Source: an uncultured Planctomycetia bacterium
GTDB lineage: Bacteria > Planctomycetota > MHYJ01 > WSZJ01 > CAZWCX01
Length of the DNA: 64,000 bases
Direction: 5' to 3'
Assembly: GCA_964632945.1 (NCBI GenBank)
Contig: CAZWCX010000020.1
Coordinates: 8,596 to 72,595, forward strand
Part shown: positions 1-64,000 of the stretch, piece after piece
Numbering within the stretch: position 1 is the stretch's first letter
Layout: each line of letters opens with the position of its first letter
Notes under the pieces: model-generated
What the model was told of the DNA's origin: nothing
The model's database searches: none
Seen by the model: the letters and a program-made list of their open reading frames with translations, nothing else
Position numbers and translations under genes: made by a program

Positions 1-263
1 CGACGGCCTCCTCGAATCCCCGCAGTTTCGCCCCGTAGCAGCCGCACATCTTGTGGATGACCAGCCAGGAACCGACCACGAGGGGCATGAGGTGAAGGTA
101 GGTCGCCACGAATTCGGGCGACTCCCGCTTGGTGAACTGATCGACCAGCCAACCGTACCGGAGTTGGACGGCGGCCAGATAGGCCACCGACAGGGCGACC
201 GCGTCGCTCAGCAGGAGCGTGAGCTTGTACGAATATTCGCGCGTCTGGACCATCCGCCCGCCT
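1..263 (-). CDS. Polyprenyl-phosphate glycosyl-phosphotransferase (bacterial sugar transferase family), N-terminal part. The gene runs off the left edge of the window.
   Basis: The minus-strand translation from ATG at 263..261 reads MVQTREYSYKLTLLLSDAVALSVAYLAAVQLRYGWLVDQFTKRESPEFVATYLHLMPLVVGSWLV..., the typical hydrophobic N-terminus of WbaP/WcaJ-type exopolysaccharide sugar transferases. GGAGAAGG sits just upstream of the ATG. It is absent from the ORF track because it has no in-window stop. Confidence 0.5.
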
Positions 264-334
264 TCTCCCGGGGAGCGACCCGAAGGAACAAGCCCGCCAC
301 CATACCTGCGCGGCCGCAACGCGTCAACGATCGC

Positions 335-562
335 GTGGACGGAACCGGCCGCTGGCCCGGATATTCATGAAGCCGCGTCTGCGGCATCGGGCAGAATCCG
401 CCCGCGGGCTCCGCTGGCGGCGTCAGCAGCCGGGACCGCGGGGCGACCGGCGGGTGACACGGTGTCGCACGTCGGGCGAGGCAGTCCTGCTCTGGACGGC
501 CTTCATGGTCGGCCGGAGCCGGATGGTTCGCGAACCGCGAAGCGGTTCGTCATGGATCCGGG
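335..562. repeat. Copy A of a ~230-bp conserved intergenic element. It is about 86% identical to 10168-10394 and lies between the HK stop (563) and the sugar-transferase start (263).
   Basis: Direct comparison with 10168-10394 shows long identical runs: tcatgaagccgcg, atccgcccgcgggct, gaccgcggggcgaccggcg, ggcgaggcagtcctgct, ggtcggccggagccggatggttcgcgaaccgcgaag. It contains the palindromes ggttcgcgaacc and gacac-n-gtgtc. Confidence 0.75.
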
Positions 563-2403
563 CTACGCGGGGGACTCCGGGACGGAGAACGGCCGCCAGG
601 GCGCGGCTCCGGGCTCGAGTTCGATGCGATAGACGGTCCCCTCCTCCGGCACGTCGCGGGCGTCGATCCGGCAACCGAGGAGGTGGCAGAGTGCGCGGGA
701 CAGGGTGAGCTCGAGCCCGGGGCCGAGCCCGGGGGCGCCGTCGGTGCTGGGGGTGTGGAAGAGATCGAACATCGAGCCCGGCGCGTCGCGCGGGATGTGC
801 GCGCCCGGGTGGATGACTTCGATCGTCGCGGGACGCCCGCCGTCCCCGCCCGCGCCGACGCGGACCAGGATCCGGCCCGGCCGCGAGCCCTTGAGCGCGT
901 GGTCGATGACGTGGAGGAGGACCTGCCGCAATTTCACGGGGTCCGTTTCCAGCGGCGACAGCCCATCCGGAATCTCCGCGGCCAGTTCCACGCCCCGCGA
1001 CCGGGCCGGGAGTTCCAGCAGGTCGAGAACGTCGCGCACCAGCGCCCCGACCGAGACCGATCGGGTCGAGACGTCGACCCGGCCGGCTTCGATGCGCGAC
1101 AAGTCGAGGATCTTGTCGATCATCGCCAGCAGGCGGCTGCCGTTGTCGCGGATCTTCTCGGTGTAGGTGAGATCCTGGTCGCCGAGACGGCCCTCCTTGT
1201 TCTTGCGCAGGACGTTGGCGAAGCCGATTACCGAATTGAGGGGAGTGCGCAATTCGTGACTCACGTTGGCCAGGAACCGGCTCTTGGCCCGATTGGCCTC
1301 CTCGGCCGCGGTCTTGGCCTTCAGCAGCTCATCCGCCGCCTTGCGGTCGGTGATGTCATGTCCGACCGCGTAGAAGACCTGGTCTTCCGGGGACGGACCC
1401 GCGCTCCACAGAAACCAGCGCCAACCGCCGTCCTTGGTGCGAAGCCGCGCCTGGAAGGAGATCACCGACTCGCCCGCGCCCAGCCGGCGCACCAGATCTT
1501 CCGCGGCCGCGCGCTCCTCCTCATGGGTCAGGTGCAGGAATGAGATCGACTGCAACTCGGCGCGCGTGAATCCCGTAACCTTCTCCCAGGCCGGATTGAC
1601 CCGCCGGAACTGGCCGTCCAGTCCGCCGATGAAAAAGAGGTCGACGGCGAGCATGAAGAACTGGTCCAGCTCGGCGACCGCGCGCTTGCGCCGCGTGGTC
1701 TCGATGGCGAGTCGTTCGCGCAGGCCGACGGGACCGCGGAGATAGGCCTCGGCGTAGTGCTGGATGAAACCGGCGAGCCGCGGCTCCTCCTCGAGCAACG
1801 GCGTGAGGGTCGCGCGCACGTTGGGCTCCGACTCGGCGGACACCTGCGGGTGCATTTCGGACCATTGATGGCAGGCACGGAGGTGTTGCAGCAGGCAGGC
1901 CCAGGCCTCATACTTCCGGGAGCCGAGGACCCGCGCCAATTCGGTGCGGGCGCGTTCCGCGCCCGCCGGCTGCAGGTAGAGCAATTCCGTCAGCCAAAGC
2001 AGGTCCGCTTCCATCTCGCCGCCGGGGGCCGGCCAATCGGCCATCGACCCTGGGCTGATCGAGAGCCGCTCCACCGCCGCCTCGGCGTCCGCTTCCCCCG
2101 TGGGCCCGGGCTCGCGCAGCAAGGTGAAGATCTCCCGGCCCGGCACCCCGAGCGCGCGCAGGGCGCAAAGGTGGTGAACCAGGGCGTAGGACACGGGACA
2201 GGCACGCGACAGGCGGGTGCAGACCAGTTCCCGCAACCGGGGCGGGATCGGGGAATCCCAGTACCCGGCGCGCTCCTGCCGCCAGAGGACCGCCGCCATC
2301 TCCGCGGAGGTGCCGGGAGCGGTGAGCAGGGCCGGGACGTACCCAAGCCGGTCCTGGATTTCCTGTCGCAGGGTCTCCGGGAGGGCCCGGGAGCCCGCGA
2401 GCA
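563..2403 (-). CDS. PAS-domain sensor histidine kinase
   Basis: H-box motif ANVSHELRTPLNSVIGF, then a HATPase region (GLGLTLSRALCHLLGCRID), with a PAS-like region upstream. The start was taken at the ATG that encodes MLAGSRALPETLRQ (cat at 2401-2403). The upstream 284 aa of the track ORF 563..3256 are R/G/P low-complexity sequence overlapping the next gene, and I treated them as spurious. Confidence 0.7.
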
Positions 2404-2412
2404 TCCCGTGGC

Positions 2413-4323
2413 TCACGACCGTCGCTCCTCTCTGGCCCGGAGATCCAGATCGCGCAGGGCCTGCTCGAGATCGCGCTCGACCTTCTCCCAGCTCTGGTAC
2501 GCGGGGATACTCTCGGCCTCGACTCTCCCCAGGTCCGCGCGCACTTCCTCCCGGTCGCTGACCAGGACCACGGGAAGCCGCCGCAGACGGGTCTCGCGCC
2601 GGATCGCGTCGACGAACGGAAGACCCTCCCGCACCGGCGCGGCCAGACCGACGATGACCAGGTCGGGCGTGACCAGCCGCATACGCTCCATCGCCTCCGC
2701 GCAGGAATCGACGGCCAACAGTCGCGCCCCGGCCTCTTCCAGGTATTCCGCCATCAGCCGGCGGTCGTCCTCGTCCTCCTCGATCAGCAGGGCGAGAGGG
2801 GCGGGGGATCCGAACGAACGCTGCAGCAGGGCGCGCACGTCGCGGCGCGTGACCGGCTCGTCCAGGAAGTCGACCGCGCCGAGCACGATGCCCCGATTTT
2901 CCCTCGCCACGACGCTGACCACGACGACCGGAAGGTCGCGCGACTCCGGATCCGCGCGCAGCGCCCGCAGCACGTCCCAGGCACAGATGCGCGGCATCAT
3001 CAGGTCCAGGAGGATGAGATCCGGGCGTTGTTCCCGCGCCAGCCGCAGACCCTGCTCCCCGGAAGTGGCATGAATGGTTTCGAATCCGGCCCCTTGGACC
3101 CAGCGGGTGAGCAGGAGTCGGGAGTGGGACTCGTCGTCGATGACCAGGATCCGCGGGGACCGGAATCCGGCGGGGACCGGACGGGTCCCCGCGGGGTGGG
3201 AGCGGGACTCCGAACCGGGCCGTTCCGCGCCCGCCGGGGCGACCCGGATCGGCCACCCGAGGTGGACGCTGAAGGTGGAGCCCTTTCCCGGTTCACTCGC
3301 CGCGTCGATTCGAAACCCCATGCGATCGCAAAGCGAACGGGAGATCGCCAGTCCCAGCCCGGCCCCCTCCGCCGCCCGCGGACGCCCCGGATCGTTTTGA
3401 AACGGTTCGAACAGCGCCGCGACCTGGGCGCGCGCCATCCCCACGCCGGTATCGGCCACGTCGATCCGCACGGGACGCCGCGTCGACGGATCGACCTCGA
3501 CTCGCACGACCACCGATCCACGCGGGGTGAACTTGATCGCGTTGCCGATGAGATTGACCAGCACCTGCTTGAGTCGGTCGGCATCGGTTTGAATCGGCAG
3601 CGCCTCCGAGGGGAGCTCCGCAACCAGGCGGACCTCGCGTTCGCCGACCTGCGACTCCATCTGCGCCATCGTCTCCTTCACCAGCGTCTGAAGGGAGACG
3701 GGCGCGATCCTGAGTTCGAGATGGCCGGACTCGATCTTGGAGAGGTCGAGGATCTGGTTCACCAGGTTAAGCAGGTGAAGGGCATTTTCGTGGACACGAC
3801 CGACATAGGTCGCGTCCTGTTCGCCCAGGATGGGCGCGCCTTTCTTGAGCAGCAGGCGGGAGAAGCCGATGATCGAGCTCAGGGGGGTGCGCAGTTCGTG
3901 GCTCAGATTCGCGACGAACGAACTCCGGGCGTTGTCGACGTCGGCGGCCCGTTCGGCCGACATCTTGAGGGACTCCGTCTGGCGCTTGAGCACTTCATTC
4001 AGACGGCGGAGGGAAGTCTCACGCTCAAGCGCTTCGCGCAGGCGAAGGTCGAAGGCCGAAATGGCGGCGGCGAGGAAATCCGCCGCGCGCGCGGCGAGGG
4101 AAGTCCCGGCATCGCCGCGCTCCGCCAACGCCTCGGCCAACCCGGCGCGGTGTACCGCCAGGAGATCGCCCAACCCGAGGCCGTGCTGCAGCGCTTCCGG
4201 CCCCAGCGCGGCCGCCTCCTCCGCACCATGAGCCCTCTCCGCCGCAGCGAGGCTGCGGCGCAGCGCATGGGCATAGCGCTCGGAGAAGGAAAGGGGCGCA
4301 GAGTCGATGGCGCTTCTCCTCAT
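2413..4323 (-). CDS. Hybrid sensor histidine kinase with two C-terminal receiver domains
   Basis: HisKA motif FVANLSHELRTPLSSIIGF, a HATPase region (DTGVGMARAQVAALFEPF...GLGLAISRSL), then two REC domains (RILVIDDESHSRLL...DLILLDLMMP and a second APLALLIEEDEDDRRL...DLVIVGL). The start is the ATG encoding MRRSAIDS (4321-4323). The track's start at 4392 is a TTG and would overlap the upstream REC gene. Confidence 0.7.
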   Translation of the reverse strand: MRRSAIDSAPLSFSERYAHALRRSLAAAERAHGAEEAAALGPEALQHGLGLGDLLAVHRAGLAEALAERGDAGTSLAARAADFLAAAISAFDLRLREALERETSLRRLNEVLKRQTESLKMSAERAADVDNARSSFVANLSHELRTPLSSIIGFSRLLLKKGAPILGEQDATYVGRVHENALHLLNLVNQILDLSKIESGHLELRIAPVSLQTLVKETMAQMESQVGEREVRLVAELPSEALPIQTDADRLKQVLVNLIGNAIKFTPRGSVVVRVEVDPSTRRPVRIDVADTGVGMARAQVAALFEPFQNDPGRPRAAEGAGLGLAISRSLCDRMGFRIDAASEPGKGSTFSVHLGWPIRVAPAGAERPGSESRSHPAGTRPVPAGFRSPRILVIDDESHSRLLLTRWVQGAGFETIHATSGEQGLRLAREQRPDLILLDLMMPRICAWDVLRALRADPESRDLPVVVVSVVARENRGIVLGAVDFLDEPVTRRDVRALLQRSFGSPAPLALLIEEDEDDRRLMAEYLEEAGARLLAVDSCAEAMERMRLVTPDLVIVGLAAPVREGLPFVDAIRRETRLRRLPVVLVSDREEVRADLGRVEAESIPAYQSWEKVERDLEQALRDLDLRAREERRS

Positions 4324-4363
4324 GCGGATCCCGGAGCCGCCGCAGGCACCGTCCCGTTCACGG

Positions 4364-4771
4364 CTACCGGAGTCGCCGCGTGATCGCGCCAAGCAGCGCC
4401 ATTTCGTCCAGGATCGGCTTGGTCAGATAGTCGTCGAAGCCGGCTTGCAGAAACTTCTCCCGGTCCCCCGCCATCGCATGCGCGGTCAACGCGATGACCG
4501 GCAGCGACTTGAGACGATCGTGCGCCCGAATGTGCGAAAGCACTTCGACTCCATCCATGGTCGGAAGCGAGATGTCCAGGAGCACCAGGTCGGGCATGGC
4601 TCGCTGGAGCCCCTCGAGCGCCTCCTGGCCGTTTTCATACTCCCGAACATCGAATTGGTCATCCAGGATGGCGCGCAACAGCAAGCGATTGTCCGCATTA
4701 TCCTCCACCACCGCAATCGCTTTCTTCACTTCAACCTCCGACCAGGGAGAACCGGAATCTGCCTCGGTCAA
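4364..4771 (-). CDS. Single-domain response regulator (CheY-like receiver)
   Basis: AIAVVEDNADNRLLLRAIL...DLVLLDISLPTMDG...ALTAHAMAGDREKFLQAGFDDYLTKP. The phospho-acceptor Asp and the conserved Lys are in the expected context. Confidence 0.8.
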   Translation of the reverse strand: MTEADSGSPWSEVEVKKAIAVVEDNADNRLLLRAILDDQFDVREYENGQEALEGLQRAMPDLVLLDISLPTMDGVEVLSHIRAHDRLKSLPVIALTAHAMAGDREKFLQAGFDDYLTKPILDEMALLGAITRRLR

Positions 4772-5121
4772 CGGGCCGCCTCGAGCCAGGACTTGACCCG
4801 CGCGTACTCCGCCTCCAATTCGTCCAGCCGGGCGTTCACGTCGCCGAGCCGATTCGCCTCCCCCATTTCCTCCAACCGCTCACAGAGCGCCATCATCGCC
4901 ATGGCCCCCAGCTGTCCGCTGCTGGATTTCAGCGCGTGCATCGGCATCCGAACGGCGGCTCCGTCCCCCGTTGCCCCCCCCGCGCGGGCGCGCGCGATCC
5001 GTTCGGGCGTCTGGCGAACAAACAGGTCGATCAACTGCTGAAGGAGTTTTTCTCCCCCCAGACGCCGAAGCCGTTCGATGGCGGAATCGTCGGTGGCGGA
5101 ACGAGGCGAGACGTCGTACAT
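4768..5121 (-). CDS. Hpt (histidine phosphotransfer) domain protein
   Basis: Hpt signature HALKSSSGQLGAMAM within an all-alpha 117-aa protein. The start is the ATG at 5119-5121, preceded by a GAGGT-like SD. Its stop overlaps the start of the downstream REC gene. Confidence 0.7.
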   Translation of the reverse strand: MYDVSPRSATDDSAIERLRRLGGEKLLQQLIDLFVRQTPERIARARAGGATGDGAAVRMPMHALKSSSGQLGAMAMMALCERLEEMGEANRLGDVNARLDELEAEYARVKSWLEAAR

Positions 5122-5319
5122 GATCGTACCTCACAGCCAGACCCGGGGCGACTTCGCTCTCCCGGGGAGCCTGAACCCGGACCTCGAACTTGCCCGCGCC
5201 GGATTGCGCGGGAGGAGGCTCCCGCCCCCACGGACCGGGCTGAATCCGTTCCATCGGTCACCGTAGCCGACGCCCACGCCGATGTCAAGGCGGCGGCCGG
5301 GCGCGACCCGCCGTGCGCA

Positions 5320-5709
5320 TCAGGACGGCAGGACACACGGCTGGATCTGCCCCCCTTCGATCTGACCGATGACCTCCAGCAGCTCTTCGAGCGAGAACGG
5401 CTTTTCCAGATAGGCCAGGCAACCGTTCATCCGGGCCCGCGATTTGGTCTCCGGGTCCTTCCGTCCCGAGATTACCACGATCGGAATGTCGGAGGTGTCC
5501 CAGTGGCTGGTAATCCACTTCGCGAACTCATGCCCATCGATTCCGGGCATCATGATGTCCAGAAGGACGAGATCGAACCGGGCCATCTGGACGTACACCA
5601 TGGCTTCCCCGGCGGTCGCCGCGGTGGTCACATGGTGTCCGCGCCGCCCCAACAGCCCCCGCAGGAGCGTAAGGGTGTCCTTCTCGTCGTCGATCACCAG
5701 GATACGCAT
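5320..5709 (-). CDS. Single-domain response regulator (receiver)
   Basis: MRILVIDDEKDTLTLL...DLVLLDIMMPGIDG...KPFSLEEL. Its start overlaps the stop of the upstream REC gene at 5709. Confidence 0.8.
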   Translation of the reverse strand: MRILVIDDEKDTLTLLRGLLGRRGHHVTTAATAGEAMVYVQMARFDLVLLDIMMPGIDGHEFAKWITSHWDTSDIPIVVISGRKDPETKSRARMNGCLAYLEKPFSLEELLEVIGQIEGGQIQPCVLPS

Positions 5710-6116
5710 CAGGCTTCTCCTTGCGGCTGCCAGCGCAGCGCCTCTTCCACGCCTTCGACCAGGGTCCGTTCGTGGGCCGGCTTGTACAGGTAACGACAGA
5801 CCGTCTCCAGCCCGTCCAACCCGCTGCCGACCGGAAACGAACTCGCGCCCGTGATCATGACCACCGGAATGCGGGCGGTGGCGGCGCGCTGGGAGAGCTC
5901 GCGGGCGATTTCGATGCCGTTCCGGCCGGGGAGCAGGATGTCCATCAGAATCACGTCGGGTTTGAGGGTCTCCACGCGTTGCAGCGCCTGCTCCCCGCTC
6001 TCGGCGATGTTTACCGCGTAGCCGACGCTCTTCAGGATATGAGAATGCACCATGGCCGTAGCCAGGTCATCTTCCACCACCAGCACCCTTCGGATCCGCG
6101 TCGCGGCCGTGGTCAT
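5709..6116 (-). CDS. Single-domain response regulator (receiver)
   Basis: RVLVVEDDLATAMVHSHIL...DVILMDILLPGRNG...ITGASS...YLYKP. Confidence 0.8.
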   Translation of the reverse strand: MTTAATRIRRVLVVEDDLATAMVHSHILKSVGYAVNIAESGEQALQRVETLKPDVILMDILLPGRNGIEIARELSQRAATARIPVVMITGASSFPVGSGLDGLETVCRYLYKPAHERTLVEGVEEALRWQPQGEA

Positions 6117-6208
6117 CGAGGCTCACCTCAAAACAGGGACCGATGCAGGTCCAAAACCCCAAGGTCCGCCGGCGCGGAACCGAAGTCCCGGCGCCGCCGC
6201 GGAGATCG

Positions 6209-7081
6209 TCACTCGCGCACGCGCACGAGCAGCAGGGGGGACGGCACGGAGTGGAGCACCTTCTCCGTCGTCCCGCCGAAGAACAAGGCCCGGAAACCGC
6301 TGCGACCGTGCGTGGTCATGGCCACCAGATCCGCCCGCCATTCCGCGGCCGCCTTCTGGATCTCGACCGAGGGCTCACCCTGCCGCAGGACAGGCTCTCC
6401 GGCCCGCACGCCCCGCTCCTTCAGTGTGGCGGTCAACCGGTCCAGGTAGACCTTTCCCTCTTCCGTCAGTTTCTTCGCCGGACCGCCGAAGCGTGTGCGC
6501 AGGATCGTGTTCATCGGCACGACATGGAGGAGGCGCACCTCGGCATCACAGCGACGCAGGAATTCGCCGACTTCCTTCAGGATCACCTCTGCGGTCGGCG
6601 ACCCGTCGAGAGGGATCAGGATGCGTTCGAACTTCCCCGGCGGCAGCGACACGTCCGGCACCCCGCCCTCCTGGATGCGAACCAGGAACATGGGGGTCGA
6701 GAGGACGCGGAGACACTTGTGCGCCACGCTGCCGAATCCGTGCCCCGGACGGCCGCTGGCGCCGTGGGTCGCCATGGCCACCAGGTCGATCGCGGTGCCG
6801 CGCACGTAGGTTTCGATCGCCTCGTGCGCCGGTCCGGCCGCCATGTCCCAGCGCACCCGTCCGCCCCGCGATTCCAGAATTCGGCGGAGGGTCTCGAGAT
6901 ACTGCGCGGTCTCCTCTTCGCTGGACAACTTCAAGTCCACGCCTGCCCCCGCCGCGACCGATTCCGCCACTCGCAGCAGGTGGACCTCCGCCTCAAACAG
7001 GTGCGCCAACCGCTCCGCAAACGGCAAGGCATTTTCCGCATACCGGGAGCCGTCCAGCGGGACCAGGATTCTTCGATACAT
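6209..7081 (-). CDS. Universal stress protein with tandem UspA domains
   Basis: Two Usp-like halves: MYRRILVPLDGSRYAENAL...ATHGASGRPGHGFGSVA and ERILIPLDGSPTAEVIL...HGRSGFRALFFGGTTEKVL. It is the first gene of the minus-strand operon that continues into the phosphorelay genes. Confidence 0.75.
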   Translation of the reverse strand: MYRRILVPLDGSRYAENALPFAERLAHLFEAEVHLLRVAESVAAGAGVDLKLSSEEETAQYLETLRRILESRGGRVRWDMAAGPAHEAIETYVRGTAIDLVAMATHGASGRPGHGFGSVAHKCLRVLSTPMFLVRIQEGGVPDVSLPPGKFERILIPLDGSPTAEVILKEVGEFLRRCDAEVRLLHVVPMNTILRTRFGGPAKKLTEEGKVYLDRLTATLKERGVRAGEPVLRQGEPSVEIQKAAAEWRADLVAMTTHGRSGFRALFFGGTTEKVLHSVPSPLLLVRVRE

Positions 7082-7694
7082 GGACTCTCCTTCCCTCTGC
7101 CCCGGCTCGGAGGGGCAAAGTACTCCGGTTTCGGAACTGCTGCACTACTGCGACTCGCAAATTCTACGCCGGGAGAAACCTGTGATCGGCGGAGGTGACA
7201 GCGCCTCGCGCAGATGACCCAAGTGGTTTGGACCGGCGCAATCACGGTGACTCTCCAGACCGAGAATCGCACCGGCGAGCGGGTGGCCAGGACGACGGGC
7301 GTCTCGCTCGTGCGACATTGCCGCTCCGAGATCCCACCATTGTGACAGATTTGCTCGGGGCGATCTTGCCGGCCGGGGGCCGAAGGGACTTTGCGCCCGG
7401 GCGCCGCCGGCGTCGCCCTCCCATTCTCACGGGAGAGGATGCGGCGGCGCGGCTGGACCGCCGGGGGGTTCCCGCTAGAACGCCACGACCGTGCCGAAGT
7501 CGGCACGTGGGTTGCTGCCCTTCATCTTCTGTGCCGTGCGGCGGCGCGAGACGAGTTGGAACCAGGATCCTCCGACGCGGAGCGGGGACCCCTCGGCTTC
7601 GTTCGCGGATCGGCCGAACGGGGAAGAGGAGGCGATTCCCCGGACAGGGAGGGAACGGCGCCAAGGCGAGTGTGGATCCTGCAGGAGGCATCCC

Positions 7695-8606
7695 ATGTTT
7701 GAACGAATCGTCATCCCGCTGAACGGCACGCCGCACGCCGAGGCGGTGATTCCCGAGGCGCTCAAGTACTTCCATTCCCCGAACCTGGAACTCGATCTGC
7801 TCACGGTGGTGGATCCGGAGTCCACGCGCCTCGCCACCGCGGCGCCGACCGTCACCTCGAGCGGGCATGCCGCCAAGGAGTACCTGGATCGGATGGCGCA
7901 CAATCTCGAGGAGCGGGGCATTCATGCCCGCGTGGACGTGCGGTTCGGCCCCACGCCCGCGAAGATCCTGGAGCATGCCACGCAGTCGCGCGCGAGTTTG
8001 ATTGCGATCGCGACGCGCGGCCGATCCGGGCTCGGCCGATTGGTGCGGGGCAGCACGGCAGAGTCGGTCCTGCGGAAGTCGCCGGTCCCGCTGTTGATGA
8101 TCCGCGGCGGGGGCAATCTTCCGGCGGCGGCCGAATCCGCGCGTCCGGGCGGTATACCCCGCATCCTGGTGCCGCTGGACGGCACCATGGAGGCGGAATC
8201 GATCCTCCCGTACGCCCGTTATCTTTGCCGGCGGGTCAAGGGCCGGATCGAACTGTTGCGCGTGATCGAGTTCATTCCCGTCCTGCATGGGGACGAGGGG
8301 GTGATGGAAGGTGCGTTCGACCACGCGACGTTGGGAGCGGGCGACTACCTGCGCGGGATGGGCGACCGGCTGCGGGAGGACGGGCTCGAAGTGGAGCAGA
8401 CGGTCGTCCGCGCGTCCCCGACCGAAGGGATCCTGGACCGGGCGAATTCCGGAACGATCCACCTGGTGGCGATGTCCACGCACGGACGTCGCGGCATCCG
8501 GCGCCTGCTCCTCGGCAGCATCGTGGAGTCCGTGCTCCGCCAGTTGCGGGTGCCTCTCTTCACGATGCGCCTGCGCGCGACGGTCCCGGCATCCGATCCG
8601 TCGTGA
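7695..8606 (+). CDS. Universal stress protein with tandem UspA domains
   Basis: MFERIVIPLNGTPHAE...ATRGRSGLGRLVRGSTAESVL and RILVPLDGTMEAESIL...THGRRGIRRLLLGSIVESVL. The start ATG at 7695 has AGGAGG 7 nt upstream. The track ORF begins at 7491 with an unsupported N-terminal extension. Confidence 0.75.
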   Translation: MFERIVIPLNGTPHAEAVIPEALKYFHSPNLELDLLTVVDPESTRLATAAPTVTSSGHAAKEYLDRMAHNLEERGIHARVDVRFGPTPAKILEHATQSRASLIAIATRGRSGLGRLVRGSTAESVLRKSPVPLLMIRGGGNLPAAAESARPGGIPRILVPLDGTMEAESILPYARYLCRRVKGRIELLRVIEFIPVLHGDEGVMEGAFDHATLGAGDYLRGMGDRLREDGLEVEQTVVRASPTEGILDRANSGTIHLVAMSTHGRRGIRRLLLGSIVESVLRQLRVPLFTMRLRATVPASDPS

Positions 8607-8677
8607 CGTCGGGCCGCTGGGGGTCCGATCCCGACCGGCCGGAGAAGCCCGGCGGGGCGGGGCGCGACCGCGGCCCC

Positions 8678-10066
8678 TCAGCCGCGGAACTGCTCCGGGT
8701 TGATCTCGTGTTTCTTCAGCAGGCGATAGAGGGTCCCGCGCGGAATCTTGGCCTCGCGCGCCGCCGCCGTCACCTCCCCCTCATAGGAGCGCAGCAGCGC
8801 GCTCAGGTATTCCTTCTCGAACGCGGCCACGCGCTGGGAGCGGAGCGCGAAGAAGCCGCTGCGATCGGCCGCCCCGGGTTCCCCGGCCTTGAGCACGACA
8901 TCCTCGGGCAGATCCTCGGGCGTGAGCATGGGGTGCCGTGTCAGGGCCATGGTCCGACCGATCACGTTTTGAAGTTCCCGCACATTCCCCGGCCAGGGGT
9001 AGCGACAGAGGATTTCGAGCATCTCCGGATCCACCTGCACCACCCCCTTCCCCATTTCGCGGGAGTAGCGCTCGACGAAGTGCTGCACCAGCAGGGGAAT
9101 GTCCTCCGGCCGTTCGCGCAACGGCGGGAGCGTGATTCGCGCGACGTGGATCCGGTAATACAAATCCTCCCGAAAGCGCTTTTCCCGCATCTCCTCGGCG
9201 AGGTCGCGATTGGTGGCGGCCAGGACGCGAACGTCGACGGTGATTTCCTCGTGCCCCCCGACGCGACGAAACCGCCGTTCCTGCAGGGTGCGCAGCAGCT
9301 TGGCCTGCATCGGCAACGGCAACTCGGCGATCTCGTCGAGGAACAACGTCCCATTATCCGCGAACTCGAGCAACCCCATGCTTCGGCTGGTTGCCCCGGT
9401 GAAGGCGCCGCGCTCATGACCGAAGAACTCGCTCTCCAGCAGATTCTCCGGAATCGCCGCGCAATCGGCGGGCACGAAACGCTGTCCGGAGCGCGCGCTC
9501 AGGGCATGGATTCGTCGCGCCACGAGTTCCTTTCCGGTCCCCGTCTCGCCGACGATCAACACGTCGACGTCGGTCTCGGCCACTTTCTGGATCGTGTCCA
9601 TGACGGTGAGGACGGAGGGGCTCCGGCCCACGATCTGCTCGCTCGGACCATTGCGGCCGATCTGGCGCTGGAGCAGTTCGTTCTCCTCGCGCAACCTCCG
9701 CCCGTCGAGAAGACGCCGGACGGTGGCCAGCAGATCGTCGGGAAGCAGGGGCTTGGTGACGTAGTCCGAGGCCCCGAGCTTGAGGCAGTCGACTGCCGTT
9801 TCGACCTTGGGGTAGGCGGTAATCACGACGACCGAAAGATCCGGGTGGAACTTCCGGGCCACTTTGAGCAATTCCACCCCGTCCATTTCCGGCATGCACA
9901 TGTCGGTCAGGAGCAGGTCGAAGCTCTCCGCTTCGAGGCGTTTGGCCGCCCGTCGGCTCTGCGTTTCGAGAACGACCTCGGCATTGGCGAGTTTCTCGAG
10001 CGTGGCAGCGCAGATCAGCAGCGTGTCTTCTGCGTCGTCCACGACCAGGATGCGGGACTTGGTCAT
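8678..10066 (-). CDS. Sigma-54-dependent transcriptional regulator (NtrC family: REC + AAA+ sigma-54 activator + Fis-type HTH)
   Basis: Receiver domain (RILVVDDAEDTLL...DLLLTDMCMPEMDG), Walker A GETGTGKE, sigma-54 contact motif GAFTGA (ERGAFTGATSR), arginine finger region, and a C-terminal HTH (AAREAKIPRGTLYRLLKK). The start ATG is at 10064-10066, preceded by GGAGG. Confidence 0.85.
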   Translation of the reverse strand: MTKSRILVVDDAEDTLLICAATLEKLANAEVVLETQSRRAAKRLEAESFDLLLTDMCMPEMDGVELLKVARKFHPDLSVVVITAYPKVETAVDCLKLGASDYVTKPLLPDDLLATVRRLLDGRRLREENELLQRQIGRNGPSEQIVGRSPSVLTVMDTIQKVAETDVDVLIVGETGTGKELVARRIHALSARSGQRFVPADCAAIPENLLESEFFGHERGAFTGATSRSMGLLEFADNGTLFLDEIAELPLPMQAKLLRTLQERRFRRVGGHEEITVDVRVLAATNRDLAEEMREKRFREDLYYRIHVARITLPPLRERPEDIPLLVQHFVERYSREMGKGVVQVDPEMLEILCRYPWPGNVRELQNVIGRTMALTRHPMLTPEDLPEDVVLKAGEPGAADRSGFFALRSQRVAAFEKEYLSALLRSYEGEVTAAAREAKIPRGTLYRLLKKHEINPEQFRG

Positions 10067-10167
10067 GGCGGCCCTCCTACCATCCCCCACCGGTTGCGTT
10101 TATTGTACCGGCGCTGGGACAGGCGAACAAGGGGCCTGACGGCCCGCCGAAAGGCGCGGTAACGCGA

Positions 10168-10394
10168 GTGGAACACCGCCCGCCAGCCCGGATTAGTCAT
10201 GAAGCCGCGTCGGCGGCTTCGGGAAGCATCCGCCCGCGGGCTCCTGGCTGCGTCCGCAGCCAGGACCGCGGGGCGACCGGCGTGCGACACACGGTGTCGC
10301 AGGCTGGGCGAGGCAGTCCTGCTCCGGACCGCCTTCCCGGTCGGCCGGAGCCGGATGGTTCGCGAACCGCGAAGGGGTTCGCGTATCATCCGCG
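10168..10394. repeat. Copy B of the ~230-bp conserved intergenic element. It lies between the lipoprotein stop (10395) and the sigma-54 regulator start (10066).
   Basis: About 86% identical to 335-562 in the same orientation and the same relative context. In this copy a perfect hairpin cctggctgc-gtcc-gcagccagg replaces a weaker hairpin at the same position in copy A. Confidence 0.75.
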
Positions 10395-10874
10395 CTAGGG
10401 GGTCTTGCGCAGGGGGCGGCCGCAGCACCACCCCTCGACGTTGTACGTCTTTCGGCAGGCGTTGCACTGCCAGCCGGACGGGGGCAGCTCGGCGAACTTG
10501 CGTCCGTCGGGCGCTTCGAAGACGGGGCCGACCGGTTCGTCCCGGCCCGCTGCGCGGGGCGGATCGGACGGGGGGGATCCCCGCCGCGAGCGCGCCTCCG
10601 CCGGCGTCGTCGCGGCCCCCGCGGGTTCGGGGGCGGCGGTCACGGTCGCGGCCGCGGGAGGCGCCTCGGGGGTCGGTCGCCGGTCGGGCGGCGCCGCCTC
10701 CGGCGCGGGGGTGGTGGCGGATCGGGGGGCGGGGGAAGTCGCACCCCGCGACGCCCGGTACGCCTCGTAGGCGGAGGAGGACCCGCCCGATCCCGTCAGG
10801 TACGAGGTCCTCCCGTCCGGCGCGGCGGAACAGCCGGCGAGAGCGACGGCCAGGACGAGCGGCAGCGCGCGCAT
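10395..10874 (-). CDS. Lipoprotein with a Cys-rich C-terminus
   Basis: MRALPLVLAVALAGCSA gives a lipobox LAGC. The protein is Ala/Pro/Thr-rich and ends with a C-terminal CNACRKTYNVEGWCCG cluster. The start was taken at the ATG encoding MRALPL. Confidence is modest because the protein is low-complexity. Confidence 0.45.
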   Translation of the reverse strand: MRALPLVLAVALAGCSAAPDGRTSYLTGSGGSSSAYEAYRASRGATSPAPRSATTPAPEAAPPDRRPTPEAPPAAATVTAAPEPAGAATTPAEARSRRGSPPSDPPRAAGRDEPVGPVFEAPDGRKFAELPPSGWQCNACRKTYNVEGWCCGRPLRKTP

Positions 10875-10940
10875 GAGGCGATTCCTCCGTGGCGGGGCCC
10901 GGGATGCCACCGCATAGAGTAGTGCAGGCCGGGATGCAAT

Positions 10941-13886
10941 TCAACGGTTCTCGGGGCGGGGCAGGAGACGACGGAGCCGCGGCTCCGGCTCGAGGAGCCG
11001 AAGCTCGACTCCGTGCTTGACCGCCTGCCGCAGGCACAGTCCGGCTTCGACGATTTGACCGCATCGTTCATGGGCGCGGGCAAGCGCAAGCCAGGCCTGC
11101 GGAGAGTCCGGATGCACGAGCGCAGCGGCGGCGGCGCGCGCCCGGGCGGGCCCGGGATCTTTCCCGGCAAGGGCCGCGACGGACTCTTCGATCAGTCTGT
11201 GCGCGACGGCCGGCGCGCAGGCGGCCACCCTCGTCCCGACCGGGCCGGCTTCCTCCACGGGGGCAAGAGGGAGCCCGTGTTCGCCCCGCTGCCAGGCCTC
11301 CCAGCGCTCGCCCAGCGCGGGCGGGGCGTACCGCCGGGCGGCTTCCGTGAAGGCCTCGACCGCCGGGCCCTCGCGTCCCGCCGCGATCATGACGAATCCG
11401 AGCGCCACCGCCGGCTCGGGCCGGGCTTGGTCCAGGCGGGCGGCGGCGGCGAGACAGCGCTCGGCCTCGTCCACACGACCCGCGCGCGCATGCAGAATTC
11501 CCGATGCGAACCAGGCTTCGCCATCGCGCGGCCGGGAGGCGATCGCCCGCCCGAGGAACGCTGCGGCTTCGTCGCTCCGACCGAGCCGGAGAGCCAGCCG
11601 GCCGCCGATGAGGGCGAGGAGGCCGTCCTCGCGACGTTCGCTCGACGCCCGGGCGACGGCCTCCGCGGCCTCGCCGGCTCGTCCCGCGTCCGCCAGCGCG
11701 TCCGCGAGCCGGATCCGTTCCGCCCCCGCTTCGGGGGAAGTGCCCTCGCGATCCACCGGGCGGACGAGCGCCGCGCAGGCGCGAGCCGTCAAATCAGGGT
11801 CCGTCCCCCGCCCGGCCGCGACCGCCTCCGCCAGGGTCGCCGGGTCTTCGGGCCCGGCCGCCCATGCGCGCGCGAGCGCGGCCTCGGCCTCCCGCACCCG
11901 CCCCGCCGCGCGGTGGGCCGACGCCAGGTGAGCCCAGAGACTCGCCTCGTCCGGAAGCCGTTCCGCCCAGGTCGCGAGCCGCGTTGTGGGGTCCTGCCCG
12001 TGCCAGCAGCGCAACCGGAACCCGGCCTCGCCCAGCATGCGAATGTCTCGGGCGGCCGGATGCAGTTGGAGTCGGAGCGCGACGTCCAGGGCTTCCGCCG
12101 CCTCCTCCGCCTTTCCCGCCGCCAACAGGACCTCGGCGCGGACCGAAAACGCCGCGGCGCCGCGGGGAGATCCAAGCAGGAGCCGCTCGCTGGTGTCCAG
12201 CGCCTCCCGAAGGTCGGGGACCCCGGCCAGAAGCAGGGCGCGGACGTACACGTACAACACCTCCGGTCGCGCCTCCTGCTCCGCGAGCAGCGCGCGCGCC
12301 GCGACGAGAGCGCCTTCCGCGTCGCCGGCGCGGAGCGACGCGCGAACCCGCGAGGCGAGGGCGAACCCGTGCGCCGGCCGGGCGGAGAGCCGCCGGGCCG
12401 CCTCCCGGCCCGCGGCCACCCGGTCTTCGCACTCGCGCGCATAGCCGCGCTCCAACAGGCGGTCCGCGTACGCCTGGATCCGATACAGCGTCCGATCGGT
12501 GTCCGGGTCGCGCGCCACGAGGATGTCCAGATCCTGCCCGGCGGTCCCCAAGTCGCCGAGAGCCTCCGCAACCACGGCGCGCGTCTGGCGGGCGTCCCAC
12601 AGGTCCGGAGCCTCGGCGACGATCCGGTCCAGCTCTTCACGCAATCGGGCTGCGCGAGCCGCCCAGGTGTCGATCGGTTCCGTCCCGCATGCGTTCCACT
12701 CGTGCAGCACCTCGCGGTAGCGTCCGTGCAGGGTGTCGAGTCGTCTCGCCTCCCGGTCGAGCTTCGCCGCATGCTCCACTTCCAGGACCGAGTAATAGAG
12801 CACCCCCGCACTCACGGTGAGCACCAGCGCGCCCACCGCCGCGGTGAGAGGCAGCTTCCGGCGCGCAACCCGCGCGACCCGTCCCAGGAAAGAGGGCGGG
12901 CGCGCGGCGATCGGCAGCCCTTCCAGGAAGCGAAGAGTGTCGTCCGCGAGGGCCTCCGCGGAGGGGTAGCGGCGCGCCGGGTCCTTCTCCAGGCACTTGA
13001 GGCACAGGGTCTCGACGTCGGCGCTCACATCCGCGTGGAGCCGGCGCGGCGCCTCCGGGAGGGTGTGCACGACGTCGTGCAGCACCCGCGGCGTCGGTCC
13101 GACGAACGGCGGCCGACCGGTCAGAAGCGTGTAGAGCACGGCCCCGAGGGAATACACGTCACTGCGCGCGTCCACCTGCTCGAGGCGACCCAGCGCCTGT
13201 TCCGGCGGCATGTAGGCTGGGGTGCCGAGCAAGGTTCCCTCCAGCGTGAGCAACGATTCGCGCGAGAGGTCCTTGGCGAGCCCGAAGTCGGTGATGAGGA
13301 CCCGGCCGTCCCCGGTCAGCAGCAGGTTCTGGGGCTTGAGGTCGCGGTGGACCACCCCTTCGGCGTGGGCGTAGGCGAGCGCGAGGGCGACTTCGTGAAT
13401 CAGTTCGAGGGCGCGGCGGGGGGTGGGCCGTCCGCGTCGCGCCAGGTCATCGACCGTCTCTCCGATGATATAGTCCATCGAGTAGTAGTGGAGATCCCCA
13501 TCCTGGCCCACGTCATGAATGGCCACGATTCCGGGATGATGCAGACGCGCCGCGGCCTGCGCCTCGCGGTGGAACCGCTGCACCCCCTCCGCGTCGGCAG
13601 GACCCCGGGCGCGCAGCACCTTGAGGGCGACGGTCCGGTTGAGGTCGCGCTGGCGGGCGAGATAGACCACTCCCATCGCGCCCGAGCCGAGCTCTCCCAG
13701 AATCTCATAGGCTCCGATCGATGGCGGAGCCGGCGCCGTGGAGGGGGACGGCGGAGGGACCGCCGGGGCCGCGGCAAGGGCGGTTTCGACCGGTCCCCCC
13801 GACGGCGTCCGGAGGACCGTGGGGTTGACACCCGCAGACGAGTCAGGCGACCCGGCGGGCGCCGGGGGTGTGGCGTCCTGCGGCAT
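10941..13886 (-). CDS. Ser/Thr protein kinase with a C-terminal TM/TPR-like helical repeat region
   Basis: Complete Hanks kinase motifs: GSGAMGVVY, VALKVL, HRDLKPQNLLL, DFGLAKD, GTPAYMPPE. These are followed by a hydrophobic segment and about 550 aa of alpha-helical Ala/Leu/Arg-rich repeats. The start ATG is at 13884-13886 (MPQDATPP), preceded by a GGAGAA SD. Confidence 0.8.
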   Translation of the reverse strand: MPQDATPPAPAGSPDSSAGVNPTVLRTPSGGPVETALAAAPAVPPPSPSTAPAPPSIGAYEILGELGSGAMGVVYLARQRDLNRTVALKVLRARGPADAEGVQRFHREAQAAARLHHPGIVAIHDVGQDGDLHYYSMDYIIGETVDDLARRGRPTPRRALELIHEVALALAYAHAEGVVHRDLKPQNLLLTGDGRVLITDFGLAKDLSRESLLTLEGTLLGTPAYMPPEQALGRLEQVDARSDVYSLGAVLYTLLTGRPPFVGPTPRVLHDVVHTLPEAPRRLHADVSADVETLCLKCLEKDPARRYPSAEALADDTLRFLEGLPIAARPPSFLGRVARVARRKLPLTAAVGALVLTVSAGVLYYSVLEVEHAAKLDREARRLDTLHGRYREVLHEWNACGTEPIDTWAARAARLREELDRIVAEAPDLWDARQTRAVVAEALGDLGTAGQDLDILVARDPDTDRTLYRIQAYADRLLERGYARECEDRVAAGREAARRLSARPAHGFALASRVRASLRAGDAEGALVAARALLAEQEARPEVLYVYVRALLLAGVPDLREALDTSERLLLGSPRGAAAFSVRAEVLLAAGKAEEAAEALDVALRLQLHPAARDIRMLGEAGFRLRCWHGQDPTTRLATWAERLPDEASLWAHLASAHRAAGRVREAEAALARAWAAGPEDPATLAEAVAAGRGTDPDLTARACAALVRPVDREGTSPEAGAERIRLADALADAGRAGEAAEAVARASSERREDGLLALIGGRLALRLGRSDEAAAFLGRAIASRPRDGEAWFASGILHARAGRVDEAERCLAAAARLDQARPEPAVALGFVMIAAGREGPAVEAFTEAARRYAPPALGERWEAWQRGEHGLPLAPVEEAGPVGTRVAACAPAVAHRLIEESVAALAGKDPGPARARAAAAALVHPDSPQAWLALARAHERCGQIVEAGLCLRQAVKHGVELRLLEPEPRLRRLLPRPENR

Positions 13887-14000
13887 CGCGACCGCGTTCT
13901 CCCATCGACGGGTGACGGCAACCGAGGCCCGACCCCCGACCCGCCTTCGGGAGACGGGGAGGGCTTTTCCCCGCATTCGAAGTGCGGCGGGGCCATCCCG

Positions 14001-14282
14001 TCACTCTTGATGCCCCTCGATCTGGATCGTCATCGTCCGGCGCGCCGTTTCCACGCCGTCCCATTCCTCGGTGATCTCGAGCGTCAAGTCGAACATGTCG
14101 ACATGGTAAATGCGCTGGTACTCCTCGGACTTTCCGTCCACGTCCACGGCCCCCTTCATCCGCAGCCAGTATTCGCCCGGCCGCTCCATGTTCTTGGAGG
14201 CCTCCTGGATGGCGAGCTGGATCAACGCCTCCTCGTTTCCCACGCGGATGCGAAACTCGCCGTGGTCCGGTTTCTCGAGCAT
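14001..14282 (-). CDS. Small (93 aa) dodecin-like / DUF1458-like protein
   Basis: MLEKPDHGEFRIRVGNEEALIQLAIQEASKNMERPGEYWLRMKGAVDVDGKSEEYQRIYHVDMFDLTLEI matches the beta-alpha-beta-beta pattern and spacing of dodecin-family proteins. GGAGG lies directly upstream of the ATG at 14280-14282. The rest of track ORF 14001..14909 is R/G-rich and I rejected it. Confidence 0.5.
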   Translation of the reverse strand: MLEKPDHGEFRIRVGNEEALIQLAIQEASKNMERPGEYWLRMKGAVDVDGKSEEYQRIYHVDMFDLTLEITEEWDGVETARRTMTIQIEGHQE

Positions 14283-14449
14283 CGAGAACCTCCGGGCGAG
14301 GAGGACATCGCGCCCTGCGCCTGCGTCGGCGGCCCACGCGCGGGCCGCCGCGTGTCCGTCGGGGGACCGACCCACGGCCCCGGGGAGGTCGGAGCGCCGG
14401 TCCGCGATCCGGACGTCGCGAGACGCAGCGATCCGCCCCCGTCCGCATG

Positions 14450-14740
14450 CTAGTTTGACCTTTCTTCCGTCCCAACGCAAGCCCGCTCCGGCCGCAGGAG
14501 CGATGACTCGACCCCCGGAAGCCGCAGGACCCCGTCGATCCGATACCGAATGCGCACGCCTGCGGGGAACCACTCGAGGTGTAGGTCGCTGGCGTCTCGC
14601 CGAATCGCGTCGAGCAGAACCGTATCGATGAAGGCGCCGCCCGGCCGGTCCAGGCCGGACGGGGCATCGGCTTCGGCCGTCAGATCGAGTACGCCGGTGG
14701 CGGCGCGGGCCGTGATCGGTGCGGGGGCATCCATGAGCAT
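14450..14740 (-). pseudogene. Remnant of a GspE/PilB-type (T2SS/T4P) secretion ATPase gene. Only about 50 aa of the N-terminal region of the ATPase domain remain.
   Basis: AFIDTVLLDAIRRDASDLHLEWFPAGVRIRYRIDGVL closely resembles the conserved PilB/GspE segment (…ILTDAIKRKASDIHIEP…RVRFRIDGVL). The frame then stops after ~20 more residues, and no Walker box follows in any minus frame. Confidence 0.5.
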
Positions 14741-15002
14741 CTTCCTGGTTGAAGACGCGCAGGAGGACGCAAGTGAACGCCCGCCGGCCCGCCGACGGCG
14801 TGATTCGGCGGTGGATCAAGGGCCGCAACGGGTTCCGACCGTCCCCGAGCACGCGACTCCGGCCGCGGCGGCCGGATCCGCCGGACAGAATCGTACGCCA
14901 GGCGCTCACCGGCGCTCATCGGCATCCGAGGAACCCACGGGGTCGAGGACGGCTGGGGCAGCACGCGAGGGAGGCCCCGGCCGGCGGGGACGGTCCTCCG
15001 GG

Positions 15003-16853
15003 TCATCGGCGCGGTCGTGGCGCCGAGGTCGGGTGCTCACCGGCGGGAGGGGTCGTCAGGGCTCCCACGAAGCACGCTCTCCCCCGCTTCTTTCTTCGCG
15101 AAATGGGCGCGACGGTGAATGCCTGCGCGGCGGAGAAGGCCGTCGCGTTTCCCAGCGTATCCCGCGCCCGAATCCTCCAGAACAAGTTCCCGGTGCCGAA
15201 CGACCTCACGGCCGCGCGCACGTGAGGCTCCTCCACCGTGAGCTGGAAGAGCACCGTGTCGAACAGGGCCGACGCCGAGACCTGCAGGTCGTAGTTCAGG
15301 ATCCCGTTCGGATCCGCCGCCGCCGACCAGACGAAGTCCACGAATTCGACCGCGCCGACGTTCACGCCGCCCACCGGAGACTGAGGTACCGGAGCCGCTC
15401 CGGCCGTGGTATCGATCGTGAAATCGGTTTCCGCCGAGTAGTCTCGAATCGCCTCCGCGCGCCCGGAAGGATACTCGCGGCTGAACAGGTCGACTCCCGC
15501 GGCCGCACTCCCGCCATCGCGATAGCGAACCTGCCAGAAGTACGTGCCGTCGGGAAGCGCGGGAATCGTCACCCGCGTGAGGTCGCCGCCGGTCACGCCG
15601 GAGTCGAACACCGTCACCGACCAGTCCGCGGGAGATCCCGCCGCCCGGACCCGCCATTGACTGGCCGTGTGGAGATCGAAGGCCGGAGGACCGGCGGCTC
15701 CATTCGGATCCGCGAAGGCGGAGGAGGACAGGGTCGGTGTCGAAGTCGCCATGAGCGCCCCGGGTGCGGGGCCAAGATTGACCGGCTGCGCGGGGTGGAA
15801 ATTGACCGCCCGGTCGAGGAGCGTTCCCGCGCCGCCGGATGCCCCCGGCGGACCGCCTGGATCGGGGCCCGGAGCGCCGCCGGCCCCTCCGGACGGCACC
15901 GGCGGCAGGATCCCGGTGACGGTGTCGCGAAGAATCTTGATCCGGCCCCCGCCTCCGCCCGCGCCGCCGCCCGAGGGATCGATGCTGGGTCCCGCCCCGG
16001 AGACGCCGCCGGCGCCCGCACCACCGTCCGCGCGCACGATCGCCGCCGCCCCGAATCGCAAGTCCGGCGCGCACAGCAGGATCCCCCCGCCCGAGCCTCC
16101 ACCCCCACCGCCCGCGCCGGTCCCGTCCGCAGGCGCAATCCCCGCATTGCCGCCCGCGCCGTTCATCGACAGCGTCCCGTTCACGAACAACGATTCCTGG
16201 GCGATCAGCAGCAGGCTCGCCCCACCCGCGCCCCCATCCCCGCCCGTCGCTCCGGGGAGGTCTCCGCCACCGCCGCCGCCTCCGGAACCGGGGTTGAGGT
16301 CCTGATCGGGGGGCGGAGCCGCGGGGGTGTTGGCCGCGGCGGCAAACACCGGCGGCGCCGGATTGTCGTGGGCGGGACCGCCGGGGCCCGTGGCGCCGGC
16401 GCCATGCCCCCCCGCTCCGCCATGCCCCCCACCACCGCCACCGTCCCGGCTATTGGCAGCGGCCCCCGTGCCTCCGCCCGCTCCACTCCCGTTCGTCGAT
16501 GGCACCGTGGGAGGACCGCCGATCCCGCCGGCGCCCCCGGCGCCGTCTCCGCGAACCGCCCCGTCGATCACGATCACCCGCGCGCGAATGACCAGTCGAT
16601 TCCCCGTCGAGGGCGCGTCGCCCGTCACCGTCACCGTCACGCCGGTTGAAATCGTAAACGTGTCGATGTTGAAGTACTCCCCCTCCATCGCCTGATCCGC
16701 GGCAATCGTGAGGTTGCCGCCGCCCCCGTCCATCGCGGCATTGGGGCCCGACGGGGCCTGCGCCCGCGCCTCCTGCGGCGCCAACACCCCGAGACAAGCC
16801 CCAAGCCACCCGCACGCGGCGGCGGTGTACCACGCCCGGACCCCGATTCTCAT
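15003..16853 (-). CDS. Large secreted glycine-rich repeat protein with C-terminal Fn3-like domains
   Basis: Signal peptide MRIGVRAWYTAAACGWLGACLGVLAPQEARAQA. About 350 aa of G-rich repeats follow (GGAGG...IxIxA...GxGG, probably beta-helix-like), then two Fn3-like modules (DGTYFWQVRYRD...; ILNYDLQVSA...FWRIRARDTLGNATAFSAAQAFTV). The start ATG at 16851-16853 is preceded by AGGAGG and overlaps the stop of the upstream gene (16850-16852). Confidence 0.6.
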   Translation of the reverse strand: MRIGVRAWYTAAACGWLGACLGVLAPQEARAQAPSGPNAAMDGGGGNLTIAADQAMEGEYFNIDTFTISTGVTVTVTGDAPSTGNRLVIRARVIVIDGAVRGDGAGGAGGIGGPPTVPSTNGSGAGGGTGAAANSRDGGGGGGHGGAGGHGAGATGPGGPAHDNPAPPVFAAAANTPAAPPPDQDLNPGSGGGGGGGDLPGATGGDGGAGGASLLLIAQESLFVNGTLSMNGAGGNAGIAPADGTGAGGGGGGSGGGILLCAPDLRFGAAAIVRADGGAGAGGVSGAGPSIDPSGGGAGGGGGRIKILRDTVTGILPPVPSGGAGGAPGPDPGGPPGASGGAGTLLDRAVNFHPAQPVNLGPAPGALMATSTPTLSSSAFADPNGAAGPPAFDLHTASQWRVRAAGSPADWSVTVFDSGVTGGDLTRVTIPALPDGTYFWQVRYRDGGSAAAGVDLFSREYPSGRAEAIRDYSAETDFTIDTTAGAAPVPQSPVGGVNVGAVEFVDFVWSAAADPNGILNYDLQVSASALFDTVLFQLTVEEPHVRAAVRSFGTGNLFWRIRARDTLGNATAFSAAQAFTVAPISRRKKRGRACFVGALTTPPAGEHPTSAPRPRR

Positions 16854-17845
16854 CGCCGAACCCCTCCTGTCATCCATCCCGAATCTCCCGCCTCGAGGGC
16901 CAACGTTTGCCAGGCATTTCGAGCCGCCCCGCGGAGGTCTTCCCCCGCGGTTCGGCTCATCCACTGCAGCGAATCCAGAACCGCCGGGGTCACCGGTGGC
17001 CCGGGAAAGGCGCGACCGAGGCGCACCAGGGTCGTGAGGGCCTGGTCGGACGCCATGCCGCCGAGCCCGATCACCACGGCGAGGAGCGCCGGGGGCCCGA
17101 GCGCGCTGTCCGGGTGGAGCGCCGCCCCGGCCAGGCGCATCAGCACGCATTCCGCTTGCGGGTTCCCCACGCTCCTCAGCACCCGGCCCAGGGCTACCGC
17201 TTCCGCAAGGTCCCGGACCCCCTCCACCTCACCGGCCACCTGCGCCGCACACTCGGGGTGCACCCGGATCAGTCCGGCGATCGCCCCGATCACCCGAGGT
17301 TCCACGAACGGGGCGCCGGACGGCAAGGCCGCTTCCCGGCGACGCAAGCGACGAAACAGCATCGACACGAGGTCCTTCGGAGAGACGTGCGCGTCCCCAT
17401 CCGATCGCCGCTCCCCGGACCAGGGCGCGACCGCGCGGGGAACGCCCCCCCACCCGAACGCATCGGGCCCCTCCGCAAGCGGACTGGGATCCGATTCCAG
17501 CCCGCGTTGCCGCTGACGGTCTCTTCCCGGAGGGAGGGGCGTGACCGGCCGTGTCTCCCCGGCCGCCGTCGCCGATCCGCTCCCGACCGGCGCCGTGGCA
17601 ACGCCCCCCGCCGGCGTCGTTCGGCGGCGCCCCTCGCCCGGGCGCACCGAGCGGCGTCCGCCCGACCCGATCGACCGGCCGGGGCGCGCGCCGTCCTCCG
17701 GGGCCGCTTCCGGCGATCGCGTCCCCCCCCGACCGTCGCATGGCGCCCGGCGCTGCGCGTCGTCGTGCCGAAGTGTCACGATTGAAACGCCCGCGGAAAG
17801 AGCCAGGAAGACGGCCATCATCAGCTGCCGCATTCGCGCGTCCAT
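16850..17845 (-). CDS. Hypothetical membrane-anchored protein with a C-terminal helical (HEAT/ARM-like) domain
   Basis: The start ATG (17843-17845) encodes MDARMRQLMMAVFLALSAGVSIVTL, a TM or signal anchor. A Gly/Arg-rich linker and a ~170-aa alpha-helical C-terminus follow. The gene is translationally coupled to the Gly-rich protein gene. Confidence 0.5.
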   Translation of the reverse strand: MDARMRQLMMAVFLALSAGVSIVTLRHDDAQRRAPCDGRGGTRSPEAAPEDGARPGRSIGSGGRRSVRPGEGRRRTTPAGGVATAPVGSGSATAAGETRPVTPLPPGRDRQRQRGLESDPSPLAEGPDAFGWGGVPRAVAPWSGERRSDGDAHVSPKDLVSMLFRRLRRREAALPSGAPFVEPRVIGAIAGLIRVHPECAAQVAGEVEGVRDLAEAVALGRVLRSVGNPQAECVLMRLAGAALHPDSALGPPALLAVVIGLGGMASDQALTTLVRLGRAFPGPPVTPAVLDSLQWMSRTAGEDLRGAARNAWQTLALEAGDSGWMTGGVRR

Positions 17846-17853
17846 ACGACCTC

Positions 17854-18204
17854 CTATCGATGCTGCCAGCACCGACCGCCGCCCTTGACCATCCGACGGC
17901 ACGGGGCGCCGGTCGTCTTCGTCGGCGCGCCGCACGGATGGCTCATCCCGGAATCCGCCCCGGGGTCCGGCCTTGGCTCGGATCCGGGGCGGACCGCCGG
18001 GGCGTCGACCCGACCCGTCCGTTCCCATCGCTCGATCCGCGCCTCGAGTTGCTCGACGCGCAGCCACAACCGGTCGAACTCTTCGGCCGTGGGACGCCCG
18101 GCAGCAAGGGGGGCCGGATCCTCCTCTGCTCCCACGATCGCCCATCCGGCGAGCAGGACGAGCAGCGCCACGAGAACGGGTCCGTATCGACGGGGTGCGG
18201 GCAT
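17854..18204 (-). CDS. Small protein with N-terminal TM/signal, coiled coil and C-terminal Cys cluster
   Basis: MPAPRRYGPVLVALLVLLAGWAIVGA, then EEFDRLWLRVEQLEARIERWERTG (coiled coil), then the C-terminus CGAPTKTTGAPCRRMVKGGGRCWQH. The ATG at 18202-18204 is preceded by GGAGGAG. It is the first gene of the three-gene operon. Confidence 0.5.
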   Translation of the reverse strand: MPAPRRYGPVLVALLVLLAGWAIVGAEEDPAPLAAGRPTAEEFDRLWLRVEQLEARIERWERTGRVDAPAVRPGSEPRPDPGADSGMSHPCGAPTKTTGAPCRRMVKGGGRCWQHR

Positions 18205-18480
18205 GGGTGTCTCCTCCAATCGACAGACGAAGGGCGATTCCGAACCTCCCACCCCCGCGGCTTCCTGCCGCGGCGCACCGGCAGCGGGCGACGGCCGATT
18301 CCCCGGGAGCCCCCGGCGCGCCGGTGGGCGGAGACTACGACAACGGATGGACAGGATAGGTCCCGCAGGGCGGAAAATTTTTTCGGCCCCGGGATTTCGG
18401 GCTTGTGGGACCTCCCCTGTCACTCGGGTCCGCTACACTTCCTCCCGTCCGAATGCCGGTGCGAACGCGAAGGGACCGCC

Positions 18481-20889
18481 ATGGAAGATTCGCCGCTCTT
18501 CCTCGGGATCGACTTCGGGACTTCGAACTCGTCGGTCGCCCACGTCTACCATGATCCCCGCTACGCAGACCAAAAGGTCATTCCCGTACAGACGGTTCCC
18601 ATCCCCCTGGACGAGGCGGGGAACGTCGCCACCAACCGGATGCCGACGCTCCTTTCCACGCGGTTCGACGATCGGCGCGCCAAAGGATTTCTCGTCGGCT
18701 GGGAGTTCTTCCAGCGCTTCGGACGCCGCAAGAAGTCTCCCCTTCTCCGCCGCGGTCGCGACCTCTTCGAATCGGTGAAGTCCGACCTCGGCTCGTTCCG
18801 CATCTACCCGTACGCGGCCGCGCCGGAGTGCAACATGCCCGAGAAGGTGGCCGAGGCGGTGTTCGCGCGGTTGCTGCGGGAGGTCACGCCCCGACTTCCG
18901 GGAGCCAGCCCGGGCGCGGTCCGCACCGTCATCACGGTCCCCGCCTCGCTCAACGCCGAGGCGCGCCGCCAGACCCTCGAAGCCGCCGTGCGGGCCGGGC
19001 TCGTCGCCGACCGCGTCGAGCTGATCGATGAACCGATCGCCGCCCTGCTCGATCTCCTCAACGACCCGCGCTCCTGCGCCGTGCTCGCGCCGGGAAAGCC
19101 GACCCACGTCCTCGTGTTCGATTACGGCGGCGGAACCCTGGACCTCTGTCTGGTCCGGTGCGCATACGACTCATCCTGCTCGAGCGGACTTACCGCGGAA
19201 ACGCTGGCGATCTCCCGATATCGGCGCAACGGCGGGAATGATGTCGATCGGCAGGTGATGGCGCGCGTCGTCTGGCCTCAGGTCGAAGAGCAGCTGGGGA
19301 TCCTGCGGACCGGGTTGCGCGCGGACGTGCGCCAGGCGGTCGAGGACACCCTGACACCCACGGTCGCCCGGGGGCTCAAGGAAGGCATCTGCAAGCGGAT
19401 CGCCCGGGACGTCAGTGCAGGGAGACCTCTCTCCCGGCTGTCCGCAGACCTGAGCGAAATCGTGAAGTCCGACGGGACGTTCACCGACGAAGGCCTCCCG
19501 GCGCCGATCGAGGGAAAATTCAAGATCACCAAGGCCCAGTTCGACCAGGTGATGTCCCCGTTCCTGACCGCGCCCTCCCCGGATCCCGCGACGTGGGGCG
19601 ACGAACGCGTTCGTCACTCGCTGGTCCTGCCGATCCTCGAGACCCTCGACAAGGCGGGTCTCGGTCCGGGCGATCTCGACGTGCTCGTACTCCACGGCGG
19701 GAGCTGCCGGAACCCTCATGTCCAAGCGGGCCTGCTGGGGATCCTGGCCGAGGCGGACGGCCGATTTGCGCAAACCCGCATCGTGGAGACCCCCGACCTC
19801 GACACCTCCGTGGCCCGGGGCGCCGCCCTGGCCTGCTATTGGAAACACGCTCGAAAGGTCGAACTGATCCGGCCCGTGGTCGCGGAAGATGTGGGCATTC
19901 TGACGCTCGGGGAACAACCGGTCTGCCTGGTCGAGAGCGGCACGCCGCTGCCGTTTCCCGAACTGGGCATCCATGCGCACCCGGAAGACTTCTTCGTCCC
20001 GCAGGCCGGCCAGCGCGAGATGCTCGTCCCCTTCTATACGGGCCGCCATGAACAGCGGCGGTCGGGGTGCGTGCGCCTGCCGTTGCCCGACGGCGTGCGC
20101 AAGGGGGAGATCGTCCGGATCAAGCTGAGCATCGACCGCGACAAGGTCTTGCACTGGTGGTTCAGCCTCTCGGGCGGCGAGTTCCGCTCGGCCCCCTCCC
20201 TCGACGACCCCTGGACCCTCCGGGAGCCCGACGTGGCGGGTCAGGCGGTCCAGAGGCATCGGAAGGAGATGCGTGACCATCTGAGCCGGCACGGATCGGT
20301 TCCGCGCGGGATGGCGGTGCGGGAAGCGCTGCTTCTCTATCACGCGGGAGATCTGGCCGAGGCGGAACTGGCGATCTTCGATTGCGTTGCCGGCGGCTCC
20401 CACGATGCCGACACGGCCAATGCGCTGTCCCTGATCTACGGCCACACCGAGGATGCGGCGGCGGAGATGTACTTCGCCGAAATGGCGGCCCGGCTTGCGC
20501 CTCGGGATCCGATCATGCTGGGCAACTATGGCGTGGTGCTCGACGACAACGGCCGCGGGGACGAAGCGGTGGCCATGCTTCGCGCGGCGCTCTCGCTCGC
20601 GCCGGACCTCTCGTATCTTCACGAGCGCCTGGGGGACCGCCTGCGCGCGGGACGGGACGAGGAAGCGGCCGTGCGGGAGTATCGCGAAGCACTGCGGATC
20701 GTCGAGCGTCGGCTGTTGGAGCGACCGGAGCGTCCGCAGAATTGGAAGGAAGCCGCCCGATTGCACTACAAACTCGGCGAGTACGATCAGGCGCGGGACG
20801 CCGCCGGTCGCGCCTCGGACGCCGGGCTCAACGAACTGTACGGCGGAGACCATCGCATGCGGATCGCCGGACCGGACAGCGGATTCTGA
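18481..20889 (+). CDS. Atypical Hsp70-family ATPase (NBD + SBD-beta-like region) with a C-terminal TPR domain
   Basis: Hsp70 phosphate-1 motif LGIDFGTSNSSVAHV and the DxGGGTxD motif VLVFDYGGGTLDLCLV. A beta-sandwich-like region follows (IVRIKLSIDRDKVLHWWFSL), with TPR-like repeats at the C-terminus. The ATG is at 18481. The 310-aa N-terminal extension of track ORF 17551..20889 overlaps minus-strand genes and I rejected it. Confidence 0.75.
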   Translation: MEDSPLFLGIDFGTSNSSVAHVYHDPRYADQKVIPVQTVPIPLDEAGNVATNRMPTLLSTRFDDRRAKGFLVGWEFFQRFGRRKKSPLLRRGRDLFESVKSDLGSFRIYPYAAAPECNMPEKVAEAVFARLLREVTPRLPGASPGAVRTVITVPASLNAEARRQTLEAAVRAGLVADRVELIDEPIAALLDLLNDPRSCAVLAPGKPTHVLVFDYGGGTLDLCLVRCAYDSSCSSGLTAETLAISRYRRNGGNDVDRQVMARVVWPQVEEQLGILRTGLRADVRQAVEDTLTPTVARGLKEGICKRIARDVSAGRPLSRLSADLSEIVKSDGTFTDEGLPAPIEGKFKITKAQFDQVMSPFLTAPSPDPATWGDERVRHSLVLPILETLDKAGLGPGDLDVLVLHGGSCRNPHVQAGLLGILAEADGRFAQTRIVETPDLDTSVARGAALACYWKHARKVELIRPVVAEDVGILTLGEQPVCLVESGTPLPFPELGIHAHPEDFFVPQAGQREMLVPFYTGRHEQRRSGCVRLPLPDGVRKGEIVRIKLSIDRDKVLHWWFSLSGGEFRSAPSLDDPWTLREPDVAGQAVQRHRKEMRDHLSRHGSVPRGMAVREALLLYHAGDLAEAELAIFDCVAGGSHDADTANALSLIYGHTEDAAAEMYFAEMAARLAPRDPIMLGNYGVVLDDNGRGDEAVAMLRAALSLAPDLSYLHERLGDRLRAGRDEEAAVREYREALRIVERRLLERPERPQNWKEAARLHYKLGEYDQARDAAGRASDAGLNELYGGDHRMRIAGPDSGF

Positions 20890-20907
20890 CCCGGGAGGAA
20901 CAGGCCA

Positions 20908-21621
20908 ATGGCGAAATCAGCCCAATCGGGCCGGCGCATCGCCGGGCGCCGGGGAACTTCCGCGCGACGCGGATCCGCGTCCCGGCGCGCCCGCCGTCCG
21001 GCGCGTTCGCCGCGCGGGAAGACCGCACGGAAGGCCGCGGGCGGGGTCCGTCCCGCGAAGGTCACGCGCAAGCTCGCAAAGCCCTCGCGCCCGCCACGGT
21101 CGCCCGCCGCATCCCGCGCGCCGGCGAGTTCCGTCGACTCGCAGCGGATCCGGGAGATCCTGGTGCGCCTGGATCGAGCGCACGCCGATCTGGTCGCGAT
21201 CGGCGCCGAACTGCGCGCCGCCGCGCACGGGATCGGCGCCGCCGCCTGCGACACGTTGCGCGGGGAATGGCTGCGCAGCCTCCTGGAACGGGACCTCCTT
21301 CGGGACTTGCAGGTGGCGCGGCAGGGAGCGACGCCGGGGGAGAACCCGGCCGCCGCAGCCGGAGGGGATCGCCTCCTGCCGGAATCGATGTTGAATTGGC
21401 TGTGCGAGAAGCTCGACCTGTTTCCGTTGCTGACCGCCGGTGAAACGATCGAGGTCCCCGCGGCCTCCCTCGGCGATTTCGACTTCGACGGGTCCGTCCC
21501 CGCGGACGCCGGCGGCCTGATCGCCCTGCGGGTCGTCGTTCCCGGCCTGCGGCTCCGGGTGGGAAAGACCGTCGTCCTCCCGCCCCGCGTGGAGCGGATC
21601 GAACCGGTCGCGCCGACGTAG
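20908..21621 (+). CDS. Hypothetical protein with an Arg/Lys-rich N-terminal half and a mixed-composition ~120-aa C-terminal domain. It is a possible partner of the Hsp70-like gene.
   Basis: The ATG at 20908 has GGGAGGA 8 nt upstream and lies 19 nt after the Hsp70-like stop. The C-terminal half has mixed composition (ESMLNWLCEKLDLFPLLTAGETIEVP...), unlike the RRRR-type overlapping antisense ORFs. Confidence 0.45.
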   Translation: MAKSAQSGRRIAGRRGTSARRGSASRRARRPARSPRGKTARKAAGGVRPAKVTRKLAKPSRPPRSPAASRAPASSVDSQRIREILVRLDRAHADLVAIGAELRAAAHGIGAAACDTLRGEWLRSLLERDLLRDLQVARQGATPGENPAAAAGGDRLLPESMLNWLCEKLDLFPLLTAGETIEVPAASLGDFDFDGSVPADAGGLIALRVVVPGLRLRVGKTVVLPPRVERIEPVAPT

Positions 21622-21738
21622 CGTTCCGCGGTCTTCCCGGCCGCCGAGAAGCGGGATCGGGGCGCGCGGGCAAGGCCGCGGATCGGCAAGGTCCGCGCGG
21701 CCCGCCGACGCCGGCACGGCGTCCGGACCCCGGGCCGC

Positions 21739-23484
21739 CTACAACTCCACCCGGTTCCGCCCGCCGGCCTTGGCGGCGTACAGGGCACGATCGGCGCGCG
21801 AGAGGAGCCCCTGCAGGTCCCGGGTCGTCGCATCCAATTCGGACACGCCGACGCTGCACGTGACCCGGATCACGTCCCCCCCGCTCGAGGGCAAGGCGAT
21901 CTCGGCAATGCGGCGGCGGAGGTCATCGGCCAGGGCGCACGCCTTCTCCAGCGAGGTCTCGGGCAGCAGGAGAATGATCTCGTCCCCGCCGAAGCGCGCG
22001 CCGATGTCGCATGCCCGCAACCGCTGGCGAATCACCTGCGCGACTTCCACGAGGACGGCGTCTCCCCGATCATGCCCGTACCGATCGTTGATCTCCTTGA
22101 ACCGGTCCAGGTCGATCATGACGGTCGAAACCGTGGTGCCGTATCGCCGCGACCGCGCCAGTTCTTCGTCGGCCCGTTCGGTCAGAAACCGACGGTTGTA
22201 GAGACTCGTCAGCGGATCCACGGTCGAAAGCCGGCGCACCTCCCGCTCGGCCTGGATCCGCTCCGTAATGTCCTTCATGAAACAATAGTGGCCCTGGAAG
22301 GTTCCCTCGGCATCCCGATCCGCGACCATGACGAGCTGCTTGAAAAACTCCGAACCGTCCTTGCGCCGCCCGCGTGCATCGATCTCGACCCTCCCCGTCG
22401 AGATCATCTGGCCGTAGGCCTCCTGCATCCGTTCGAGGTCGTCCGGGTCAACCGTCTGCTGCCATGGACGTCCGATCAGTTCTTCCGGCCGGTACCCGGC
22501 AATGTTCGCATACGCAGGGTTGACCGTCACATAACTGCCGGCCGCATCCAGCCGGGAGATCCCTTCGAGGGCGTGACTGAGGATGGCATTGAAGGCCCGC
22601 AGCTCCCGCTCGGCTTTCTTCTGATCGGTCACGTCGCGAAAGATCCCGCGGGTCGCGACCAGGCGGTCATTCTCGAACTGGCCGTTGACGCTTCCCGACA
22701 ACTCCAGGCGCCGGCCATCCCGGGCGACCAGTACGGTTTCCACGTCGCTGAGACTTTCGCCCTGCACGACGCGCCGGAACATCGCCTCGCAGTGGGCGCG
22801 ATACTCGGGATCGACCAGATCGAAGATATTCAGATTGCCGATTTCGTGGTCCGCATAGCCGAGCAGTTCGCGCCACTTCCGATTGGCGAATCGGATCCGT
22901 CCATCCGGTCCCACGCTCTGGATCAGGTCGTTGGCGTTCTCCATGAAGTCCCGGAGGCGCCTCTCCTGTTCGTGGAACAGCTTCAGCGCCCGGAGCATCT
23001 CGGCGGAACGGAGTTCCGATTCCGCCAGCGCCCCGAGATCATTCAGGATCCGCTCATCCTCCTCGGTGAAACGTCGGGGGGTGCGATCCAGAATGCAGAG
23101 CGCGCCGAGGCGCATCCCGTCCGGTCCCGCCAGGGGGCGACCGGCATAGAACCGGATTCCGGGCGGCCCTTGCACCAGGGGGTTGTCCGAGAAGCGGGAG
23201 TCGGCACGCGCATCCGGCACGACGAGAATCCGATCGGAGAGAATCGCGTGACCGCAAAACGACACGTCACGGGGCGTCGAGTCGACCTCCAACCCCTGCC
23301 GCGACTTGAACCACTGGCGAGCCGCGTCGATGAGCGTGATCAGCGCGATCGGGACGCGAAACAGTTGTTGGGCGAGGCGGGTGACGCGGTCGAACCGCTC
23401 TTCCGGCCCGCTGTCGAGAATTCCCAGCGAATGCAGGACCGCGATTCGATCCGCCTCATTCGGCGGAGCGGCGGGCACCAACAT
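21739..23484 (-). CDS. GAF-PAS-PAS-GGDEF diguanylate cyclase family protein
   Basis: N-terminal GAF, two PAS-like segments, and a GGDEF domain (RFKEINDRYGHDRGDAVL...RFGGDEIILLLPET). The signature reads GGDEI rather than GGDEF. Confidence 0.8.
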   Translation of the reverse strand: MLVPAAPPNEADRIAVLHSLGILDSGPEERFDRVTRLAQQLFRVPIALITLIDAARQWFKSRQGLEVDSTPRDVSFCGHAILSDRILVVPDARADSRFSDNPLVQGPPGIRFYAGRPLAGPDGMRLGALCILDRTPRRFTEEDERILNDLGALAESELRSAEMLRALKLFHEQERRLRDFMENANDLIQSVGPDGRIRFANRKWRELLGYADHEIGNLNIFDLVDPEYRAHCEAMFRRVVQGESLSDVETVLVARDGRRLELSGSVNGQFENDRLVATRGIFRDVTDQKKAERELRAFNAILSHALEGISRLDAAGSYVTVNPAYANIAGYRPEELIGRPWQQTVDPDDLERMQEAYGQMISTGRVEIDARGRRKDGSEFFKQLVMVADRDAEGTFQGHYCFMKDITERIQAEREVRRLSTVDPLTSLYNRRFLTERADEELARSRRYGTTVSTVMIDLDRFKEINDRYGHDRGDAVLVEVAQVIRQRLRACDIGARFGGDEIILLLPETSLEKACALADDLRRRIAEIALPSSGGDVIRVTCSVGVSELDATTRDLQGLLSRADRALYAAKAGGRNRVEL

Positions 23485-23883
23485 GCGATTTCTCTGCTGA
23501 GTGGAAAGGAAAGGGGGCTGGAATCCATGATTCCCGCCTTGCGCCGTACCGGGAATCGTACCTCATTTTCGCATGGTCGTACCATAGGCGATTCTTCGGA
23601 GTCGCTCTCCCGTGCGCGCGGGACGGTCCCGGGGGGGGGCCGCGCCCCGGGCGAGCGACGGCAAGAGCGAGGCCCTTTCACCGCCCGCGTCGGGGCGGCG
23701 GGAAATCGCCTCGCGGCCCGGTCAGGCGAATCGATTCGGGGCGTTCGGGCGTGACGCCATCCTCCCGCGAAGGCTCGGGCGGGACTGCGCCGGACGCCCT
23801 TCCCTCCGCACGGCCCTCGGCTATAATGAGGTCGGGTGGGGAATGGATCGGTCGCGTATGCCATTCACGAGGAGCGGTGTCCA

Positions 23884-26610
23884 ATGACGCGCGTCCATCC
23901 GCAGTCACCCGCGTCCCAACCGGCCCATGTCGGGACCGAAGAGCCGCCGGCGTTCGTGGAAGCCGCGGACGTCGTGGTCCGGCGGATGCGCAGCGACGCC
24001 TCCCGCGGACTCTCCTCCGACGATGCCGGCGAGCGACGGCGCACCTTCGGGTGGAATGAACTGGAGGCGGCCGAATCGGTCCCCGCCTGGCGACTTCTGC
24101 TCGCCCAGTTCGAGAACGTCCTCATCCTCATCCTGCTGGTCGCCATCGTCCTTTCCCTTCTCCTGGGCGAGACGCTCGAGGCCGCGGCGATCGCGGCGAT
24201 CACCGTCTTTTCCGTCGTGCTGGGGTTCGTTCAGGAGTACCGCGCGGAGCGCGCCATCGAGGCGCTGCGCCGCCTGTCGGCGCCCCTCGCCACGGTGGTC
24301 CGCGACGGGGAGGCGGCGCAGATTCCCAGCCGCGAGGTGGTGCCGGGAGACATCCTCCTGCTCGCCGCCGGGGATGTCGTATCCGCCGACGCGCGCCTGA
24401 TCGAGGCCGTTCACCTGCAGGTCAACGAGGCTCCCTTGACCGGGGAGTCCGTCCCCGTCGACAAGGGCGTGGAGCCCCTCGCGGATGCGACGGCCGTCCT
24501 CGGCGATCGGACCAACCTCGTTTTTCGCTCCACCGCGGTGACTCACGGCCGCGGACGCGCGATCGTGGTGACGACGGCCGGCCACACCGAAATCGGCCGA
24601 ATCCGGACCCTCCTGGAGACGGTGCAGGCGACCAAGACCCCCCTCGAGCAGAACCTGGCCCGGATCGGACGCCGCCTCGTGCAGGCGGCCCTGGCCACGG
24701 TGGCGCTGGTCGTCCTGCTGGGCGGCGCGCGCGGACTGCCGTGGACGGAAATGATCGTCTTCGGCATCGCCCTCGCCGTGGCCGTCGTTCCGGAGGCACT
24801 GCCGGCGGTCGTCACCGTTTCGTTGGCGATCGGGTCCCAGCGGATGGCCCGGCGGAATGCCTTGATTCGCCGGTTGCCGACGGTGGAGACGCTGGGCAGC
24901 ACGACCGTCATCGGCACGGACAAGACGGGCACGTTGACGACCGGGGAAATGACGGTCCGGGAACTGTACGTCGCCGGGGAGCGAATCAGCGTGACCGGGG
25001 CCGGTTACGACCCGGCCGGGAAACTCCTCCAGGGTGACGTCCCCGCGGAAGCGCCGGGAGCGCTGCAGGAATTCCTCACGGCCGCCGCGCTTTGCACGGA
25101 CGCGGAGATGAAGCGCGGGGAGGACGGACGGTGGCTGGCGCAGGGGGATCCAACCGAGGCGGCGTTGGTGGTGGCCGCCGCCAAGGCGGGTCTGGCCAAG
25201 GCCGATCTCGAGGCCGCCCATCCGCGCGTGGAGGAAATCGCGTTCTGCCCCGAGCGGAAACGGATGACGACGCTGCACGCGCGGGACGGAACGCAGACCG
25301 CCTTCGGCAAGGGCGCCCCGGAGGAGATGCTGGCCTCCTGCCTGCGCGTACGGGACGCCGGCGGGGAGACCCCGCTCGACGATTCACGGCGGGCCACCAT
25401 CCTGGAGACGGCCCAGGACATGGCCGCGCGATCCCTCCGCGTCCTGGCGGTCGCCCGCAAGGACGGAACCTCCCTCGCGGACGCCGAAACGGGAATGCTG
25501 TTCCTGGGCCTGGCCGGCTTGAACGACGCTCCGCGCCCGGAGGCCGCGGAGGCCATCCGCACCTGCCACCTCGCCGGTATCCGCCCGGTGATGATCACGG
25601 GTGACCATCCACTGACGGCGAAGGCGATTGCAACCGAACTCGGACTCCTGCGGGAAGGCGAAATCGTCACCGGCGCGGAGCTTGCCGAATTGGACGAGGG
25701 CGCTCTCGATCGCCGGGTGGACCGGATCGACGTCTATGCGCGCGTCTCCCCCGCCGACAAGCTCCGGGTGGTCGAGGCCCTGCAGCGCCGGAACCACGTG
25801 GTAGCCATGACCGGAGACGGCGTGAACGACGCGCCCGCCCTCAAGCGGGCGGACATCGGGATCGCCATGGGCGTCGCCGGCACGGACGTGGCCAAGGAGG
25901 CGGCCTCGATGACGCTCACCGACGACAACTTCGCCACCATCGTCGCCGCCATCGAGGAAGGGCGCGCGATCCTGGACAACATCCGCAAGTACCTCATGTA
26001 TCTCCTGTCCTCCAACATCGGCGAGATCGCCCTGATGGTGGCGGCCCTTCTCCTGGGACTGCCGTTGCCCCTCAGCGCCGTGCAGATCCTGTACGTCAAT
26101 CTGGCCACCGATGGGCTGCCGGCGCTGGCGCTCGCCGTCGACCCGCATGCACCGGGATTGATGCGCCGGCCGCCGCGGCGCCCCGGCTCCCAGATTCTCT
26201 CCCCGCCGATCATCGTGCTGATGCTGATCGGCGGCGCCTGGTCCGCGATCGTCAATGTCTCCCTGTTCGCCTGGGCCCTCGCTTCGGGTCGCCCCCTCCC
26301 CGAAGCCATGTCGATGGCGTTCATTTCGCTCGTCCTCATCCAGTTCTTCAAGGCCTACGGCTTTCGGTCCGAGCGCGAATCGATCACGAATCGTCCCTTC
26401 GCCAACCGGTGGCTCAATCGGGCGATCGGTTGGGAAATCGTCCTGCTCGCGCTGATCCTCTACGTGCCGGCCCTGCAGGCCCCCTTCGGCACGGTTTCCT
26501 TGCCCCTCGCCGACTGGGTCGTCCTGCTGCCGGCCGCGCTGTCGATCATTCCAGCGCTGGAGGCGGGGAAGAGCATGGTCCGGCGAGGCTGGCTCGGGTC
26601 GGTGGATTGA
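23884..26610 (+). CDS. Cation-transporting P-type ATPase (P2-type, Ca2+/Mg2+-ATPase-like)
   Basis: Phosphorylation motif DKTGTLT, the TGES-equivalent PLTGES, the hinge GDGVNDAPALKRADIGIAMG, and 10 predicted TM segments. The start ATG at 23884 has GAGGAG upstream. Confidence 0.85.
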   Translation: MTRVHPQSPASQPAHVGTEEPPAFVEAADVVVRRMRSDASRGLSSDDAGERRRTFGWNELEAAESVPAWRLLLAQFENVLILILLVAIVLSLLLGETLEAAAIAAITVFSVVLGFVQEYRAERAIEALRRLSAPLATVVRDGEAAQIPSREVVPGDILLLAAGDVVSADARLIEAVHLQVNEAPLTGESVPVDKGVEPLADATAVLGDRTNLVFRSTAVTHGRGRAIVVTTAGHTEIGRIRTLLETVQATKTPLEQNLARIGRRLVQAALATVALVVLLGGARGLPWTEMIVFGIALAVAVVPEALPAVVTVSLAIGSQRMARRNALIRRLPTVETLGSTTVIGTDKTGTLTTGEMTVRELYVAGERISVTGAGYDPAGKLLQGDVPAEAPGALQEFLTAAALCTDAEMKRGEDGRWLAQGDPTEAALVVAAAKAGLAKADLEAAHPRVEEIAFCPERKRMTTLHARDGTQTAFGKGAPEEMLASCLRVRDAGGETPLDDSRRATILETAQDMAARSLRVLAVARKDGTSLADAETGMLFLGLAGLNDAPRPEAAEAIRTCHLAGIRPVMITGDHPLTAKAIATELGLLREGEIVTGAELAELDEGALDRRVDRIDVYARVSPADKLRVVEALQRRNHVVAMTGDGVNDAPALKRADIGIAMGVAGTDVAKEAASMTLTDDNFATIVAAIEEGRAILDNIRKYLMYLLSSNIGEIALMVAALLLGLPLPLSAVQILYVNLATDGLPALALAVDPHAPGLMRRPPRRPGSQILSPPIIVLMLIGGAWSAIVNVSLFAWALASGRPLPEAMSMAFISLVLIQFFKAYGFRSERESITNRPFANRWLNRAIGWEIVLLALILYVPALQAPFGTVSLPLADWVVLLPAALSIIPALEAGKSMVRRGWLGSVD

Positions 26611-26916
26611 CCCACCGGATCGGACATCGCGGCCCGCCATGGGGGACTCGCGCGGGCGGCGCTCGCCCCGGACCGCCGTCCGCCCCCGATGCGGAAGACC
26701 CGACCCGTACTGTTTTCCCCGGATGCCGGTACAACGGGCATGAGCACCCTGACCCGGACCCTTCCCCTGCTCGTGGCCTTCGCCGTCTTCTCCACCCCTG
26801 CGGCGGGAACGATTCCCGCGTGGACCGACGGACTCGGGGACCACGAACCGATCGCCCCACTCGCCGGGTGGTTCGTCGCGCGGCGGGGACGCGCATCCCG
26901 GGCAACGGGCGAGCGG

Positions 26917-27108
26917 TCAGAACCGGCCGGAGACCGCGATCGCGCCGACGAAGAGGATCTGGAAGAAGACGCCGGCGATCAGACCCGCGAGCAGGAGGGG
27001 AACGCGCCGATTCGGGTCGACACGCATGGCACGAAGGGCGGCGCGAAGGAGGGGGTAGAGCGACAGGACCAGCAGGACGAGGATCGATTCCGCAAGGAAG
27101 CCCGACAT
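26917..27108 (-). CDS. Small (63 aa) two-TM membrane protein, hypothetical
   Basis: MSGFLAESILVLLVLSLYPLLRAALRAMRVDPNRRVPLLLAGLIAGVFFQILFVGAIAVSGRF. GGAGGTG lies upstream of the ATG. It competes with the overlapping plus ORF 26689..27414, which is acidic and low-complexity. Confidence 0.3.
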   Translation of the reverse strand: MSGFLAESILVLLVLSLYPLLRAALRAMRVDPNRRVPLLLAGLIAGVFFQILFVGAIAVSGRF

Positions 27109-27275
27109 TCCGCACCTCCGACTCGCACGCGAAACCGCCCGGCAACGCCTTCCCTACCCGACCTCCATCCGGACCGCCCCCCCCGCGCCGCGGCATCGGG
27201 GCCGGCATCGAACCGACCGCGCGCAACCTCTTCCGACCGTCGCGGCGGCCGGGGCAGGTCGCACGCGTGCGGCGC

Positions 27276-28064
27276 TCACCGTCGACGGGGACGATGTCGT
27301 CCCAAATATTCCTGGGTCGGGGTGACCGCTTCCACGCCGACCGTCGCGCCGGCCCGAACCACGAACTCGCTCAGGCCCACTTCCCCCGCCGGGTTCCCCC
27401 AGTCGTACGTGTAGCCGAGCCGCGTCCAGGGGTATCCATTCTCCCCGTACGAAGATCCCCGCAGACGCTCGAACCACTCGAAGTGTCCGGGCCGCGCCGC
27501 CGGACCGACGGAAGCCCGGCGCACGTCCCATTCCGCCACGCGGTCGTCGATCTCGGGATCCGGCGCGGGCCGGAAGAGGTCCCCCGGCGCAACCCACAAT
27601 TCCACGAACCGTGACTTTCCCACCCCGGGCGGGAGGCCCAACAACTGCTCGACTCGCAGCGTCAGCGCCTCCCCGGACTCGGGCCGGGACCGGCAGAAAT
27701 GGCTCAGTTCCGGGACCAGCGTCACCCAGACTTCCCGGCCGAGTTCCATCTCGCGACCGATCTCGCGGTCATAGCCGTCCCAGGAAGTCCAGGTCACGGC
27801 CAGGACTCGACGGGCCCCGGCGCGGTCCCGCCACTGCAGCGCGGGATGGTCCGGGGTGACGGCGGTCAGCGTCCGACAGACCTCTTCCGGCTCCGCGACC
27901 TCGGCGTCCGCGATCGCGCGCCGATACGACGCCTGGAGATCCGGCAGCCCCGGCGTCCGATGGGCGGACGTGCACCCGAAGACGAGGGCAAGGACGAGCA
28001 CCCAGGCGCCGGCGGAGACATGGGCCCGGACGGCGGACGCGGAGAGTGGCCGGAAAACTTCCAC
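27276..28064 (-). CDS. Lipoprotein, hypothetical
   Basis: Signal/lipobox VLVLALVFGCTS. The mature domain is Trp/Tyr-rich (…GENGYPWTRLGYTYDWGNPAGEVGLSEF…). Confidence 0.5.
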   Translation of the reverse strand: MEVFRPLSASAVRAHVSAGAWVLVLALVFGCTSAHRTPGLPDLQASYRRAIADAEVAEPEEVCRTLTAVTPDHPALQWRDRAGARRVLAVTWTSWDGYDREIGREMELGREVWVTLVPELSHFCRSRPESGEALTLRVEQLLGLPPGVGKSRFVELWVAPGDLFRPAPDPEIDDRVAEWDVRRASVGPAARPGHFEWFERLRGSSYGENGYPWTRLGYTYDWGNPAGEVGLSEFVVRAGATVGVEAVTPTQEYLGRHRPRRR

Positions 28065-28122
28065 CGGGCGTCTCCACCGGGGTCCGGGAAGGCGCCGTCG
28101 GACTCCGACGGCGAAGGAGGAG

Positions 28123-28578
28123 TCAACGGGACGGGGTCGATTTGCGGCCCGCCGTCCGCCGGGTCGCGCGCGCCTTCGGGGCCGGCGCGGTCGGGGCGCC
28201 CCCCCGCTCCGCGCGCAGTCGGAGGGCGGCGATCAACCTCTTGAGCTCGAGCGCATTCACACCCGCCCAGTCGGTAAAGCGGATGCAGCCCACCCGGGAG
28301 GTGACCTTGCCGAGCTTGGGCGCGTACTTCGCCACGAGATCGGCCTCGGGGACATAGAGGCTGTAGAACCCCTTCCGGGCGGCGATGCCGGCGAGCGGCT
28401 TCCCCGCCCAATCGAAGGTGGCGATCCCCCAATTCACGCTCTCGCGCCAGTCCGGCAGATTGCGCCGGAGCAGGGCGAGGACGGTCCGCATCGTCGGCTC
28501 CATCGACGGGGCGATCTTCTGCAGGTACTCCTCGTGGCTCCGGGCGGTGATGTTCCCTCGGCTCTTCGGCTTGCCCAC
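28123..28578 (-). CDS. DUF1801 (YdhG-like) domain protein
   Basis: HEEYLQKIAPSMEPTMRTVLALLRRNLPDWRESVNWGIATFDWAGKPLAGIAARKGFYSLY matches the YdhG/DUF1801 pattern. Confidence 0.5.
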   Translation of the reverse strand: MGKPKSRGNITARSHEEYLQKIAPSMEPTMRTVLALLRRNLPDWRESVNWGIATFDWAGKPLAGIAARKGFYSLYVPEADLVAKYAPKLGKVTSRVGCIRFTDWAGVNALELKRLIAALRLRAERGGAPTAPAPKARATRRTAGRKSTPSR

Positions 28579-28592
28579 GACGGTCTTCTCCC

Positions 28593-29339
28593 CTACTGCT
28601 TCTTCCCCTGAGCGGCGACCGCCTTGGCCGCCGCCGCGATGGCGGCCGCATCGCCCAGATAGCGATGTCCGCGAGGCGTCAGGTCGTCGTTCAGCTCGTA
28701 CACGAGCGGAATTCCCGTGGGAATGTTGAGTTCGACGATGTCGGCATCGGAGACGCCGTCGAGGTACTTGACGAGGGCGCGCAGACTGTTGCCGTGGGCC
28801 GCCAGGATCACCCGCTGTCCCGAACGCACGGCGGGAGCGATCGTCTCATGCCAATACGGGAGGAAGCGCGCAACGGTATCCTTCAGGGACTCGGTGCGCG
28901 GGAGATCCTGCGCGGACAGCCCCGCGTAGCGGGGATCGTGCCCCGGATAGCGGGGATCCTCGGGCGTGAGCGCCGGCGGCGGGATGTCGTAGCTGCGCCG
29001 CCAGATCTTCACCTGATCCTCGCCGTGCTTCGCCGCGGTCTCGGCCTTGTTCAACCCCTGCAAGGCGCCATAGTGCCGTTCGTTGAGCCTCCAGGAATTG
29101 TGGATCGGAATCCACATGCGGTCCATTTCCTCGAGCGCGATCCACAGCGTCTGGATGGCGCGGGTGAGGACCGACGTATACGCGACGTCGAAGGCAAACC
29201 CCTCCTTTCGCAGCGTCTGCCCGGCCGCGCGCGCCTCGTCGACCCCCTTGGGGGAAAGCCTCACGTCGGTCCAGCCGGTAAAGCGGTTTTCCTTGTTCCA
29301 CTGGCTCTCGCCGTGACGCAGGAGGACGAGGGTCTTCAT
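28593..29339 (-). CDS. gpmA: 2,3-bisphosphoglycerate-dependent phosphoglycerate mutase
   Basis: [29 protein letters not shown] is the catalytic His motif (RHGE). The sequence is co-linear with GpmA through the C-terminal AKAVAAQGK. The start ATG is at 29337-29339. Confidence 0.85.
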
Positions 29340-29451
29340 CGGGCGACTCCGCGGAGAGGAGTGCAGGACCGGGCCCTCGAGGGCCCTGTCCGACACGGTA
29401 CACCGAGAATGGCCGGTTCGCAACGATCGGCTTCGGCAGGAGGACGGCAAG

Positions 29452-30468
29452 TCACTCCCCCGGTTCGCGGGCTTCGAGTCGAATCACCGCACTCCGGAAC
29501 AACCACCAGGCCACGGTCCACTCCAGCAGGCACGTGATCCCCGTGGAGAAGACCAACCCCCCGCCGATTCCCAGACCGCCATCGACCATCAGGATCGGGA
29601 GCAACGAGGCGCGAGTCAGACAACCGAGGAACGGCAGGCCGACGAGACCAAGCGCGAGCGCCAGAGCAATCGCGCCGCCGCTCGACCGGGTCCGACCCGC
29701 CGCCCAAAGTCCGGCGGCGGCGCCGAAGGCGAACTGGCCCAAAACTCCGAGCACGTGAATCGCGGCCATCGTCGCTTGCGGCGACCAGGCCCCTGCCGGA
29801 TTCCGGGACAGGCCGACCCACGTCGACGCAGCGTAGGCACCGGACTGGGAGGCCAGCAGGAGGAACCCGGGCAACAGGAGGAGCAGGAGCCAGAGGACGG
29901 GATCCAGACGCGTGCCGGCGATCCCTGCCAGCATCGGTCCTCTGGGGAACGGACTCACCAGCAACGAATCGAGCGTGCCCCGATCCTTTTCCTCCTGCAG
30001 TGCGAGGGCGGTCAGCACGGGGGTCAAGGCCTGGGTGATCAAGGCCAGAATCAGGACGTGGCTCGACAGCAGGCCGATCAGGAAGGTCCCACGCAACGAG
30101 CCGCCCAGTTCGACCGCAAGACCGCAGTAGTACACTACGCCCAGGGTGAGCGCGATTCCCAGGCTCCATCGATACCCGGCCGTACGACGATACGAGCGAG
30201 GGCGATAGAGCGGATTGTCCCCGAAGAGGCGCCCCCAGGGGCCGGCGATCACGGGTTTCCTCCGCGCGGACCAGGCGCGCTGCCCTCGGTTGCCGATCGG
30301 CGACTCCGCGAACCGGAGTCGGACGATCAGCCAAGACGCGTTCGCGGGGCCCCCCCCGCGCCTCGGGAGAGTAGCATCCCGACGCGGATCGAGCAACCGG
30401 GGCGTATTGGGGGCTGCCCCCGCGCCCGGTTCGCCGCCGACGGTGACTCGGGCCGGAGGGCTTCCCAT
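29452..30468 (-). CDS. Multi-pass membrane protein, ABC-2-type permease-like
   Basis: Only the C-terminal ~338 aa of track ORF 29452..33651 are credible (six hydrophobic segments: [12 protein letters not shown]..., [14 protein letters not shown]..., etc.). The remainder is antisense to the beta-lactamase and GH114 genes. The start is uncertain: ATG at 30466-30468, or a downstream GTG. Confidence 0.4.
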
Positions 30469-30600
30469 CCGAATGGACCGATCTTCCTTCCCCCGATCCC
30501 GATCCCCTGTCATCATGGGCCCGGTCGCGGAGGGAGCGGTTGAGCCGGCACCCCGCCTCACCGAGGCCGGATTCCCCGTTCGACGGAGGACCTTTCGCCG

Positions 30601-32748
30601 ATGAGCCGTCTTTCCCCCGCCCTCCTGACGCTCCTCTTGACCTTCCTCGCGACCGTGGCGGGGGCCGAACCCGTGGCCGCCGCCGGCCGTTGGGAGGGCG
30701 CCATCCGCACTCCCGGCGCCGAGCTGCGCGTGCTCGTCGATCTCGCGGCCGACTCCGGCGGCGGCTGGTCCGGGACCATCGACATCCCGCAGCAGGGGGC
30801 GAAGGGGCTCGCGCTCGCCGGCGTGAAGGTCGAGGGGGCGTCCGTCGCCTTCGCGATCGCCGGGATCCCGGGCGATCCGACCTTCCGCGGATCGCTCGTC
30901 GCGGATGGCGGCGTCATCGAGGGGAAGTTCACGCAAGGGGGAGCCGAATTTCCGTTCCGCCTGGAGCGACCGGTCGATCCGCGCCAGGACCTGGCCGGAA
31001 AGCTGGAGGAGTTCCGCGGCCTCGTTCGCCGCGCCCTCGCCGACTTCGGCGTCCCCGCGGTGTCGATCGCCCTGGTGAAGGACGACGTCGTCGTTCTGTG
31101 CGAGGGATTCGGGCTGCGCGACGTCGAGAAGAAGCAACCGGCCACCGCGGAGACCCTGTTCGCCATCGGGTCGTGCACCAAGGCCTTCACGGCCCTCTCC
31201 GTCGGGCTCTTGGTCGATGACGGTCGGCTGGACTGGGACGCCAAGGTCCGCGACGTCCTCCCCGGCTTCCGGCTCCACGACCGCGCGGCCGAGGAGCGCA
31301 TCACCGCCCGCGACCTGCTTTGCCACCGCTCCGGGCTGCCCCGGCACGACCTGGTCTGGTACAACGCCCCCGGGGATCGCGCCGAATTGGTCAAGAGCCT
31401 GCGCTGGCTGGAACCGAGCGCCGACCTGCGCGCGCGGTGGCAGTATCAAAACCTGATGTTCATGGCCGCCGGCCACCTGGCCGGAGAGCGCGCGGGGATG
31501 TCCTGGGAAGACCTGGTACGGACCCGCATCTTCCAGCCCCTCGGCATGACCCGCAGCAACTTCTCTGTGGAGGACTCGCAGAAGTCGGAGGACCATGCCC
31601 GGCCCTACGTGGAGCAGGAGAAGCAAACCGTCCCGGTTCCGTTCCGCAACATCTCGGCGGTCGGTCCGGCGGGATCGATCAACTCGTGCGCCCGGGACAT
31701 GGCGCAGTGGCTGAGACTCCAGCTCGGCGACGGCGAGGTCGACGGGAAACGGGTGGTTTCCTCCACGGTCCTGCGCGAGACCCACCAATCGCAGATGCTC
31801 ATCCCCCGGGCCCCCGGCGATCCGGAGATCTCCCATCACGCCTACGCGCTGGGCTGGATCACCTCGCTCTACCGCGGCCGTGAGATGGTCGAACACGGCG
31901 GCAACATCGACGGATTCACCGCCGACATCGCCCTGATCCCCTCCGCCCGGGTCGGGGTCGCGATTCTCAGCAACCACGGCCGCACGAGCCTGCCGTCCGG
32001 CCTCGCGTTCACCGCGCTCGACCTCGCCCTCGGGCTCGAGCCGATCGACTGGTGCGCCCGCATGCTCCAACGCAAGGCGGGGTCGGAGCAGGCCGGCACG
32101 CAGAGCCAGTCGCTCCTCGAACAGGAACGCAAGCCCGGCACGAAACCCGCGCACCCCCTCGAGGAGTACGCCGCCGAATACGAACATCCGGCCTACGGCG
32201 TCATGCGCGTGCGCGTGGAGGGGAACACCCTGGCCGCCGAGTTCCACGGCATCCCCCTCGCGCTCGAGCATTGGCACTTCGAGACTTTCCGCGCCGTCCC
32301 CCAGGAAGCCGCGCTCGCGCAGCAGACCTTGATGATGCAATTTCTCACGAACTTGCAGGGGAACGTGGACCGGCTCTCCGCCCCGCTCGAGCCCCTCGTG
32401 CCCGAAATCGTCTTCCGGCGCCGCCCGCCCGCGCGGCTCTCGGATCCCGCCTTCCTCCGCACGCTCCTGGGATCCTACCGGTCCGAACTCATTCCGACCC
32501 TGTCGGCCACGGTATCGCTCCGCGGGGAATCGACGCTCACCGTGACCCTCCCGGGCCAGCCGACCTACGAACTCCTTCCCGTCCGCGGGACCGAGTTCCG
32601 CATCCGCACGCTCGAGGGGTTCCATGTCCGCTTCGAGCTCGACGCCGCGGGCGCACCGATCCAGATCCTGTTCGTGCAGCCCAACGGGGTGTTCGCAGCC
32701 AAGCGCGTGCGGGAGGAGCAGGAGTCCGCGCCGGCCACGCCGCGATGA
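30601..32748 (+). CDS. Secreted serine hydrolase of the beta-lactamase / penicillin-binding family with extra N- and C-terminal domains
   Basis: Signal peptide MSRLSPALLTLLLTFLATVAGA. Active-site S-x-x-K in FAIGSCTKAFTA, a YxN-like element, and a ~300-aa C-terminal beta-rich extension. Confidence 0.75.
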   Translation: MSRLSPALLTLLLTFLATVAGAEPVAAAGRWEGAIRTPGAELRVLVDLAADSGGGWSGTIDIPQQGAKGLALAGVKVEGASVAFAIAGIPGDPTFRGSLVADGGVIEGKFTQGGAEFPFRLERPVDPRQDLAGKLEEFRGLVRRALADFGVPAVSIALVKDDVVVLCEGFGLRDVEKKQPATAETLFAIGSCTKAFTALSVGLLVDDGRLDWDAKVRDVLPGFRLHDRAAEERITARDLLCHRSGLPRHDLVWYNAPGDRAELVKSLRWLEPSADLRARWQYQNLMFMAAGHLAGERAGMSWEDLVRTRIFQPLGMTRSNFSVEDSQKSEDHARPYVEQEKQTVPVPFRNISAVGPAGSINSCARDMAQWLRLQLGDGEVDGKRVVSSTVLRETHQSQMLIPRAPGDPEISHHAYALGWITSLYRGREMVEHGGNIDGFTADIALIPSARVGVAILSNHGRTSLPSGLAFTALDLALGLEPIDWCARMLQRKAGSEQAGTQSQSLLEQERKPGTKPAHPLEEYAAEYEHPAYGVMRVRVEGNTLAAEFHGIPLALEHWHFETFRAVPQEAALAQQTLMMQFLTNLQGNVDRLSAPLEPLVPEIVFRRRPPARLSDPAFLRTLLGSYRSELIPTLSATVSLRGESTLTVTLPGQPTYELLPVRGTEFRIRTLEGFHVRFELDAAGAPIQILFVQPNGVFAAKRVREEQESAPATPR

Positions 32749-32808
32749 TCCGCGCCGAGCTTCACGCGGCGCCCGTGTGAGCCTGTTTCGACCACGAGGT
32801 GGCTTCCG

Positions 32809-33852
32809 ATGTCGAGGAGTCGAGTGCCTCGGAAAATCGCGACGTTCGCGCTGTGGGTCGCGATCGTGGGGGGGGGCTGGGCTTCGGCGGAAGACCAACC
32901 GACCGGCCACGCGAAGCAAGACCGGGTCGGGCGGCTCGCCGCGGCCCGCACCTGGATGTACCAGATCCAGGGGCTGGACGAGCCCGGCGCCGTCCCCGCG
33001 CTCGAGCGTTCGGAGTACCCGCTCCTCGTGCTCGAGCCCGGCCACAACCTCCGTGAGAGCCGCACCCCCACGACCGCCATGCTCCGCAAACTTCGAACCA
33101 CCCCCGCGGGAAGGACGCGCCTCCTCCTCGCCTACATCGATGTCGGGCAGGCGGAAGACTATCGCGATTACTGGAAGAGCGACTGGCGAGCCCCCGGCAA
33201 AGGGAAGCCCGGCGAGCCCGACTTTCTGCTCACGGTCGATCCCGACGGCTGGAGCGGCAACTACCCGGTCGCCTACTGGCGCAGGCCCTGGCAGGATCTC
33301 TGGCTGGGCGATGCCGGCATGGTCGCCACGCTCGCCCGCCTCGGCTTTGACGGGGTGTACCTCGACTGGGTCGAGGCCTATGACGACGAACACGTCCGGG
33401 AAGCCGCAGAACGGGAGCGGGTCGATGCCCCGACGGCGATGATCGACTTCATCCAGCGGATCCGCGAGGCCGGCCGAGCGGTAACGCCCGATTTCCTGGT
33501 CATCCCGCAGAATGCGCCGTATCTCCTCGACACCGATCCGGAGCGTTACGCATCCGTCATCGACGCCCTGGCCGTGGAAGACACCTGGTTCCACGGCGCG
33601 GGGGATGCCGAGTGGGACGATCCGGAGGCGGGAGACCTCCGCGAGCGCCACGAGGATGAATGGAGCACGCGGAGCCGGCTGCGGCAGCTTCGGAAGTACC
33701 TAGACCGGGGCCTGCCGGTCTTCTCCGTCGACTACTGCATCGCCGAGGAGAACGCCGCCCGCGTCTACCGGGAGGCGCGCGAGGCGGGGCTGCGGCCGCT
33801 CGTCACCCGAGTCTCCCTCTCCCGGATGACGGTCACGCCTCCCGATCGGTAG
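32809..33852 (+). CDS. Glycoside hydrolase family 114-like protein (endo-alpha-1,4-polygalactosaminidase-like), secreted
   Basis: Signal peptide, and the GH114 hallmark segment GFDGVYLDWVEAY within a TIM-barrel-like (beta/alpha) layout. A GAGGTGG SD lies upstream of the ATG at 32809. Confidence 0.6.
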   Translation: MSRSRVPRKIATFALWVAIVGGGWASAEDQPTGHAKQDRVGRLAAARTWMYQIQGLDEPGAVPALERSEYPLLVLEPGHNLRESRTPTTAMLRKLRTTPAGRTRLLLAYIDVGQAEDYRDYWKSDWRAPGKGKPGEPDFLLTVDPDGWSGNYPVAYWRRPWQDLWLGDAGMVATLARLGFDGVYLDWVEAYDDEHVREAAERERVDAPTAMIDFIQRIREAGRAVTPDFLVIPQNAPYLLDTDPERYASVIDALAVEDTWFHGAGDAEWDDPEAGDLRERHEDEWSTRSRLRQLRKYLDRGLPVFSVDYCIAEENAARVYREAREAGLRPLVTRVSLSRMTVTPPDR

Positions 33853-34320
33853 CGAGACCGCGGGAGAGCGCTCCTCCCGCCGCGGCCGGATCGGGCCGAT
33901 GGCCACCCAGACGCCGCGCTCTCGTGGGCCGGCGGGAGGACAGGGCGTTCGGGTTTACGACCTCGATCCGCTGGTCCCGGACAACTTGCGTGCCCGTGAC
34001 TCCTGCGCCGGGATCGCGGACGACCGGAATTCGATCCGCCCTTGACCATGGCAGGCTGCGGCCGATACGCTGCTCGGAGCAGGCTGCGTGAGGCGTGGCG
34101 CTCCCGCATGAACGCGGCATCCTCGCTCGGGAACTCGACCCGGTGCGCCTCACGGTCGACGCCCGAAGCGAAGTCAGAGCCCTGGCCTTTCCGGAGGAGG
34201 CTCTGGAGCGCACCCAGAGTCGGGCGCCGGCGGTGTACGAGCACCGGATGCGCGCAGGGGCGATCGGACGACCCAGGGGGCGTGCGTGGACGGATGCGCG
34301 ACCGCGCTCCAGGAGAAGGC

Positions 34321-35244
34321 ATGAACGACGGGAAGCCCGGAGAGGCCAAACCCCTCGTGCCACGCGAGGCCCCCGCCTGCCAGGTCTGCGGCGAACCGCT
34401 TCACGGACGCGCGGTGGTGGAGTGCTGCCAGTGCGGCACTCCGCACCACCTGTCGTGCTGGCGGTTCAACAAGCGCTGTTCCATCTATGGCTGCGGGAGC
34501 CGAAGTTGCCGCCAGCCCGCCCCCTCGCCCGCCCTGAAGTCGGTCGGCCCGTTCGAAGTGAAGGTGAACCCAAGGTACCGGTCCTTCACTCCCCTGGACG
34601 CGATCTCCTTCACCACCGTGGTCGGGATCGCCGGGCTGATGATGCTCCTGGGCCTGCCGGTGGACGGCGTGGTGGGCCCGACCGCGCTCTTGCTGATCCC
34701 GGTGCTGATCGCCCTGCTCGCGGGGATCGATGAACGTCTTTCGGTCGATCCGACCCGCGGGACGATCGACCGCTCCCTGCGGATCAGAGGGCGGACGGTA
34801 TGGTCGGTTCCGGACTGGCTCCGGTTTTCCCGGGTGGTGGAACTCCATGTTCACCGCTGGACCCTGGACGGCATACGGCCGACGCAGATGTGGCAGTTGC
34901 AGGCGCTCCTCGACGACGGGTCCCGCACGAAGATCCTGACCGACTCCCATCCGGGCGGGCAGGGGGAACCCGAACTTCCCCGCATCGCCGAACAACTGGC
35001 GGAGATGGTCGATTGCACGGTTCGGCGGTTCGACGGCGCGGAGCCGCCGGATCGCGCCGAACTCGACGAGGCGGTGACCGCCTGGCGCGATTCCCGGGCC
35101 CTCCCGGCCGCGCCGGAGGCCGCCGGGCCGGATGCTCCCGCCGGCAGCGGCACCCCCGTTCGCGAGATCGTCTCCCCGTCCGCGGACGGCGAGCCGACGA
35201 CCGCGCGAGAGGGCGATTCCGGGACCGACGCCGAACGGCGCTGA
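34321..35244 (+). CDS. Membrane protein with an N-terminal RING/PHD-like treble-clef zinc finger
   Basis: CQVCGEPLHGRAVVECCQCGTPHHLSCWRFNKRCSIYGCGS gives the spacing C-x2-C-x11-C-x2-C-x4-H-x2-C-x6-C-x4-C. Two TM segments follow (ISFTTVVGIAGLMMLLGLPV; LLLIPVLIALLAGI). The ATG at 34321 has GGAGAAGG upstream. Confidence 0.55.
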   Translation: MNDGKPGEAKPLVPREAPACQVCGEPLHGRAVVECCQCGTPHHLSCWRFNKRCSIYGCGSRSCRQPAPSPALKSVGPFEVKVNPRYRSFTPLDAISFTTVVGIAGLMMLLGLPVDGVVGPTALLLIPVLIALLAGIDERLSVDPTRGTIDRSLRIRGRTVWSVPDWLRFSRVVELHVHRWTLDGIRPTQMWQLQALLDDGSRTKILTDSHPGGQGEPELPRIAEQLAEMVDCTVRRFDGAEPPDRAELDEAVTAWRDSRALPAAPEAAGPDAPAGSGTPVREIVSPSADGEPTTAREGDSGTDAERR

Positions 35245-35302
35245 GGCCGGGCCGGCGCGGGAGGCCGGTCCTTCCCGTCGCCGACCGGGCGAGCGGCGCT
35301 TC

Positions 35303-38300
35303 CTACCCCTTTCCCTTCTTCACCGAGATGCCGGCCTCCTTGAGCCGGTAGTAGAACGTGCTGCGCGCGAGGCCGAGTCGCTGCGCGGCCTTTTCCACGC
35401 TTCCGCCGGCTTCGTCGAGCACGGCCTTGTACACGTCCGCCACGATCTGGTCGAAGGTCTTGTCGCGGATCGAGACCATTCCCTTCATGTCGATGGCCGC
35501 GCTCGAGCCGCCCCGCCGGCGGCCGCCGCCGTCCGCTCCGACCCCCGCTCCGGCGGGTCGATAGTTCGCGATCTCGGGGCTGATGTCCTCGAGCGTGATC
35601 GCCTCGCCGGCGAAGGCGAGTGCCCGCTTCACCTCATTTTCCAATTGCCGGATGTTCCCCGGCCACTCGAAGTCGACGATCCGCCGCATGGCGTCGCGCG
35701 CGACTTCCTTTTTCGGCGTGCCGCTCTCCGCGGCGTACTTCTCCAGGAAGTGCTCGATCAGCAGCGGCAGGTCGTCCCGGCGCTCCCGCAGCGGCGGCAG
35801 CCGCAGCGTGAAGACGTTCAGGCGGTAGTAGAGGTCCTCGCGGAACGTCCCCTCCTCCACCATCTTCTTCAGGTCCCGGTGGGTCGCGGCGATGATGCGG
35901 ACGTCCACCTTGATCGACTTCTTTCCGCCGACCGGACGGATCTCGCCCTCCTGGAGCACGCGCAGGAGCTTCTTCTGCATCTCCAGGCCCATCTCGCCGA
36001 TCTCGTCGAGGAAGAGGGTGCCGCCGTTGGCGAATGCGAACAACCCCTCCTTGTCTTTGTCCGCGCCGGTGAACGAGCCCTTGACGTGGCCGAAGAGCTC
36101 GCTTTCGAGCAGCGATTCCGGCAGCGCGCCGCAGTTTTCCGCGACGAACGGCTTGTCCTTGCGGGGGCCGTTGAAGTGGATCGCCTTGGCGACCAGTTCC
36201 TTTCCGGTGCCGCTTTCGCCGTGGATGATCACGGGGAAGTGGGTCTCGGTGATCTTGTCGAGGACCTTGAACAGTTCCTGCATCGCCTTGGAGCGGCCGA
36301 CGATGTTGCCGTAGGAGTACTTCGTGCGCAGCTGCTCCAGGCTGGTGGTGAGCGTGCGCTTGAGGAAGTCGGCCTCCTCCTTCTGGCGCGCGTACAGGCG
36401 CGAGTTTTCGATCGGGGCGGCGATCTTGTCGGCGAACTGGGCGAGCAGCTCCCGGTCCTCCTCGGTGAAGCGCTTGTTCCCGGCCAGATTATCCATGTAG
36501 ACGACGCCGATGGTCTCGCCTTCGAGGTGGATCGGCACCGACAGGATCGAGCGGATCTGCAGGTCCATGATCGAGTCCTGGCCGCGGAACTGGCTTTCGG
36601 CCAGCGCGTCGGTGACGACCGCGGGCTCGCCGGTGCGCGCGACCTGCTCGACGATGGTGCTCGAGAACTCGAACTGCGGAGAGCGGATCTCCTCGTCGTT
36701 GAAGTTGAGCGCAGTGACGGGTTTCAGCTTGCCGTCGACGCCGCGCAGCATGATGAAGCCGCGCTCGGCGCGAGTGACCTGGAGCATCATGCGCATGGTC
36801 AGTTCGAGGACCTTGTCGAGGTCGAGGCCGGCGTTGATGACCTTCATGAGCATGCCGAGGACGGTGATGCCGTCGCGGGAGACGACGAGCTGGTCGAGGT
36901 CGGCGTCCTGGGCGACCTTGCGCTGGACTTCGCGTTCGCTCTCGACGCCGGCCTCGAAGGTGAAGACGCAGTTGCGGCCGTTGCGTTTGGCGTTGTAGAC
37001 CGCCTCGTTCAGGCGTTCGCGTGTGGAAGTCAACGTCTGCGCGTCGGTCGGGCAGGTCAGGACGCCGACGCTGACGGTGACGTTGACGTCGCGGCCCGCG
37101 GCCTGGAAGGGCCAGGTGGCGATTTCGGTGCGCAGGCGGTTGGCCAGACGGACGGCCTCCACGCGTTCGGTCTCGGGCAGGACGACATCGAACTCGTCGC
37201 CTGCGCCGCGGCCGAGGACGTCGACGTTGCGGATCCCCTTGCGCAGGATGCCGCAGACCTCGCGCAGGATGTCGTTGCCCGCTTCGGCGCCGTGGAAGTC
37301 GTTGATCACCTGGAAGCGGTCCAGGTCGACGCGCAGGATCGAGACCAGGCGGCTGTAGCGCCGGCAGCGGTCGAGTTCGCGCTCGAGGATGCCGTCCACG
37401 TAGGCCGGAACGAAGGCGCCGCTCACGCGGTCGAAGACCATCTGCTGGTGCAGTCGCGCGTTGTCGAGGGCGACCGCGGCGTGGTCGGTCATGACCAGGA
37501 GGAGCGCGGCCTCGCGCTCGGCGAAGGCCTTTTCGGTGAACAGGCTGTCGAGGTAGAGCGCCCCGGCGATCGCCCCGCGCATGCGGATCGGGACGCAGAT
37601 GATCGAGCGCACGCGCAGTCCGGCGACGTCGCCGAGCGGAGCGAGGCGCTTGTCGGTCTGGGCGTTCGGCGTGAGCAGGATCTCGCCGGTCTCGATCACA
37701 CGTTCGGCGATCCCCTTGGAGATCTTGGTCGCCGGATCGTCGATGTCGCGACTGCCCAGGTTGCGCGAGACCTCGAACTGGAGGCGCCCGCCGGTGGCGC
37801 CGCCGGCGCCCCGCAGAATGAGGAAGCCGCGGTCGGCCCCGGTGATCTCGATCGCGGTGTCGATGATGTACTCGAGGACCTTGCGCGGATCCTGTTCCGC
37901 GCCGATCCGGCGGCCGACCTCGACCAGGCGCACGAGCTGCGAGAAGTCCTTCCCCACCGGCGAACCGGCGTGGTCGCGGACCAGGTTGGCGAACCAGCGG
38001 TCGGCCCCGGCGGAGGTGAAGTCGGCGGCGAGCGTGGTGGTCTCGTCCTTGCGCGACTGCACCTCGGTGTCGATTTTGGCCGCGAGTTCGACGGCCGCCT
38101 TGCGCCGGGGGTCGCGGGCGTACGCCTCGCGGTACTCTTCGGGCAGTTTGGCGGCGACCTGGGCAAAGACCTTGCGCACCTCCTCCGCGTGGAAGCCCGC
38201 CTTGAGCGGGTGGTTGCGCTTGCGCAGGACCTCGGCGAGCCCGGTGTGCGCCTGCCAGAGGAATTCCGGGTTTTTCACCGACTGGGCGAGTTCGCGCGCG

Positions 38301-41300
38301 CGATCGAGCGACTCGCGGGCGTCTTCCAGCGTCTCCGGGTCGCGGGATCGGCGGACCAGGACCATTCCCTGGACCAGGTAGGCGCGCGCGAGCAGGGCGC
38401 GCATGCCGATCTTGCTGGCGAGCTCCACCGCCTGCCGGGCGCTTTCCAGTGCAAGGTCGAATTCCTCGCGCGCGAGATGGACGAAGGCGCGCTCGGACAG
38501 GTGATACGCGCGCTCGTCGCGGGCCCGCGCCTCCGCGGGGACCTTGTCGGCGGCCTCCAGGTTGACGAGCGCGGCGTCCGCGTTCCCCATGCGGCGGTCG
38601 ACCGTCGCCATGCAGCCGAGGTAGCGCGCCTGGTGCGACCGCATGCCCCGGCTTTGCGAAATCGTCAGCGCGCGCTCGGCCACCGCGCGGGCGCTCGCGG
38701 AGTCCCCCATCGTCAGGTAGAGCCGGCACAGGTAGTGCGAGACGTCGAGGATGCCGTCCATGATCCCGCCTTCCTCGAAGATCTCGAGGCTGCGGGCGAG
38801 GCAGTCCTTGGACTCGCCGTAGTCCCCCTGGGAGTAGTGCAGGATACCCGTGGCGCCCAGACAGGAACCGAGCAGCCAGCGGTCGGAGACTTCCATGGCG
38901 ATCTGGGCCGCGCGCTTCAGGCACGGCATGGCCTGGTCGTATTCGGCGCGCAGGACCTGGATGAGGCCGACGCCCGCGAGGGCGTGGCCGACCCCGCCCT
39001 TGTCCCGGATCTCCTCGGCGATGCGCAGGGCCTTTTCATAATGGCGCATCCCCTCGTCGAGGTCCCCCTTGCCCATCGCGATGCCGGCGAAATTGGCGTG
39101 CGCGTTGGCCATGCGGCGCTTGTCGCCGATCTCGACGGCGGTGGACATCTGCCGCTCGACGAATCGGGCCGCCTCGTCGTATTCGCCGCGCGCGCGGTGG
39201 ATGACCCCCATGTTGCCGTAGGCGCGCGCCAGTTCGTCCTTGTTTCCCGCCTCTTCGGCGGTCTTGATCCCCTTCTGGAAGAAGCGGATCGCCTCCTCGT
39301 ACTGCGCCCACATCCGATAGAAGAGCCCGACGTTGCCGAGGGCGCGGCAGAGCAGGTTCTTGTCCCCGATCCCTTCGGCGATGCCGATCGAGACGTTCGC
39401 GTAGCGGAGCGCCTTGTCGTACTCGGTGCGGGCGTAGAAGATCTCCCCGAGCGTGCTGTAGACCACGCCGAGGCCGCGCCGGTCGCCGGCGTTGGTGAAG
39501 ATCTCCTTCGCGCGCGCGACGTGGTCGGAGAAGCGGTCGTTGTCCCCCTTGATCTGGTAGATGTGCGCCATGTGCGCGTGGACCTGGCCGCGCCGGGGGT
39601 CCCCCTCCGGGAGTCGCTGAACGGCGACCTCGAACTTGGCGAGCGCGTCGTCGAAGCGACCGACCACCCGGTAGATTTCGCCCGCGAGCGCCGCGACCTC
39701 GGCCACCTTTTCGCCCGGCAGTCCGTCGATGCCGAGCAGCCCGTTGAAGAGCGCCAGGGCCTGGTCGTTGGCGTAGAGGCGCATCAGTTCGCGGCCCGCC
39801 TCGAGGCCGTACTTGATCCCGCGCTCGGGCTCGCCCGCGCGCAGGAAGTGGCGCGCCAGTTCCTCGACGTGGCTGCGCGACGCGCTCGACTCGCGCTCGA
39901 GATACTCGCCCATGCGCCGGTGCAGGCGCCGGCGGGCGTCCTCCCCGAGCTGGCCGTACACCACCTTCTGAATGGTGGCGTGCGCCGGCCGATGCAGCCC
40001 CTTGGCCGAGCGAGCGGACCCGGAGCCGCCGTCCGTCTCCTCGCGTTGCACGAACCCCTTGCGCTCGAGCGCACGCAGGCACTCCCCGAGCGCAGGGCTC
40101 TTCACGTCCGCGACCGCCCCGATCAGGTCGGCGTCCGCCGGCCGCTCGATCGCCGCGAGCGCGTGCAGCACCGCCGCCTCGTCGCCCGTCAGCCCGGACA
40201 GACGCCGGTGCACCACCTCCTCGATCGTGCGCGGAATCTCGAGCTGACCCTTGTCGACCGCCCCCATCTCCCAGCGGCCGCGCTCATGCGCGACCACCCC
40301 CTTCTCCACCAGCGTCATCATGACTTCCTGGACGAAGAACGGGTTGCCGCCGGTCTCGGCCGTGATGCGATCGGCGAACGCGTCCAGCCCCTTCACCTCG
40401 CCGAACATCCCCCCCACCAGCTCCCGCACCCCGTCCACGCCGAAGCGCGCCAGTCGAATCATCTGCACCGGGCATTCGGCCTCCATCTCGCGCAGGACCG
40501 CCGCCAGCGGCCCCTCCTCCTCGAGACGGCTCGTGCCGATGAGATGCAGCCGGGGCAGCGACTCCAAACCCTCGTCGCCCGCCGCCAGGCGCGCGCGCTT
40601 GAGCTGCAGGTTCGCGGCCAGGTACCGCATCACCTCCAGCGTCCCCTGGTCGGCCAGGTGAAGATCGTTCAAGCACACGACGAGTGGACGATCGCGCGCG
40701 ACGTCGAGCAGAAACGACGCGAGATTGTCGATCAGGCGCAGGTGCTCCTCGCGCGGCTCCAACTTCGCGGACGGTTTCAACCGCTGCTCGGCCGCCAGTT
40801 CGGGCAGAAGCTTCACCAGCTCCGGACCGAACCGGGAGAGACGGTCCTTTCCCGGCCCCAGTCGGATCACCTGCTTCAGCACCTCCACGAACGGCCCGTA
40901 AGCGCGCGCCGTCCGCTCGTACCCGGTCCCCTCGGCGAACGCGATCCCCTGCAACTGGCAGTGGATGCGGAACTCGCGCAAGAGCCGCGATTTCCCGATC
41001 CCCGCCTCGCCCGCGATCAGCGTGAACGCCGGCAGGTTGATGTGCTTCTTCGCCGCCACGTCCTCGAGGCCGGTCTTGAGCAATGAGAATTCCTTCTCAC
41101 GCCCTACGAATTTCGCCGACAGCACATAGCCGCGTTTCGTCTCCCGCGTCTCGACCTCGAACTCGCGCCCGGCGATCCGGCTGATCGCCAGGATCACGTC
41201 CGCCGCGCGCTCGAACCGGTCCTTCGGGTCCTTGGCCATCAATCGCAGGATGATCTGCTCGAATCCCGCGCTGATGCGTGGATTCACTGCGCTCGGCGGC

Positions 41301-42043
41301 GGCGGCGCATCCTCGAGGTGCTTCTTGAGGATCAGCAGCGACGTGCCCGCGTCGAACGGGACCTGGCCGCTGGCGACGTGGTAGAGCGTGACGCCGAGCG
41401 AGTAGAGATCCGCGCGCGCATCCGCGCGGTCGCCCCGCGCCACTTCGGGAGCGATGTAGTGGACCGAGCCTTTGACCTTGTTGCGGCCACGATCCGCCGT
41501 AAAATTCCCCGCCAGGCCGAAGTCGAGCAGCTTGATCGTGTTGTAGGCGAATGGTGAGGCCAGGATGGTGAGGAGATCGTCCTTGCCGATGTCGTACGCG
41601 GCGCGCGCGGCCTCCTCGTTCGTGACCATGATGTTCGTGGGCTTGAGGTCGTGATGGACCAGGCCGCGCGAGTGAATGTACTCCAGCACCCGACAGATCT
41701 GGGTCACCAGCGCGTACAACTGATTCGGGGCGAGCCCCCGGGTCGCCTCGAAGAAATTGCAGCCGTTGACGAATTCCTGCGTGAAGAAGTACGTGTCCGA
41801 CGTCTCGACCACCCCCATGTCATAGACCTCGGCCAGGTGGGGATGGGTCAGGCGGGTCAGGTTCTCGAACTCCGCCTTCAGGTGGCGGGCGGAGTCCTCA
41901 TCGACCAGACCGGGACGGAGCCGCTTGAGCGCCATCAACCGTCCGTCCCGGACCTGGTCCTCGACGAGGTAGACGTTCGCCATCCCGCCATCGCCGAGGT
42001 GGCGCAAGACCCGGTAGCGGTGATGGAGGACTTCGGGGGCCAT
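35303..42043 (-). CDS. Giant (2246 aa) multidomain regulator: Ser/Thr kinase + STAND/AAA_16 NTPase + TPR array + GAF + GGDEF (AGDEF variant) + GAF + sigma-54 AAA+ activator + Fis-type HTH
   Basis: One uninterrupted frame. Kinase motifs: LGDGGMANVYL, ALKRL, HHDLKPTNIMV, DFGLAG, HYIAPE. P-loop LIAGEAGIGKSRLL with a STAND-like region. More than 15 TPR-like repeats. GAF (…RGFLILRG…). GGDEF domain (RVDLDRFQVINDFHGAEAGNDIL…GRGAGDEFDVVLPET). A second GAF. Sigma-54 module: GESGTGKE Walker A, GSFTGA (a variant of GAFTGA), and EDLYYRLNV. C-terminal HTH EKAAQRLGLARSTFYYRLK. The start ATG is at 42041-42043. Confidence 0.75.
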   Translation of the reverse strand: MAPEVLHHRYRVLRHLGDGGMANVYLVEDQVRDGRLMALKRLRPGLVDEDSARHLKAEFENLTRLTHPHLAEVYDMGVVETSDTYFFTQEFVNGCNFFEATRGLAPNQLYALVTQICRVLEYIHSRGLVHHDLKPTNIMVTNEEAARAAYDIGKDDLLTILASPFAYNTIKLLDFGLAGNFTADRGRNKVKGSVHYIAPEVARGDRADARADLYSLGVTLYHVASGQVPFDAGTSLLILKKHLEDAPPPPSAVNPRISAGFEQIILRLMAKDPKDRFERAADVILAISRIAGREFEVETRETKRGYVLSAKFVGREKEFSLLKTGLEDVAAKKHINLPAFTLIAGEAGIGKSRLLREFRIHCQLQGIAFAEGTGYERTARAYGPFVEVLKQVIRLGPGKDRLSRFGPELVKLLPELAAEQRLKPSAKLEPREEHLRLIDNLASFLLDVARDRPLVVCLNDLHLADQGTLEVMRYLAANLQLKRARLAAGDEGLESLPRLHLIGTSRLEEEGPLAAVLREMEAECPVQMIRLARFGVDGVRELVGGMFGEVKGLDAFADRITAETGGNPFFVQEVMMTLVEKGVVAHERGRWEMGAVDKGQLEIPRTIEEVVHRRLSGLTGDEAAVLHALAAIERPADADLIGAVADVKSPALGECLRALERKGFVQREETDGGSGSARSAKGLHRPAHATIQKVVYGQLGEDARRRLHRRMGEYLERESSASRSHVEELARHFLRAGEPERGIKYGLEAGRELMRLYANDQALALFNGLLGIDGLPGEKVAEVAALAGEIYRVVGRFDDALAKFEVAVQRLPEGDPRRGQVHAHMAHIYQIKGDNDRFSDHVARAKEIFTNAGDRRGLGVVYSTLGEIFYARTEYDKALRYANVSIGIAEGIGDKNLLCRALGNVGLFYRMWAQYEEAIRFFQKGIKTAEEAGNKDELARAYGNMGVIHRARGEYDEAARFVERQMSTAVEIGDKRRMANAHANFAGIAMGKGDLDEGMRHYEKALRIAEEIRDKGGVGHALAGVGLIQVLRAEYDQAMPCLKRAAQIAMEVSDRWLLGSCLGATGILHYSQGDYGESKDCLARSLEIFEEGGIMDGILDVSHYLCRLYLTMGDSASARAVAERALTISQSRGMRSHQARYLGCMATVDRRMGNADAALVNLEAADKVPAEARARDERAYHLSERAFVHLAREEFDLALESARQAVELASKIGMRALLARAYLVQGMVLVRRSRDPETLEDARESLDRARELAQSVKNPEFLWQAHTGLAEVLRKRNHPLKAGFHAEEVRKVFAQVAAKLPEEYREAYARDPRRKAAVELAAKIDTEVQSRKDETTTLAADFTSAGADRWFANLVRDHAGSPVGKDFSQLVRLVEVGRRIGAEQDPRKVLEYIIDTAIEITGADRGFLILRGAGGATGGRLQFEVSRNLGSRDIDDPATKISKGIAERVIETGEILLTPNAQTDKRLAPLGDVAGLRVRSIICVPIRMRGAIAGALYLDSLFTEKAFAEREAALLLVMTDHAAVALDNARLHQQMVFDRVSGAFVPAYVDGILERELDRCRRYSRLVSILRVDLDRFQVINDFHGAEAGNDILREVCGILRKGIRNVDVLGRGAGDEFDVVLPETERVEAVRLANRLRTEIATWPFQAAGRDVNVTVSVGVLTCPTDAQTLTSTRERLNEAVYNAKRNGRNCVFTFEAGVESEREVQRKVAQDADLDQLVVSRDGITVLGMLMKVINAGLDLDKVLELTMRMMLQVTRAERGFIMLRGVDGKLKPVTALNFNDEEIRSPQFEFSSTIVEQVARTGEPAVVTDALAESQFRGQDSIMDLQIRSILSVPIHLEGETIGVVYMDNLAGNKRFTEEDRELLAQFADKIAAPIENSRLYARQKEEADFLKRTLTTSLEQLRTKYSYGNIVGRSKAMQELFKVLDKITETHFPVIIHGESGTGKELVAKAIHFNGPRKDKPFVAENCGALPESLLESELFGHVKGSFTGADKDKEGLFAFANGGTLFLDEIGEMGLEMQKKLLRVLQEGEIRPVGGKKSIKVDVRIIAATHRDLKKMVEEGTFREDLYYRLNVFTLRLPPLRERRDDLPLLIEHFLEKYAAESGTPKKEVARDAMRRIVDFEWPGNIRQLENEVKRALAFAGEAITLEDISPEIANYRPAGAGVGADGGGRRRGGSSAAIDMKGMVSIRDKTFDQIVADVYKAVLDEAGGSVEKAAQRLGLARSTFYYRLKEAGISVKKGKG

Positions 42044-42442
42044 CCTTGTTCCTGGAATTTGGACTCGGGGACAGCCTGTACCCCAGGCGGGTGGATGGGT
42101 TCCGATTGCGTCGGGGGGGAGGAATCAGCGTCGGCAGAGACGTTACCAGATTCTGGATGCTGGTGTCAAAGAGGTTCCAAGAAGTTGCATCCACTTCCGG
42201 GCGATCGAAAGGCGGCAGGGAAGAGGCCGGACCCTGGGGTTCGCATCCGGGAGCACCCGCGACCCCGCAGCGGCGGAAAGTCCAGGGCGTCCCGGCCGAC
42301 GTGCCGGATCCGGGGACGCCCGGCGCGCGCAGGCCACCGAGCGGCCGGCTCGCGAACCGGGGGTCGGGGGAACATCTCCCTCGCTCCGCCCGGGGCGCCC
42401 CGGACGGGAACCTTCGTCCCCCGTCGCTTCAGGACACCCGCG

Positions 42443-43537
42443 TCACCGCTTCACCGCCGCGCAGATCTTCTGCAGCAGCGGGTTGTCGAAATCGCTCATC
42501 GCCGCCGCGCGGCCCGGCGACCCCGACTCGCCCAGGCGGGTGATGACCAGATCGAGACTGCGAATGACGTAGATCTTGCTGTCCTTCGCGCCGAGGGCGG
42601 CGACCGTGTCCGTCGGGGCGTCGGGGAACAGCATCCCCTTCCGGGTTCGATCCAGATAGGGGGTTCGGTGGCTTGCGCTCCCGTTCAGCCACCACAAGTA
42701 GCCGTACGCGCCGTTGTCGCTGCCGGAGGGCCTCGTGGCCATGTCGACGTACCGGGACGAGACGATCTGCTCCTTCCCCCAGCGCCCCCCCCGCAGGATC
42801 AGGAGGCCGAACCGGGCCATGTCCCGACAGGTCGTCTCCAGGCCGTGATGGGTCAATCGCTCCGAGTTCTCCGTGACGGACATCATCGCGCAGCGCGATT
42901 GCAGCATGCCGATCCGCCGGAACAGCACCTCCTGTGCGAACTCGTCGCGCGTCTTCTTCGTCGCCCGGTGGATCAGGGTGCCGACCAGTCCATACGCCGG
43001 ATTGCAATACGCCCAGCGGGTTCCCGGGTCGTAATCCAGGGGAAGGTCGAGCGCGAATCCGGTCTTGTCCTTCGCGCGCATGTGTTCGATCATGTCGGAG
43101 CGCACGGAAGAGTGAAGCCCCGAGGTCATCGTGAGCAGGTGGCGGACCGTAATCTTCTCTTTCTCCGTCCCCTTCCATTCGTGGAACCAGGTCGACGCGC
43201 TCTCGTCCAGGTCCGGAATGAACCCGCGTTCGTGGGCGATGCCGACCAGCACGCTGTCCACGCTCTTCTGCGCGGAGTACATGTCCCGAACCGTCTGCCG
43301 GCTCCAGCCGTTCCAGTACCGTTCCGCCACGATGCGGCCGCCGCGCACCACGACGAGGCCGTGCGAGTTCCGCTCGCCGGCGAACGCCAGTGCCTCTTCG
43401 AGAAGCCTCGGGTCCATGCCCGCCTCGACCGGCGGGATCGCTTCCCACTCTCGATCGGGAACGTACGGTCCTTCCGCGAGCGTGATCGCGGGGAGCAGCA
43501 AGAGGAGCAGGACGGCGGGGCAAGCGAGTCTCTTCAT
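42443..43537 (-). CDS. Secreted serine hydrolase, beta-lactamase family
   Basis: Signal peptide MKRLACPAVLLLLLLPAITLAEG. S-x-x-K motif YSAQKS, and YCNPAYGL and HSGLET-like elements. The start ATG is at 43535-43537. The track ORF starts 90 codons earlier in R-rich sequence. Confidence 0.7.
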   Translation of the reverse strand: MKRLACPAVLLLLLLPAITLAEGPYVPDREWEAIPPVEAGMDPRLLEEALAFAGERNSHGLVVVRGGRIVAERYWNGWSRQTVRDMYSAQKSVDSVLVGIAHERGFIPDLDESASTWFHEWKGTEKEKITVRHLLTMTSGLHSSVRSDMIEHMRAKDKTGFALDLPLDYDPGTRWAYCNPAYGLVGTLIHRATKKTRDEFAQEVLFRRIGMLQSRCAMMSVTENSERLTHHGLETTCRDMARFGLLILRGGRWGKEQIVSSRYVDMATRPSGSDNGAYGYLWWLNGSASHRTPYLDRTRKGMLFPDAPTDTVAALGAKDSKIYVIRSLDLVITRLGESGSPGRAAAMSDFDNPLLQKICAAVKR

Positions 43538-43683
43538 GCGGACAGAGTACCGCAGCACGCGCCCGGGGGGTTTCGGAAATCTGCATTGCACCTCGGATCC
43601 GACACGTTCGACCGCCGCCGATAAATCGACGCCGGAGGCGGGATTCGGCGGAACCCGCCCGCGAGTTCCGGGTTTCCAGGGGC

Positions 43684-44451
43684 ATGAGCACCTTCCACGC
43701 CGCCCTCTGGGTCCTCTGGCTCTCCGCCGCTCCCGTCGAGATGAAATGGCGGGTCGACGGAGAAGTCCGCCAGGCCCTGGTCTACGCCCCCGTGCAGGCG
43801 ACCGCATCGCCGCCGCCGCTCGTCTTCTCGTTCCACGGGCACGGCGGCACGATGAAGAGCGCGGCGGGAAAGTTCCGGTTCCACGAAGAGTGGCCGGAGG
43901 CCGTCGTCGTCTATCCGCAGGGACTGCCCACGCCGGGGATGACCGATCCGGAAGGGAAGAAGCCCGGATGGCAAAAGGTCCCCGGGGACTTGGGGGACCG
44001 GGACCTCGCGTTCTTCGACGTCATGCTCGCCGCGATGAAAGAGAAGTACGGGATCGACGCGCGCCGCGTCTACGCGACGGGGCACTCGAACGGAGGCGGG
44101 TTCACCTACCTCCTCTGGGCCGAGCGCGCCGAGGTGCTCGCCGCCCTGGCCCCCTCTTCGGGGGGACGCGCGCGGCTCGCCGAGGTCGCCCGCATACCTC
44201 TCCCGGTGTTTCACCTGGCGGGAACGGCGGATCGGGTCGTCCCGATCGAGTCGCAGGAACGAATGATGGCCGCCGCGCGCGCGCGCAATGGCTGCGAAGA
44301 GCAGGGCAGGCCCTGGCGCGGCTCGTGCACGCTCTACCCCTCGGCGGGTGGCACGCCGGTCGTCACGTACGTGCACGACGGCGGCCATGCCTACCCAGAT
44401 CGGGCGACGTCTCTGATCGTGAAGTTCTTCCAGGAGTATCCATCGTCCTGA
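43684..44451 (+). CDS. Alpha/beta-hydrolase esterase, PHB-depolymerase-like (Esterase_PHB/LpqC family)
   Basis: PLVFSFHGHGGT, and the nucleophile elbow ATGHSNGGGF. The family-typical layout continues through HLAGTADRVVP and YVHDGGHAYP. Confidence 0.7.
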   Translation: MSTFHAALWVLWLSAAPVEMKWRVDGEVRQALVYAPVQATASPPPLVFSFHGHGGTMKSAAGKFRFHEEWPEAVVVYPQGLPTPGMTDPEGKKPGWQKVPGDLGDRDLAFFDVMLAAMKEKYGIDARRVYATGHSNGGGFTYLLWAERAEVLAALAPSSGGRARLAEVARIPLPVFHLAGTADRVVPIESQERMMAAARARNGCEEQGRPWRGSCTLYPSAGGTPVVTYVHDGGHAYPDRATSLIVKFFQEYPSS

Positions 44452-44689
44452 TGGGGTCGATTCGCGCCGCCCAGCGCCGATCTCCCCACCCCGGTCCGTG
44501 AAGCCGCCGCTGCACCGGCACGGGAGCAACCCCGGCCCCGGAACCCTCCCCGCTTCGCCCGGAACCCCGAACGCGAACGGTGCGGACGACCCCGACCGGA
44601 CGCCTTGACGGAGTGGGACCCACACCCTACGATGCCGGAATCGGACCAGCCCGGTCCGCATGGCCAGGGGCGTTCGGGAGGAATCCACC

Positions 44690-45727
44690 ATGGGCGCGTC
44701 GAATCGTCTTGTGGCCGCGGCCCTGTTCCTGTGCGTGCCGGCGCTCGGGGCCGATACGGTGGAACTCTCCGACGGCTCCACGGTTGCCGGCCGCGTGTCC
44801 ATCCTTCGCGACGGCAGCGTCGAGGTCTGGACGGCGAAGGGACTCGAGGCCGTGACGCGGGAGCGGCTGCGTCGAATCCTTCCCGACGGGGCCGGCGAAG
44901 ACACCCCGGTCGAACCTCCGGTCTTCGAGTCCAGCGGGGAGGCACTGCCCGAGGCCTACTCCGACCCGAACGCGAAGCACGGCAAGGTCTACCTCGAGGA
45001 TCTCAAGGGGGCGGATGCGACGCTGCAGATCCGGGCCGTTCGGGCGATCGGGCAACTCAAGCATTCCGCCGCGCTGGAGCCGTTGCTCGACCTGCTGATG
45101 AAACCCGCGCCCCCCGGAGCCGTCCGCCACCTGCACTATGCGCTGCACCGACTCGACCGGGGCGCCGTCCTCCGCTCCCTGCGCCGACGCGTCTCCGAGA
45201 AGATGCCCTCCGAGCAGGCCCATGCCGCGCTCGACTGGTGCTTCCCGGTCAAGGACGCCCAGGCCGCGCGCTGCGCCATCGAACTCTACTACCACATGGA
45301 CCCCGGAGTCTCGACCCGGGCGCGCTCCTTCCTGGTCCTCCGCCGCAAGGTGGGCGTGCCCGCGCTCCTCGAAGTCGGCGCCCGTCTGCGCGGCGAGAAT
45401 CTCCGCATGGCCGCCCGCCTCCTCGGCGAGATCGGCGACCCCGCCGCCGTGCCCTGGTTGGCCTCCCTCTGCTCCGAAGTACCCGACGACAACCCCGACC
45501 GCGATGCCGCGATGGAGGCGATCGGGAAGATCGGGCTGCCGGGCGCTCCCGCCCTGGTAACCGCGCTCGCCGGGAACAATTCGAAGTGGGTCTGCGTGGC
45601 GCTGCAACGGATGTCCGGAAAGCCTTACACGCGCGAACGGTCCGACCAATGGAAGGCGTGGCTCAAGGACAACCGCCGCGCCGTCGAGGCGGCATCGCGA
45701 GCGCGATTCCCTGAAGACTACAAGTAG
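44690..45727 (+). CDS. Secreted HEAT-repeat (PBS-lyase-like) protein
   Basis: Signal peptide MGASNRLVAAALFLCVPALGADT. Repeated units of the …IRAVRAIGQL… / …RMAARLLGEIGDPAAVPWL… type. The ATG at 44690 has GGGAGGA upstream. Confidence 0.6.
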   Translation: MGASNRLVAAALFLCVPALGADTVELSDGSTVAGRVSILRDGSVEVWTAKGLEAVTRERLRRILPDGAGEDTPVEPPVFESSGEALPEAYSDPNAKHGKVYLEDLKGADATLQIRAVRAIGQLKHSAALEPLLDLLMKPAPPGAVRHLHYALHRLDRGAVLRSLRRRVSEKMPSEQAHAALDWCFPVKDAQAARCAIELYYHMDPGVSTRARSFLVLRRKVGVPALLEVGARLRGENLRMAARLLGEIGDPAAVPWLASLCSEVPDDNPDRDAAMEAIGKIGLPGAPALVTALAGNNSKWVCVALQRMSGKPYTRERSDQWKAWLKDNRRAVEAASRARFPEDYK

Positions 45728-45780
45728 GAGAAGCTCACCCGCTCCCGTCGGCCGGCTCATGTTCCTCCAGGAGATACGCC

Positions 45781-46446
45781 ATGTTCGGCAAAGCCGCGAT
45801 CCCGCACCGCATGTACTGGACTCTGCTCCTGGCGCTCCTCGCCGTCACCGGCCGCGCCGAGGAGAAACCCGTGGAGATGCCTCCGGACGAAAAGGTCGAG
45901 GCCGACGCGAAGCACCTGCGCACCGCAACGCTCGGCGGCGGTTGTTTCTGGTGCGTCGAGGCGGTGTATCAGAATCTCGCCGGGGTGAAGCGCGTCGTCT
46001 CCGGGTACGCGGGCGGAACGACGGAGAACCCCACCTACGAGGCCGTGTGCGCGGGGATCACCGGCCACGCGGAAGTGTGTCAGATCGTCTTCGATCCGGA
46101 GAAGGTGACCTACGGGGAGATCCTCGAGGTCTTCTTCAAGACCCACGATCCGACGACGCTGAACCGCCAGGGGAATGATCTGGGCACGCAATACCGCTCG
46201 ATCATCCTCTACCATGACGACACGCAGCGGGACGCGGCCGCAAAGAAGAAGAAGGACCTGGACGAGTCGAAGGCGTTCCAGAATCCCATCGTCACCGAGA
46301 TCGTCCCGTTCAAGGTCTTTTACGAGGCGGAAGAGAAGCACCAGGACTTTTTTGCCCGCAATCCGAATCAGGGGTATTGCCGCGCCGTGGTGCGCCCCAA
46401 GGTCGACAAGTTCAAGAAGGAATTCGAGGACAAGATCAAGAAGTGA
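45781..46446 (+). CDS. msrA: Peptide-methionine (S)-S-oxide reductase, secreted form
   Basis: Signal peptide, then the catalytic motif ATLGGGCFWCVEAVYQ. The MsrA fold continues through …YRSIILYHDDTQRDAA…. Confidence 0.85.
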   Translation: MFGKAAIPHRMYWTLLLALLAVTGRAEEKPVEMPPDEKVEADAKHLRTATLGGGCFWCVEAVYQNLAGVKRVVSGYAGGTTENPTYEAVCAGITGHAEVCQIVFDPEKVTYGEILEVFFKTHDPTTLNRQGNDLGTQYRSIILYHDDTQRDAAAKKKKDLDESKAFQNPIVTEIVPFKVFYEAEEKHQDFFARNPNQGYCRAVVRPKVDKFKKEFEDKIKK

Positions 46447-46567
46447 CGGCGAGTGCGCCCCTCCCCCGAGACGGCCGCCGCGCCGGCGATTGCTTGCAGG
46501 CCGTCGGCGCCCGTGACAGAGTAGCTTCGGTCCGATCGACCCCGGTCTGGCTGGAAGGAGACCCGCC

Positions 46568-47626
46568 GTGAAGGCAACCCCGCTCGCGACCCTGACCCTC
46601 CTCGCGGCCTTTTTGATTCCCGCGCGCGCCGAGGACCCGTACGTCCGCGCCTCGGCCCTCGCCGGGGGCGACACGGAACTCGAAGAGGCGGTCGTGCTCC
46701 TGTGGGGTCCGGGAACACCCGAATCGAAGGTCGACCGGGTGTTCGGACTGCAGCGGACCGGGCGGGACGCGCGGGGGACCCGGGTGGCGGGCATTCTCGC
46801 GGCCCTGGTCGATTCCGGGATCGCCGCGCTGGATGCGGAGCCGTCCGCGCACGAGGGCCGGAAGCGCTATCCGTCGCTGCGAATCGCCGCGATCCGCGCC
46901 ATCGGGGAGGTCGGGGACGGGTCATCGGTCGCGGCCGTCGTGCCGTGGCTCGCGGATCCGCGAATGGAAGTGCGATTTACGGCGGTCCAGGCGCTCGGCT
47001 TCCTGGGCGATCCCGCCGGAATCGAGCCGCTGCGGGCGCGGCTCGAGGATGCCGATCCGAAGGTTCAGGAGATGGCCGCGATTCATGTGAAGCGACTCGA
47101 AGGGTTCGCCGCGGCGCGCGCCGATCTCGCCTCGGCGGATCCGGCGGCGCGCGCGCGGGCGTGTCGAACGCTGGCCGACGCGAAGCAGACGGGCTCGGCG
47201 GCGGCGATTGCAAAACTCCTGGGAGACGCGGCGGAGGGGGTGCGCGCCGCGGCGGCGGCCGCCCTGGGGGACCTGGGCCATGCGGCGGGCGCGGAAGGAC
47301 TGGCCGGGCTGCTGGCCGACCCCTCGGCGACGGTCAAGCACAGCGCGGTCCTCGCGCTCGGAAAACTCGGTGCCCGCGAACAGGCCGGCGCCGCGCGACG
47401 CCTGCTCGCGGATCCCGACGCCGGCGTCCGGGCGGGCGCCGCCTACGCCTGCAGTCGGTTCAAGGACCAGGAGGCGATCCCCGCTCTGGCCGGTCTGCTG
47501 GACGACCGTGCCGTCGCACCGAACGCGGCGGCGGCGATGGGAACGATTCTCGACACGGGGTGGGGCCAGAATCCGTCGGGCGTGGAAGCGGCCCGCGCGT
47601 GGTGGCAGGAACACGGGAAGCGCTGA
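46568..47626 (+). CDS. Secreted HEAT-repeat (PBS-lyase-like) protein
   Basis: Signal peptide MKATPLATLTLLAAFLIPARA. Multiple units of the xxVRxxAxxALGxLGDPxA type (EVRFTAVQALGFLGDPAGIEPL, GVRAAAAAALGDLGHAAG, …). Confidence 0.6.
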   Translation: MKATPLATLTLLAAFLIPARAEDPYVRASALAGGDTELEEAVVLLWGPGTPESKVDRVFGLQRTGRDARGTRVAGILAALVDSGIAALDAEPSAHEGRKRYPSLRIAAIRAIGEVGDGSSVAAVVPWLADPRMEVRFTAVQALGFLGDPAGIEPLRARLEDADPKVQEMAAIHVKRLEGFAAARADLASADPAARARACRTLADAKQTGSAAAIAKLLGDAAEGVRAAAAAALGDLGHAAGAEGLAGLLADPSATVKHSAVLALGKLGAREQAGAARRLLADPDAGVRAGAAYACSRFKDQEAIPALAGLLDDRAVAPNAAAAMGTILDTGWGQNPSGVEAARAWWQEHGKR

Positions 47627-47636
47627 GGCCGACGGC

Positions 47637-48131
47637 ATGCATCCCCACGAAGACCTGATCCGCCGCTTCTACGCGGCCTTCCAACGCCGCGACGCGTCGG
47701 CCATGGCCGATTGCTACCATCCCGACGTTGAATTCTCCGACCCCGCCTTTCCCGGCCTGCGCGGAGCCCGCGCCGTCGGGATGTGGCGAATGCTCTGCGA
47801 GCGGGGCGCCGACCTGCGCATCGAGTTCGGCGACGTCGCCGCGGACGATCGCGCGGGACGAGCGCGCTGGGAGGCCTGGTACACGTTCTCCCTCACCGGC
47901 CGCCCCGTCCACAATGTCATTCGGGCCGAGTTCGAGTTTCGGGACGGACGGATCGTCCGGCACACGGACCGCTTCGACCTCCACAAGTGGATGTCGATGG
48001 CGCTCGGCTGGCGCGGCCGGGTGTTCGGCTGGCTGCCGCCGGTGCAGCGCGGGGCGCAACGCAAGTTCGCGCGGGTCCTCGACGCCTATCTCGCCGCGCC
48101 GGGCCCGGCGGGCGCCGGCGGTGCCTCGTGA
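47637..48131 (+). CDS. SnoaL-like / NTF2-like (ketosteroid-isomerase-like) protein
   Basis: HEDLIRRFYAAFQRRDASAMADCYHPDVEFSDPAFPGLRG… is the typical SnoaL_2 N-terminus. The ATG is at 47637. Confidence 0.55.
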   Translation: MHPHEDLIRRFYAAFQRRDASAMADCYHPDVEFSDPAFPGLRGARAVGMWRMLCERGADLRIEFGDVAADDRAGRARWEAWYTFSLTGRPVHNVIRAEFEFRDGRIVRHTDRFDLHKWMSMALGWRGRVFGWLPPVQRGAQRKFARVLDAYLAAPGPAGAGGAS

Positions 48132-48595
48132 CGGCGCCCGCAGGGCCGGGCTACCGAATCGCCGTCGCCCTCATCCTGCTCGACGCGGAGGACCGCTTCC
48201 TCGTGCTCGAGCGCGCCACGAACCCCCCGGGCTGGGCGCCGCCGGGGGGACGGTGCGAGCCGCCCGAGTCCCCCAATGCCACCGTGGTCCGGGAACTGCG
48301 CGAAGAAACCGGCCTCTCCTGTTCCCGGTTCATGGTCTTCAACACCTGGTACGGGGACATCGGCCCCCATCGGACCGTCGGCCTCGATTATGTCGGTCTG
48401 GCCGAGGAAGGCGAAGTCCGGCTCTCGTCCGAGCACCGGGCCTTTCGATGGCTCACCCTGGACGGCCTTGCGCGCGCGGGCCTGCCGATGGCGACGGGGT
48501 TCGAGCCGCGGTTCTTCGAACGCGCCGTGCGGGTGGCCCGGGACGTCCTGCGCCGGCTTCCCCCCGGCGAGCAGCCCCTCTTCACGGCGATCTGA
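48128..48595 (+). CDS. NUDIX hydrolase
   Basis: Nudix box GGRCEPPESPNATVVRELREETGL (GX5EX7REUXEEXGU). The GTG start at 48128 overlaps the upstream stop (GTGA). Confidence 0.65.
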   Translation: MTAPAGPGYRIAVALILLDAEDRFLVLERATNPPGWAPPGGRCEPPESPNATVVRELREETGLSCSRFMVFNTWYGDIGPHRTVGLDYVGLAEEGEVRLSSEHRAFRWLTLDGLARAGLPMATGFEPRFFERAVRVARDVLRRLPPGEQPLFTAI

Positions 48596-48611
48596 CCCGG
48601 GAACCGCGCGG

Positions 48612-50180
48612 TCAGGGTCCCGCGATTCCGGCCCCCGACTCCGCCAGCGCGCGCACTTCCACGCGCAGGTCGTCGATCGCCGGACGCAGCGAGGCGTCGA
48701 CGTGATCGAGGTGGCGGCGACGGTCCGCGACCTCCCAAAACGTCTCCTCCCGCGCCTCTTGAACCTCCTGGAATGCCGTTTCGACCGTCTCGCGCCGGAT
48801 CTTGGCAAGCTCGCGCACCAGGCGGCGGTCGACCTCCTTCTCCCCCGCTGCGCGCATCTTCGCGGCCAGGATGATGTGGGCCTTGACCACCCCGCCGAGT
48901 TCGGCCAGGGAGGTCTCGTCCCGGTCGAGGGAGATGAACAGGTTCAGGATCTCCGCGCGGTTCGGCACCTTCATCCGGTAGGCCTGGTCGACGATCTCCG
49001 CGAGGTCGTACGCCACCACGTTCAGCAGGTAGGGGATGCCCATCCGCGCCGCCTGGTGGCCGTAGTAGTCGAGATAGAAGGCGACGCGCGCCGCCCGCTC
49101 GGGCTGGAGCTCGAGCAGGGCCTGGGCGACGAGGCGGTACTGGTAGACGAAGCGGTAGAACGCCTGATTCCGGCGCGCCTGGAGGGCGACGCGGAGGAAG
49201 GTATTGAAGTAGAGAATCGTCATTTCGCGGGCCCCCGCGTCCCCCTGACGCGCCGACTCGACCGCGAAGTGCCGCGACAGGGAGGCCACGACCGCGACGG
49301 TCTCCGGCAACCGCTCCATGGCCAGGGGCAGGATCCGGAGCAGGTCGCCGAGGAGCGCCGCTTCGATCACCGCCCGATGGCGCTCGACGGCCGCCGCCAC
49401 CTCGGGTCCCATCCCGTGCATCCGGCCGGAATCGACTCGGAACCACTCGTCGGGAAGGTGGGGCTTGACCCGGATGTAGTGGTCGAACAGGGAGCGGAAG
49501 GTCCGCAGAACGTGGTCGACGGTCTCCCGGTCGTACCGGTCCACAGACCGCAAGGCGATGTCCCCGAGGAACTGCACGTGCTGCACCGCCCCGGCGCACG
49601 CTTCCTGGATGACTTCCGGATCCGAACCTCCGCGCGCCCGCTCCATGCCGTCCACCACTCGCTGTCCGAGCCGAAACACGATGTTGGCGGGCACCAGGAA
49701 GCGCAGGACGTAGTACGTGTACGGAATGATGATCAGGGCGCCGGCCGCACCGGAGAGCAGGCAGAGGAGCACGCGCGTGCGGGGATCGCCGGAAAACCCG
49801 GGCGACTCGATCACGAACTTGTTCCACAGCACGAACACGTTCGCCAGCACGAAGTACGAAAGGACGATGCGAGTCCCCCGGTCGGCGACGAAGAGATCGA
49901 TCAATTTGGGGGTATAGACGTTCGCGGTGAGCGGAATCGCAATGGCGCAGAGGGCGACCGTCGCCGACAGCCCGACTCCCAGCAACCGCGACACGTCGCG
50001 GAGGATTTCGCTCGTGCGCCCCAGGGAGGCTCCGGTGCCGGGTGTTCCCGATCCGATCCATTCGAACCCGAACAGGAGCAGGACCGTGGCCACGAGCGCT
50101 CCGACCCCGATCAGGCGCGGGCGCCCGGGGTGCGTGAAGGGGGAAGACGGCGCGGCGTGAAGTTCGGAGGGTTGATTCAT
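48612..50180 (-). CDS. DUF2254-family integral membrane protein
   Basis: Five or six N-terminal TM segments and a large soluble C-terminal region. The overall layout (TM bundle followed by …FRLGQRVVDG…HVQFLGDIALRS…) matches predicted-membrane-protein DUF2254. Confidence 0.5.
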   Translation of the reverse strand: MNQPSELHAAPSSPFTHPGRPRLIGVGALVATVLLLFGFEWIGSGTPGTGASLGRTSEILRDVSRLLGVGLSATVALCAIAIPLTANVYTPKLIDLFVADRGTRIVLSYFVLANVFVLWNKFVIESPGFSGDPRTRVLLCLLSGAAGALIIIPYTYYVLRFLVPANIVFRLGQRVVDGMERARGGSDPEVIQEACAGAVQHVQFLGDIALRSVDRYDRETVDHVLRTFRSLFDHYIRVKPHLPDEWFRVDSGRMHGMGPEVAAAVERHRAVIEAALLGDLLRILPLAMERLPETVAVVASLSRHFAVESARQGDAGAREMTILYFNTFLRVALQARRNQAFYRFVYQYRLVAQALLELQPERAARVAFYLDYYGHQAARMGIPYLLNVVAYDLAEIVDQAYRMKVPNRAEILNLFISLDRDETSLAELGGVVKAHIILAAKMRAAGEKEVDRRLVRELAKIRRETVETAFQEVQEAREETFWEVADRRRHLDHVDASLRPAIDDLRVEVRALAESGAGIAGP

Positions 50181-50369
50181 GTCGAACCGATGGTATCACC
50201 GGCTGCCGTCGACCGGCAAGATCCGGGCCACCCTCCCTCCGCCGGATCGACCGGGGGCCTCCGGCGCTCCGTCGCCAGCCCGCGATTGACGCGCCGCGCG
50301 TCGCCCGGATACGCTGACGCTCCGGTGTGCGCCCCGCGTCTTCCCACCTCCTCGGAGCGAGCCGCGATC

Positions 50370-51179
50370 ATGGCGGACATTCCTCGCCGCACGGTCCTTC
50401 TCGTGGAGGACGAGCCCGGCATCGCCGACGCCGCCGCGTACGCACTCGAGCGGGAAGGCTTCGAGATTGCGCGCGCGGCCACGCTCGGCGAGGCGCGCCG
50501 CCGGCTGGGCGGGGCGCCTGTCAGCTTCATCGTCCTGGATGTCGGCCTCCCCGACGGCAGCGGGTTCGACTTTTGCCGGGAAGTCCGCGCCCGCAGCGAC
50601 GTCCCGATCCTCTTCCTGACCGCGCGCTCCGAGGAGGTCGACCGCGTGGTGGGCCTGGAACTCGGCGCGGACGATTACCTGGCAAAGCCGTTCAGCCCCC
50701 GCGAGCTCGCGGCACGGGTCAAGGCGGTCTTGCGCCGGGTCCGACCGGCCGCGCGGGGAGACGACTCGGACGCGCATGCGGACGCGCGGAGGGGGGAACC
50801 CCCGCCGCCGGTTGAGGCGCCCGCCAACCCCGAGGGGGTCGATCCCGGGCCGCGCACGACGGCAACGTCGGCTCGTGCGCAGGACGCATCCCCCTTCTCC
50901 ATCGACGAGGAACGTTGCCGGATCACCTACTTCGGCACGCCGCTGGAACTGTCGCGGTTGGAGTATCGCCTGCTCCTGGTCTTCCTCCGGCGCCCGGGGC
51001 GAGTCTACTCCCGCTCTCAGTTGCTCGACCTGGCCTGGGACGAACCGGATGCCAGCCTGGAACGGACGGTCGACTCCCATGTGAAGATGCTGCGCGCCAA
51101 GCTGCGGCGGGCCCGCTCCGACCTCGATCCGATCCAGACGCATCGCGGTCTCGGCTATTCGATGAGGGAAACGTGGTGA
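50370..51179 (+). CDS. OmpR-family response regulator (CreB/PhoB-like) with a long Pro/Ala-rich linker
   Basis: Receiver TVLLVEDEPGIADAAAYAL…FIVLDVGLPDGSG…ILFLTARSEEVDRVVGLELGADDYLAKPF. Winged-helix output domain (LELSRLEYRLLLVF…VYSRSQLLDLAWD…VDSHVKMLRAKL). The ATG is at 50370. Confidence 0.8.
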   Translation: MADIPRRTVLLVEDEPGIADAAAYALEREGFEIARAATLGEARRRLGGAPVSFIVLDVGLPDGSGFDFCREVRARSDVPILFLTARSEEVDRVVGLELGADDYLAKPFSPRELAARVKAVLRRVRPAARGDDSDAHADARRGEPPPPVEAPANPEGVDPGPRTTATSARAQDASPFSIDEERCRITYFGTPLELSRLEYRLLLVFLRRPGRVYSRSQLLDLAWDEPDASLERTVDSHVKMLRAKLRRARSDLDPIQTHRGLGYSMRETW

Positions 51180-52627
51180 CCATCCGCACGCGCGTCGTCC
51201 TGGCCGTCTTCGTCCTCGTCTCGGCGGGATTCTACGTCTCCGTCGACTGGGTCCTGGACGAACTCCGCCCCCACTCCCTGGGGATCATGGAGGAATCCAT
51301 GGTGGATGCGGCGACGATCCTGGCCGCCTCGGCCGTGCCGCCGGGCGCATCGAGTACGCTGGATCTCGCGCCGCTGCGGCACGCCTTCGACGAGGCTCGC
51401 GCCCGGCGGTTTCAGGCGCGGATCTACAGCCACCTCAAGAACCGGATGGAACTCCGGGTCACCGTGGTGGACCTCGCGGGACGGGTCGTCTTCGACTCCG
51501 AGGACGGCGCGGAGGAGGGAAAGGACCACTCGCGCTGGAACGACGTCGTGCGCACCTTGCGGGGGGAGTACGGGGCGCGCACCTCACCGCTGGATGCGAC
51601 CGACCCGACCGGCACCGCGGTGCTGCACGTCGCCGCTCCGGTGCGCGCGGGGGGCGCGACCGCCGGCGTCCTCACGGTCGCCAAATCCGCGGAGAGCATC
51701 GGCACGCTGCTGCGCTCGGCCAAGCGCCGGGTCAGTTCGGCGGGACTGGGCGCCGCGGCGGCCGTGCTCGGACTCGCGTTCCTGCTCACCACCTGGATTA
51801 CCCGCCCGATCGAACGCCTCCGACGCCATGCGCAGGACGTCCGGGACGGGCGGCGCGTCCCGCTGCCCGACCTCGGCCGCAGCGAAATCGGCGCGCTCGG
51901 CGACGCCTTCGAGTCGATGCGCGAGGCCCTGGAGGGCCGCCAATACGTCGAGGAATACGTGCAGACCCTGACCCACGAGATGAAGGCGCCGCTCTCGGCC
52001 ATCCGCGGCGCCGCGGAACTCCTCGAGGACGACCTGCCCGCGGACCGTCGCGCCCGCTTCGCCGGCACGATCCGGCACGAGGCGGAACGGCTCGGCGCGC
52101 TCGTCGATCGGCTCCTGCGGCTGGCGTCCGTGGAGCGGCGCCGGACCCTGCGCGACGCGGAGGACCTGGACGCCGCGGTCCTCCTCGATGAGGCTCTGGC
52201 TGGGACCCGCGACGCCCTCGAGTCGAAGCGCCTCACCGTCGAGCGATCGATGCGCGAGGGACTCCGGGTACGCGGCGAGCGATTTCTCCTGGTGCATGCC
52301 CTCGAGAACCTGGTCCGGAACGCGGCGGAGTTTGCGCCCCCGGGCAGCACTCTTCAGGTCGCCGCCGGCGCGGAAGGTCCGGTCGTCGAGTGGTCCATCG
52401 AGGACTCCGGACCCGGCATTCCCGAATACGCCCTCGACAAGGTCTTCGACCGCTTCTACTCGCTCGCGCGCCCCGAGACGGGCCGCAAGAGCACGGGTCT
52501 CGGATTGACCATCACCCGAGAAGTCGCCAGCCTGCACGGAGGGACCGTGGCCCTCGGCAACCGGCCGGGAGGGGGAGCCCGCGCCGTGCTTCGCATCCCC
52601 CCCCACGGCGGAATCGAACCGACCTGA
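51176..52627 (+). CDS. Two-component sensor histidine kinase (CreC/PhoR-like; 2 TM, HAMP, HisKA, HATPase)
   Basis: TM1 VVLAVFVLVSAGFYV, TM2 AAAAVLGLAFLLTTWI. H-box TLTHEMKAPLSAIRGAAELL. N-box LVRNAAEF. G-boxes DSGPGIP, GLGLTI. The GTG start at 51176 overlaps the RR stop (GTGA). Confidence 0.75.
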   Translation: MTIRTRVVLAVFVLVSAGFYVSVDWVLDELRPHSLGIMEESMVDAATILAASAVPPGASSTLDLAPLRHAFDEARARRFQARIYSHLKNRMELRVTVVDLAGRVVFDSEDGAEEGKDHSRWNDVVRTLRGEYGARTSPLDATDPTGTAVLHVAAPVRAGGATAGVLTVAKSAESIGTLLRSAKRRVSSAGLGAAAAVLGLAFLLTTWITRPIERLRRHAQDVRDGRRVPLPDLGRSEIGALGDAFESMREALEGRQYVEEYVQTLTHEMKAPLSAIRGAAELLEDDLPADRRARFAGTIRHEAERLGALVDRLLRLASVERRRTLRDAEDLDAAVLLDEALAGTRDALESKRLTVERSMREGLRVRGERFLLVHALENLVRNAAEFAPPGSTLQVAAGAEGPVVEWSIEDSGPGIPEYALDKVFDRFYSLARPETGRKSTGLGLTITREVASLHGGTVALGNRPGGGARAVLRIPPHGGIEPT

Positions 52628-52744
52628 TCGTCCCGGATCCGTGCGACCCCGAGGTTCGTCGTCATGACCTCACGCGGCCCCCGCTCGACTTCGCGTGGCG
52701 GGCCGAGATCGGATCTCCGCAACCCCGTTTGCCCGGGAGGACGA

Positions 52745-54241
52745 ATGGAATCGAACGTCCGGCACGGTCTTCATCGATTTCGCCTCATCGGGCTCGCGTT
52801 CCTCGCTTTCGTGGCGACGGTCGCCGGCGTCGGCGCCCAGGCGGATCCGCCGAATCCGCAACTCCCCTCGTGGGTAGCGCAGGTGCAGAGGGACGGCGAT
52901 CCGGCGCTCATCCCGGCCACGCCGGAGTGGGCGACCCTGCCCCCGGAACTGCGGGAGCGGATCCTCGGCTCCATCGCCACCCGCATGAAGGCCGAACCCG
53001 CACTCCTCCAAGAGGATCTCCCCGGCCCGGATTGGCCCCGTCTGTTCCTGGCCGCGTATCGGGGCCAGACCGACATCGTCCGCCTGTTGCTCGATCTCGG
53101 GGCCAAGACGCAGGCCCTCATCGATGCCAACCGGGGCGAGGGTGGGTCGCTGAAAATGCCGACCTCGGTCCTGCACGCCGCGCTTGCCATGATGCGGCCC
53201 ATGACGGATGAGCCCCCCGGGTGCTCGCCGGAAACCGTCCGCCTGCTGCTGTCGCGAGGAGAAGACGCGAACGAGACTCTGGATCGAAGCCTCGTGCGTT
53301 TCACCGTCCCACTTCACGCGGCGGTATTCGCCGGCGAGGAGTTCGTCCAGATCCTGCTGGATCACGGAGCAGATGTCCATGCCCTCGACCCGGAGGGGAA
53401 CTCGGTGATGCACCTGGTGGAGAAGACAGGAATTGCCGTGCGCCTGGCCGTCGCCGGGGCGCGCCTCGACGTTCGAAACTCGGAGGGGCACACCCCGCTC
53501 GAATGGGCGGCTTTGCACACCGGGAGGATGGAGATCGCGGAATGGTTGGTCGCGCAGGGGTGGCCGATGACCGCGGAGATTGCCGCAGTCATGGGGCGGA
53601 CGGAATTCGTGATGCAGGCCGTCGCAACGGATCCCGAACTCCTCCACGAACCCGGCGCCTATCGGCGGACCTTGCTCCACCACGCCGCCGCTCGCGGACA
53701 TGCCGACCTGGGGCGGCGACTTCTGCGCGCGGGCGCCAAGGTGGACGTTGTCGACTTGATGCGCCGCACTCCGCAGGAGTACGCGTTGATGATGAACTGC
53801 GAAGACCTGGTCCGGGCCCTGCTAGACCAAGGAGCCGACGTCAACCAGGTGAGCAGCAGCGGAGAGCCCCTGTTCCACCAGGCCATCTTCGCCAGTGATT
53901 CCCTGACCCGACTGCTGCTCGAACGCGGTGCGGATCCGGGCCGGACCGGCGACACGGGGGAGACGCCCTTGCACCCGGCCGTCCGGAGCGGCAGAGCGGA
54001 GACGGTGACTTTCCTGATCGAGCGGGGCGTTCCGATCGATGCGCCGTCCAAAAACGGCGATACCCCGCTCCTGACGGCCCTTCGTCGCAGCTACCATCCC
54101 CGGAATCCCGCGGTGGTTCGCGTCCTGCTGGAAGCGGGGGCGGATCCCAATGTGCAGGCCCATGACGGTCTCACCCCGATGCATCTGGCATCCGATCTCC
54201 CCGCCGTCCAACTGCTCCTCCGGCGACACGGCGCCCGTTGA
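52745..54241 (+). CDS. Secreted ankyrin-repeat protein
   Basis: Signal peptide MESNVRHGLHRFRLIGLAFLAFVATVAGVGAQA. At least 8 ANK repeats (…TPLEWAALHTGRMEIAEWLVAQG…, …TLLHHAAARGHADLGRRLLRAGAKVD…, …TPLHPAVRSGRAETVTFLIERGVPID…). The ATG has GGGAGGA upstream. Confidence 0.75.
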   Translation: MESNVRHGLHRFRLIGLAFLAFVATVAGVGAQADPPNPQLPSWVAQVQRDGDPALIPATPEWATLPPELRERILGSIATRMKAEPALLQEDLPGPDWPRLFLAAYRGQTDIVRLLLDLGAKTQALIDANRGEGGSLKMPTSVLHAALAMMRPMTDEPPGCSPETVRLLLSRGEDANETLDRSLVRFTVPLHAAVFAGEEFVQILLDHGADVHALDPEGNSVMHLVEKTGIAVRLAVAGARLDVRNSEGHTPLEWAALHTGRMEIAEWLVAQGWPMTAEIAAVMGRTEFVMQAVATDPELLHEPGAYRRTLLHHAAARGHADLGRRLLRAGAKVDVVDLMRRTPQEYALMMNCEDLVRALLDQGADVNQVSSSGEPLFHQAIFASDSLTRLLLERGADPGRTGDTGETPLHPAVRSGRAETVTFLIERGVPIDAPSKNGDTPLLTALRRSYHPRNPAVVRVLLEAGADPNVQAHDGLTPMHLASDLPAVQLLLRRHGAR

Positions 54242-54343
54242 TTTCCTCAACCTCCACACGGATTCCTCACGGGCTCCATCGATTCTCCATGGCGGTGGGC
54301 TATTCTTTCCCGGGAACGACGGACTCAGGGAAAGGAGAAGACC

Positions 54344-55558
54344 ATGCGCCTGCTGCGTCTCTTCGCCATCGTGCTGATCTACCTGCTGGGCTGCGCCGGA
54401 TGGGGCGCGTTGGGGTTTCTGACCGAGTACCGCTCCCACGGCGCCAGCGAACGGCTCACCGGGCGTGTGGAGTCGCTCTGGGGAGAACCCCTCGTCCAGG
54501 AGGCGCCTTCGGTCACCATCCCGATGCCGGGAGAGGAGGAGCCCAGGGCGGTGGCCCCGGTCCGATGCGAGGCGAAGGTCGACCTCCGGGCGGACCACCG
54601 GCGCAAGGGGTTGGTGTGGTACCCGACGTACGTATGCCGGTTCGAGTCGGCCTGGACGATCGCCAACGAGGAGGTCGAACCGCGCCGCCTGGACGTGATG
54701 TTCCGCTTCCCCACTCCCGGGGGAACGTACGACGGTTTCGAGCTGCGCGTCGGTGGTGCGCGGATGCAGACTCCGGTCGACACGCGAACGGGAATCCGGT
54801 TGGGCTTGGACCTCGCCCCGGGGGAATCGCGGGAGTTCCGTATCGCCTACACGACGCGCGGATTGGGGGAGTGGCGCTTTCGCGCCGCGGGCCGGGCGGG
54901 ACGCGTGCGCGATCTCGACCTCGCAGTGCGCACGGACTTCGAGCGGATCGACTACCCCGAGGGCGCACTTTCCCCGATGGACGTCCGCGTGGATGCGGAC
55001 GGGGCCGCCATGACCTGGCGCGCCTCCGACCTGCTCACCACCCAGGACATCGGGGTGGTGGTCCCGGAAAAACTCAATCCGGGACCGCTGGCCTCGCGAA
55101 TCACCTTCTTCGCCCCGGTCTGCCTCCTGTTTTTCTTCGTCACGGTAGGGACGATCGGCATCGTGCGCGGCGTCGACATCCACCCGATGCACTACCTGTT
55201 CGTGACTGCGGGGTTCTTCACGTTCCATCTCCTCCTGGCCTACCTGGTCGATCATCTGGACGTGCATGCCTCGTTCGCCATCGCATCGGCGGCGTCCGTG
55301 CTGCTGGTGACGACCTACCTGCGGGCCGCGCTGGGGTCGAACTATCCCAGCGGGATCTCCACGGCCGCGCAGATGTTCTTCCTGGTCCTGTTCTCGTACA
55401 GTTTCTTTCTCGAAGGGACCACGGGCTTGACGGTGGCGATCGGGTCGGTGCTCACGCTCGCGGCGTTGATGCGGGTCACGGCCCGGGTCGACTGGTGCGG
55501 CGTGTTCTCCTGGCGCGGGTCGAACGCGAGTTCCCCGGGCCTGGTGGAACCCGCCTGA
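54344..55558 (+). CDS. CreD-like inner-membrane protein
   Basis: N-terminal TM, a ~230-aa periplasmic beta-rich region, and a C-terminal multi-TM block with the CreD-like segment GVDIHPMHYLFVTAGFFTFHLLLAYLV. Confidence 0.55.
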   Translation: MRLLRLFAIVLIYLLGCAGWGALGFLTEYRSHGASERLTGRVESLWGEPLVQEAPSVTIPMPGEEEPRAVAPVRCEAKVDLRADHRRKGLVWYPTYVCRFESAWTIANEEVEPRRLDVMFRFPTPGGTYDGFELRVGGARMQTPVDTRTGIRLGLDLAPGESREFRIAYTTRGLGEWRFRAAGRAGRVRDLDLAVRTDFERIDYPEGALSPMDVRVDADGAAMTWRASDLLTTQDIGVVVPEKLNPGPLASRITFFAPVCLLFFFVTVGTIGIVRGVDIHPMHYLFVTAGFFTFHLLLAYLVDHLDVHASFAIASAASVLLVTTYLRAALGSNYPSGISTAAQMFFLVLFSYSFFLEGTTGLTVAIGSVLTLAALMRVTARVDWCGVFSWRGSNASSPGLVEPA

Positions 55559-55653
55559 CGCGTTTTTGTTCCCGCGCGGGGGGAGTCTCCCGGTAGAATC
55601 TGCGCATCCGCCCGTCCGGCGTCCCGGGCGGGCGGACGTTGCGAGCGACCCCC

Positions 55654-57108
55654 ATGGAACGCGAACCGGCCCGCGTCCTCGTCCTCTACACCGGCGGCAC
55701 CATCGGAATGAGGGCGGGCCCCCGAGGATACGTTCCCGCCCCGGGCCACCTGGCCCGGTCTTTGGAGCGATTGCCCCCCTTCCACGATCCGACCCTGCCG
55801 GCCTTCACCACCCCCCCATCCCGGCACGGCCGGCGGGTCCATTACACGATCAAGGAGTACGACCCGCTCCTCGACTCATCCAACATGGGGCCCGAGGACT
55901 GGGCGCGCATCGCCCTGGATGTCGAGCGCCACTACGCGGATCACGACGCCTTCGTCGTCCTCCACGGCACCGACACCATGGCCTACACGGCCTCGGCGCT
56001 CTCGTTCATGCTCGAAAATCTCGCCAAGCCGGTGATTCTCACGGGGGCGCAGATCCCCCTCGACCAACCGCGCAGTGACGCGGTCGACAACCTCCTCGGC
56101 GCGCTGACGCTGGCGGGACACTACGAGATCCCCGAGGTCGGGCTGTTTTTCGGTCAGCACCTCCTGCGCGGCAACCGCACGCAGAAGATGGACGCGAGCG
56201 GCTTCCAGGCGTTCGCCTCCGGAAACCACCCGCCGCTGGCCACGGTGGGAACCGAGATCGAGGTGCATTGGGAACGGATCGCGCGACCGCCGGCGGGGCC
56301 GCTCCGGGTCCATACGCGGATGAGCCGAAACGTCGCCGCGTTGCGAATTTTCCCCGGGATCACCGCCCAGATCCTCTCCAACTTCCTCCAACCGCCGCTG
56401 GCAGGCCTGGTGCTCGAAACCTACGGGACCGGCAACGCACCGGACCGACGGCAGGACTTCCTCGACGCGCTGCGCGCGGCGACGCAGCGCGGGGTGGTGG
56501 TGGTGAACTGCACGCAATGTCACCGGGGGACGGTTACGCCCGCCTATGCGGCGGGAACCGCCCTGGTGGAAGCCGGGGTCGCCGTCGGCTCCGACATGAC
56601 CAGCGAGGCGGCGCTCACGAAGTTGGCCTTCCTCCTCGGCCAGGACCTCCCGCCCACCGAGGTGAAGCGCCTGGCCGCCGTCAATCTGCGCGGAGAACTG
56701 ACGGAGCCGCACGAGGACCGGTTCACGCACCGGGACCGCGACCTCGTGCGGATCCTGGCGAAGCACATCGGCGACACCCAGGCCCTGCTGGCGCAGGGCC
56801 CCCCGGGCGCCCTCCAGGGGACGCTGGTCCCGGTCCTGCTCTGCTCGGCCGCGGCGCAGGGAGAGGCGGAGTCGATCCAACAACTCGCCGCGGCCGGGGC
56901 GGACGTCAACCGCCCGGACTACGATGGCCGCACGCCCCTGCACCTGGCGGCCGCGGGAGGCCATCTCGAAGCGGCACGCCTGCTTCTGGCCCGCGGGGCG
57001 CACGTGAATGCCCGCGACCGCCGCGGCACCACGCCGCTCGCGGACGCGATCCGCAATCGTCATTCCACGGTCGCCGACTTGCTCCAGGAACACGGGGCGG
57101 TCTGGTAG
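55654..57108 (+). CDS. L-asparaginase (type I) fused to C-terminal ankyrin repeats
   Basis: Asparaginase N-terminal motif VLVLYTGGTIGM, the HGTDTMAYTASALSFML active-site region, and a C-terminal subdomain. Then three or four ANK repeats (GRTPLHLAAAGGHLEAARLLLARGAHVNARDRRGTTPLADA). The start is the ATG at 55654; the track ORF starts at a TTG at 55639. Confidence 0.8.
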   Translation: MEREPARVLVLYTGGTIGMRAGPRGYVPAPGHLARSLERLPPFHDPTLPAFTTPPSRHGRRVHYTIKEYDPLLDSSNMGPEDWARIALDVERHYADHDAFVVLHGTDTMAYTASALSFMLENLAKPVILTGAQIPLDQPRSDAVDNLLGALTLAGHYEIPEVGLFFGQHLLRGNRTQKMDASGFQAFASGNHPPLATVGTEIEVHWERIARPPAGPLRVHTRMSRNVAALRIFPGITAQILSNFLQPPLAGLVLETYGTGNAPDRRQDFLDALRAATQRGVVVVNCTQCHRGTVTPAYAAGTALVEAGVAVGSDMTSEAALTKLAFLLGQDLPPTEVKRLAAVNLRGELTEPHEDRFTHRDRDLVRILAKHIGDTQALLAQGPPGALQGTLVPVLLCSAAAQGEAESIQQLAAAGADVNRPDYDGRTPLHLAAAGGHLEAARLLLARGAHVNARDRRGTTPLADAIRNRHSTVADLLQEHGAVW

Positions 57109-57348
57109 CGCGCGGGCCCGATCCCGTCTGGAAGCCGCCGGGAATCCCCCTGCCCCGCCGTCCCCTTCGACACCCGCGATCGACCGGAGTACCCGATCCT
57201 GGCCTCGGCCGCGTTCGTCCAGGCCCTCGCGAAGCCGGCCCGCTCCGGCTGCGAACCGATCGGCCGGATCCAACGGAAGGGCAAGCAACGGGAGGTCGAG
57301 GTTTTCGGCGTGCGCGACGCGGAGTCTCCGTAGGAGGTCATCCGCGCC

Positions 57349-58020
57349 TCACGCCATGGCGAACAGGCACCCCGCGACCACCGCGGGCAACGCGAGGTTG
57401 TCGGTGGCGCGTGGTGCGATTCCCTCCACCACGGCCGCCGCCGCGGCCGTGAACAGCACCACGCCGGCCGGGACCGGGGCCTGGAACCAAGCCGCGGCCA
57501 CGCACACCGCAAGGCCGGAAAGCAGGGCGACCGCGAGCGATCCCTCCAGGGTCTTGCGCTTGCCGCCCAGCACCGGGTAGGAGAGACGGCCCCACTTCCG
57601 GCCCGCGAGCCCTCCCAGGCCGTCCCCCCACGCGAGGGCGAGCAGGGCGGCGGCGGCGGGCAGCGGACGGGTCAGAAGACCGACGGGGGTCCAGATCGCG
57701 TAGGAGAGGACGTAGAAGACGATCCCGGTCCATCGCTCCTCGCCGGCGGTGACGCTGGCGACGAACGCGTCCAGAGAGCGCGCTCGGGCCGCAATGGCCG
57801 GGAAGGCGAGAGAGCTTGCAACCGCGCCGACGACGATCGCCGTCGGGGCCGAGATCCCCTGCCAGAACGGCCAACCGAACACCCAGATGCTGGTGCCGAC
57901 GTGGAGGGCGTCGCGAACCGAATGCGGAGACCAGCCGCGACGATGGACCCAAACGCACCAGGACAGGCCCGCCGACAGCACCGCCAGCCAGACGATCGTC
58001 CCCACCAGGTCGTGCGCCAT
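57349..58020 (-). CDS. CTP-transferase-1 superfamily membrane protein (CdsA / dolichol-kinase / phytol-kinase-like)
   Basis: Six TM segments and the family C-terminal motif LAWGDGLGGLAGRKWGRLSYP. The start ATG is at 58018-58020 (MAHDLVGTIVWLAV…). Confidence 0.5.
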   Translation of the reverse strand: MAHDLVGTIVWLAVLSAGLSWCVWVHRRGWSPHSVRDALHVGTSIWVFGWPFWQGISAPTAIVVGAVASSLAFPAIAARARSLDAFVASVTAGEERWTGIVFYVLSYAIWTPVGLLTRPLPAAAALLALAWGDGLGGLAGRKWGRLSYPVLGGKRKTLEGSLAVALLSGLAVCVAAAWFQAPVPAGVVLFTAAAAAVVEGIAPRATDNLALPAVVAGCLFAMA

Positions 58021-58317
58021 GCCCACCCCGTGCCGCGAAGAGCGAGGATTGTACCGGCCTCCCGCCCGCCGGTCCAGCGGGAAACACTGCCCCGACGCGG
58101 CTCCGGCTCGATTTCTGGACGCGATCCGGAATCCTCGTCGCTCCCCGATGGATCGGGCTCCTCTTCCCGCCCGCCCGGCGCCAGCCGTCGCGCCCCGGAG
58201 GCCTCGGCTTCCCATCCGTTCGGCCGGATGCAGCCCCCCGAACCGCCCCCGGGTCCCCCCCCCCGCACCGGGCGGTTTCGATTGCGCCGCAGCGCCCGGC
58301 CCGCTACGCTCGGGGCG

Positions 58318-59112
58318 ATGGAACTCCTATCCCACGGCGCGATCACCGTCCTCCGCTCGACCCTCCTGGATCGGTTTCCCGGGATCGGTCATGCCTTCTC
58401 GACCCGTCTGGGCGGCGTGAGCGAGGGGACCCACGCGAGCCTCAACCTGACGGCCATGACCGGGGATGCGCGCGAGCGCGCCCTGGAGAATCGTCGCCGA
58501 CTCTGCGACGCGGTCGGCGCGGACTTCACCCGCCTGACCATCCCACGGCAGGTGCTTAGCCCCATCGTTCTCGATTTGCGCCCGCAGCACGTCGGAGGGG
58601 TGACTCCCGAAGATGCCGACGGCCTGGTCACGAACATTCCCGGGGTGCCGACCCTGACCCTCTCCGCCGACTGCGTCCTTGTCCTCCTCTACGACCCGGT
58701 GCGACACGCCATCGCCAACGTGCATTCCTCCCGGCAGGGCGCCTTCGGCCGGATTCTCCCCGCCGCAGTGGCGCGTCTGCGACGCTCCTTCGGCACGGCC
58801 TCCGAGGACCTCGTCGCCGCGATCGGACCCTCGATCGGACCCTGCTGCTACGAGGTCCGACCGGACATCGTCGACCCCTGGCGGCGGGAGCACGGCGACC
58901 GCTTCCTCGTCGTCCACGACGGACGCACGACCCTGGACCTCTGGTCCACCACGCGCGCGCAGCTCGAAGAGTCGGGGGTCCGCCGTGAGAACATCGACCT
59001 CGCGGGAATCTGCACCAGGTGCCGCCCGGACCTGCTCTACTCCTACCGGCGCGATGGGGACCGGAGCGGTCGCTTCGGGGCGCTGCTCTGGATTCGCGAG
59101 GGACGGGCCTGA
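58318..59112 (+). CDS. pgeF: YfiH/PgeF-family purine-nucleoside phosphorylase / peptidoglycan-editing factor (DUF152, laccase-domain protein)
   Basis: HGAITVLRS…GIGHAFSTRLGGVSEG…SLNL…; the Cys-His-His triad context …LTLSADCVLVLLYDP…; and …AIANVHSSRQGAFGRIL…GPSIGPCCYEV…. Confidence 0.75.
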   Translation: MELLSHGAITVLRSTLLDRFPGIGHAFSTRLGGVSEGTHASLNLTAMTGDARERALENRRRLCDAVGADFTRLTIPRQVLSPIVLDLRPQHVGGVTPEDADGLVTNIPGVPTLTLSADCVLVLLYDPVRHAIANVHSSRQGAFGRILPAAVARLRRSFGTASEDLVAAIGPSIGPCCYEVRPDIVDPWRREHGDRFLVVHDGRTTLDLWSTTRAQLEESGVRRENIDLAGICTRCRPDLLYSYRRDGDRSGRFGALLWIREGRA

Positions 59113-59122
59113 CCTGCGCTCC

Positions 59123-60112
59123 CTATTCCAGCCGGTTTCCATCCGCGTCGAACCGGTGGATGCGGGCGGGGTCGAGGGTGACGGCCGCCCGCTCCGGCAC
59201 GTTTCGCGCCGATGGCAGCAGCGCGCGCAATTCCAGGTCGCCGGAGCGCAGGGTGAGCAGCTGTTGGGATCCCAGGGACTCGCGGAGAACGACCTCCAGG
59301 GTCATCGGGCCGGTGTCCCCCACCTGCACGTCCTCCGGCCGGATTCCGATGCTCGCCGCGGCAATGCCGACGGCCGGTCCGGGGAGCAGGTTCATCCGCG
59401 GGGTACCCACGAACTCCGCGACGAAGACGGTGGCCGGCCGGGAATAGACTTCCTCGGGGGTGCCGCATTGCTCGAGCCGCCCCGCGCGCAGGACGGCGAC
59501 CCGATCCGAGAGGGTCATCGCTTCCACCTGGTCGTGGGTCACGTAGACGACCGTCCCGCGGACGCGTCGGAACAGGGCCTTGAGTTCCGCGCGCGCACGC
59601 TCACGCAAGAGGGCGTCGAGGTTCGACAGCGGCTCGTCGAGGAGGAAGACCGCAGGCTCGCGCACGATCGCCCGCGCCACGGCGACCCGCTGGCGCTCCC
59701 CTCCGGACAATTCGCCGGGACGGCGCGAGAGCAGGCCATCGATGCCGAGACTCCGTGCCGCGGCCTCGACCTTCTCCCGAACGACCTCGGCCGTCATCCC
59801 CCGCAGGCGGAGGGCGGCCGCCACGTTGTCGAACACGGTGAAGTGGGGATAGAGGGCGTACGACTGGAACACCATGGCCACGTCCCGGTCTCGCGGTTCG
59901 AGTCCGTCGACCGACCGGTCGCCGATACGGATCGACCCCGCATCGGGGCGTTCGAGTCCGGCGACCAGACGCAGCAGCGTGGACTTGCCGCACCCGGACG
60001 GACCCAGGACGGCCACGGTTTCCCCGTCACGGACGTCGAGCGAGACCTCGCGCACGGCGGCGAGTCCGCCGCCGAAGGATTTGCTCAATCCGCGCAGGCT
60101 CAGCGACGCCAT
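59123..60112 (-). CDS. Sugar ABC transporter ATP-binding protein (MalK/UgpC type)
   Basis: Walker A GPSGCGKST, signature LSGGERQRVAVARAI, Walker B VFLLDEPLSNLD, H-loop VTHDQ, and a C-terminal regulatory (TOBE-like) domain. Confidence 0.85.
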   Translation of the reverse strand: MASLSLRGLSKSFGGGLAAVREVSLDVRDGETVAVLGPSGCGKSTLLRLVAGLERPDAGSIRIGDRSVDGLEPRDRDVAMVFQSYALYPHFTVFDNVAAALRLRGMTAEVVREKVEAAARSLGIDGLLSRRPGELSGGERQRVAVARAIVREPAVFLLDEPLSNLDALLRERARAELKALFRRVRGTVVYVTHDQVEAMTLSDRVAVLRAGRLEQCGTPEEVYSRPATVFVAEFVGTPRMNLLPGPAVGIAAASIGIRPEDVQVGDTGPMTLEVVLRESLGSQQLLTLRSGDLELRALLPSARNVPERAAVTLDPARIHRFDADGNRLE

Positions 60113-60116
60113 CGGC

Positions 60117-60938
60117 TCATCCTTTCACTGCGCCGGCGGTGAGCCCGCCGACGATCCAGCGCTGGAACGCGAGAATCGCGACGACCACCGGCAGCGTCGT
60201 CAAGACCACGGCCGCGGAAATCTGCCCCCACGGCACCTCATAGGTCGTTGCGCCCGTCAGCATGGCGATGCCGACCGGGACGGTGCGGAGTTCGTCGCGG
60301 GAAAGGAACGTGAGCGCGATCACGAACTCGTTCCACGAGAAGATGAAGACGAGGATGGCGGCGGCCCCGAGCGCAGGGGCGGACAGCGGGAGCACGATGC
60401 GGGTCAGCATCCCGACCCGCGAGAACCCGTCGATGCGCGCGGCATCCTCGAGGTCGACGGGGAGGTCGCGGAACGCGGCTTCGAGCATCCACACGGCGAA
60501 GGGAAGGTGCAAGGCCGCATGGACGGCGGCCAACCCGGCCAGCGAGTCGAGCAGACCGAGGCCCCGGGCGAGGGAATAGAGGGGCGCCAGCAGCACCGCG
60601 GGCGGGAGGAGGGCGAAGCCGAGGATTCCGGCCCGCCAGTAGGCGGTCCCCGGCGGGCAGAGGCGCGCCAGCGAATACGCGGCCGGCGCGGCGGCGAAAA
60701 GCGTCAGCAGGGTCGCCAGGGCAGCCACCCCGACGCTGTTGAGCAGATAACGCGCGAAAGGGCGCTGCTCGAATACGCCGCGATAGCTCTGCACGCTCGG
60801 ACGTGCCGGCAGGAGGGTCGGGGGGATCGCGGTGACCTCGGACTCCGGCTTGAGCGAGGTCGACACGGACCACAGGAACGGCGCGGTGCTGAACAGGGCC
60901 ATGGCGCCGACGGCCCCCGCGAGCAGGAGGCGTTTCAC
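60117..60938 (-). CDS. Sugar ABC transporter permease (MalG/UgpE type)
   Basis: Six TM segments, and the EAA loop LEDAARIDGFSRVGMLTRIVLPLSAPAL. The GTG start at 60936-60938 overlaps the upstream stop. Confidence 0.7.
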   Translation of the reverse strand: MKRLLLAGAVGAMALFSTAPFLWSVSTSLKPESEVTAIPPTLLPARPSVQSYRGVFEQRPFARYLLNSVGVAALATLLTLFAAAPAAYSLARLCPPGTAYWRAGILGFALLPPAVLLAPLYSLARGLGLLDSLAGLAAVHAALHLPFAVWMLEAAFRDLPVDLEDAARIDGFSRVGMLTRIVLPLSAPALGAAAILVFIFSWNEFVIALTFLSRDELRTVPVGIAMLTGATTYEVPWGQISAAVVLTTLPVVVAILAFQRWIVGGLTAGAVKG

Positions 60939-61735
60939 GGTCGAGCCCTCCCGCGGATGAGCGCACCCGTCCCGGCCGACACCGCGAAGACCAGCAGGAC
61001 CGAGACGAGCGTGGCGGCGGCGGCATCGTCCGGCCGCAGGTAGCGGAAGACCTGGTCGTAGATATAGAGCGTCAGCGTGCGCGTGGAACCCGCCGGCCCA
61101 CCGCCGGTGAGGACCCAGACGAGGTCGAAGATCCCGAGTGCGTGGATGAGACGGAAGGTGACCGCGACGGCGAGGGACGGACGCAGGAGCGGGAGCGTGA
61201 TCCAGAAGAACCGGCGCACGGGTCCGGCGCCGTCCACCGCCAGCGCCTCGTGAAGTTCGGCCGGGATGCCCTGCAGACCGGCCAGGAGGACGATGACGAC
61301 GAAGGGTGTCGTTTTCCACAGGTCTGCGAACACGAGCGCGGCGAAGGCCGTTCCCGGTCGACCGAGCCAGGGCAGGCCGGCGTCGAGCGCCCCCAGCCGG
61401 ACGAGGACTTCGTTGGCGATACCGTACTGGTCGTTGAAGATCCATGCCCAGGCCATCGCCATGACCGCGGTCGGGAGAGTCCAGGGAAGCAGGACCGACG
61501 CCCTCGCCGCCGCGCTGCCCCGTCCCGGGGCCAGCCGGTGAAGCAGCACGGCGAAGCCGAGACCGAGAAGGAGTTCGAGGGGAACGGAGACGAAGGCGAA
61601 CGCCGCCGTCTGCAGCGCCACGCGGGCGAATTCGGGGTCGCTCAACACCCGCCCCACGCCGCCGATTCCGCGCGTGAACGTGACGACGAGGGGATAGCCG
61701 AGCCACCCGCCCAGCAGCAGGGCCGCCGGCAGCAT
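60935..61735 (-). CDS. Sugar ABC transporter permease (MalF/UgpA type)
   Basis: Six TM segments, and the EAA loop LHEALAVDGAGPVRRFFWITLPLLRP. The start ATG is at 61733-61735. The track ORF's 120-aa N-terminal extension is Gly/Arg/Pro-rich and I rejected it. Confidence 0.7.
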   Translation of the reverse strand: MLPAALLLGGWLGYPLVVTFTRGIGGVGRVLSDPEFARVALQTAAFAFVSVPLELLLGLGFAVLLHRLAPGRGSAAARASVLLPWTLPTAVMAMAWAWIFNDQYGIANEVLVRLGALDAGLPWLGRPGTAFAALVFADLWKTTPFVVIVLLAGLQGIPAELHEALAVDGAGPVRRFFWITLPLLRPSLAVAVTFRLIHALGIFDLVWVLTGGGPAGSTRTLTLYIYDQVFRYLRPDDAAAATLVSVLLVFAVSAGTGALIRGRARP

Positions 61736-61749
61736 CCACGCGGCGCGCC

Positions 61750-62994
61750 TCACCGGCCCAGGATCCGACGCACCTCGACCGCCGCAGCCCGGAGCGCCTC
61801 CTCGGGGGACTCCCGGCCCACCAGCGCCGCGCTCACGTGAACCTGGAGCGCGTCCGAGATTTCGGCATAGGCCGGATGCACCGGCCGCGGACGCGCCCGC
61901 AGGAGTACGGCGTAAAGCTGCGGGTAGTGCGGGCTGCCCGCGAGCACCTCCGGGTCGCGGAAGAGGGCCTTGCGCGTCGGGATCGCTCCCAGACGGAAGT
62001 GGAGGACTTTTTGCTGCTCGGGCCGGGCCACGAACCGGATGAACTCCCAGGCCGCCTCGGGGTTCTTCGACTGTTTCGAAACCCCAAAGCCCCACCCGCC
62101 GAGCACGGCGGCGGAGGCGTGTCCCGGTGCATGGACCATCGGCGCGATCCCGACCCTGCCCCGGATGGAGGATCCGTCCTCCTGGACCTTATTCCACACG
62201 TATGGCCAGTTGCGCAGGAAGACCGCGCGCCCTTCCTGGAACAACCGCCGGGTTTCCTCTTCCTTGTAGGTCGTCACTCCCTCGGGGACCAGGTCCTTGA
62301 CGAGGCCGACCATCCAGGACAGCGCGCGCACACCTTCGGGGCGGTCGAGAACGACCTCCCCGCGCTCGTCCAGGACATCGCCTCCGTGCCCCCACAACAC
62401 CTCCAGGAAACTGCACACGAGCCCTTCGTACTGCAGCCCCTGGAACACGAATCCCCACCGCTCCGGCGGCGAGTGCGCCGCGCGGGCGCGCGCGACCAGG
62501 TCATCGAAGGTCTCCGGCGGCGAACTCACCAGGTCGGTCCGAAAGTAAAGCATCCCCGCGTCGGAACGGATGGGGATGCGATAGAGCTTGCCGTCGTAAA
62601 TCGACCCCCGGACGTCGCCGGGCAACAGCTCCTCGAGTTCCGCCGGGCTCAATCGGCCGTCGAGCGGAAGGAGCCACCCCTGGGCGGCGAACTTGGGCAC
62701 CCAGATCACGTCCATCCACACCAGGTCGTACGGGGAGTCTCCGCCGAGGAAGGCCGTGGAATACTGGTTTTCGCGCGCGTCGGTCGCGGACGGCCCTTCG
62801 ATCCGTTCCACGTCGATGTGAGGGTGCGCGGCCTCGAAGCGCGCGATCACTTCCTCCCAGCCTCCTCCCGGCTCCGGTGCGTCGAGGAATCGGATGACGA
62901 TGCGCGAGGCGCCGGGCGCGGGTTCGTGCTTGCCGCACCCGCCCGCCGGGAGGGCGAGGGCGAGGAGCAGAAGGGCGATCGAATTCGGTTTCAT
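61750..62994 (-). CDS. ABC transporter extracellular solute-binding lipoprotein (family 1, sugar)
   Basis: MKPNSIALLLLALALPAGGCGK (lipobox), then an SBP_bac_1-like region (…DLVWMDVIWVPKFAAQGWLLPLD…). Confidence 0.75.
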   Translation of the reverse strand: MKPNSIALLLLALALPAGGCGKHEPAPGASRIVIRFLDAPEPGGGWEEVIARFEAAHPHIDVERIEGPSATDARENQYSTAFLGGDSPYDLVWMDVIWVPKFAAQGWLLPLDGRLSPAELEELLPGDVRGSIYDGKLYRIPIRSDAGMLYFRTDLVSSPPETFDDLVARARAAHSPPERWGFVFQGLQYEGLVCSFLEVLWGHGGDVLDERGEVVLDRPEGVRALSWMVGLVKDLVPEGVTTYKEEETRRLFQEGRAVFLRNWPYVWNKVQEDGSSIRGRVGIAPMVHAPGHASAAVLGGWGFGVSKQSKNPEAAWEFIRFVARPEQQKVLHFRLGAIPTRKALFRDPEVLAGSPHYPQLYAVLLRARPRPVHPAYAEISDALQVHVSAALVGRESPEEALRAAAVEVRRILGR

Positions 62995-63164
62995 CGGGGG
63001 GCTCCGCCAGGAGGAGGGGGGCGCAGTCCTTACCCGATACCGCATGCGGCGTCACCCGTCAACCCGCAATCCTCTGCCGCCTCCGCCCCCCCCCGGAGGT
63101 CGCCTTCCGTTGACCCGATTGGGGATTCGGGGTACCCTCGGATCGCGAGGAGGGCGATGACCCG

Positions 63165-64000
63165 ATGCGACTGATCAAGATCGCGATTGCCAATGTCAAT
63201 TCCACCGTGGGGGCGGTGCGAGCGAACACGGATCGCGTCCTGCGGTTGGCGCGCGCCGCCGCCGCCGAGGACGTCACGGTCGCCTGCTTCCCCGAGCAGA
63301 CGGTCGGCGGCTATCCGCCCGAGGACCTCGTCCAGTGGCGCGCCTACGTGGCGTCCCAGCGCACCGAGCTGGAGCGGTTTGCCCGCGATACCGCGCAAAT
63401 GCGCACGGTCTTCGTCGTCGGCCTGATCGTGGCGGTCGGCGGAGAGATCTTCAACGTCGCCGCGCTCGTGCACCGCGGTTCGATTCTCGGCTTCATTCCG
63501 AAGGAGAAGCTCCCGACCTACAACGTTTTCTATGAAGCGCGCACGCTCTCGCACGGCACGCCCGGCATGACCCTGGATGCCGGGGGCGTCCTGCTTGGGG
63601 ACCGGATCTTCTCCTTCGAGTTCGGCACCCTGGCCGCAGAGGTGTGCGAAGACGGTTGGTCTCCGGACGGCCCGATGCGCCGACGCTGCTACTCCGGTGC
63701 GGAACTGGTCGTAAATCTGTCCGCGTCCCCCTACCGCGTGGGAGTCGTGGCCACCCGTCGGGAGATGCTGGCCACCCGGTCGAGCGACAACCAGGCGACG
63801 CTGCTCTATGCGAACGCCGTGGGAGCGCAGGACGGGCTCATCTTCGACGGCGGGGGATACGTGTTCCAGAACGGCCGCATGATGCTCGATGCCCCGCGGT
63901 TTCGGGAGGGTCTGGCGACCTGCGTCGTCGACCTCGACCGGACGATCCGCCTGCGCCGCGAGAACACCACCTGGCGGGTCGATTGCGAAGCGTTCCGCAC
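63165..64000 (+). CDS. nadE: Glutamine-dependent NAD+ synthetase, N-terminal nitrilase-like (CN-hydrolase) domain. The gene runs off the right edge of the window.
   Basis: Hand translation from ATG 63165 gives MRLIKIAIANVNSTVGAVRANTDRVLRLARAAAAEDVTVACFPEQTVGGYPPEDL…AEVCEDGWSP…LVVNLSASPY…. This is co-linear with NadE/Nit-domain NAD synthetases, with catalytic E (CFPE), K and C (EVCED) in place. GAGGAGGG lies upstream. It is absent from the ORF track because there is no in-window stop. Confidence 0.7.
   Translation, partial: MRLIKIAIANVNSTVGAVRANTDRVLRLARAAAAEDVTVACFPEQTVGGYPPEDLVQWRAYVASQRTELERFARDTAQMRTVFVVGLIVAVGGEIFNVAALVHRGSILGFIPKEKLPTYNVFYEARTLSHGTPGMTLDAGGVLLGDRIFSFEFGTLAAEVCEDGWSPDGPMRRRCYSGAELVVNLSASPYRVGVVATRREMLATRSSDNQATLLYANAVGAQDGLIFDGGGYVFQNGRMMLDAPRFREGLATCVVDLDRTIRLRRENTTWRVDCEAFR

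Follow-up and report, generated by a model that had tools for sequence, protein, structure and literature searches.

Two copies of a non-coding DNA element of about 230 bp have been identified as direct repeats in the window, i.e. the whole 64-kb stretch of DNA analysed here. Our preferred interpretation, tentative and held at somewhat less than even confidence, is that the element is an interspersed repeat of the REP/BIME/ERIC type, intergenic and specific to its lineage, probably co-transcribed with the upstream gene as a block of hairpins at its 3' end. Between an ordinary lineage-specific repeat and a new regulatory RNA, the former is the most likely. The two copies are located as follows.

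335 to 562: copy A, a decayed copy, with a solid core at 344-549.
10168 to 10394: copy B, the intact copy, with a solid core at 10175-10381.

The copies have the same orientation and lie 9.83 kb apart. Their homology, first proposed in a preliminary description of this DNA, is confirmed: blastn aligns them at 87.6% identity over a core of 209 nt (344-549 versus 10175-10381, E=2e-69), and a profile made of the two copies spans positions 330-569 and 10160-10401 in nhmmer searches, with E about 1e-77. The copies are distinguished by three indels of 1, 2 and 2 nt and by substitutions of all types (12 transitions and 26 transversions), and the longest block of identity shared by the two measures 36 nt. 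The boundaries of the repeat are sharp at both ends. Similarity of the flanks is not significant, as the best left and right alignments were reached by 59 and 300, respectively, of 1000 shuffles. The repeat thus stands as a unit of its own and does not belong to a larger segmental duplication, in accordance with what had been noted at the outset. For the same lack of significant flank similarity, a candidate -35 box directed outward at the edge of copy A was discarded. No third copy was found in the 64-kb window by nhmmer run with all filters off (--max), and no sharp break in composition was observed at either copy in a scan of the window.

All the genes flanking the two copies are on the minus strand. 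The features relevant to the location of the element are listed below.

299..327, minus strand: predicted sigma-70-like promoter TTGACG-17-TATGGT (9/12 matches, 0 expected in shuffles).
563..565, minus strand: TAG stop codon of the PAS histidine kinase gene, directly abutting copy A and outside the repeat.
563-2416, minus strand: PAS histidine kinase, 617 aa, identical to P0125.
4364-4771, 5320-5709 and 5709-6116: three single-domain receiver proteins, encoded between the copies.
8678-10066, minus strand: NtrC-family sigma-54 response regulator, downstream of copy B.
10102..10130, minus strand: predicted sigma-70-like promoter TTGTTC-17-TACAAT of the sigma-54 response regulator gene.
10395..10397, minus strand: TAG stop codon of an orphan lipoprotein gene, directly abutting copy B and outside the repeat.
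10395-10874, minus strand: lipoprotein P0121, 159 aa, Pro/Ala-rich, with the lipobox LAGC.

The element thus starts exactly at the upstream stop codon at both loci, in agreement with the preliminary description, the complements of TAG being found at 563-565 and 10395-10397. From copy B to the following ATG there are 101 nt, approximately as had been reported (102 nt); for copy A, where the ATG is at 253, the distance is 81 nt (254-334), and the earlier figure of 72 nt has to be amended. The gene downstream of copy A is represented in the window only by an N-terminal fragment of 84 aa which matches no family, and the label of sugar transferase initially given to it finds no support. The closest homolog of the PAS histidine kinase P0125 is 47% identical. 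Among 5.8 billion proteins no homolog was found of lipoprotein P0121, which has a Cys-rich C-terminus (CNAC...WCCG).

Both predicted promoters fall between the element and a start codon. The sequence TTGACG-17-TATGGT (327->299) separates copy A from the ATG at 253, and the pattern TTGTYC-N16-18-TASAAT has a single match in the window (10130->10102), with 0 expected. The element is separated from the -35 box by about 8 nt in copy A versus about 38 nt in copy B. Inspection by eye revealed no motif of a sigma-54 promoter. Since each copy is found between a TAG stop codon and the predicted promoter of the next gene, the element would not be a 5' leader; judged on the predicted promoters, it is not placed between a transcription start and a start codon, as riboswitches and 5' leaders are. 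The hypothesis of a leader RNA advanced earlier is consequently disfavoured.

The 9.6 kb separating the copies (563-10066) host a dense signalling cluster, in which the PAS histidine kinase, a hybrid histidine kinase, the three receivers and the sigma-54 regulator are accompanied by two tandem-Usp proteins. Transposases, RAYTs, integrases and reverse transcriptases are all missing among the scanned ORFs, which are most of the ORFs of the window; in the same set no IS200/IS605-like ORF was found, and no tRNA gene is present in the window. At 8607-8677 the convergent Usp and sigma-54 regulator genes have in common a long G+C-rich hairpin lacking U-tracts, which looks like a bidirectional terminator, and a similar arrangement is found at 35245-35302.

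Other genes of the window are worth describing in their own right. The ORF at 35303-42124 (minus strand) encodes 2273 aa and includes Ser/Thr protein kinase, AAA_16/MalT-like TPR, GGDEF, GAF, sigma-54 interaction and HTH_8 domains; this sigma-54 activator, fused to a kinase, is unusually large, and its ORF harbours an internal repeat of 85 nt (36731-36815 versus 37799-37883, 72% identity). Ankyrin repeats, which are relatively uncommon in free-living bacteria, are found in the product of 52628-54241 (plus strand) and, fused at the C-terminus of an asparaginase, in that of 55597-57108 (plus strand). A 1114-aa ORF at 17545-20889 (plus strand) combines an Hsp70-like segment with C-terminal TPR repeats. 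The adjacent region of about 3.5 kb (14001-17544) features long ORFs overlapping on both strands, with no Pfam match.

The element does not code for protein: its reading frames are thrown out of register between the copies by one deletion and one insertion, each of 2 nt, and no frame yields a product conserved in both. Eight ORFs cross the element, and none (0/8) is present in the protein collection, where the adjoining lipoprotein is included. No related protein was matched by the 76-aa ORF running across copy B in a phmmer search of 1.84 billion representatives; the matches obtained were satellite-like repeats of eukaryotes in translated form, plus a single Cys-rich repeat protein that is unrelated. 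Read-through of the UAG codons, assisted by a PYLIS-like signal, was also considered and rejected, the in-frame extension measuring 19 aa in copy A versus 2 aa in copy B, with no conservation.

The element is made of five adjacent imperfect palindromes, G+C-rich and 22-44 nt long each. Those of copy B, numbered from the one nearest to the stop codon of the upstream gene, and two of their counterparts in copy A, are as follows.

10352..10392: copy B, hairpin 1, CGGATGGTTCGCGAACC / GGTTCGCGTATCATCCG, arms of 17 nt, 88% complementary.
10312..10333: copy B, hairpin 2, GGCAGTCC-TGCTCC-GGACCGCC, defined from sequence and folds.
10274..10310: copy B, hairpin 3, CGACCGGCGTGCGACAC / GTGTCGCAGGCTGGGCG, arms of 17 nt, 82% complementary, including GACAC-ACG-GTGTC.
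10234..10273: copy B, hairpin 4, CCGCGGGCTCCTGGCTGCG / CGCAGCCAGGACCGCGGGG, arms of 19 nt, 84% complementary.
10189..10232: copy B, hairpin 5, CGGATTAGTCATGAAGCCGC / GCGGCTTCGGGAAGCATCCG, arms of 20 nt, 75% complementary.
519..561: copy A, hairpin 1, CCGGATGGTTCGCGAACCGC / GCGGTTCGTCATGGATCCGG, arms of 20 nt, 75% complementary, with the 12-bp palindrome at 525-536.
401..442: copy A, hairpin 4, arms of 16 nt, 81% complementary, with mismatches relative to copy B.

Hairpin 1 of copy B encloses a perfect 12-bp palindrome, GGTTCGCGAACC, found at 10357-10368 and, in copy A, at 525-536. This sequence and the palindrome GACAC-N1/3-GTGTC are common to the two copies, and both had already been recognized in the preliminary description. 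The five hairpins are unrelated to each other and exhibit no tandem periodicity; the sole likeness among the units is the CGGAT...ATCCG stem that closes hairpin 1 as well as hairpin 5. No canonical intrinsic terminator (a G+C-rich hairpin followed by a U-tract) was detected at the element, and neither a conserved promoter nor a U-tract terminator bounds it on either strand. Other stop codons in the window are likewise followed by G+C-rich hairpins lacking U-tracts.

Copy B contains the most stable 120-nt fold found anywhere in the window, with z-scores of -6.8 (plus strand) and -7.0 (minus strand). The folds of copy A are weaker on both strands (-3.5 and -2.1, respectively). The equal folding of the two strands of copy B denotes a near-perfect Watson-Crick palindromy of the DNA rather than a strand-specific RNA. 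When the fold of copy B, which includes 93 pairs, is taken as reference, 70 pairs are unchanged in copy A, 7 are kept as wobbles and 16 are broken, with 0 compensatory changes, a pattern expected of a decaying repeat. RNAalifold reported one double change on the plus strand, in the poorly aligned ends, and none on the minus strand. The alignment of the two copies folds at -108 kcal/mol on the plus strand versus -94 kcal/mol on the minus strand, with six wobble-compatible changes. On the whole neither covariation nor strand asymmetry was found, in a comparison that, being limited to two sequences, has little statistical power. The shift in register of hairpin 1, previously taken as a compensatory-like change, results from one substitution and a diverged 3' tail, and both registers are partly possible in each copy; this part of the initial interpretation is not upheld.

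Searches for relatives of the element were negative in all the collections examined. No match to Rfam families was obtained for the whole window at the gathering threshold, in line with the early remark that the element resembled no common riboswitch class, and permissive Rfam searches of both loci gave chance-level hits only (best sub-threshold E >= 0.6). Exact 20-mer scanning of 185,579 GTDB species genomes, among which the source genome is absent, revealed no relative; the four matches of a 20-mer from the 36-nt identical block are all due to chance and are confined to 20-33 nt. Similarly, 94 stretches were retrieved by an exact 18-mer from JGI metagenomes, again a collection from which the source genome is absent, and all are chance matches, none extending beyond about 48 nt. 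Scans of IMG/VR and blastn searches of plasmids and phages gave no match to the element, and no additional copy emerged when all the loci fetched by the k-mer scans were analysed by nhmmer --max.

The only close relative available for comparison is a Logan contig, L005. The regulator encoded by L005 is 75% identical to the sigma-54 regulator of the window, and the convergent Usp gene is syntenic, its product being 51% identical. The predicted promoter of the L005 regulator gene, TTGTCC-18-TAGAAT (518-547, plus strand), is in a place equivalent to that of the window promoter at 10102-10130 (minus strand). A short CTCGCG...CGCGCC sequence, located just upstream of the -35 box, appears to be common to L005 and the window. 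The L005 spacer upstream of the regulator measures 124 nt and bears no trace of the element, which is thus dispensable for the regulator gene. The gene upstream of this spacer in L005 is a different one, so that the locus does not amount to a clean empty site.

Several families of bacterial repeats resemble the element. REP and BIME sequences, described in Enterobacteria, Pseudomonas and Stenotrophomonas, are imperfect palindromes of extragenic DNA, rich in G+C and able to form stem-loops, frequently in clusters and frequently 3' of genes; the element is likewise composed of extragenic G+C-rich imperfect palindromes with stem-loop potential. BIMEs are assembled from repeated REP units of one family. 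In contrast, the element features five mutually unrelated hairpins. REP/BIME families also reach a high copy number and go with a cognate RAYT transposase; of the element two copies are known, and no RAYT is present among the scanned ORFs. Effects of REP and BIME sequences on the stability of mRNA and on recombination are documented (PMC3184786). ERIC/RIME sequences are similar to the element in being non-coding, 100-250 bp long and imperfectly palindromic; they are found in transcribed intergenic regions, and their transcription together with the preceding gene is probable for the element too, but they consist of one long stem instead of five independent hairpins. ERIC-type repeats carry terminal inverted repeats, target-site duplications and a flanking TA (PMC3184786); the element has no sequence similarity to ERIC, its inverted repeats are weak or absent, and no target-site duplication is associated with it. 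Bacterial MITEs, such as the Correia, RUP and Chunjie elements, are like the element intergenic sequences of about 230 bp without a transposase, and form stable stem-loops. MITEs are defined by terminal inverted repeats and target-site duplications. The best terminal inverted repeat of copy A, GCCCGGAT...ATCCGGGC with a weak extension, has a score of 17, reached by 14/500 shuffles, and that of copy B a score of 13, reached by 150/500 shuffles; no consistent direct repeat of at least 4 nt occurs at matching boundaries of the two copies. The element shares with MITEs the size (<400 bp) and the non-coding character, but shows no convincing terminal inverted repeats and no target-site duplication, and it is known from two copies, both in the 64 kb of the window. 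The SPRITE-type repeats of S. pneumoniae are found, as the element, just after gene ends, and their predicted structure suggests a role in termination; the element is much longer, contains several hairpins and lacks a U-tract. Of the three readings offered earlier (a dispersed regulatory module, a leader RNA, a MITE-like repeat), that of a repeat, in the sense of a dispersed one, fits best. As convincing hallmarks of MITEs are missing and the hairpins are not multiples of a single REP unit, the element can be assigned to the general category of repeats only.

The interpretation as a repeat is based on the discrete and non-coding nature of the unit, the palindromy of both strands, the site between stop codon and predicted promoter, the coexistence of an intact and a decaying copy, and the absence from the equivalent spacer of L005. 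It is weakened by the number of known copies, which are two, both within 10 kb, by the lack of convincing terminal inverted repeats, of a target-site duplication, of a canonical terminator and, among the scanned ORFs, of a transposase, RAYT or integrase, by the diversity of the five hairpins, and by the different upstream gene of L005. The small number of copies would be accounted for by a one-off local duplication, in which a single event of ectopic recombination or gene conversion copied a stretch of 230 bp while the signalling cluster was being assembled, leaving two copies in total of a sequence endowed with neither mobility nor function of its own. The proximity and direct orientation of the copies, the decay of copy A, the absence of convincing terminal inverted repeats, of target-site duplications and, among the scanned ORFs, of transposases, and the lack of anything similar in collections from which the source genome is absent, are all in keeping with such an event. 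The chance capture of five whole palindromes, landing twice in the interval from stop codon to promoter, would however be rare, and the sharp boundaries, the unrelated flanks and the identical position relative to the stop codon in the two copies also make a casual duplication unlikely. The same copies may be seen as attL/attR-like ends of an integrated or excisable signalling island of 9.6 kb, since direct repeats bracket a coherent set of genes (two histidine kinases, three receivers, two Usp, the sigma-54 regulator). Yet neither integrases nor recombinases were found inside or beside the interval, no marked compositional break is observed, the repeats are no more than 87% identical, and typical att cores are much shorter; we regard this as highly improbable. 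Diversity-generating retroelements, with the copies as template and variable repeats, were discarded because the substitutions include every type and the scanned ORFs contain no reverse transcriptase.

Functional alternatives can be envisaged at the RNA as well as at the DNA level. The two copies could be paralogs of a functional structured RNA, either a cis-acting 3'-UTR element of the upstream genes or an sRNA of about 230 nt, transcribed independently and regulating the two-component/sigma-54 cluster that they bracket. The exceptional stability of the fold of copy B (z about -7), the somewhat better fold of the plus-strand alignment with its six wobble-compatible changes, and the maintenance of identical blocks up to 36 nt would suit such an RNA. 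In contrast, the pairs broken in copy A, none of which is compensated, the z-scores lacking strand asymmetry, the missing promoter and terminator at the edges of the element, the lack of Rfam matches and the absence of the element upstream of the orthologous L005 regulator all speak against it, so that an RNA function seems to us as doubtful as a casual duplication. Two more specific candidates were dismissed by eye: a Qrr-like sigma-54-dependent sRNA beside a LuxO-like regulator, because a GG-N10-GC promoter is not conserved in both copies, and a CsrA/RsmA sponge, because GGA motifs are neither enriched nor conserved in the loops. Alternatively, the element could be an operator module working as DNA, in which the palindromes TTCGCGAA, GACAC-N-GTGTC, CCGCGG and TCATGA co-regulate the two downstream genes, i.e. 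the glycosyl-transferase-like gene and the sigma-54 regulator gene. Location immediately upstream of both predicted promoters and conservation of the perfect 12-bp palindrome in both copies are what would be expected of operators. The distance from the -35 box varies, nonetheless, by about 30 nt between the copies, 230 bp at 87% identity go far beyond the needs of a shared operator, and the 12-bp palindrome is not enriched in the window (11 occurrences with up to two mismatches versus 8.7 expected). Along with the failure to see sigma-54 motifs by eye and the lack of the element next to the L005 ortholog, this leaves little room for an operator module, to which we assign a low probability. Equally slight is the chance that the element is the founding example of a hitherto undescribed class of hairpin arrays, in either of two versions considered jointly. 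In one, an RNA of about 230 nt and five stem-loops could be encoded by paralogs that bracket and regulate the two-component/sigma-54 cluster; in the other, hairpins formed by single-strand DNA could serve some mobilisation or recombination system that moves clusters of this kind.

If the element is an interspersed repeat, as we favour, the unit itself would have been copied to both sites by a transposition system or by ectopic recombination. Since it directly follows a stop codon and precedes the predicted promoter of the next gene, its transcription would be limited to the 3' tail of the mRNA from the upstream minus-strand gene. Many bacterial repeats are found at the 3' ends of genes, are co-transcribed and affect mRNA stability (Delihas 2011, PMC3184786). 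In the 3' tail, the stem-loops of the element may provide termination without a U-tract and a barrier to 3' exonucleases, and in this way may insulate the downstream promoter. The run of 36 identical bp might also let the two repeats undergo homologous recombination with each other, across the signalling cluster of 9.6 kb.

At present, with two copies and a purely putative function, the element is a modest curiosity and not a discovery. Should it turn out to be a genome-wide family, it would represent a new family of repeats in a barely sampled uncultured lineage of high G+C content, in which the nearest ortholog of the regulator reaches 75% identity, the nearest homolog of the kinase 47%, and the lipoprotein has no homolog. 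The family could then serve to type strains and to locate breakpoints in assemblies, and would offer a natural example of hairpin blocks insulating tandem genes. In addition, the signalling cluster of 9.6 kb may be lost or amplified by recombination between the two repeats.

Follow-up and report, generated by a model that had tools for sequence, protein, structure and literature searches.

The window analyzed here (a 64,000-nt stretch of DNA) carries, at positions 563-7081, a genuine bacterial gene cluster for phosphotransfer signalling, which is an uncommon version of a well-known type of circuit. In the reading that we prefer, and to which we give about an even chance, the cluster encodes a cytoplasmic His-Asp-His-Asp phosphorelay: a kinase of the TorS/BarA/ArcB type that is split into genes, with one kinase, a pseudokinase as its modulator, and a sigma-54 activator plus a universal stress protein (USP) as the probable output. 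The features are collected in Table 1.

Layout of the cluster

An initial annotation of the locus had given the minus-strand order as USP-USP, REC, REC, Hpt, REC, HK-REC-REC, PAS-HK, and Pfam searches agreed with it exactly. Transmembrane segments were predicted in none of the cluster's proteins, and all of the products are predicted to be soluble. Every start codon in the cluster is preceded by a Shine-Dalgarno sequence (AAGGAGA in the case of the USPa ATG at 7081).

Table 1. Coordinates of the cluster genes and of the neighboring features in the window.
Feature	Position	Strand	Description
PAS-HK	563..2416	-	617 aa; Pfam PAS + HisKA + HATPase_c
Hybrid histidine kinase	2413..4323 (ORF to TTG 4392)	-	636 aa from ATG 4323; Pfam HisKA + HATPase_c + 2 Response_reg
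REC_C	4364..4729 (ORF to 4771)	-	Single-domain receiver, 121 aa from GTG 4729; Pfam Response_reg, 99 bits
Stand-alone Hpt	4768..5121	-	117 aa; Pfam Hpt, 46 bits
Candidate sigma-70-type promoter	5260..5288	-	TTGACA-17 nt-TACGGT; prediction only; within the 198-nt gap, ca. 140 nt upstream of the Hpt start
REC_B	5320..5709	-	Single-domain receiver, 129 aa; Pfam Response_reg, 91 bits
REC_A	5709..6116	-	Single-domain receiver, 135 aa; Pfam Response_reg, 72 bits
USPa	6209..7081	-	Tandem universal stress protein, 290 aa; 2 Pfam Usp stretches, 183 bits; first co-directional gene of the cluster
Candidate sigma-54 (-24/-12) promoter	7501..7516	+	CGGCACGTGGGTTGCT; 178 nt upstream of USPb
USPb	7695..8606	+	Second tandem universal stress protein, 303 aa; 2 Pfam Usp stretches, 152 bits
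Sigma-54-dependent response regulator	8678..10066	-	462 aa; REC-AAA+-HTH_8; candidate terminal acceptor/output

The annotation had also described abutting junctions, and two of these stood. The REC_B start and the REC_A stop share an ATGA at 5709; the GTG of PAS-HK at 2416, with AGGAG 8 nt upstream, overlaps the hybrid-kinase stop (2413-2415) as GTGA, through which we infer that these two genes are translationally coupled (an alternative PAS-HK start is the ATG at 2404). The abutment at 4768-4771, however, depends on a less likely start, the TTG at 4771 that comes right after the Hpt stop (4768-4770). The GTG at 4729, which has a GGAGG Shine-Dalgarno sequence 5 nt upstream, is the likelier REC_C start, and the gap is then 38 nt. 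The choice of start likewise governs the junction between REC_C and the hybrid kinase, which is a 29-nt overlap from the TTG at 4392 and a 40-nt gap from the ATG at 4323.

The 198-nt gap at 5122-5319 was confirmed, but it is not the sole gap, as had been claimed: 92 nt lie between the USPa stop (6209) and the REC_A start (6116). Four junctions are tight (the ATGA, the GTGA, and two of ca. 40 nt or less), and tight junctions do not extend throughout the cluster. Because of the two gaps, and because the larger one holds the promoter-like TTGACA-17-TACGGT, the proposal of a single seven-gene operon was not sustained. In the 128 kb that the two strands of the window make up, the hexamer TTGACA has just four occurrences, three of them upstream of correctly oriented genes. 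The motif suggests two or more transcription units, which are likely to be USPa(-REC_A-REC_B) and Hpt-REC_C-kinase-pseudokinase; the promoter calls are consensus matches, and the host organism's own promoters are uncharacterized. A weak terminator-like hairpin is located between USPa and REC_A (6152-6137), and such hairpins are no more numerous than chance. In a generic scan of positions 1-10600, promoter and terminator counts did not exceed those in shuffled sequence. Rfam gave no match over the window at the gathering threshold and none to a flanking repeat at E≤1; a tRNA search found none, and a metagenome scan with the 24-nt core of the repeat returned no match.

The kinases, the Hpt and the receivers

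The hybrid kinase is soluble and consists of a helical N-terminal domain, HisKA, a canonical HATPase_c, and two receivers (REC1 and REC2). In an alignment with homologues, its phospho-acceptor His and its N, G1, and G2 boxes are intact (SHELRTP, NLIGNAIKFT, DTGVGM, and GAGLGL), and its ATP-binding domain is the only intact one in the cluster. A match of its N-terminus to RsbU_N was under the Pfam cut-off (20.2 vs. 25.5 bits) and was not relied upon.

Two kinases had been annotated. Two kinase folds are indeed present, but the ATP-binding domain of PAS-HK has lost its nucleotide-binding signature residues. In its CA domain, 15 of 32 conserved positions are changed; among the 119 nearest homologues, the median is 0 and the maximum 4. 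The substitutions in the pocket are N502H, N506H, F510G, D536H, G540H, T566P, and G569E. At N502, N506, D536, G540, and G569, the same residue is found in 118-119 of the 119 homologues, and all five are replaced in PAS-HK; both N-box Asn residues, the Asp and the Gly of G1, and one Gly of G2 are thereby gone, and the N, G1, and G2 boxes are not those of an active kinase. In GHKL ATPases, these residues (N-box Asn, G1 Asp/Gly, G2 Gly) bind Mg-ATP. The DHp domain is little altered, with 3 of 34 positions changed, all conservatively, vs. the 15 of 32 in CA (Fisher p=7e-4), and its His box, SHELRTPLNS, is intact. As the CA-domain substitutions are far beyond those of the homologues, PAS-HK is, on its sequence, most likely a pseudokinase. 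The DHp-CA regions of PAS-HK and the hybrid kinase are 37% identical.

It is, in our estimation, very unlikely that PAS-HK has kept its kinase activity with this unusual nucleotide pocket, which would give the relay two ATP-driven inputs. The HATPase_c fold is still recognized by Pfam (47 bits vs. a cut-off of 26.4), the lid region has no deletions relative to the homologues, metal ions can be ligated by His instead of Asn, and the codon bias of the gene is normal (GC3 of 0.89) and gives no hint of decay. Against these stand the near-invariance in 119 homologues of the very Mg-ATP-binding residues that PAS-HK has replaced.

Four of the 15 substitutions at conserved positions go to His (binomial p=6e-4), and these form two HxxxH pairs, H502/H506 in the N-box helix and H536/H540 in the G1 loop. 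The ATP pocket may conceivably have been rebuilt and now bind a metal or another small ligand. With that pocket, its Cys/His-rich AhpD-like module, and its PAS domain, the protein would work in parallel to Hpt as a histidine phosphotransferase or phosphatase whose activity is gated by a signal; we regard this as unlikely. If it were true, the relay would have two differently regulated His nodes, with one ATP-driven kinase feeding both, and would represent a new type of relay node.

Residues ca. 10-240 of PAS-HK form an AhpD/CMD-like Cys/His N-terminal module, which is followed by the PAS domain. The CMD match was barely over the cut-off (24.6 vs. 23 bits). An AhpD/CMD alkylhydroperoxidase-like enzyme was considered for this module and rejected: the CxxC is missing, C78 and C81 of the module family being Ala and His here. 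A single-sequence AlphaFold model of the N-terminus had a pLDDT of 49, too poor for use. A homologue search with PAS-HK yielded no full-length relative and none that shares the N-terminus; the matches span PAS-DHp-CA only, at ≤50% identity. With respect to the ChpT/Spo0B type of protein, PAS-HK has the retained DHp His and a kinase-like domain whose residues point to a loss of ATP binding. It is not compact, sensorless, and lid-less as that type is, having 617 aa, the AhpD-like module plus PAS, and a CA domain without deletions.

The stand-alone Hpt was borne out by Pfam, and the conserved phospho-His is present. This residue sits in HALKSSSGQLGA, with MHALKSSSGQLGA as the motif around it, and aligns with the His of 7c1i, a 116-aa chain that is the closest solved relative (E=3.8e-9). 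The top NCBIfam similarity of the protein is to the C-terminal Hpt domain of TorS.

Five receiver domains had been counted, and as folds the count holds. However, the phospho-acceptor position of REC2 is occupied by Gly, and REC1 has Glu for the conserved Lys. Receiver residues were numbered against a CheY reference sequence. In REC2 (DLVIVGLAAP), the Gly is at the position of CheY D57 and a Trp is at that of K109; this domain is, by its sequence, an aspartate-less pseudo-receiver, i.e. a receiver fold without the phospho-acceptor Asp. REC1 retains its phospho-Asp; since the conserved Lys is absent, REC1 may not serve as a normal intermediate. The cluster therefore keeps three fully canonical receivers and a doubtful one. 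In the CheY alignment, the active sites of the free receivers are complete: E/D, D, T, and K in REC_A; DD, D, S, and K in REC_B; and ED, D, T, and K in REC_C. The top NCBIfam similarities of REC_A are receivers of the response-regulator type (PhoB, MtrA, and CpdR). REC_C is a receiver of the hybrid-kinase type (BarA at 98.6 bits, then HrmK, LuxQ, RcsC, and ArcB). The best named NCBIfam similarities of both kinases, REC_C, and Hpt are among TorS, BarA, ArcB, HrmK, and LuxQ, with the equivalog cut-off reached by none of these proteins.

The sigma-54 activator and USPb

The annotation had found no output-domain gene. This is correct inside 563-7081, but a regulator with the architecture REC-Sigma54_activat-HTH_8 is encoded on the same strand 1.6 kb upstream. 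All of its Pfam matches exceed the cut-offs (Sigma54_activat 237, Response_reg 86, and HTH_8 28 bits), which places it in the NtrC class, and its receiver active site is complete in the CheY alignment. The earlier guess that a sigma-54 activator might be the output was thus strengthened, given a receiver-bearing activator two genes away that has no directly upstream kinase gene. The protein is not a LuxO, NtrC, AtoC, or ZraR equivalog, as its scores were under the respective cut-offs (339 vs. 800, 387 vs. 559, 430 vs. 714, and 360 vs. 760).

Activator homologues at 59-66% identity are spread over many phyla. In five of five more distant relatives examined, a kinase gene abuts the activator gene upstream, and in four of the five this kinase carries a 6TM_PilS domain. 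No such abutting kinase gene is found here or in a 75%-identical relative (L015, the only close relative found); both have a convergent tandem USP gene beside the activator instead. Among 120 activators, only these two have DDAED...KPLLP at the rim of the receiver active site, whereas the other 118 have a DDE-x-G-type motif and KPF-x-P; these differences may stem from common descent, the two being the closest sequences, and not from a change of partner. The only kinases within 40 kb are those of the cluster, and the next is at 50915-52627. A displaced PilS orthologue was sought in the cluster and rejected: because PilS-like kinases taken from the distant relatives of the activator are no closer to either cluster kinase than to the unrelated kinase at 50915-52627, neither is such an orthologue.

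USPb is divergent from USPa (33% identity) and convergent with the activator gene, and it is 51% identical to the L015 USP that converges on its activator. The candidate sigma-54 promoter upstream of USPb ranks first of the 1575 GG-N10-GC sites on both strands of the window, and an 18-nt perfect palindrome (7490-7507) overlaps it. In L015, AGGCACATGGGTTGCG precedes the orthologous USP gene by ca. 110 nt; the rest of the intergenic DNA is not alignable, and no upstream activator site shared by the window and L015 was definable. Neither the intergenic region between the USP genes nor the DNA preceding these genes contains the NmpR site GCGCA-N5-TGCGC. Ahead of USPa, REC_A, and Hpt, a search gave no convincing sigma-54 promoter.

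The proposed relay, its rivals and known systems

The multistep His-Asp relay put forward by the annotation fits the parts: one intact kinase, an Asp-bearing intermediate receiver (REC_C), an Hpt with its phospho-His, and receivers with complete acidic pockets. In the preferred reading, the hybrid kinase would autophosphorylate, and phosphate would pass to REC1 and/or REC_C, then to Hpt, and then to the terminal receivers. REC_A and REC_B would compete for phosphate, whether as sinks or as outputs that bind proteins. PAS-HK would not autophosphorylate; its DHp domain might provide a phosphatase that is gated by a signal, serve as a second histidine phosphotransferase, or pair with the hybrid kinase in a heterodimer. 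The sigma-54 activator would be the transcriptional output and turn on USPb, perhaps along with USPa and the relay genes. We infer this last link; the only observations that tie the relay to the activator are proximity and the missing adjacent kinase gene. The oppositely oriented USPb stands between the two.

A rival reading, in essence that of the initial annotation, is that the relay has no transcriptional output. REC_A, REC_B, and REC_C would bind proteins, as CheY, DivK, and CpdR do, or would be phosphate sinks, and the activator would belong to another pathway, with its kinase elsewhere. The complete active sites of three free-standing receivers are compatible with this, as are the position of the activator beyond an oppositely oriented gene, the lack of a detected sigma-54 promoter ahead of the relay genes, and the well-documented roles of single-domain receivers as hubs or sinks (PMC9981736; NmpT, PMC11841059). 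We nonetheless find it doubtful: the activator lacks the adjacent kinase gene that all five distant homologues have, no kinase but the cluster's own is encoded nearby (the next is at 50915-52627), and a stand-alone Hpt normally passes phosphate to a terminal regulator. It is also unlikely, in our view, that the seven genes are mere neighbors brought together by the tendency of signalling genes to cluster, with USPa, REC_A-REC_B, and Hpt-REC_C-kinase-pseudokinase being separate units with separate partners. The two gaps, the promoter-like motif in the larger, and the hairpin after USPa (of a kind present at chance level) would accord with this, and the searches gave no relative that could display a conserved linkage. 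Yet the seven genes all share one direction and are not interrupted by an unrelated gene, REC_A and REC_B come without a dedicated kinase, and separate promoters are compatible with a single pathway, as the NmpRSTU regulator and kinases are in different operons (PMC11841059).

Searches of proteins, a genome collection, and metagenomes did not reveal a relative with synteny to the relay itself. Among 5.8 billion proteins, Hpt and PAS-HK had full-length matches only to themselves. When the genome collection was scanned for the hybrid kinase, 14 loci were obtained, with generic kinases only (28-39% identity); tblastn of nine proteins of the locus against these 14 detected generic kinase and receiver matches and no Hpt, USP, or synteny. 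A metagenome scan with USPa gave no match. The activator-USPb pair is the sole part seen in a relative, L015, whose 3.1-kb contig stops short of the place at which the relay would be expected.

The likeness to TorS, BarA/GacS, and ArcB resides in the top named similarities of the kinase cores, REC_C, and Hpt and in the implied His-Asp-His-Asp order. Those systems have HK-REC-Hpt in one polypeptide, whereas here Hpt, REC_C, and the kinase are separate genes, and the kinase is soluble with an extra Asp-less receiver. In the Vibrio LuxN/LuxQ/CqsS-LuxU-LuxO circuit, hybrid kinases signal through a small stand-alone Hpt to an NtrC-type sigma-54 activator, as is proposed here. The Vibrio kinases are membrane receptors, whereas those here are soluble; the Hpt and activator genes here are not adjacent and co-oriented as a pair, and the activator, given its score against the LuxO cut-off, is not LuxO. 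In the multi-kinase networks RetS-GacS and RedCDEF, which are relays of several components, a true kinase is modulated, or a receiver dephosphorylated, by a kinase-like protein that can dispense with kinase activity of its own. These are mechanistic analogies only for the possible role of the pseudokinase.

In ShkA-ShpA-TacA of Caulobacter crescentus, a hybrid kinase signals via an Hpt to a sigma-54 activator, and the resemblance comprises a soluble hybrid kinase with one phosphorylatable receiver and one pseudo-receiver, a stand-alone Hpt, and a sigma-54-dependent regulator (PMC7010744). In ShkA, the pseudo-receiver follows the ATP-binding domain, precedes the real receiver, and binds c-di-GMP (PMC7010744), whereas the Asp-less domain here is C-terminal. 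Beyond the parts of that system, the locus includes a pseudokinase, USP genes, and the three free receivers, and its link to the activator is a putative one. Pseudo-histidine kinases are known to work as histidine phosphotransferases (PMC9981736, PMC3433190). Like ChpT, Spo0B, and DivL, PAS-HK keeps the DHp His next to a kinase-like domain that would not bind or use ATP, within a hybrid-kinase relay (PMC9981736, PMC3433190, PMC9430884). Unlike ChpT and Spo0B, it retains a full-length HATPase_c with point substitutions (four to His) that is neither truncated nor lid-less, and it has two N-terminal sensor domains where those proteins have none; in contrast to all three, its His box also keeps the phosphatase-associated E and T residues. 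NmpRSTU of Myxococcus xanthus features an NtrC-like regulator with multi-kinase input, a USP gene in its regulon, and cross-talk with PilR (PMC11841059). It shares with the cluster two soluble kinases, a receiver-only proposed sink, an NtrC-like sigma-54 activator, and the association with a USP, and the activator family here is usually paired with PilS-like kinases. NmpRSTU differs in having no Hpt, no pseudokinase, and a globin-domain sensor (PMC11841059).

All of the components are from well-known families, so the locus leaves the view of two-component signalling unchanged, and, because the lineage of the organism is almost unsampled, the arrangement is not yet generalizable. An unorthodox kinase that is naturally split into genes renders each transfer step separately accessible to experiment. 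The putative pseudokinase bears sensors, retains its His box, has His residues lining the former ATP pocket, and is apparently translationally coupled to a genuine kinase, which makes it well suited to studies of how pseudokinases gate phosphorelays. Finally, the locus suggests that, in a widely conserved family of PilR-like sigma-54 activators, the input has been switched from a membrane-bound PilS-like kinase to a soluble relay that is linked to USPs.

Relay genes and their catalytic residues

The domain inventory of the relay cluster, the catalytic residues present or absent and the gene junctions were established. The minus-strand gene order proposed in the initial annotation was borne out by an ORF listing and a Pfam scan, and a Shine-Dalgarno-like sequence preceded a plausible start in every gene of the cluster. 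REC_A and REC_B overlap by ATGA at 5709, and the hybrid kinase and PAS protein by GTGA at 2416 (AGGAG 8 nt upstream; alternative PAS-protein start, ATG 2404). For REC_C, GTG 4729 is more probably the start than the abutting TTG 4771 because GGAGG lies 5 nt upstream; ATG 4323 is a possible start of the hybrid kinase. No membrane-compatible hydrophobic stretch was found in any of the nine proteins of the wider locus, from which the relay system is predicted to be cytoplasmic.

Features of the locus and its surroundings (window coordinates)
Feature	Coordinates	Strand	Remarks
PAS protein, PAS-HisKA-HATPase_c	563-2416	minus	ORF listing, Pfam
N-terminal module of PAS protein	1651-2416	minus	covers residues 1-255
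Hybrid kinase, HisKA-HATPase_c-REC-REC	2413-4392 (as ORF)	minus	ORF listing, Pfam
REC_C, third receiver	4364-4771 (as ORF)	minus	ORF listing, Pfam
Hpt, stand-alone	4768-5121	minus	ORF listing, Pfam
TTGACA-17-TACGGT	5288-5260	minus	in 198-nt gap
REC_B, single-domain receiver	5320-5709	minus	ORF listing, Pfam
REC_A, single-domain receiver	5709-6116	minus	ORF listing, Pfam
USPa, tandem universal stress protein (USP)	6209-7081	minus	ORF listing, Pfam
Palindrome, perfect, 18 nt	7490-7507		CGTGCCGAAGTCGGCACG; overlaps -24 element of candidate promoter
Candidate sigma-54 promoter	7501-7516		CGGCACGTGGGTTGCT; 178 nt upstream of USPb
USPb, tandem USP	7695-8606	plus	divergent from USPa; 33% identical to USPa
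Activator, REC-AAA+-HTH, 462 residues	8678-10066	minus	convergent with USPb; Pfam
Direct repeat, ca. 225 nt	344-572, 10175-10404		copies ca. 88% identical
Ser/Thr kinase with long TPR tail	10941-13976	minus	directly upstream of block
GAF-PAS-PAS-GGDEF cyclase	21739-23484	minus	
2246-residue fusion protein	35303-42043	minus	
HAMP histidine kinase	50915-52627		
Ankyrin-repeat protein	52664-54241	plus	
Asparaginase with C-terminal ankyrin repeats	55639-57108	plus	

The 198-nt gap described in the initial annotation was present, but it was not the sole larger one: USPa and REC_A are 92 nt apart. A weak hairpin with a T-run between those two genes was no better than chance. The seven genes, proposed as one operon, probably fall into at least two transcription units, given the promoter-like motif in the 198-nt gap. 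TTGACA occurs four times in 128 kb, three of them upstream of correctly oriented genes; this rarity and placement, together with the motif itself, make an internal promoter for Hpt, REC_C, the hybrid kinase and the PAS protein likely.

All six receivers of the locus were aligned to CheY. In this alignment, the full acidic pocket, phospho-Asp, Thr/Ser and Lys were present in REC_A, REC_B, REC_C and the activator receiver. The first receiver of the hybrid kinase (REC1) kept the acidic residues and the Asp, with Glu at the Lys position (DFLDEP). In the second (REC2), the phospho-acceptor position is Gly (DLVIVGLAAP) and the Lys position Trp; REC2 reads as an Asp-less pseudo-receiver. The H, N, G1 and G2 boxes of the hybrid kinase are all canonical. 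The Hpt phospho-His sits in HALKSSSGQLGA, and a solved chain of 116 residues (7c1i) aligns along the length of the protein (E=3.8e-9).

The NCBIfam equivalog cut-off was reached by no protein of the locus. REC_A resembled response-regulator receivers (PhoB, MtrA, CpdR), and REC_B had mixed best matches (the hybrid-kinase receiver PRK15347, then PhoB, PleD and NtrX). The best named similarities of both kinase cores were to TorS, BarA, ArcB and HrmK, the Hpt resembled the C-terminal Hpt of TorS, and REC_C resembled the receivers of BarA, HrmK, LuxQ, RcsC and ArcB; on these similarities, the Hpt-REC_C-kinase block looks like an unorthodox kinase with its modules encoded separately.

The PAS protein

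A search of 5.8 billion proteins supplied the 119 best homologues of the PAS protein for comparison, and positions conserved at 90% or more were considered. In the DHp domain, only 3 of 34 such positions were changed, all conservatively, and the His box (S-H-E-L-R-T-P-L-N) was kept exactly, versus 15 changes at 32 positions in the ATP-binding (CA) domain (Fisher p=7e-4). Among the homologues, the latter domain carried a maximum of 4 changes (median 0). Every nucleotide-binding signature was altered: the N-box (N502H, N506H, F510G), the G1 box (D536H, G540H; DTGIGI to HPGAHI), the F-box (Q555T) and the G2 box (T566P, G569E). No deletions relative to the homologues were found in this domain. Codon bias is normal (GC3 0.89), and the gene appears maintained, not decaying. 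Four of the 15 changes introduce His, which accounts for 2.8% of the residues in the protein (binomial p=6e-4), and this excess hints that the pocket was remodelled, not randomly lost. In GHKL ATPases, Mg-ATP is bound by these Asn, Asp and Gly residues. Because they are substituted in the PAS protein, we infer that it is unable to autophosphorylate; the second "kinase" of the cluster is a probable pseudokinase.

Its His box retains the E and T residues associated with phosphatases. A signal-gated phosphatase would fit, as would a second histidine phosphotransferase or a heterodimer partner of the hybrid kinase. The DHp-CA regions of the two proteins are 37% identical, and their genes are translationally coupled. 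Pseudo-HKs such as ChpT and Spo0B have been treated as an alternative to Hpt proteins (PMC9981736, PMC3433190).

At the sensor end, residues ca. 10-240 form a module of ca. 230 residues whose family comprised 726 representative clusters at E<=1e-3 in a full HMMER search; the module occupies the N-terminal end of histidine kinases and of GGDEF cyclases. No Pfam match on the module was obtained at E<=0.001 in ten members checked. The family consensus features C-x4-C-x2-C-H-x-C and C-H-x-W-x-E-x-H-P; the second and third Cys positions are Ala and His in the PAS protein. The module is faintly AhpD/CMD-like (24.6 bits; PDB 2prr, E=0.38), and the CxxC of AhpD/CMD is absent from it. A redox- or metal-related input is plausible. 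A single-sequence structure model of this N-terminus was too poor for use.

The sigma-54-dependent activator and its surroundings

That the cluster encodes no output, as first annotated, holds inside 563-7081; a sigma-54 activator is, however, encoded just beyond. No kinase gene adjoins this activator, and its USP partner is conserved, as is the candidate promoter ahead of that USP gene. Its family spans many phyla (Planctomycetota, Nitrospinae, Tectomicrobia, Verrucomicrobia, Gemmatimonadetes and others) at 59-66% identity. A kinase gene abuts or overlaps the activator start in each of the five distant members examined, and four of these kinases carry a 6TM_PilS domain (six transmembrane helices). 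Four of the five loci also have respiratory genes close by (multihaem cytochrome, NrfD/Fer4 or cytochrome oxidase), which suggests that the ancestral role of the family was respiratory control.

A kinase gene at the activator start is absent both in the window and in L015, the sole close relative identified, which is a contig of 3.1 kb from public sequencing run SRR19169996. L015 encodes an activator 75% identical to that of the window, again with a tandem USP convergent to it (51% identical to USPb). Of the 120 best family members, these two activators alone have DDAED...KPLLP at the receiver active-site rim; the other 118 have DDE-x-G-type and KPF-x-P motifs. The difference is consistent with a changed phosphodonor, and shared ancestry could equally explain it.

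The candidate promoter of USPb ranks first of 1575 GG-N10-GC sites on both window strands against the -24/-12 consensus. L015 has a counterpart, AGGCACATGGGTTGCG, ca. 110 nt upstream of its USP gene, and the intergenic DNA around the site does not align between L015 and the window. The top score and this counterpart are good grounds for accepting a genuine sigma-54 promoter of USPb, presumably controlled by the adjacent activator. No comparable site was found ahead of USPa, REC_A or Hpt. The overlapping palindrome may be a site for a dimeric regulator; at its place, L015 has a looser TGCC-N8-GGCA, with TCGCGA-containing repeats just upstream.

The direct repeats bracket the whole activator-USP-relay block (spacing, 9832 nt), and both copies reach, or slightly pass, the stop codon of a minus-strand gene. 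The predicted fold of the repeat is far more stable than that of shuffled sequence (z=-5.1, plus strand; -3.6, minus strand), none of 72 predicted pairs is broken between copies (six wobble-preserving changes, one compensatory), and its ends form an imperfect inverted repeat. Rfam gave no match, the window has no third copy, and a metagenome scan returned nothing; nor does the repeat occur in the shorter, 125-nt intergenic stretch ahead of the L015 activator. The repeat may be a MITE/REP-like element or a structured RNA, and it might mark the block as a gainable or losable unit.

The surroundings are rich in further signalling genes, among them the Ser/Thr kinase with the TPR tail, the GAF-PAS-PAS-GGDEF cyclase and the HAMP histidine kinase. 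The fusion protein joins a Ser/Thr protein kinase, AAA_16 NTPase, TPR, GGDEF, GAF, sigma-54 activator AAA+ and Fis-type HTH, with TTGACA-18-TAACGT 126 nt upstream of its start. The asparaginase adjoins the second ankyrin-repeat protein; this architecture is better known from the eukaryotic 60-kDa asparaginase/lysophospholipase.

Proposed phosphate flow and its alternatives

In the model put forward here, whose chances as a whole we judge to be about even, the hybrid kinase would be the sole ATP-driven input. Phosphate would pass from it to REC1, REC_C or both, then to the Hpt and on to the sigma-54 activator, which would induce USPb and possibly more. REC_A and REC_B would be competing acceptors, and the pseudokinase would modulate the flow in answer to its own sensor domains.

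The main alternative, essentially the initial view, is that the relay ends on the single-domain receivers and the activator is another pathway's; against it counts that the activator lacks the adjacent kinase gene seen in all five distant family members examined. A lesser one is that the neighbouring genes are separate systems. Relatives of the relay genes were found by none of the routes used (protein homologue, genome-collection and metagenome searches). An active kinase seems an unlikely reading of the PAS protein, whose nucleotide-binding signatures are altered throughout.

The logic of the proposed relay, from hybrid kinase through Hpt to sigma-54 activator, is that of Lux. It is also found in ShkA-ShpA-TacA (PMC7010744), and the pseudo-receiver in the hybrid kinase of the locus is reminiscent of ShkA, although its domains stand in the opposite order. 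The pseudokinase resembles ChpT, Spo0B and DivL but keeps a full-length domain and sensor domains. The locus is also similar to NmpRSTU (PMC11841059), where more than one kinase feeds an NtrC-like regulator whose regulon includes a USP gene; that system is without an Hpt, and its DNA site is absent upstream of the USP genes of the locus. The locus is a new assembly of known parts.

What the first reader, a model, noticed from the sequence alone, without database searches (positions are those of the whole stretch)
15003..18204. Translationally coupled three-gene operon ending in a large secreted Gly-rich beta-helix-like / Fn3 protein
Three minus-strand genes have near-consensus AGGAGG Shine-Dalgarno sites and overlapping or adjacent stop/start codons (17857/17845 and 16850-16853).
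- A 116-aa protein with a TM/signal segment, a heptad coiled coil and a C-terminal Cys cluster (CGAPTKTTGAPCRRMVKGGGRCWQH).
- A 331-aa TM-anchored protein with a helical-repeat C-terminus.
- A 616-aa secreted protein whose central ~350 aa are Gly-rich repeats (GGAGG…IxIxA…) resembling beta-helical adhesin or ice-binding-like repeats, followed by two Fn3-like modules.

None of these has an obvious well-characterised homologue that I can recognise. The operon is divergently arranged from an atypical Hsp70.
Basis: partly seen in the sequence, partly recalled or inferred. Interest (0 to 1): 0.6.

Follow-up and report, generated by a model that had tools for sequence, protein, structure and literature searches.

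The report
Three coupled genes; glycine-rich secreted protein
Three tightly packed genes for exported or membrane proteins are real. The largest belongs to an unnamed, widespread family of cell-surface proteins with an unusual glycine-rich domain plus two fibronectin-like modules, but the three-gene arrangement occurs only in this genome and its function is unknown.

Summary
Three minus-strand genes (A 17854-18204, B 16850-17845, C 15003-16853) each have a GGAGG-type ribosome-binding site. The A stop lies inside B's site, and B and C share an ATGA overlap.

- **Coding:** all three are best read as coding. The called frame wins a six-frame codon test, and the NCBI gene calls are identical.
- **C:** it is not a GC-rich artefact. 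Full-length homologues at 37-43% identity share its layout: signal peptide, ~300-aa domain with 31% glycine, then two Fn3-like modules of the Pfam Ig_Rha78A_N type.
- **Glycine-rich domain:** AlphaFold2 models it confidently (pLDDT 75-97). It has no solved relative by sequence or Foldseek, and links by profile comparison to NCBIfam's AgmC N-terminal domain.
- **Surface role:** relatives end in PEP-CTERM, T9SS or Cys+TM+Arg sorting tails, so this is a surface-protein family. The window copy has no such anchor.
- **A:** only its C-terminal CCCH motif is conserved, and it is weakly DUF5763-like.
- **B:** it is an orphan with a TM helix, a disordered linker and an all-helical C-terminal domain.
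- **Gene order:** in the five loci of C relatives read, none of the neighbouring genes resembles A or B, so the order is not conserved.

Ice-binding, RTX and defence readings found no support. This is an ordinary finding of modest interest: a new member of an uncharacterised surface-protein family.

The parts
17854..18204 (-). Gene A, 116 aa: N-terminal signal peptide or TM anchor, short amphipathic/coiled-coil helix, C-terminal CCCH motif
   Evidence: Translation. The identical gene call exists in an NCBI record. The called frame is best of six.
18211..18217 (-). Shine-Dalgarno GGAGGAG of gene A
   Evidence: Sequence
18130..18180 (-). A residues 9-25: hydrophobic segment (signal peptide with possible VGA|EE cleavage site, or N-in anchor)
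   Evidence: Kyte-Doolittle 19-residue mean above 2. The cleavage site is my inference.
18016..18090 (-). A residues 39-63: about 3 heptads with a/d positions F43 L46 V50 L53 I57 W60
   Evidence: Read from the translation
17860..17934 (-). A residues 91-115: CCCH motif C-x10-C-x9-C-x2-H (CGAPTKTTGAPCRRMVKGGGRCWQH)
   Evidence: 13 invariant columns across 16 proteins. Homologues give weak sub-threshold hits to Pfam DUF5763.
17850..17855 (-). Shine-Dalgarno AGGAGG of gene B, overlapping the TAG stop of A (17854-17856)
   Evidence: Sequence
16850..17845 (-). Gene B, 331 aa, orphan: TM helix (about aa 3-30), disordered R/G/P/A-rich linker (31-150), all-alpha C-terminal domain (156-321)
   Evidence: Translation. 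No homologue except itself. Single-sequence AlphaFold2 model.
16883..17380 (-). B residues 156-321: about nine helices forming a helical-repeat-like domain
   Evidence: pLDDT 70-90. Foldseek gives only weak matches to designed helical repeats and ARM/HEAT proteins, best E 0.027. Codon score is 0.216 against -0.039 for the antisense frame.
16863..16868 (-). Shine-Dalgarno AGGAGG of gene C
   Evidence: Sequence
16850..16853 (-). ATGA stop/start overlap between B and C
   Evidence: Sequence
15003..16853 (-). Gene C, 616 aa: exported Gly-rich domain followed by two Fn3-like modules
   Evidence: Translation. Full-length homologues P0099, P0105 and P0114.
16761..16853 (-). C residues 1-31: Sec-type signal peptide with probable cleavage at ARA|QA
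   Evidence: Helix 6-24 in the model. Two homologues (P0105, P0114) have signal peptides ending in A-x-A|Q. The cleavage site is my inference.
15804..16721 (-). C residues 45-350: Gly-rich domain (31% Gly). It contains four G5-G7 runs (a G4 run lies just upstream, at residues 43-46) and repeated units of G-run, 11-residue beta strand, turn, short strand.
   Evidence: pLDDT 75-97. Composition and G runs. hhalign gives 99% probability to P0002, which hits NCBIfam gliding_AgmC_N at 6.7e-24.
15498..15803 (-). C residues 351-452: Fn3-like module 1 (Ig_Rha78A_N type)
   Evidence: 40-49% identical to repeats present up to 19 times per protein. Those repeats hit PF25788 at up to 1e-94.
15108..15440 (-). 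C residues 472-582: Fn3-like module 2
   Evidence: Weak PF25788 hit. The family profile hits the Fn3 domains of Eph receptor and titin. Foldseek Fn3 hits. Related to module 1 at E 2e-4.
15006..15107 (-). C residues 583-616: basic Cys-containing tail (RRKKRGRACFVGALTTPPAGEHPTSAPRPRR) with no hydrophobic anchor
   Evidence: No TM segment in any frame downstream. Homologues carry G6-C-[LF]-x-S, then a TM segment, then RR at this position.

Best explanation
This is a lineage-specific, translationally coupled cluster of three envelope or exported proteins.

Gene C is exported by the Sec pathway. It is a cell-surface or extracellular binding or structural protein. A compact glycine-rich domain forms the head: a stack of about six parallel 11-residue strands interleaved with ordered Gly-rich segments, related to the AgmC N-terminal domain. 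Two Fn3-like (Ig_Rha78A_N-type) modules form a stalk below it.

Its relatives carry interchangeable C-terminal sorting signals, which marks the family as surface-displayed. The window copy has lost that anchor. It is therefore either released or held at the envelope by other proteins, and the co-translated partners A and B are the obvious candidates:
- A is a small exported or anchored protein with a short coiled coil and a CCCH, probably zinc-binding, knuckle.
- B is membrane-anchored, with a disordered linker and a helical-repeat domain.

Shown here: the gene structure, the coupling signals, the homology and architecture of C, the conservation of A's motif, and the orphan status of B. Inferred: export, surface location, adhesive or structural role, and any A-B-C interaction.
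For: - **Coupling signals:** SD sites and stop/start coupling are present.
- **Coding:** the called frames are best of six and match the NCBI gene calls exactly.
- **Homologues of C:** three full-length homologues have conserved non-Gly positions along the whole length, for example D42, N62, I63, A91, L216, P263, W400, W509, W559.
- **Structure of C:** the Gly-rich domain is modelled at pLDDT 75-97 from only 18 sequences.
- **Link to AgmC_N:** hhalign gives 99% probability (E 1.7e-18) to P0002, whose same region hits NF047640 at 6.7e-24.
- **Sorting signals in relatives:** PEP-CTERM in P0016 and P0018, a T9SS tail in P0207, and Cys+TM+RR in P0099, P0105, P0114 and the L004 paralogue. The window tail lacks any TM segment.
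- **Fn3 assignment:**
- **A's motif:** invariant in 16 proteins. It also occurs twice in small signal-peptide proteins, so it is used outside the cytoplasm.
- **B's C-terminal domain:** it folds as helices at pLDDT 70-90 from a single sequence and carries a clear codon signal.
Against: - No experiment or expression data were available.
- A and B are never found next to C relatives in the five loci examined, and B has no homologue anywhere. Functional linkage therefore rests only on coupling in one genome.
- C itself does not hit NF047640 even at E<=10 and hits PF25788 only at E 0.19.
- Gly-rich composition can inflate profile scores.
- The Fn3 part of the model is low-confidence (pLDDT 30-60).
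- The codon signal of all three genes is weak, and absent in B residues 1-150.
- No signal-peptide or topology predictor could be run.
Confidence: 0.55

Rival explanations
1. The three genes are real but functionally unrelated. They are merely packed together, and the coupling reflects genome compaction. C acts alone as a released extracellular protein.
For: C relatives stand alone or as tandem paralogues in L004-L007 and L009, with no A- or B-like neighbour. A's motif occurs in unrelated contexts, including a phage-like locus with RadC and SSB. B is unique.
Against: An ATGA overlap and a stop codon embedded in the next gene's SD are the usual marks of co-translated partners. C has lost the anchor its relatives carry, while A and B both have membrane or signal segments.
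Confidence: 0.3
2. C is a gliding-motility or substrate-adhesion component in the manner of Myxococcus AgmC.
For: There is a transitive profile link to NCBIfam gliding_AgmC_N. The window is rich in Ser/Thr kinases and sigma-54 activators. Relating that richness to myxobacteria-like genomes is from my own knowledge, and the taxonomy was not established.
Against: C does not hit the model directly. Only positions 144-410 of the 412-position model are covered, and the strongest hit, P0002, lies on an archaeal contig. No Glt, Agl or other motility genes are in the window. No open-access paper on AgmC was found.
Confidence: 0.08
3. B, or all three ORFs, is a spurious product of 74% GC DNA.
For: B has no homologue. 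Its antisense ORF 16907-17785 has a similar GC3. B codons 1-150 give no frame discrimination. Codon scores for all three genes are low.
Against: C and A have conserved homologues or motifs. B has an SD and is coupled at both ends. It also has a clean TM helix and a helical domain with pLDDT 70-90, and its C-terminal half scores 0.216 against -0.039 for the antisense frame. The antisense product is R/P/H-rich with no features.
Confidence: 0.05
4. C is an ice-binding, antifreeze or RTX-type calcium beta-roll protein.
Against: No Pfam or NCBIfam family of any kind matched, so no ice-binding family did. There is no GGxGxDxUx nonapeptide: only one GGxGxD match and none with the hydrophobic position. 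No PDB hit to IBP or RTX folds appeared.
Confidence: 0.02

Closest known systems
NCBIfam NF047640 gliding_AgmC_N (N-terminal domain of 'adventurous gliding motility protein AgmC')
   Same: Both have the same succession of poly-Gly runs and xIxLxAxxIxIxG strands. The C-family profile aligns to P0002 residues 31-329 at 99% probability, and that region hits model positions 144-410 at E 6.7e-24.
   Different: C gives no direct hit, even at E<=10. It lacks the first ~140 model positions. It carries Fn3-like modules rather than the AgmC architecture. There is no motility context.
Pfam PF25788 Ig_Rha78A_N (Fn3-like Ig domain), and Fn3 generally
   Same: C residues 351-452 and 472-582 are 30-49% identical to tandem repeats that hit PF25788 strongly. 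Profile and Foldseek hits go to Fn3 domains.
   Different: C's own Pfam score (12.4 bits) is below the 27.4-bit cut-off. Module 1 is more divergent. There is no glycoside hydrolase attached.
Unnamed family of full-length homologues (P0099, P0105, P0114; metagenomic)
   Same: They share the signal peptide, the Gly-rich domain and the Fn3-like modules, at 37-40% identity in the MAFFT alignment (39-43% by phmmer) with collinear alignment.
   Different: They end in G6-C-[LF]-x-S, a TM segment and RR. The window protein has only the 'ACFVGA' remnant and no TM. Some have one extra Fn3-like module. None of the genes neighbouring them resembles A or B.
Pfam PF19067 DUF5763 (Cys/His motif of unknown function)
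   Same: The CCCH spacing matches. Homologues of A's motif hit it at E 0.002-0.16.
   Different: All hits are below the 26.3-bit cut-off, and A itself gives no hit. No structure or function is known.
HEAT/ARM-type helical repeat proteins
   Same: B residues 156-321 are modelled as about 9 stacked helices. Foldseek lists designed helical repeats, alphaRep, beta-catenin and TOG.
   Different: No Pfam repeat hit. The best Foldseek E is only 0.027. The model comes from a single sequence.
Polyglycine-II-containing domains (ALK/LTK glycine-rich domain, snow-flea antifreeze, PE_PGRS)
   Same: C has hexa- and hepta-glycine runs modelled as ordered non-helix, non-strand segments with pLDDT around 90. 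The comparison itself is from my own knowledge only.
   Different: There is no sequence or Foldseek match. Model coordinates could not be inspected, so PGII geometry is untested.

Membership tests
Translationally coupled operon | Same strand, SD at each start, and stop/start overlap or a gap under 10 nt | tested here: met
   GGAGGAG, AGGAGG and AGGAGG sites; an 8-nt gap with the stop inside the SD; an ATGA overlap
Translationally coupled operon | A single transcript covering all three genes | not testable with these tools
   No expression data. Consensus scans found no internal terminator and no informative promoter.
Translationally coupled operon | Gene order conserved in other genomes | tested here: not met
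   Five loci of C relatives were read; none of the neighbouring genes resembles A or B. B has no homologue.
Pfam PF25788 Ig_Rha78A_N / Fn3 | HMM score above the gathering cut-off (27.4 bits) | tested here: not met
   12.4 bits, E 0.19, residues 557-582 only
Pfam PF25788 Ig_Rha78A_N / Fn3 | Significant homology to bona fide members | tested here: met
   phmmer E down to 1e-172 against multi-repeat proteins that hit PF25788 at 1e-94, 2e-41 and 6e-23
Pfam PF25788 Ig_Rha78A_N / Fn3 | Fn3 beta-sandwich fold | tested here: inconclusive
   Model pLDDT is 30-66 in this part. Foldseek nevertheless gives Fn3 hits at E 8e-4 to 0.1, and the profile hits Eph and titin Fn3.
NCBIfam NF047640 gliding_AgmC_N | HMM hit at the curated cut-off (275 bits) | tested here: not met
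   No hit at E<=1 (full protein) or E<=10 (domain alone)
NCBIfam NF047640 gliding_AgmC_N | Remote homology of the Gly-rich domain | tested here: met
   hhalign 99%, E 1.7e-18, to P0002, which hits the model at 6.7e-24 / 84.6 bits, itself below the cut-off. Compositional bias is a caveat.
NCBIfam NF047640 gliding_AgmC_N | Role in gliding motility | not testable with these tools
   No motility genes were found in the window, and the organism was not identified.
Sorted surface proteins (PEP-CTERM, MYXO-CTERM-like, T9SS CTD) | C-terminal sorting signal: motif, TM helix and basic cluster, or a CTD | tested here: not met
   Relatives have them. The window tail has no hydrophobic segment in any frame.
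Right-handed parallel beta-helix adhesins or lyases | Regular 3-strand rungs; match to known beta-helix families or structures | tested here: inconclusive
Ice-binding proteins and RTX beta-roll proteins | Ice-binding Pfam domain, or GGxGxDxUx nonapeptide repeats | tested here: not met
   No Pfam hit and no nonapeptide
Pfam PF19067 DUF5763 | HMM score above 26.3 bits | tested here: not met
   A gives no hit. Homologues score 11.9-17.9 bits.
Pfam PF19067 DUF5763 | Conserved Cys/His pattern | tested here: met
   C91, C102, C112 and H115 are invariant, along with the G92/A93/T95/G99/V106-G110 columns
HEAT/ARM helical repeats (gene B) | Repeat HMM hit or a significant structural match | tested here: inconclusive
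   No Pfam hit. The helical model has pLDDT 70-90. Foldseek best E is 0.027.
Known anti-phage defence systems | Match to PADLOC models | tested here: not met
   No hit for A, B, C, the Hsp70-TPR protein or the 237-aa neighbour

The most novel reading that the evidence does not exclude
The Gly-rich domain may be an unsolved fold class: a parallel beta-sheet packed against ordered polyglycine segments. It is shared by bacteria, archaea and giant viruses. In this genome, a family member that lost its own C-terminal membrane anchor may have acquired a dedicated two-protein tether or assembly module: the orphan TM-linker-helical-repeat protein B and the exported CCCH-knuckle protein A. That would be a new way of displaying this surface protein.
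Probability: 0.12. Interest if true: 0.55.

Novelty: new member of a known kind. Interest (0 to 1): 0.3.

Why it matters
The finding adds one divergent member to a widespread family of surface proteins that has no name in Pfam. The family's Gly-rich domain has no solved structure, and its only label is an NCBIfam model tied to an uncharacterised gliding-motility gene. If the domain really combines a beta-sheet with ordered polyglycine segments, it would be a useful target for structure determination and for understanding how 30%-glycine sequences fold. The local A-B-C arrangement matters only if A and B prove to be tethering or assembly partners. At present it is a one-genome curiosity.

Tried and rejected
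- **Family scans:** Pfam and NCBIfam on A, B and C gave nothing above threshold. PADLOC and PHROGs gave nothing.
- **Exact look-up:** the window proteins are not on record, so the source contig and organism were not retrieved. Cluster look-ups gave no names.
- **Genome-contig scans:** the Hsp70-TPR neighbour and the C-family alignment both returned no confirmed relative. One alignment was too diverse to search with. The second scan relied on two short patterns, one of them all-glycine, so I do not take it as evidence of absence.
- **tblastn:** C against plasmids and A against phages found no match.
- **PDB profile searches:** nothing for the Gly-rich domain or for A's motif.
- **Promoters and terminators:** sigma-70, terminator and sigma-54 scans of the region were uninformative.
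- **Literature:** nothing found on AgmC or DUF5763. The polyglycine and beta-solenoid searches returned silk, ALK-unrelated and DUF3494-type ice-binding papers that do not concern this family.
- **Frameshift idea rejected:** I checked whether a frameshift hides a TM anchor after C's tail. No hydrophobic segment exists in any frame.
- **HEAT link rejected:** I checked whether B is related to the HEAT_2 protein near the L004 homologue. There is no similarity.


Full report
**Observation.**
- Gene A (18204->17854, 116 aa) is preceded by GGAGGAG.
- A's TAG stop is the first three bases of TAGGAGG. This serves as the ribosome-binding site for gene B, whose ATG lies 8 nt downstream at 17845.
- B (331 aa) ends in an ATGA overlap with the start of C (16853), 9 nt after AGGAGG.
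- GGAGG occurs 0.0029 times per base-strand in this window. Three sites correctly placed at three starts is about a 2e-5 event by chance.
- The same three proteins, with the same starts, are in the public protein collection from one NCBI contig of 73,942 bp. Each is a singleton at 90% identity.

**Are they genes?** The window is about 70% GC and full of spurious ORFs, so this needed testing.
- GC3 is 0.79-0.81 in the called frames. However, the antisense frame of B has a similar profile, so GC3 alone does not decide.
- A codon log-likelihood model trained on 14 Pfam-supported genes of the window puts the called frame first of six for A, B and C. The scores are lower (0.04-0.09 per codon) than for the training genes (0.24-0.41).
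- B's C-terminal half scores 0.216 against -0.039 for the antisense frame. B's first 150 codons are uninformative.
For A it is refuted by a sharply conserved motif. For B the evidence is indirect: SD, coupling at both ends, a clean TM helix, and a helical domain predicted at pLDDT 70-90 from a single sequence.

**Gene C.** A word-indexed search found only weak partial hits. An exhaustive HMMER scan of 1.84 billion representatives found 1352 hits.
- Most hits are giant proteins carrying up to 28 copies of modules homologous to C residues ~350-450 and ~472-582. These repeats are Pfam Ig_Rha78A_N (PF25788; E 1e-94 in P0082, 2e-41 in P0094, 6e-23 in P0134), which is an Fn3-like domain.
- C's own Pfam score is sub-threshold. 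Its two modules are related to each other (E 2e-4).
- The family profile hits Eph-receptor and titin Fn3 domains in the PDB. Foldseek with the model returns Fn3 domains.
- Three proteins (P0099, P0105, P0114) align with C over essentially its whole length at 37-40% identity in the MAFFT alignment (39-43% by phmmer). Many non-glycine columns are invariant. C is therefore a real member of a conserved, unnamed family.

**The Gly-rich domain (residues ~45-350, 31% Gly).**
- It has no Pfam or NCBIfam hit, even when scanned alone at E<=10.
- It is built from recurring units: a G5-G7 run, an 11-residue strand of the type xLLLIAxxxLxV, a Gly/Asn turn, a 3-4-residue strand, then another Gly-rich stretch.
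- AlphaFold2 with only 18 aligned sequences models it at pLDDT 75-97, including long segments that DSSP labels neither helix nor strand. A Pro/Ala-rich insertion (155-185) is low-confidence.
- In BFVD the best matches are uncharacterised giant-virus proteins, at E 7e-11 to 2e-8 over about 300-390 columns.
- The one named link is indirect. P0002, a weak hit of C, matches NCBIfam NF047640 'gliding_AgmC_N' at 6.7e-24. The C-family profile aligns to that same region of P0002 at 99% probability. P0002 sits on an archaeal contig beside SecY and archaeal ribosomal proteins, so the domain is not tied to myxobacterial gliding.
- That the ordered Gly runs are polyglycine-II helices, as in ALK/LTK or snow-flea antifreeze, is my inference from memory. 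I could not check it without coordinates.

**Surface location.**
- Relatives with this domain end in PEP-CTERM (P0016, P0018), a T9SS sorting domain (P0207), or a G6-C-[LF]-x-S motif followed by a TM helix and Arg residues (P0099, P0105, P0114 and the L004 paralogue). Interchangeable anchors are typical of surface-displayed domains.
- C has an N-terminal signal-like helix, with an A-x-A|Q site like those of P0105 and P0114.
- Its tail (RRKKRGRACFVGALTTPPAGEHPTSAPRPRR) keeps only a 'CF' remnant and has no hydrophobic segment in any frame.
- C is therefore probably released, or retained by something else.

**Gene A.** Only the last 25 residues are conserved. The motif is C-G-A-x-T-K-x-G-x-P-C-x-R-x-V-K-G-G-G-R-C-W-Q-H, with 13 invariant columns in 16 proteins.
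- It occurs at the C-terminus of ~180-aa Pyrinomonadaceae proteins that have an N-terminal zinc ribbon, a TM segment and a linker.
- It occurs twice in ~95-aa signal-peptide proteins, one of which lies in a phage-like locus with RadC and SSB.
- Homologues give weak hits to Pfam DUF5763. There is no solved structure and no literature.
- The rest of A is a hydrophobic N-terminus and about three heptads.

**Gene B.** It has no homologue in 5.8 billion proteins. The single-sequence model shows a TM helix, a 120-residue disordered Arg/Gly/Pro-rich linker and nine helices. These resemble designed helical repeats and ARM/HEAT proteins only weakly (best E 0.027).

**Context and conservation.**
- Five loci of C relatives (L004-L007 and L009) show no A- or B-like gene and no recurrent neighbour. 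L004 has tandem paralogues followed by a Phenol_MetA_deg outer-membrane protein.
- The window around the cluster encodes signalling proteins: a Ser/Thr kinase-TPR, sigma-54 activators, a hybrid histidine kinase, a GGDEF protein, and the divergent Hsp70-like-TPR protein starting at 18481. There are no secretion, sorting or motility systems.
- No sigma-54 promoter lies upstream of A.
- The source organism could not be identified.

**Verdict.** This is a real, translationally coupled three-gene cluster.
- Its main product is a new, anchor-less member of an uncharacterised surface-protein family, made of an AgmC_N-like Gly-rich domain plus Fn3-like modules.
- The most likely role is extracellular binding or structure. 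A and B are possible, but unproven, envelope partners.
- Ice-binding, RTX, defence-system and artefact readings are not supported.
- The unsolved Gly-rich fold is the only feature with some wider interest.

Noticed in passing
window 35303-42043 (-): A 2246-aa ORF (GC3 0.92) fuses a Ser/Thr kinase, an AAA_16/STAND-like ATPase, MalT-like TPRs, GGDEF, two GAF domains, a sigma-54 activator AAA+ domain and an HTH_8, all in one protein. A kinase-to-enhancer-binding-protein fusion of this size is unusual.
   Followed up: partly
window 14450-14740 (-): A 96-aa ORF matches only the first ~40 positions of the Pfam T2SSE secretion ATPase (E 3e-5, just below the cut-off). No ATPase core follows in any frame. 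It looks like a gene remnant just downstream of gene C.
   Followed up: partly
window 14001-14282 (-): A small 93-aa ORF (MLEKPDHGEFRIRV...) has locally lower GC (0.58-0.65) and the strongest codon score in the region (0.485). It has no Pfam family.
   Followed up: partly
window 18481-20889 (+) and 20908-21621 (+): The divergent neighbour is an 802-aa protein with a partial Hsp70 ATPase match (E 4e-13) and C-terminal TPRs. It is followed 18 nt later by a 237-aa protein with no Pfam family. Neither matches PADLOC.
   Followed up: partly
L001 2155-2451 (also L002, L003): A 98-aa signal-peptide protein carries two copies of the CCCH motif of gene A. It lies among many small genes with RadC, SSB and DUF7178, a phage- or mobile-element-like context. 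It hits phrog_32665, of unknown function.
   Followed up: partly
L004 8001-13720: The closest full-length homologue of C occurs as two tandem paralogues (765 and 772 aa), followed by a Phenol_MetA_deg-family outer-membrane protein. A HEAT_2 protein and a sigma-54 response regulator lie on the other strand.
   Followed up: partly
L007 7001-9652: The AgmC_N-like Gly-rich domain also occurs in an 883-aa CARDB protein on an archaeal contig, next to SecY and archaeal ribosomal proteins and followed by MG2- and PKD-domain proteins.
   Followed up: no
window 34042-35244 (+): A 400-aa protein has a prokaryotic RING finger (Prok-RING_1, E 1.5e-6, just below the cut-off). It lies next to the giant signalling protein.
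   Followed up: no
window 10941-13976 (-) / 11013-14453 (+): The 1011-aa Ser/Thr kinase-TPR gene is shadowed by an 1146-aa antisense ORF with an almost identical GC1/2/3 profile. This shows that GC3 cannot tell sense from antisense in this genome.
   Followed up: yes
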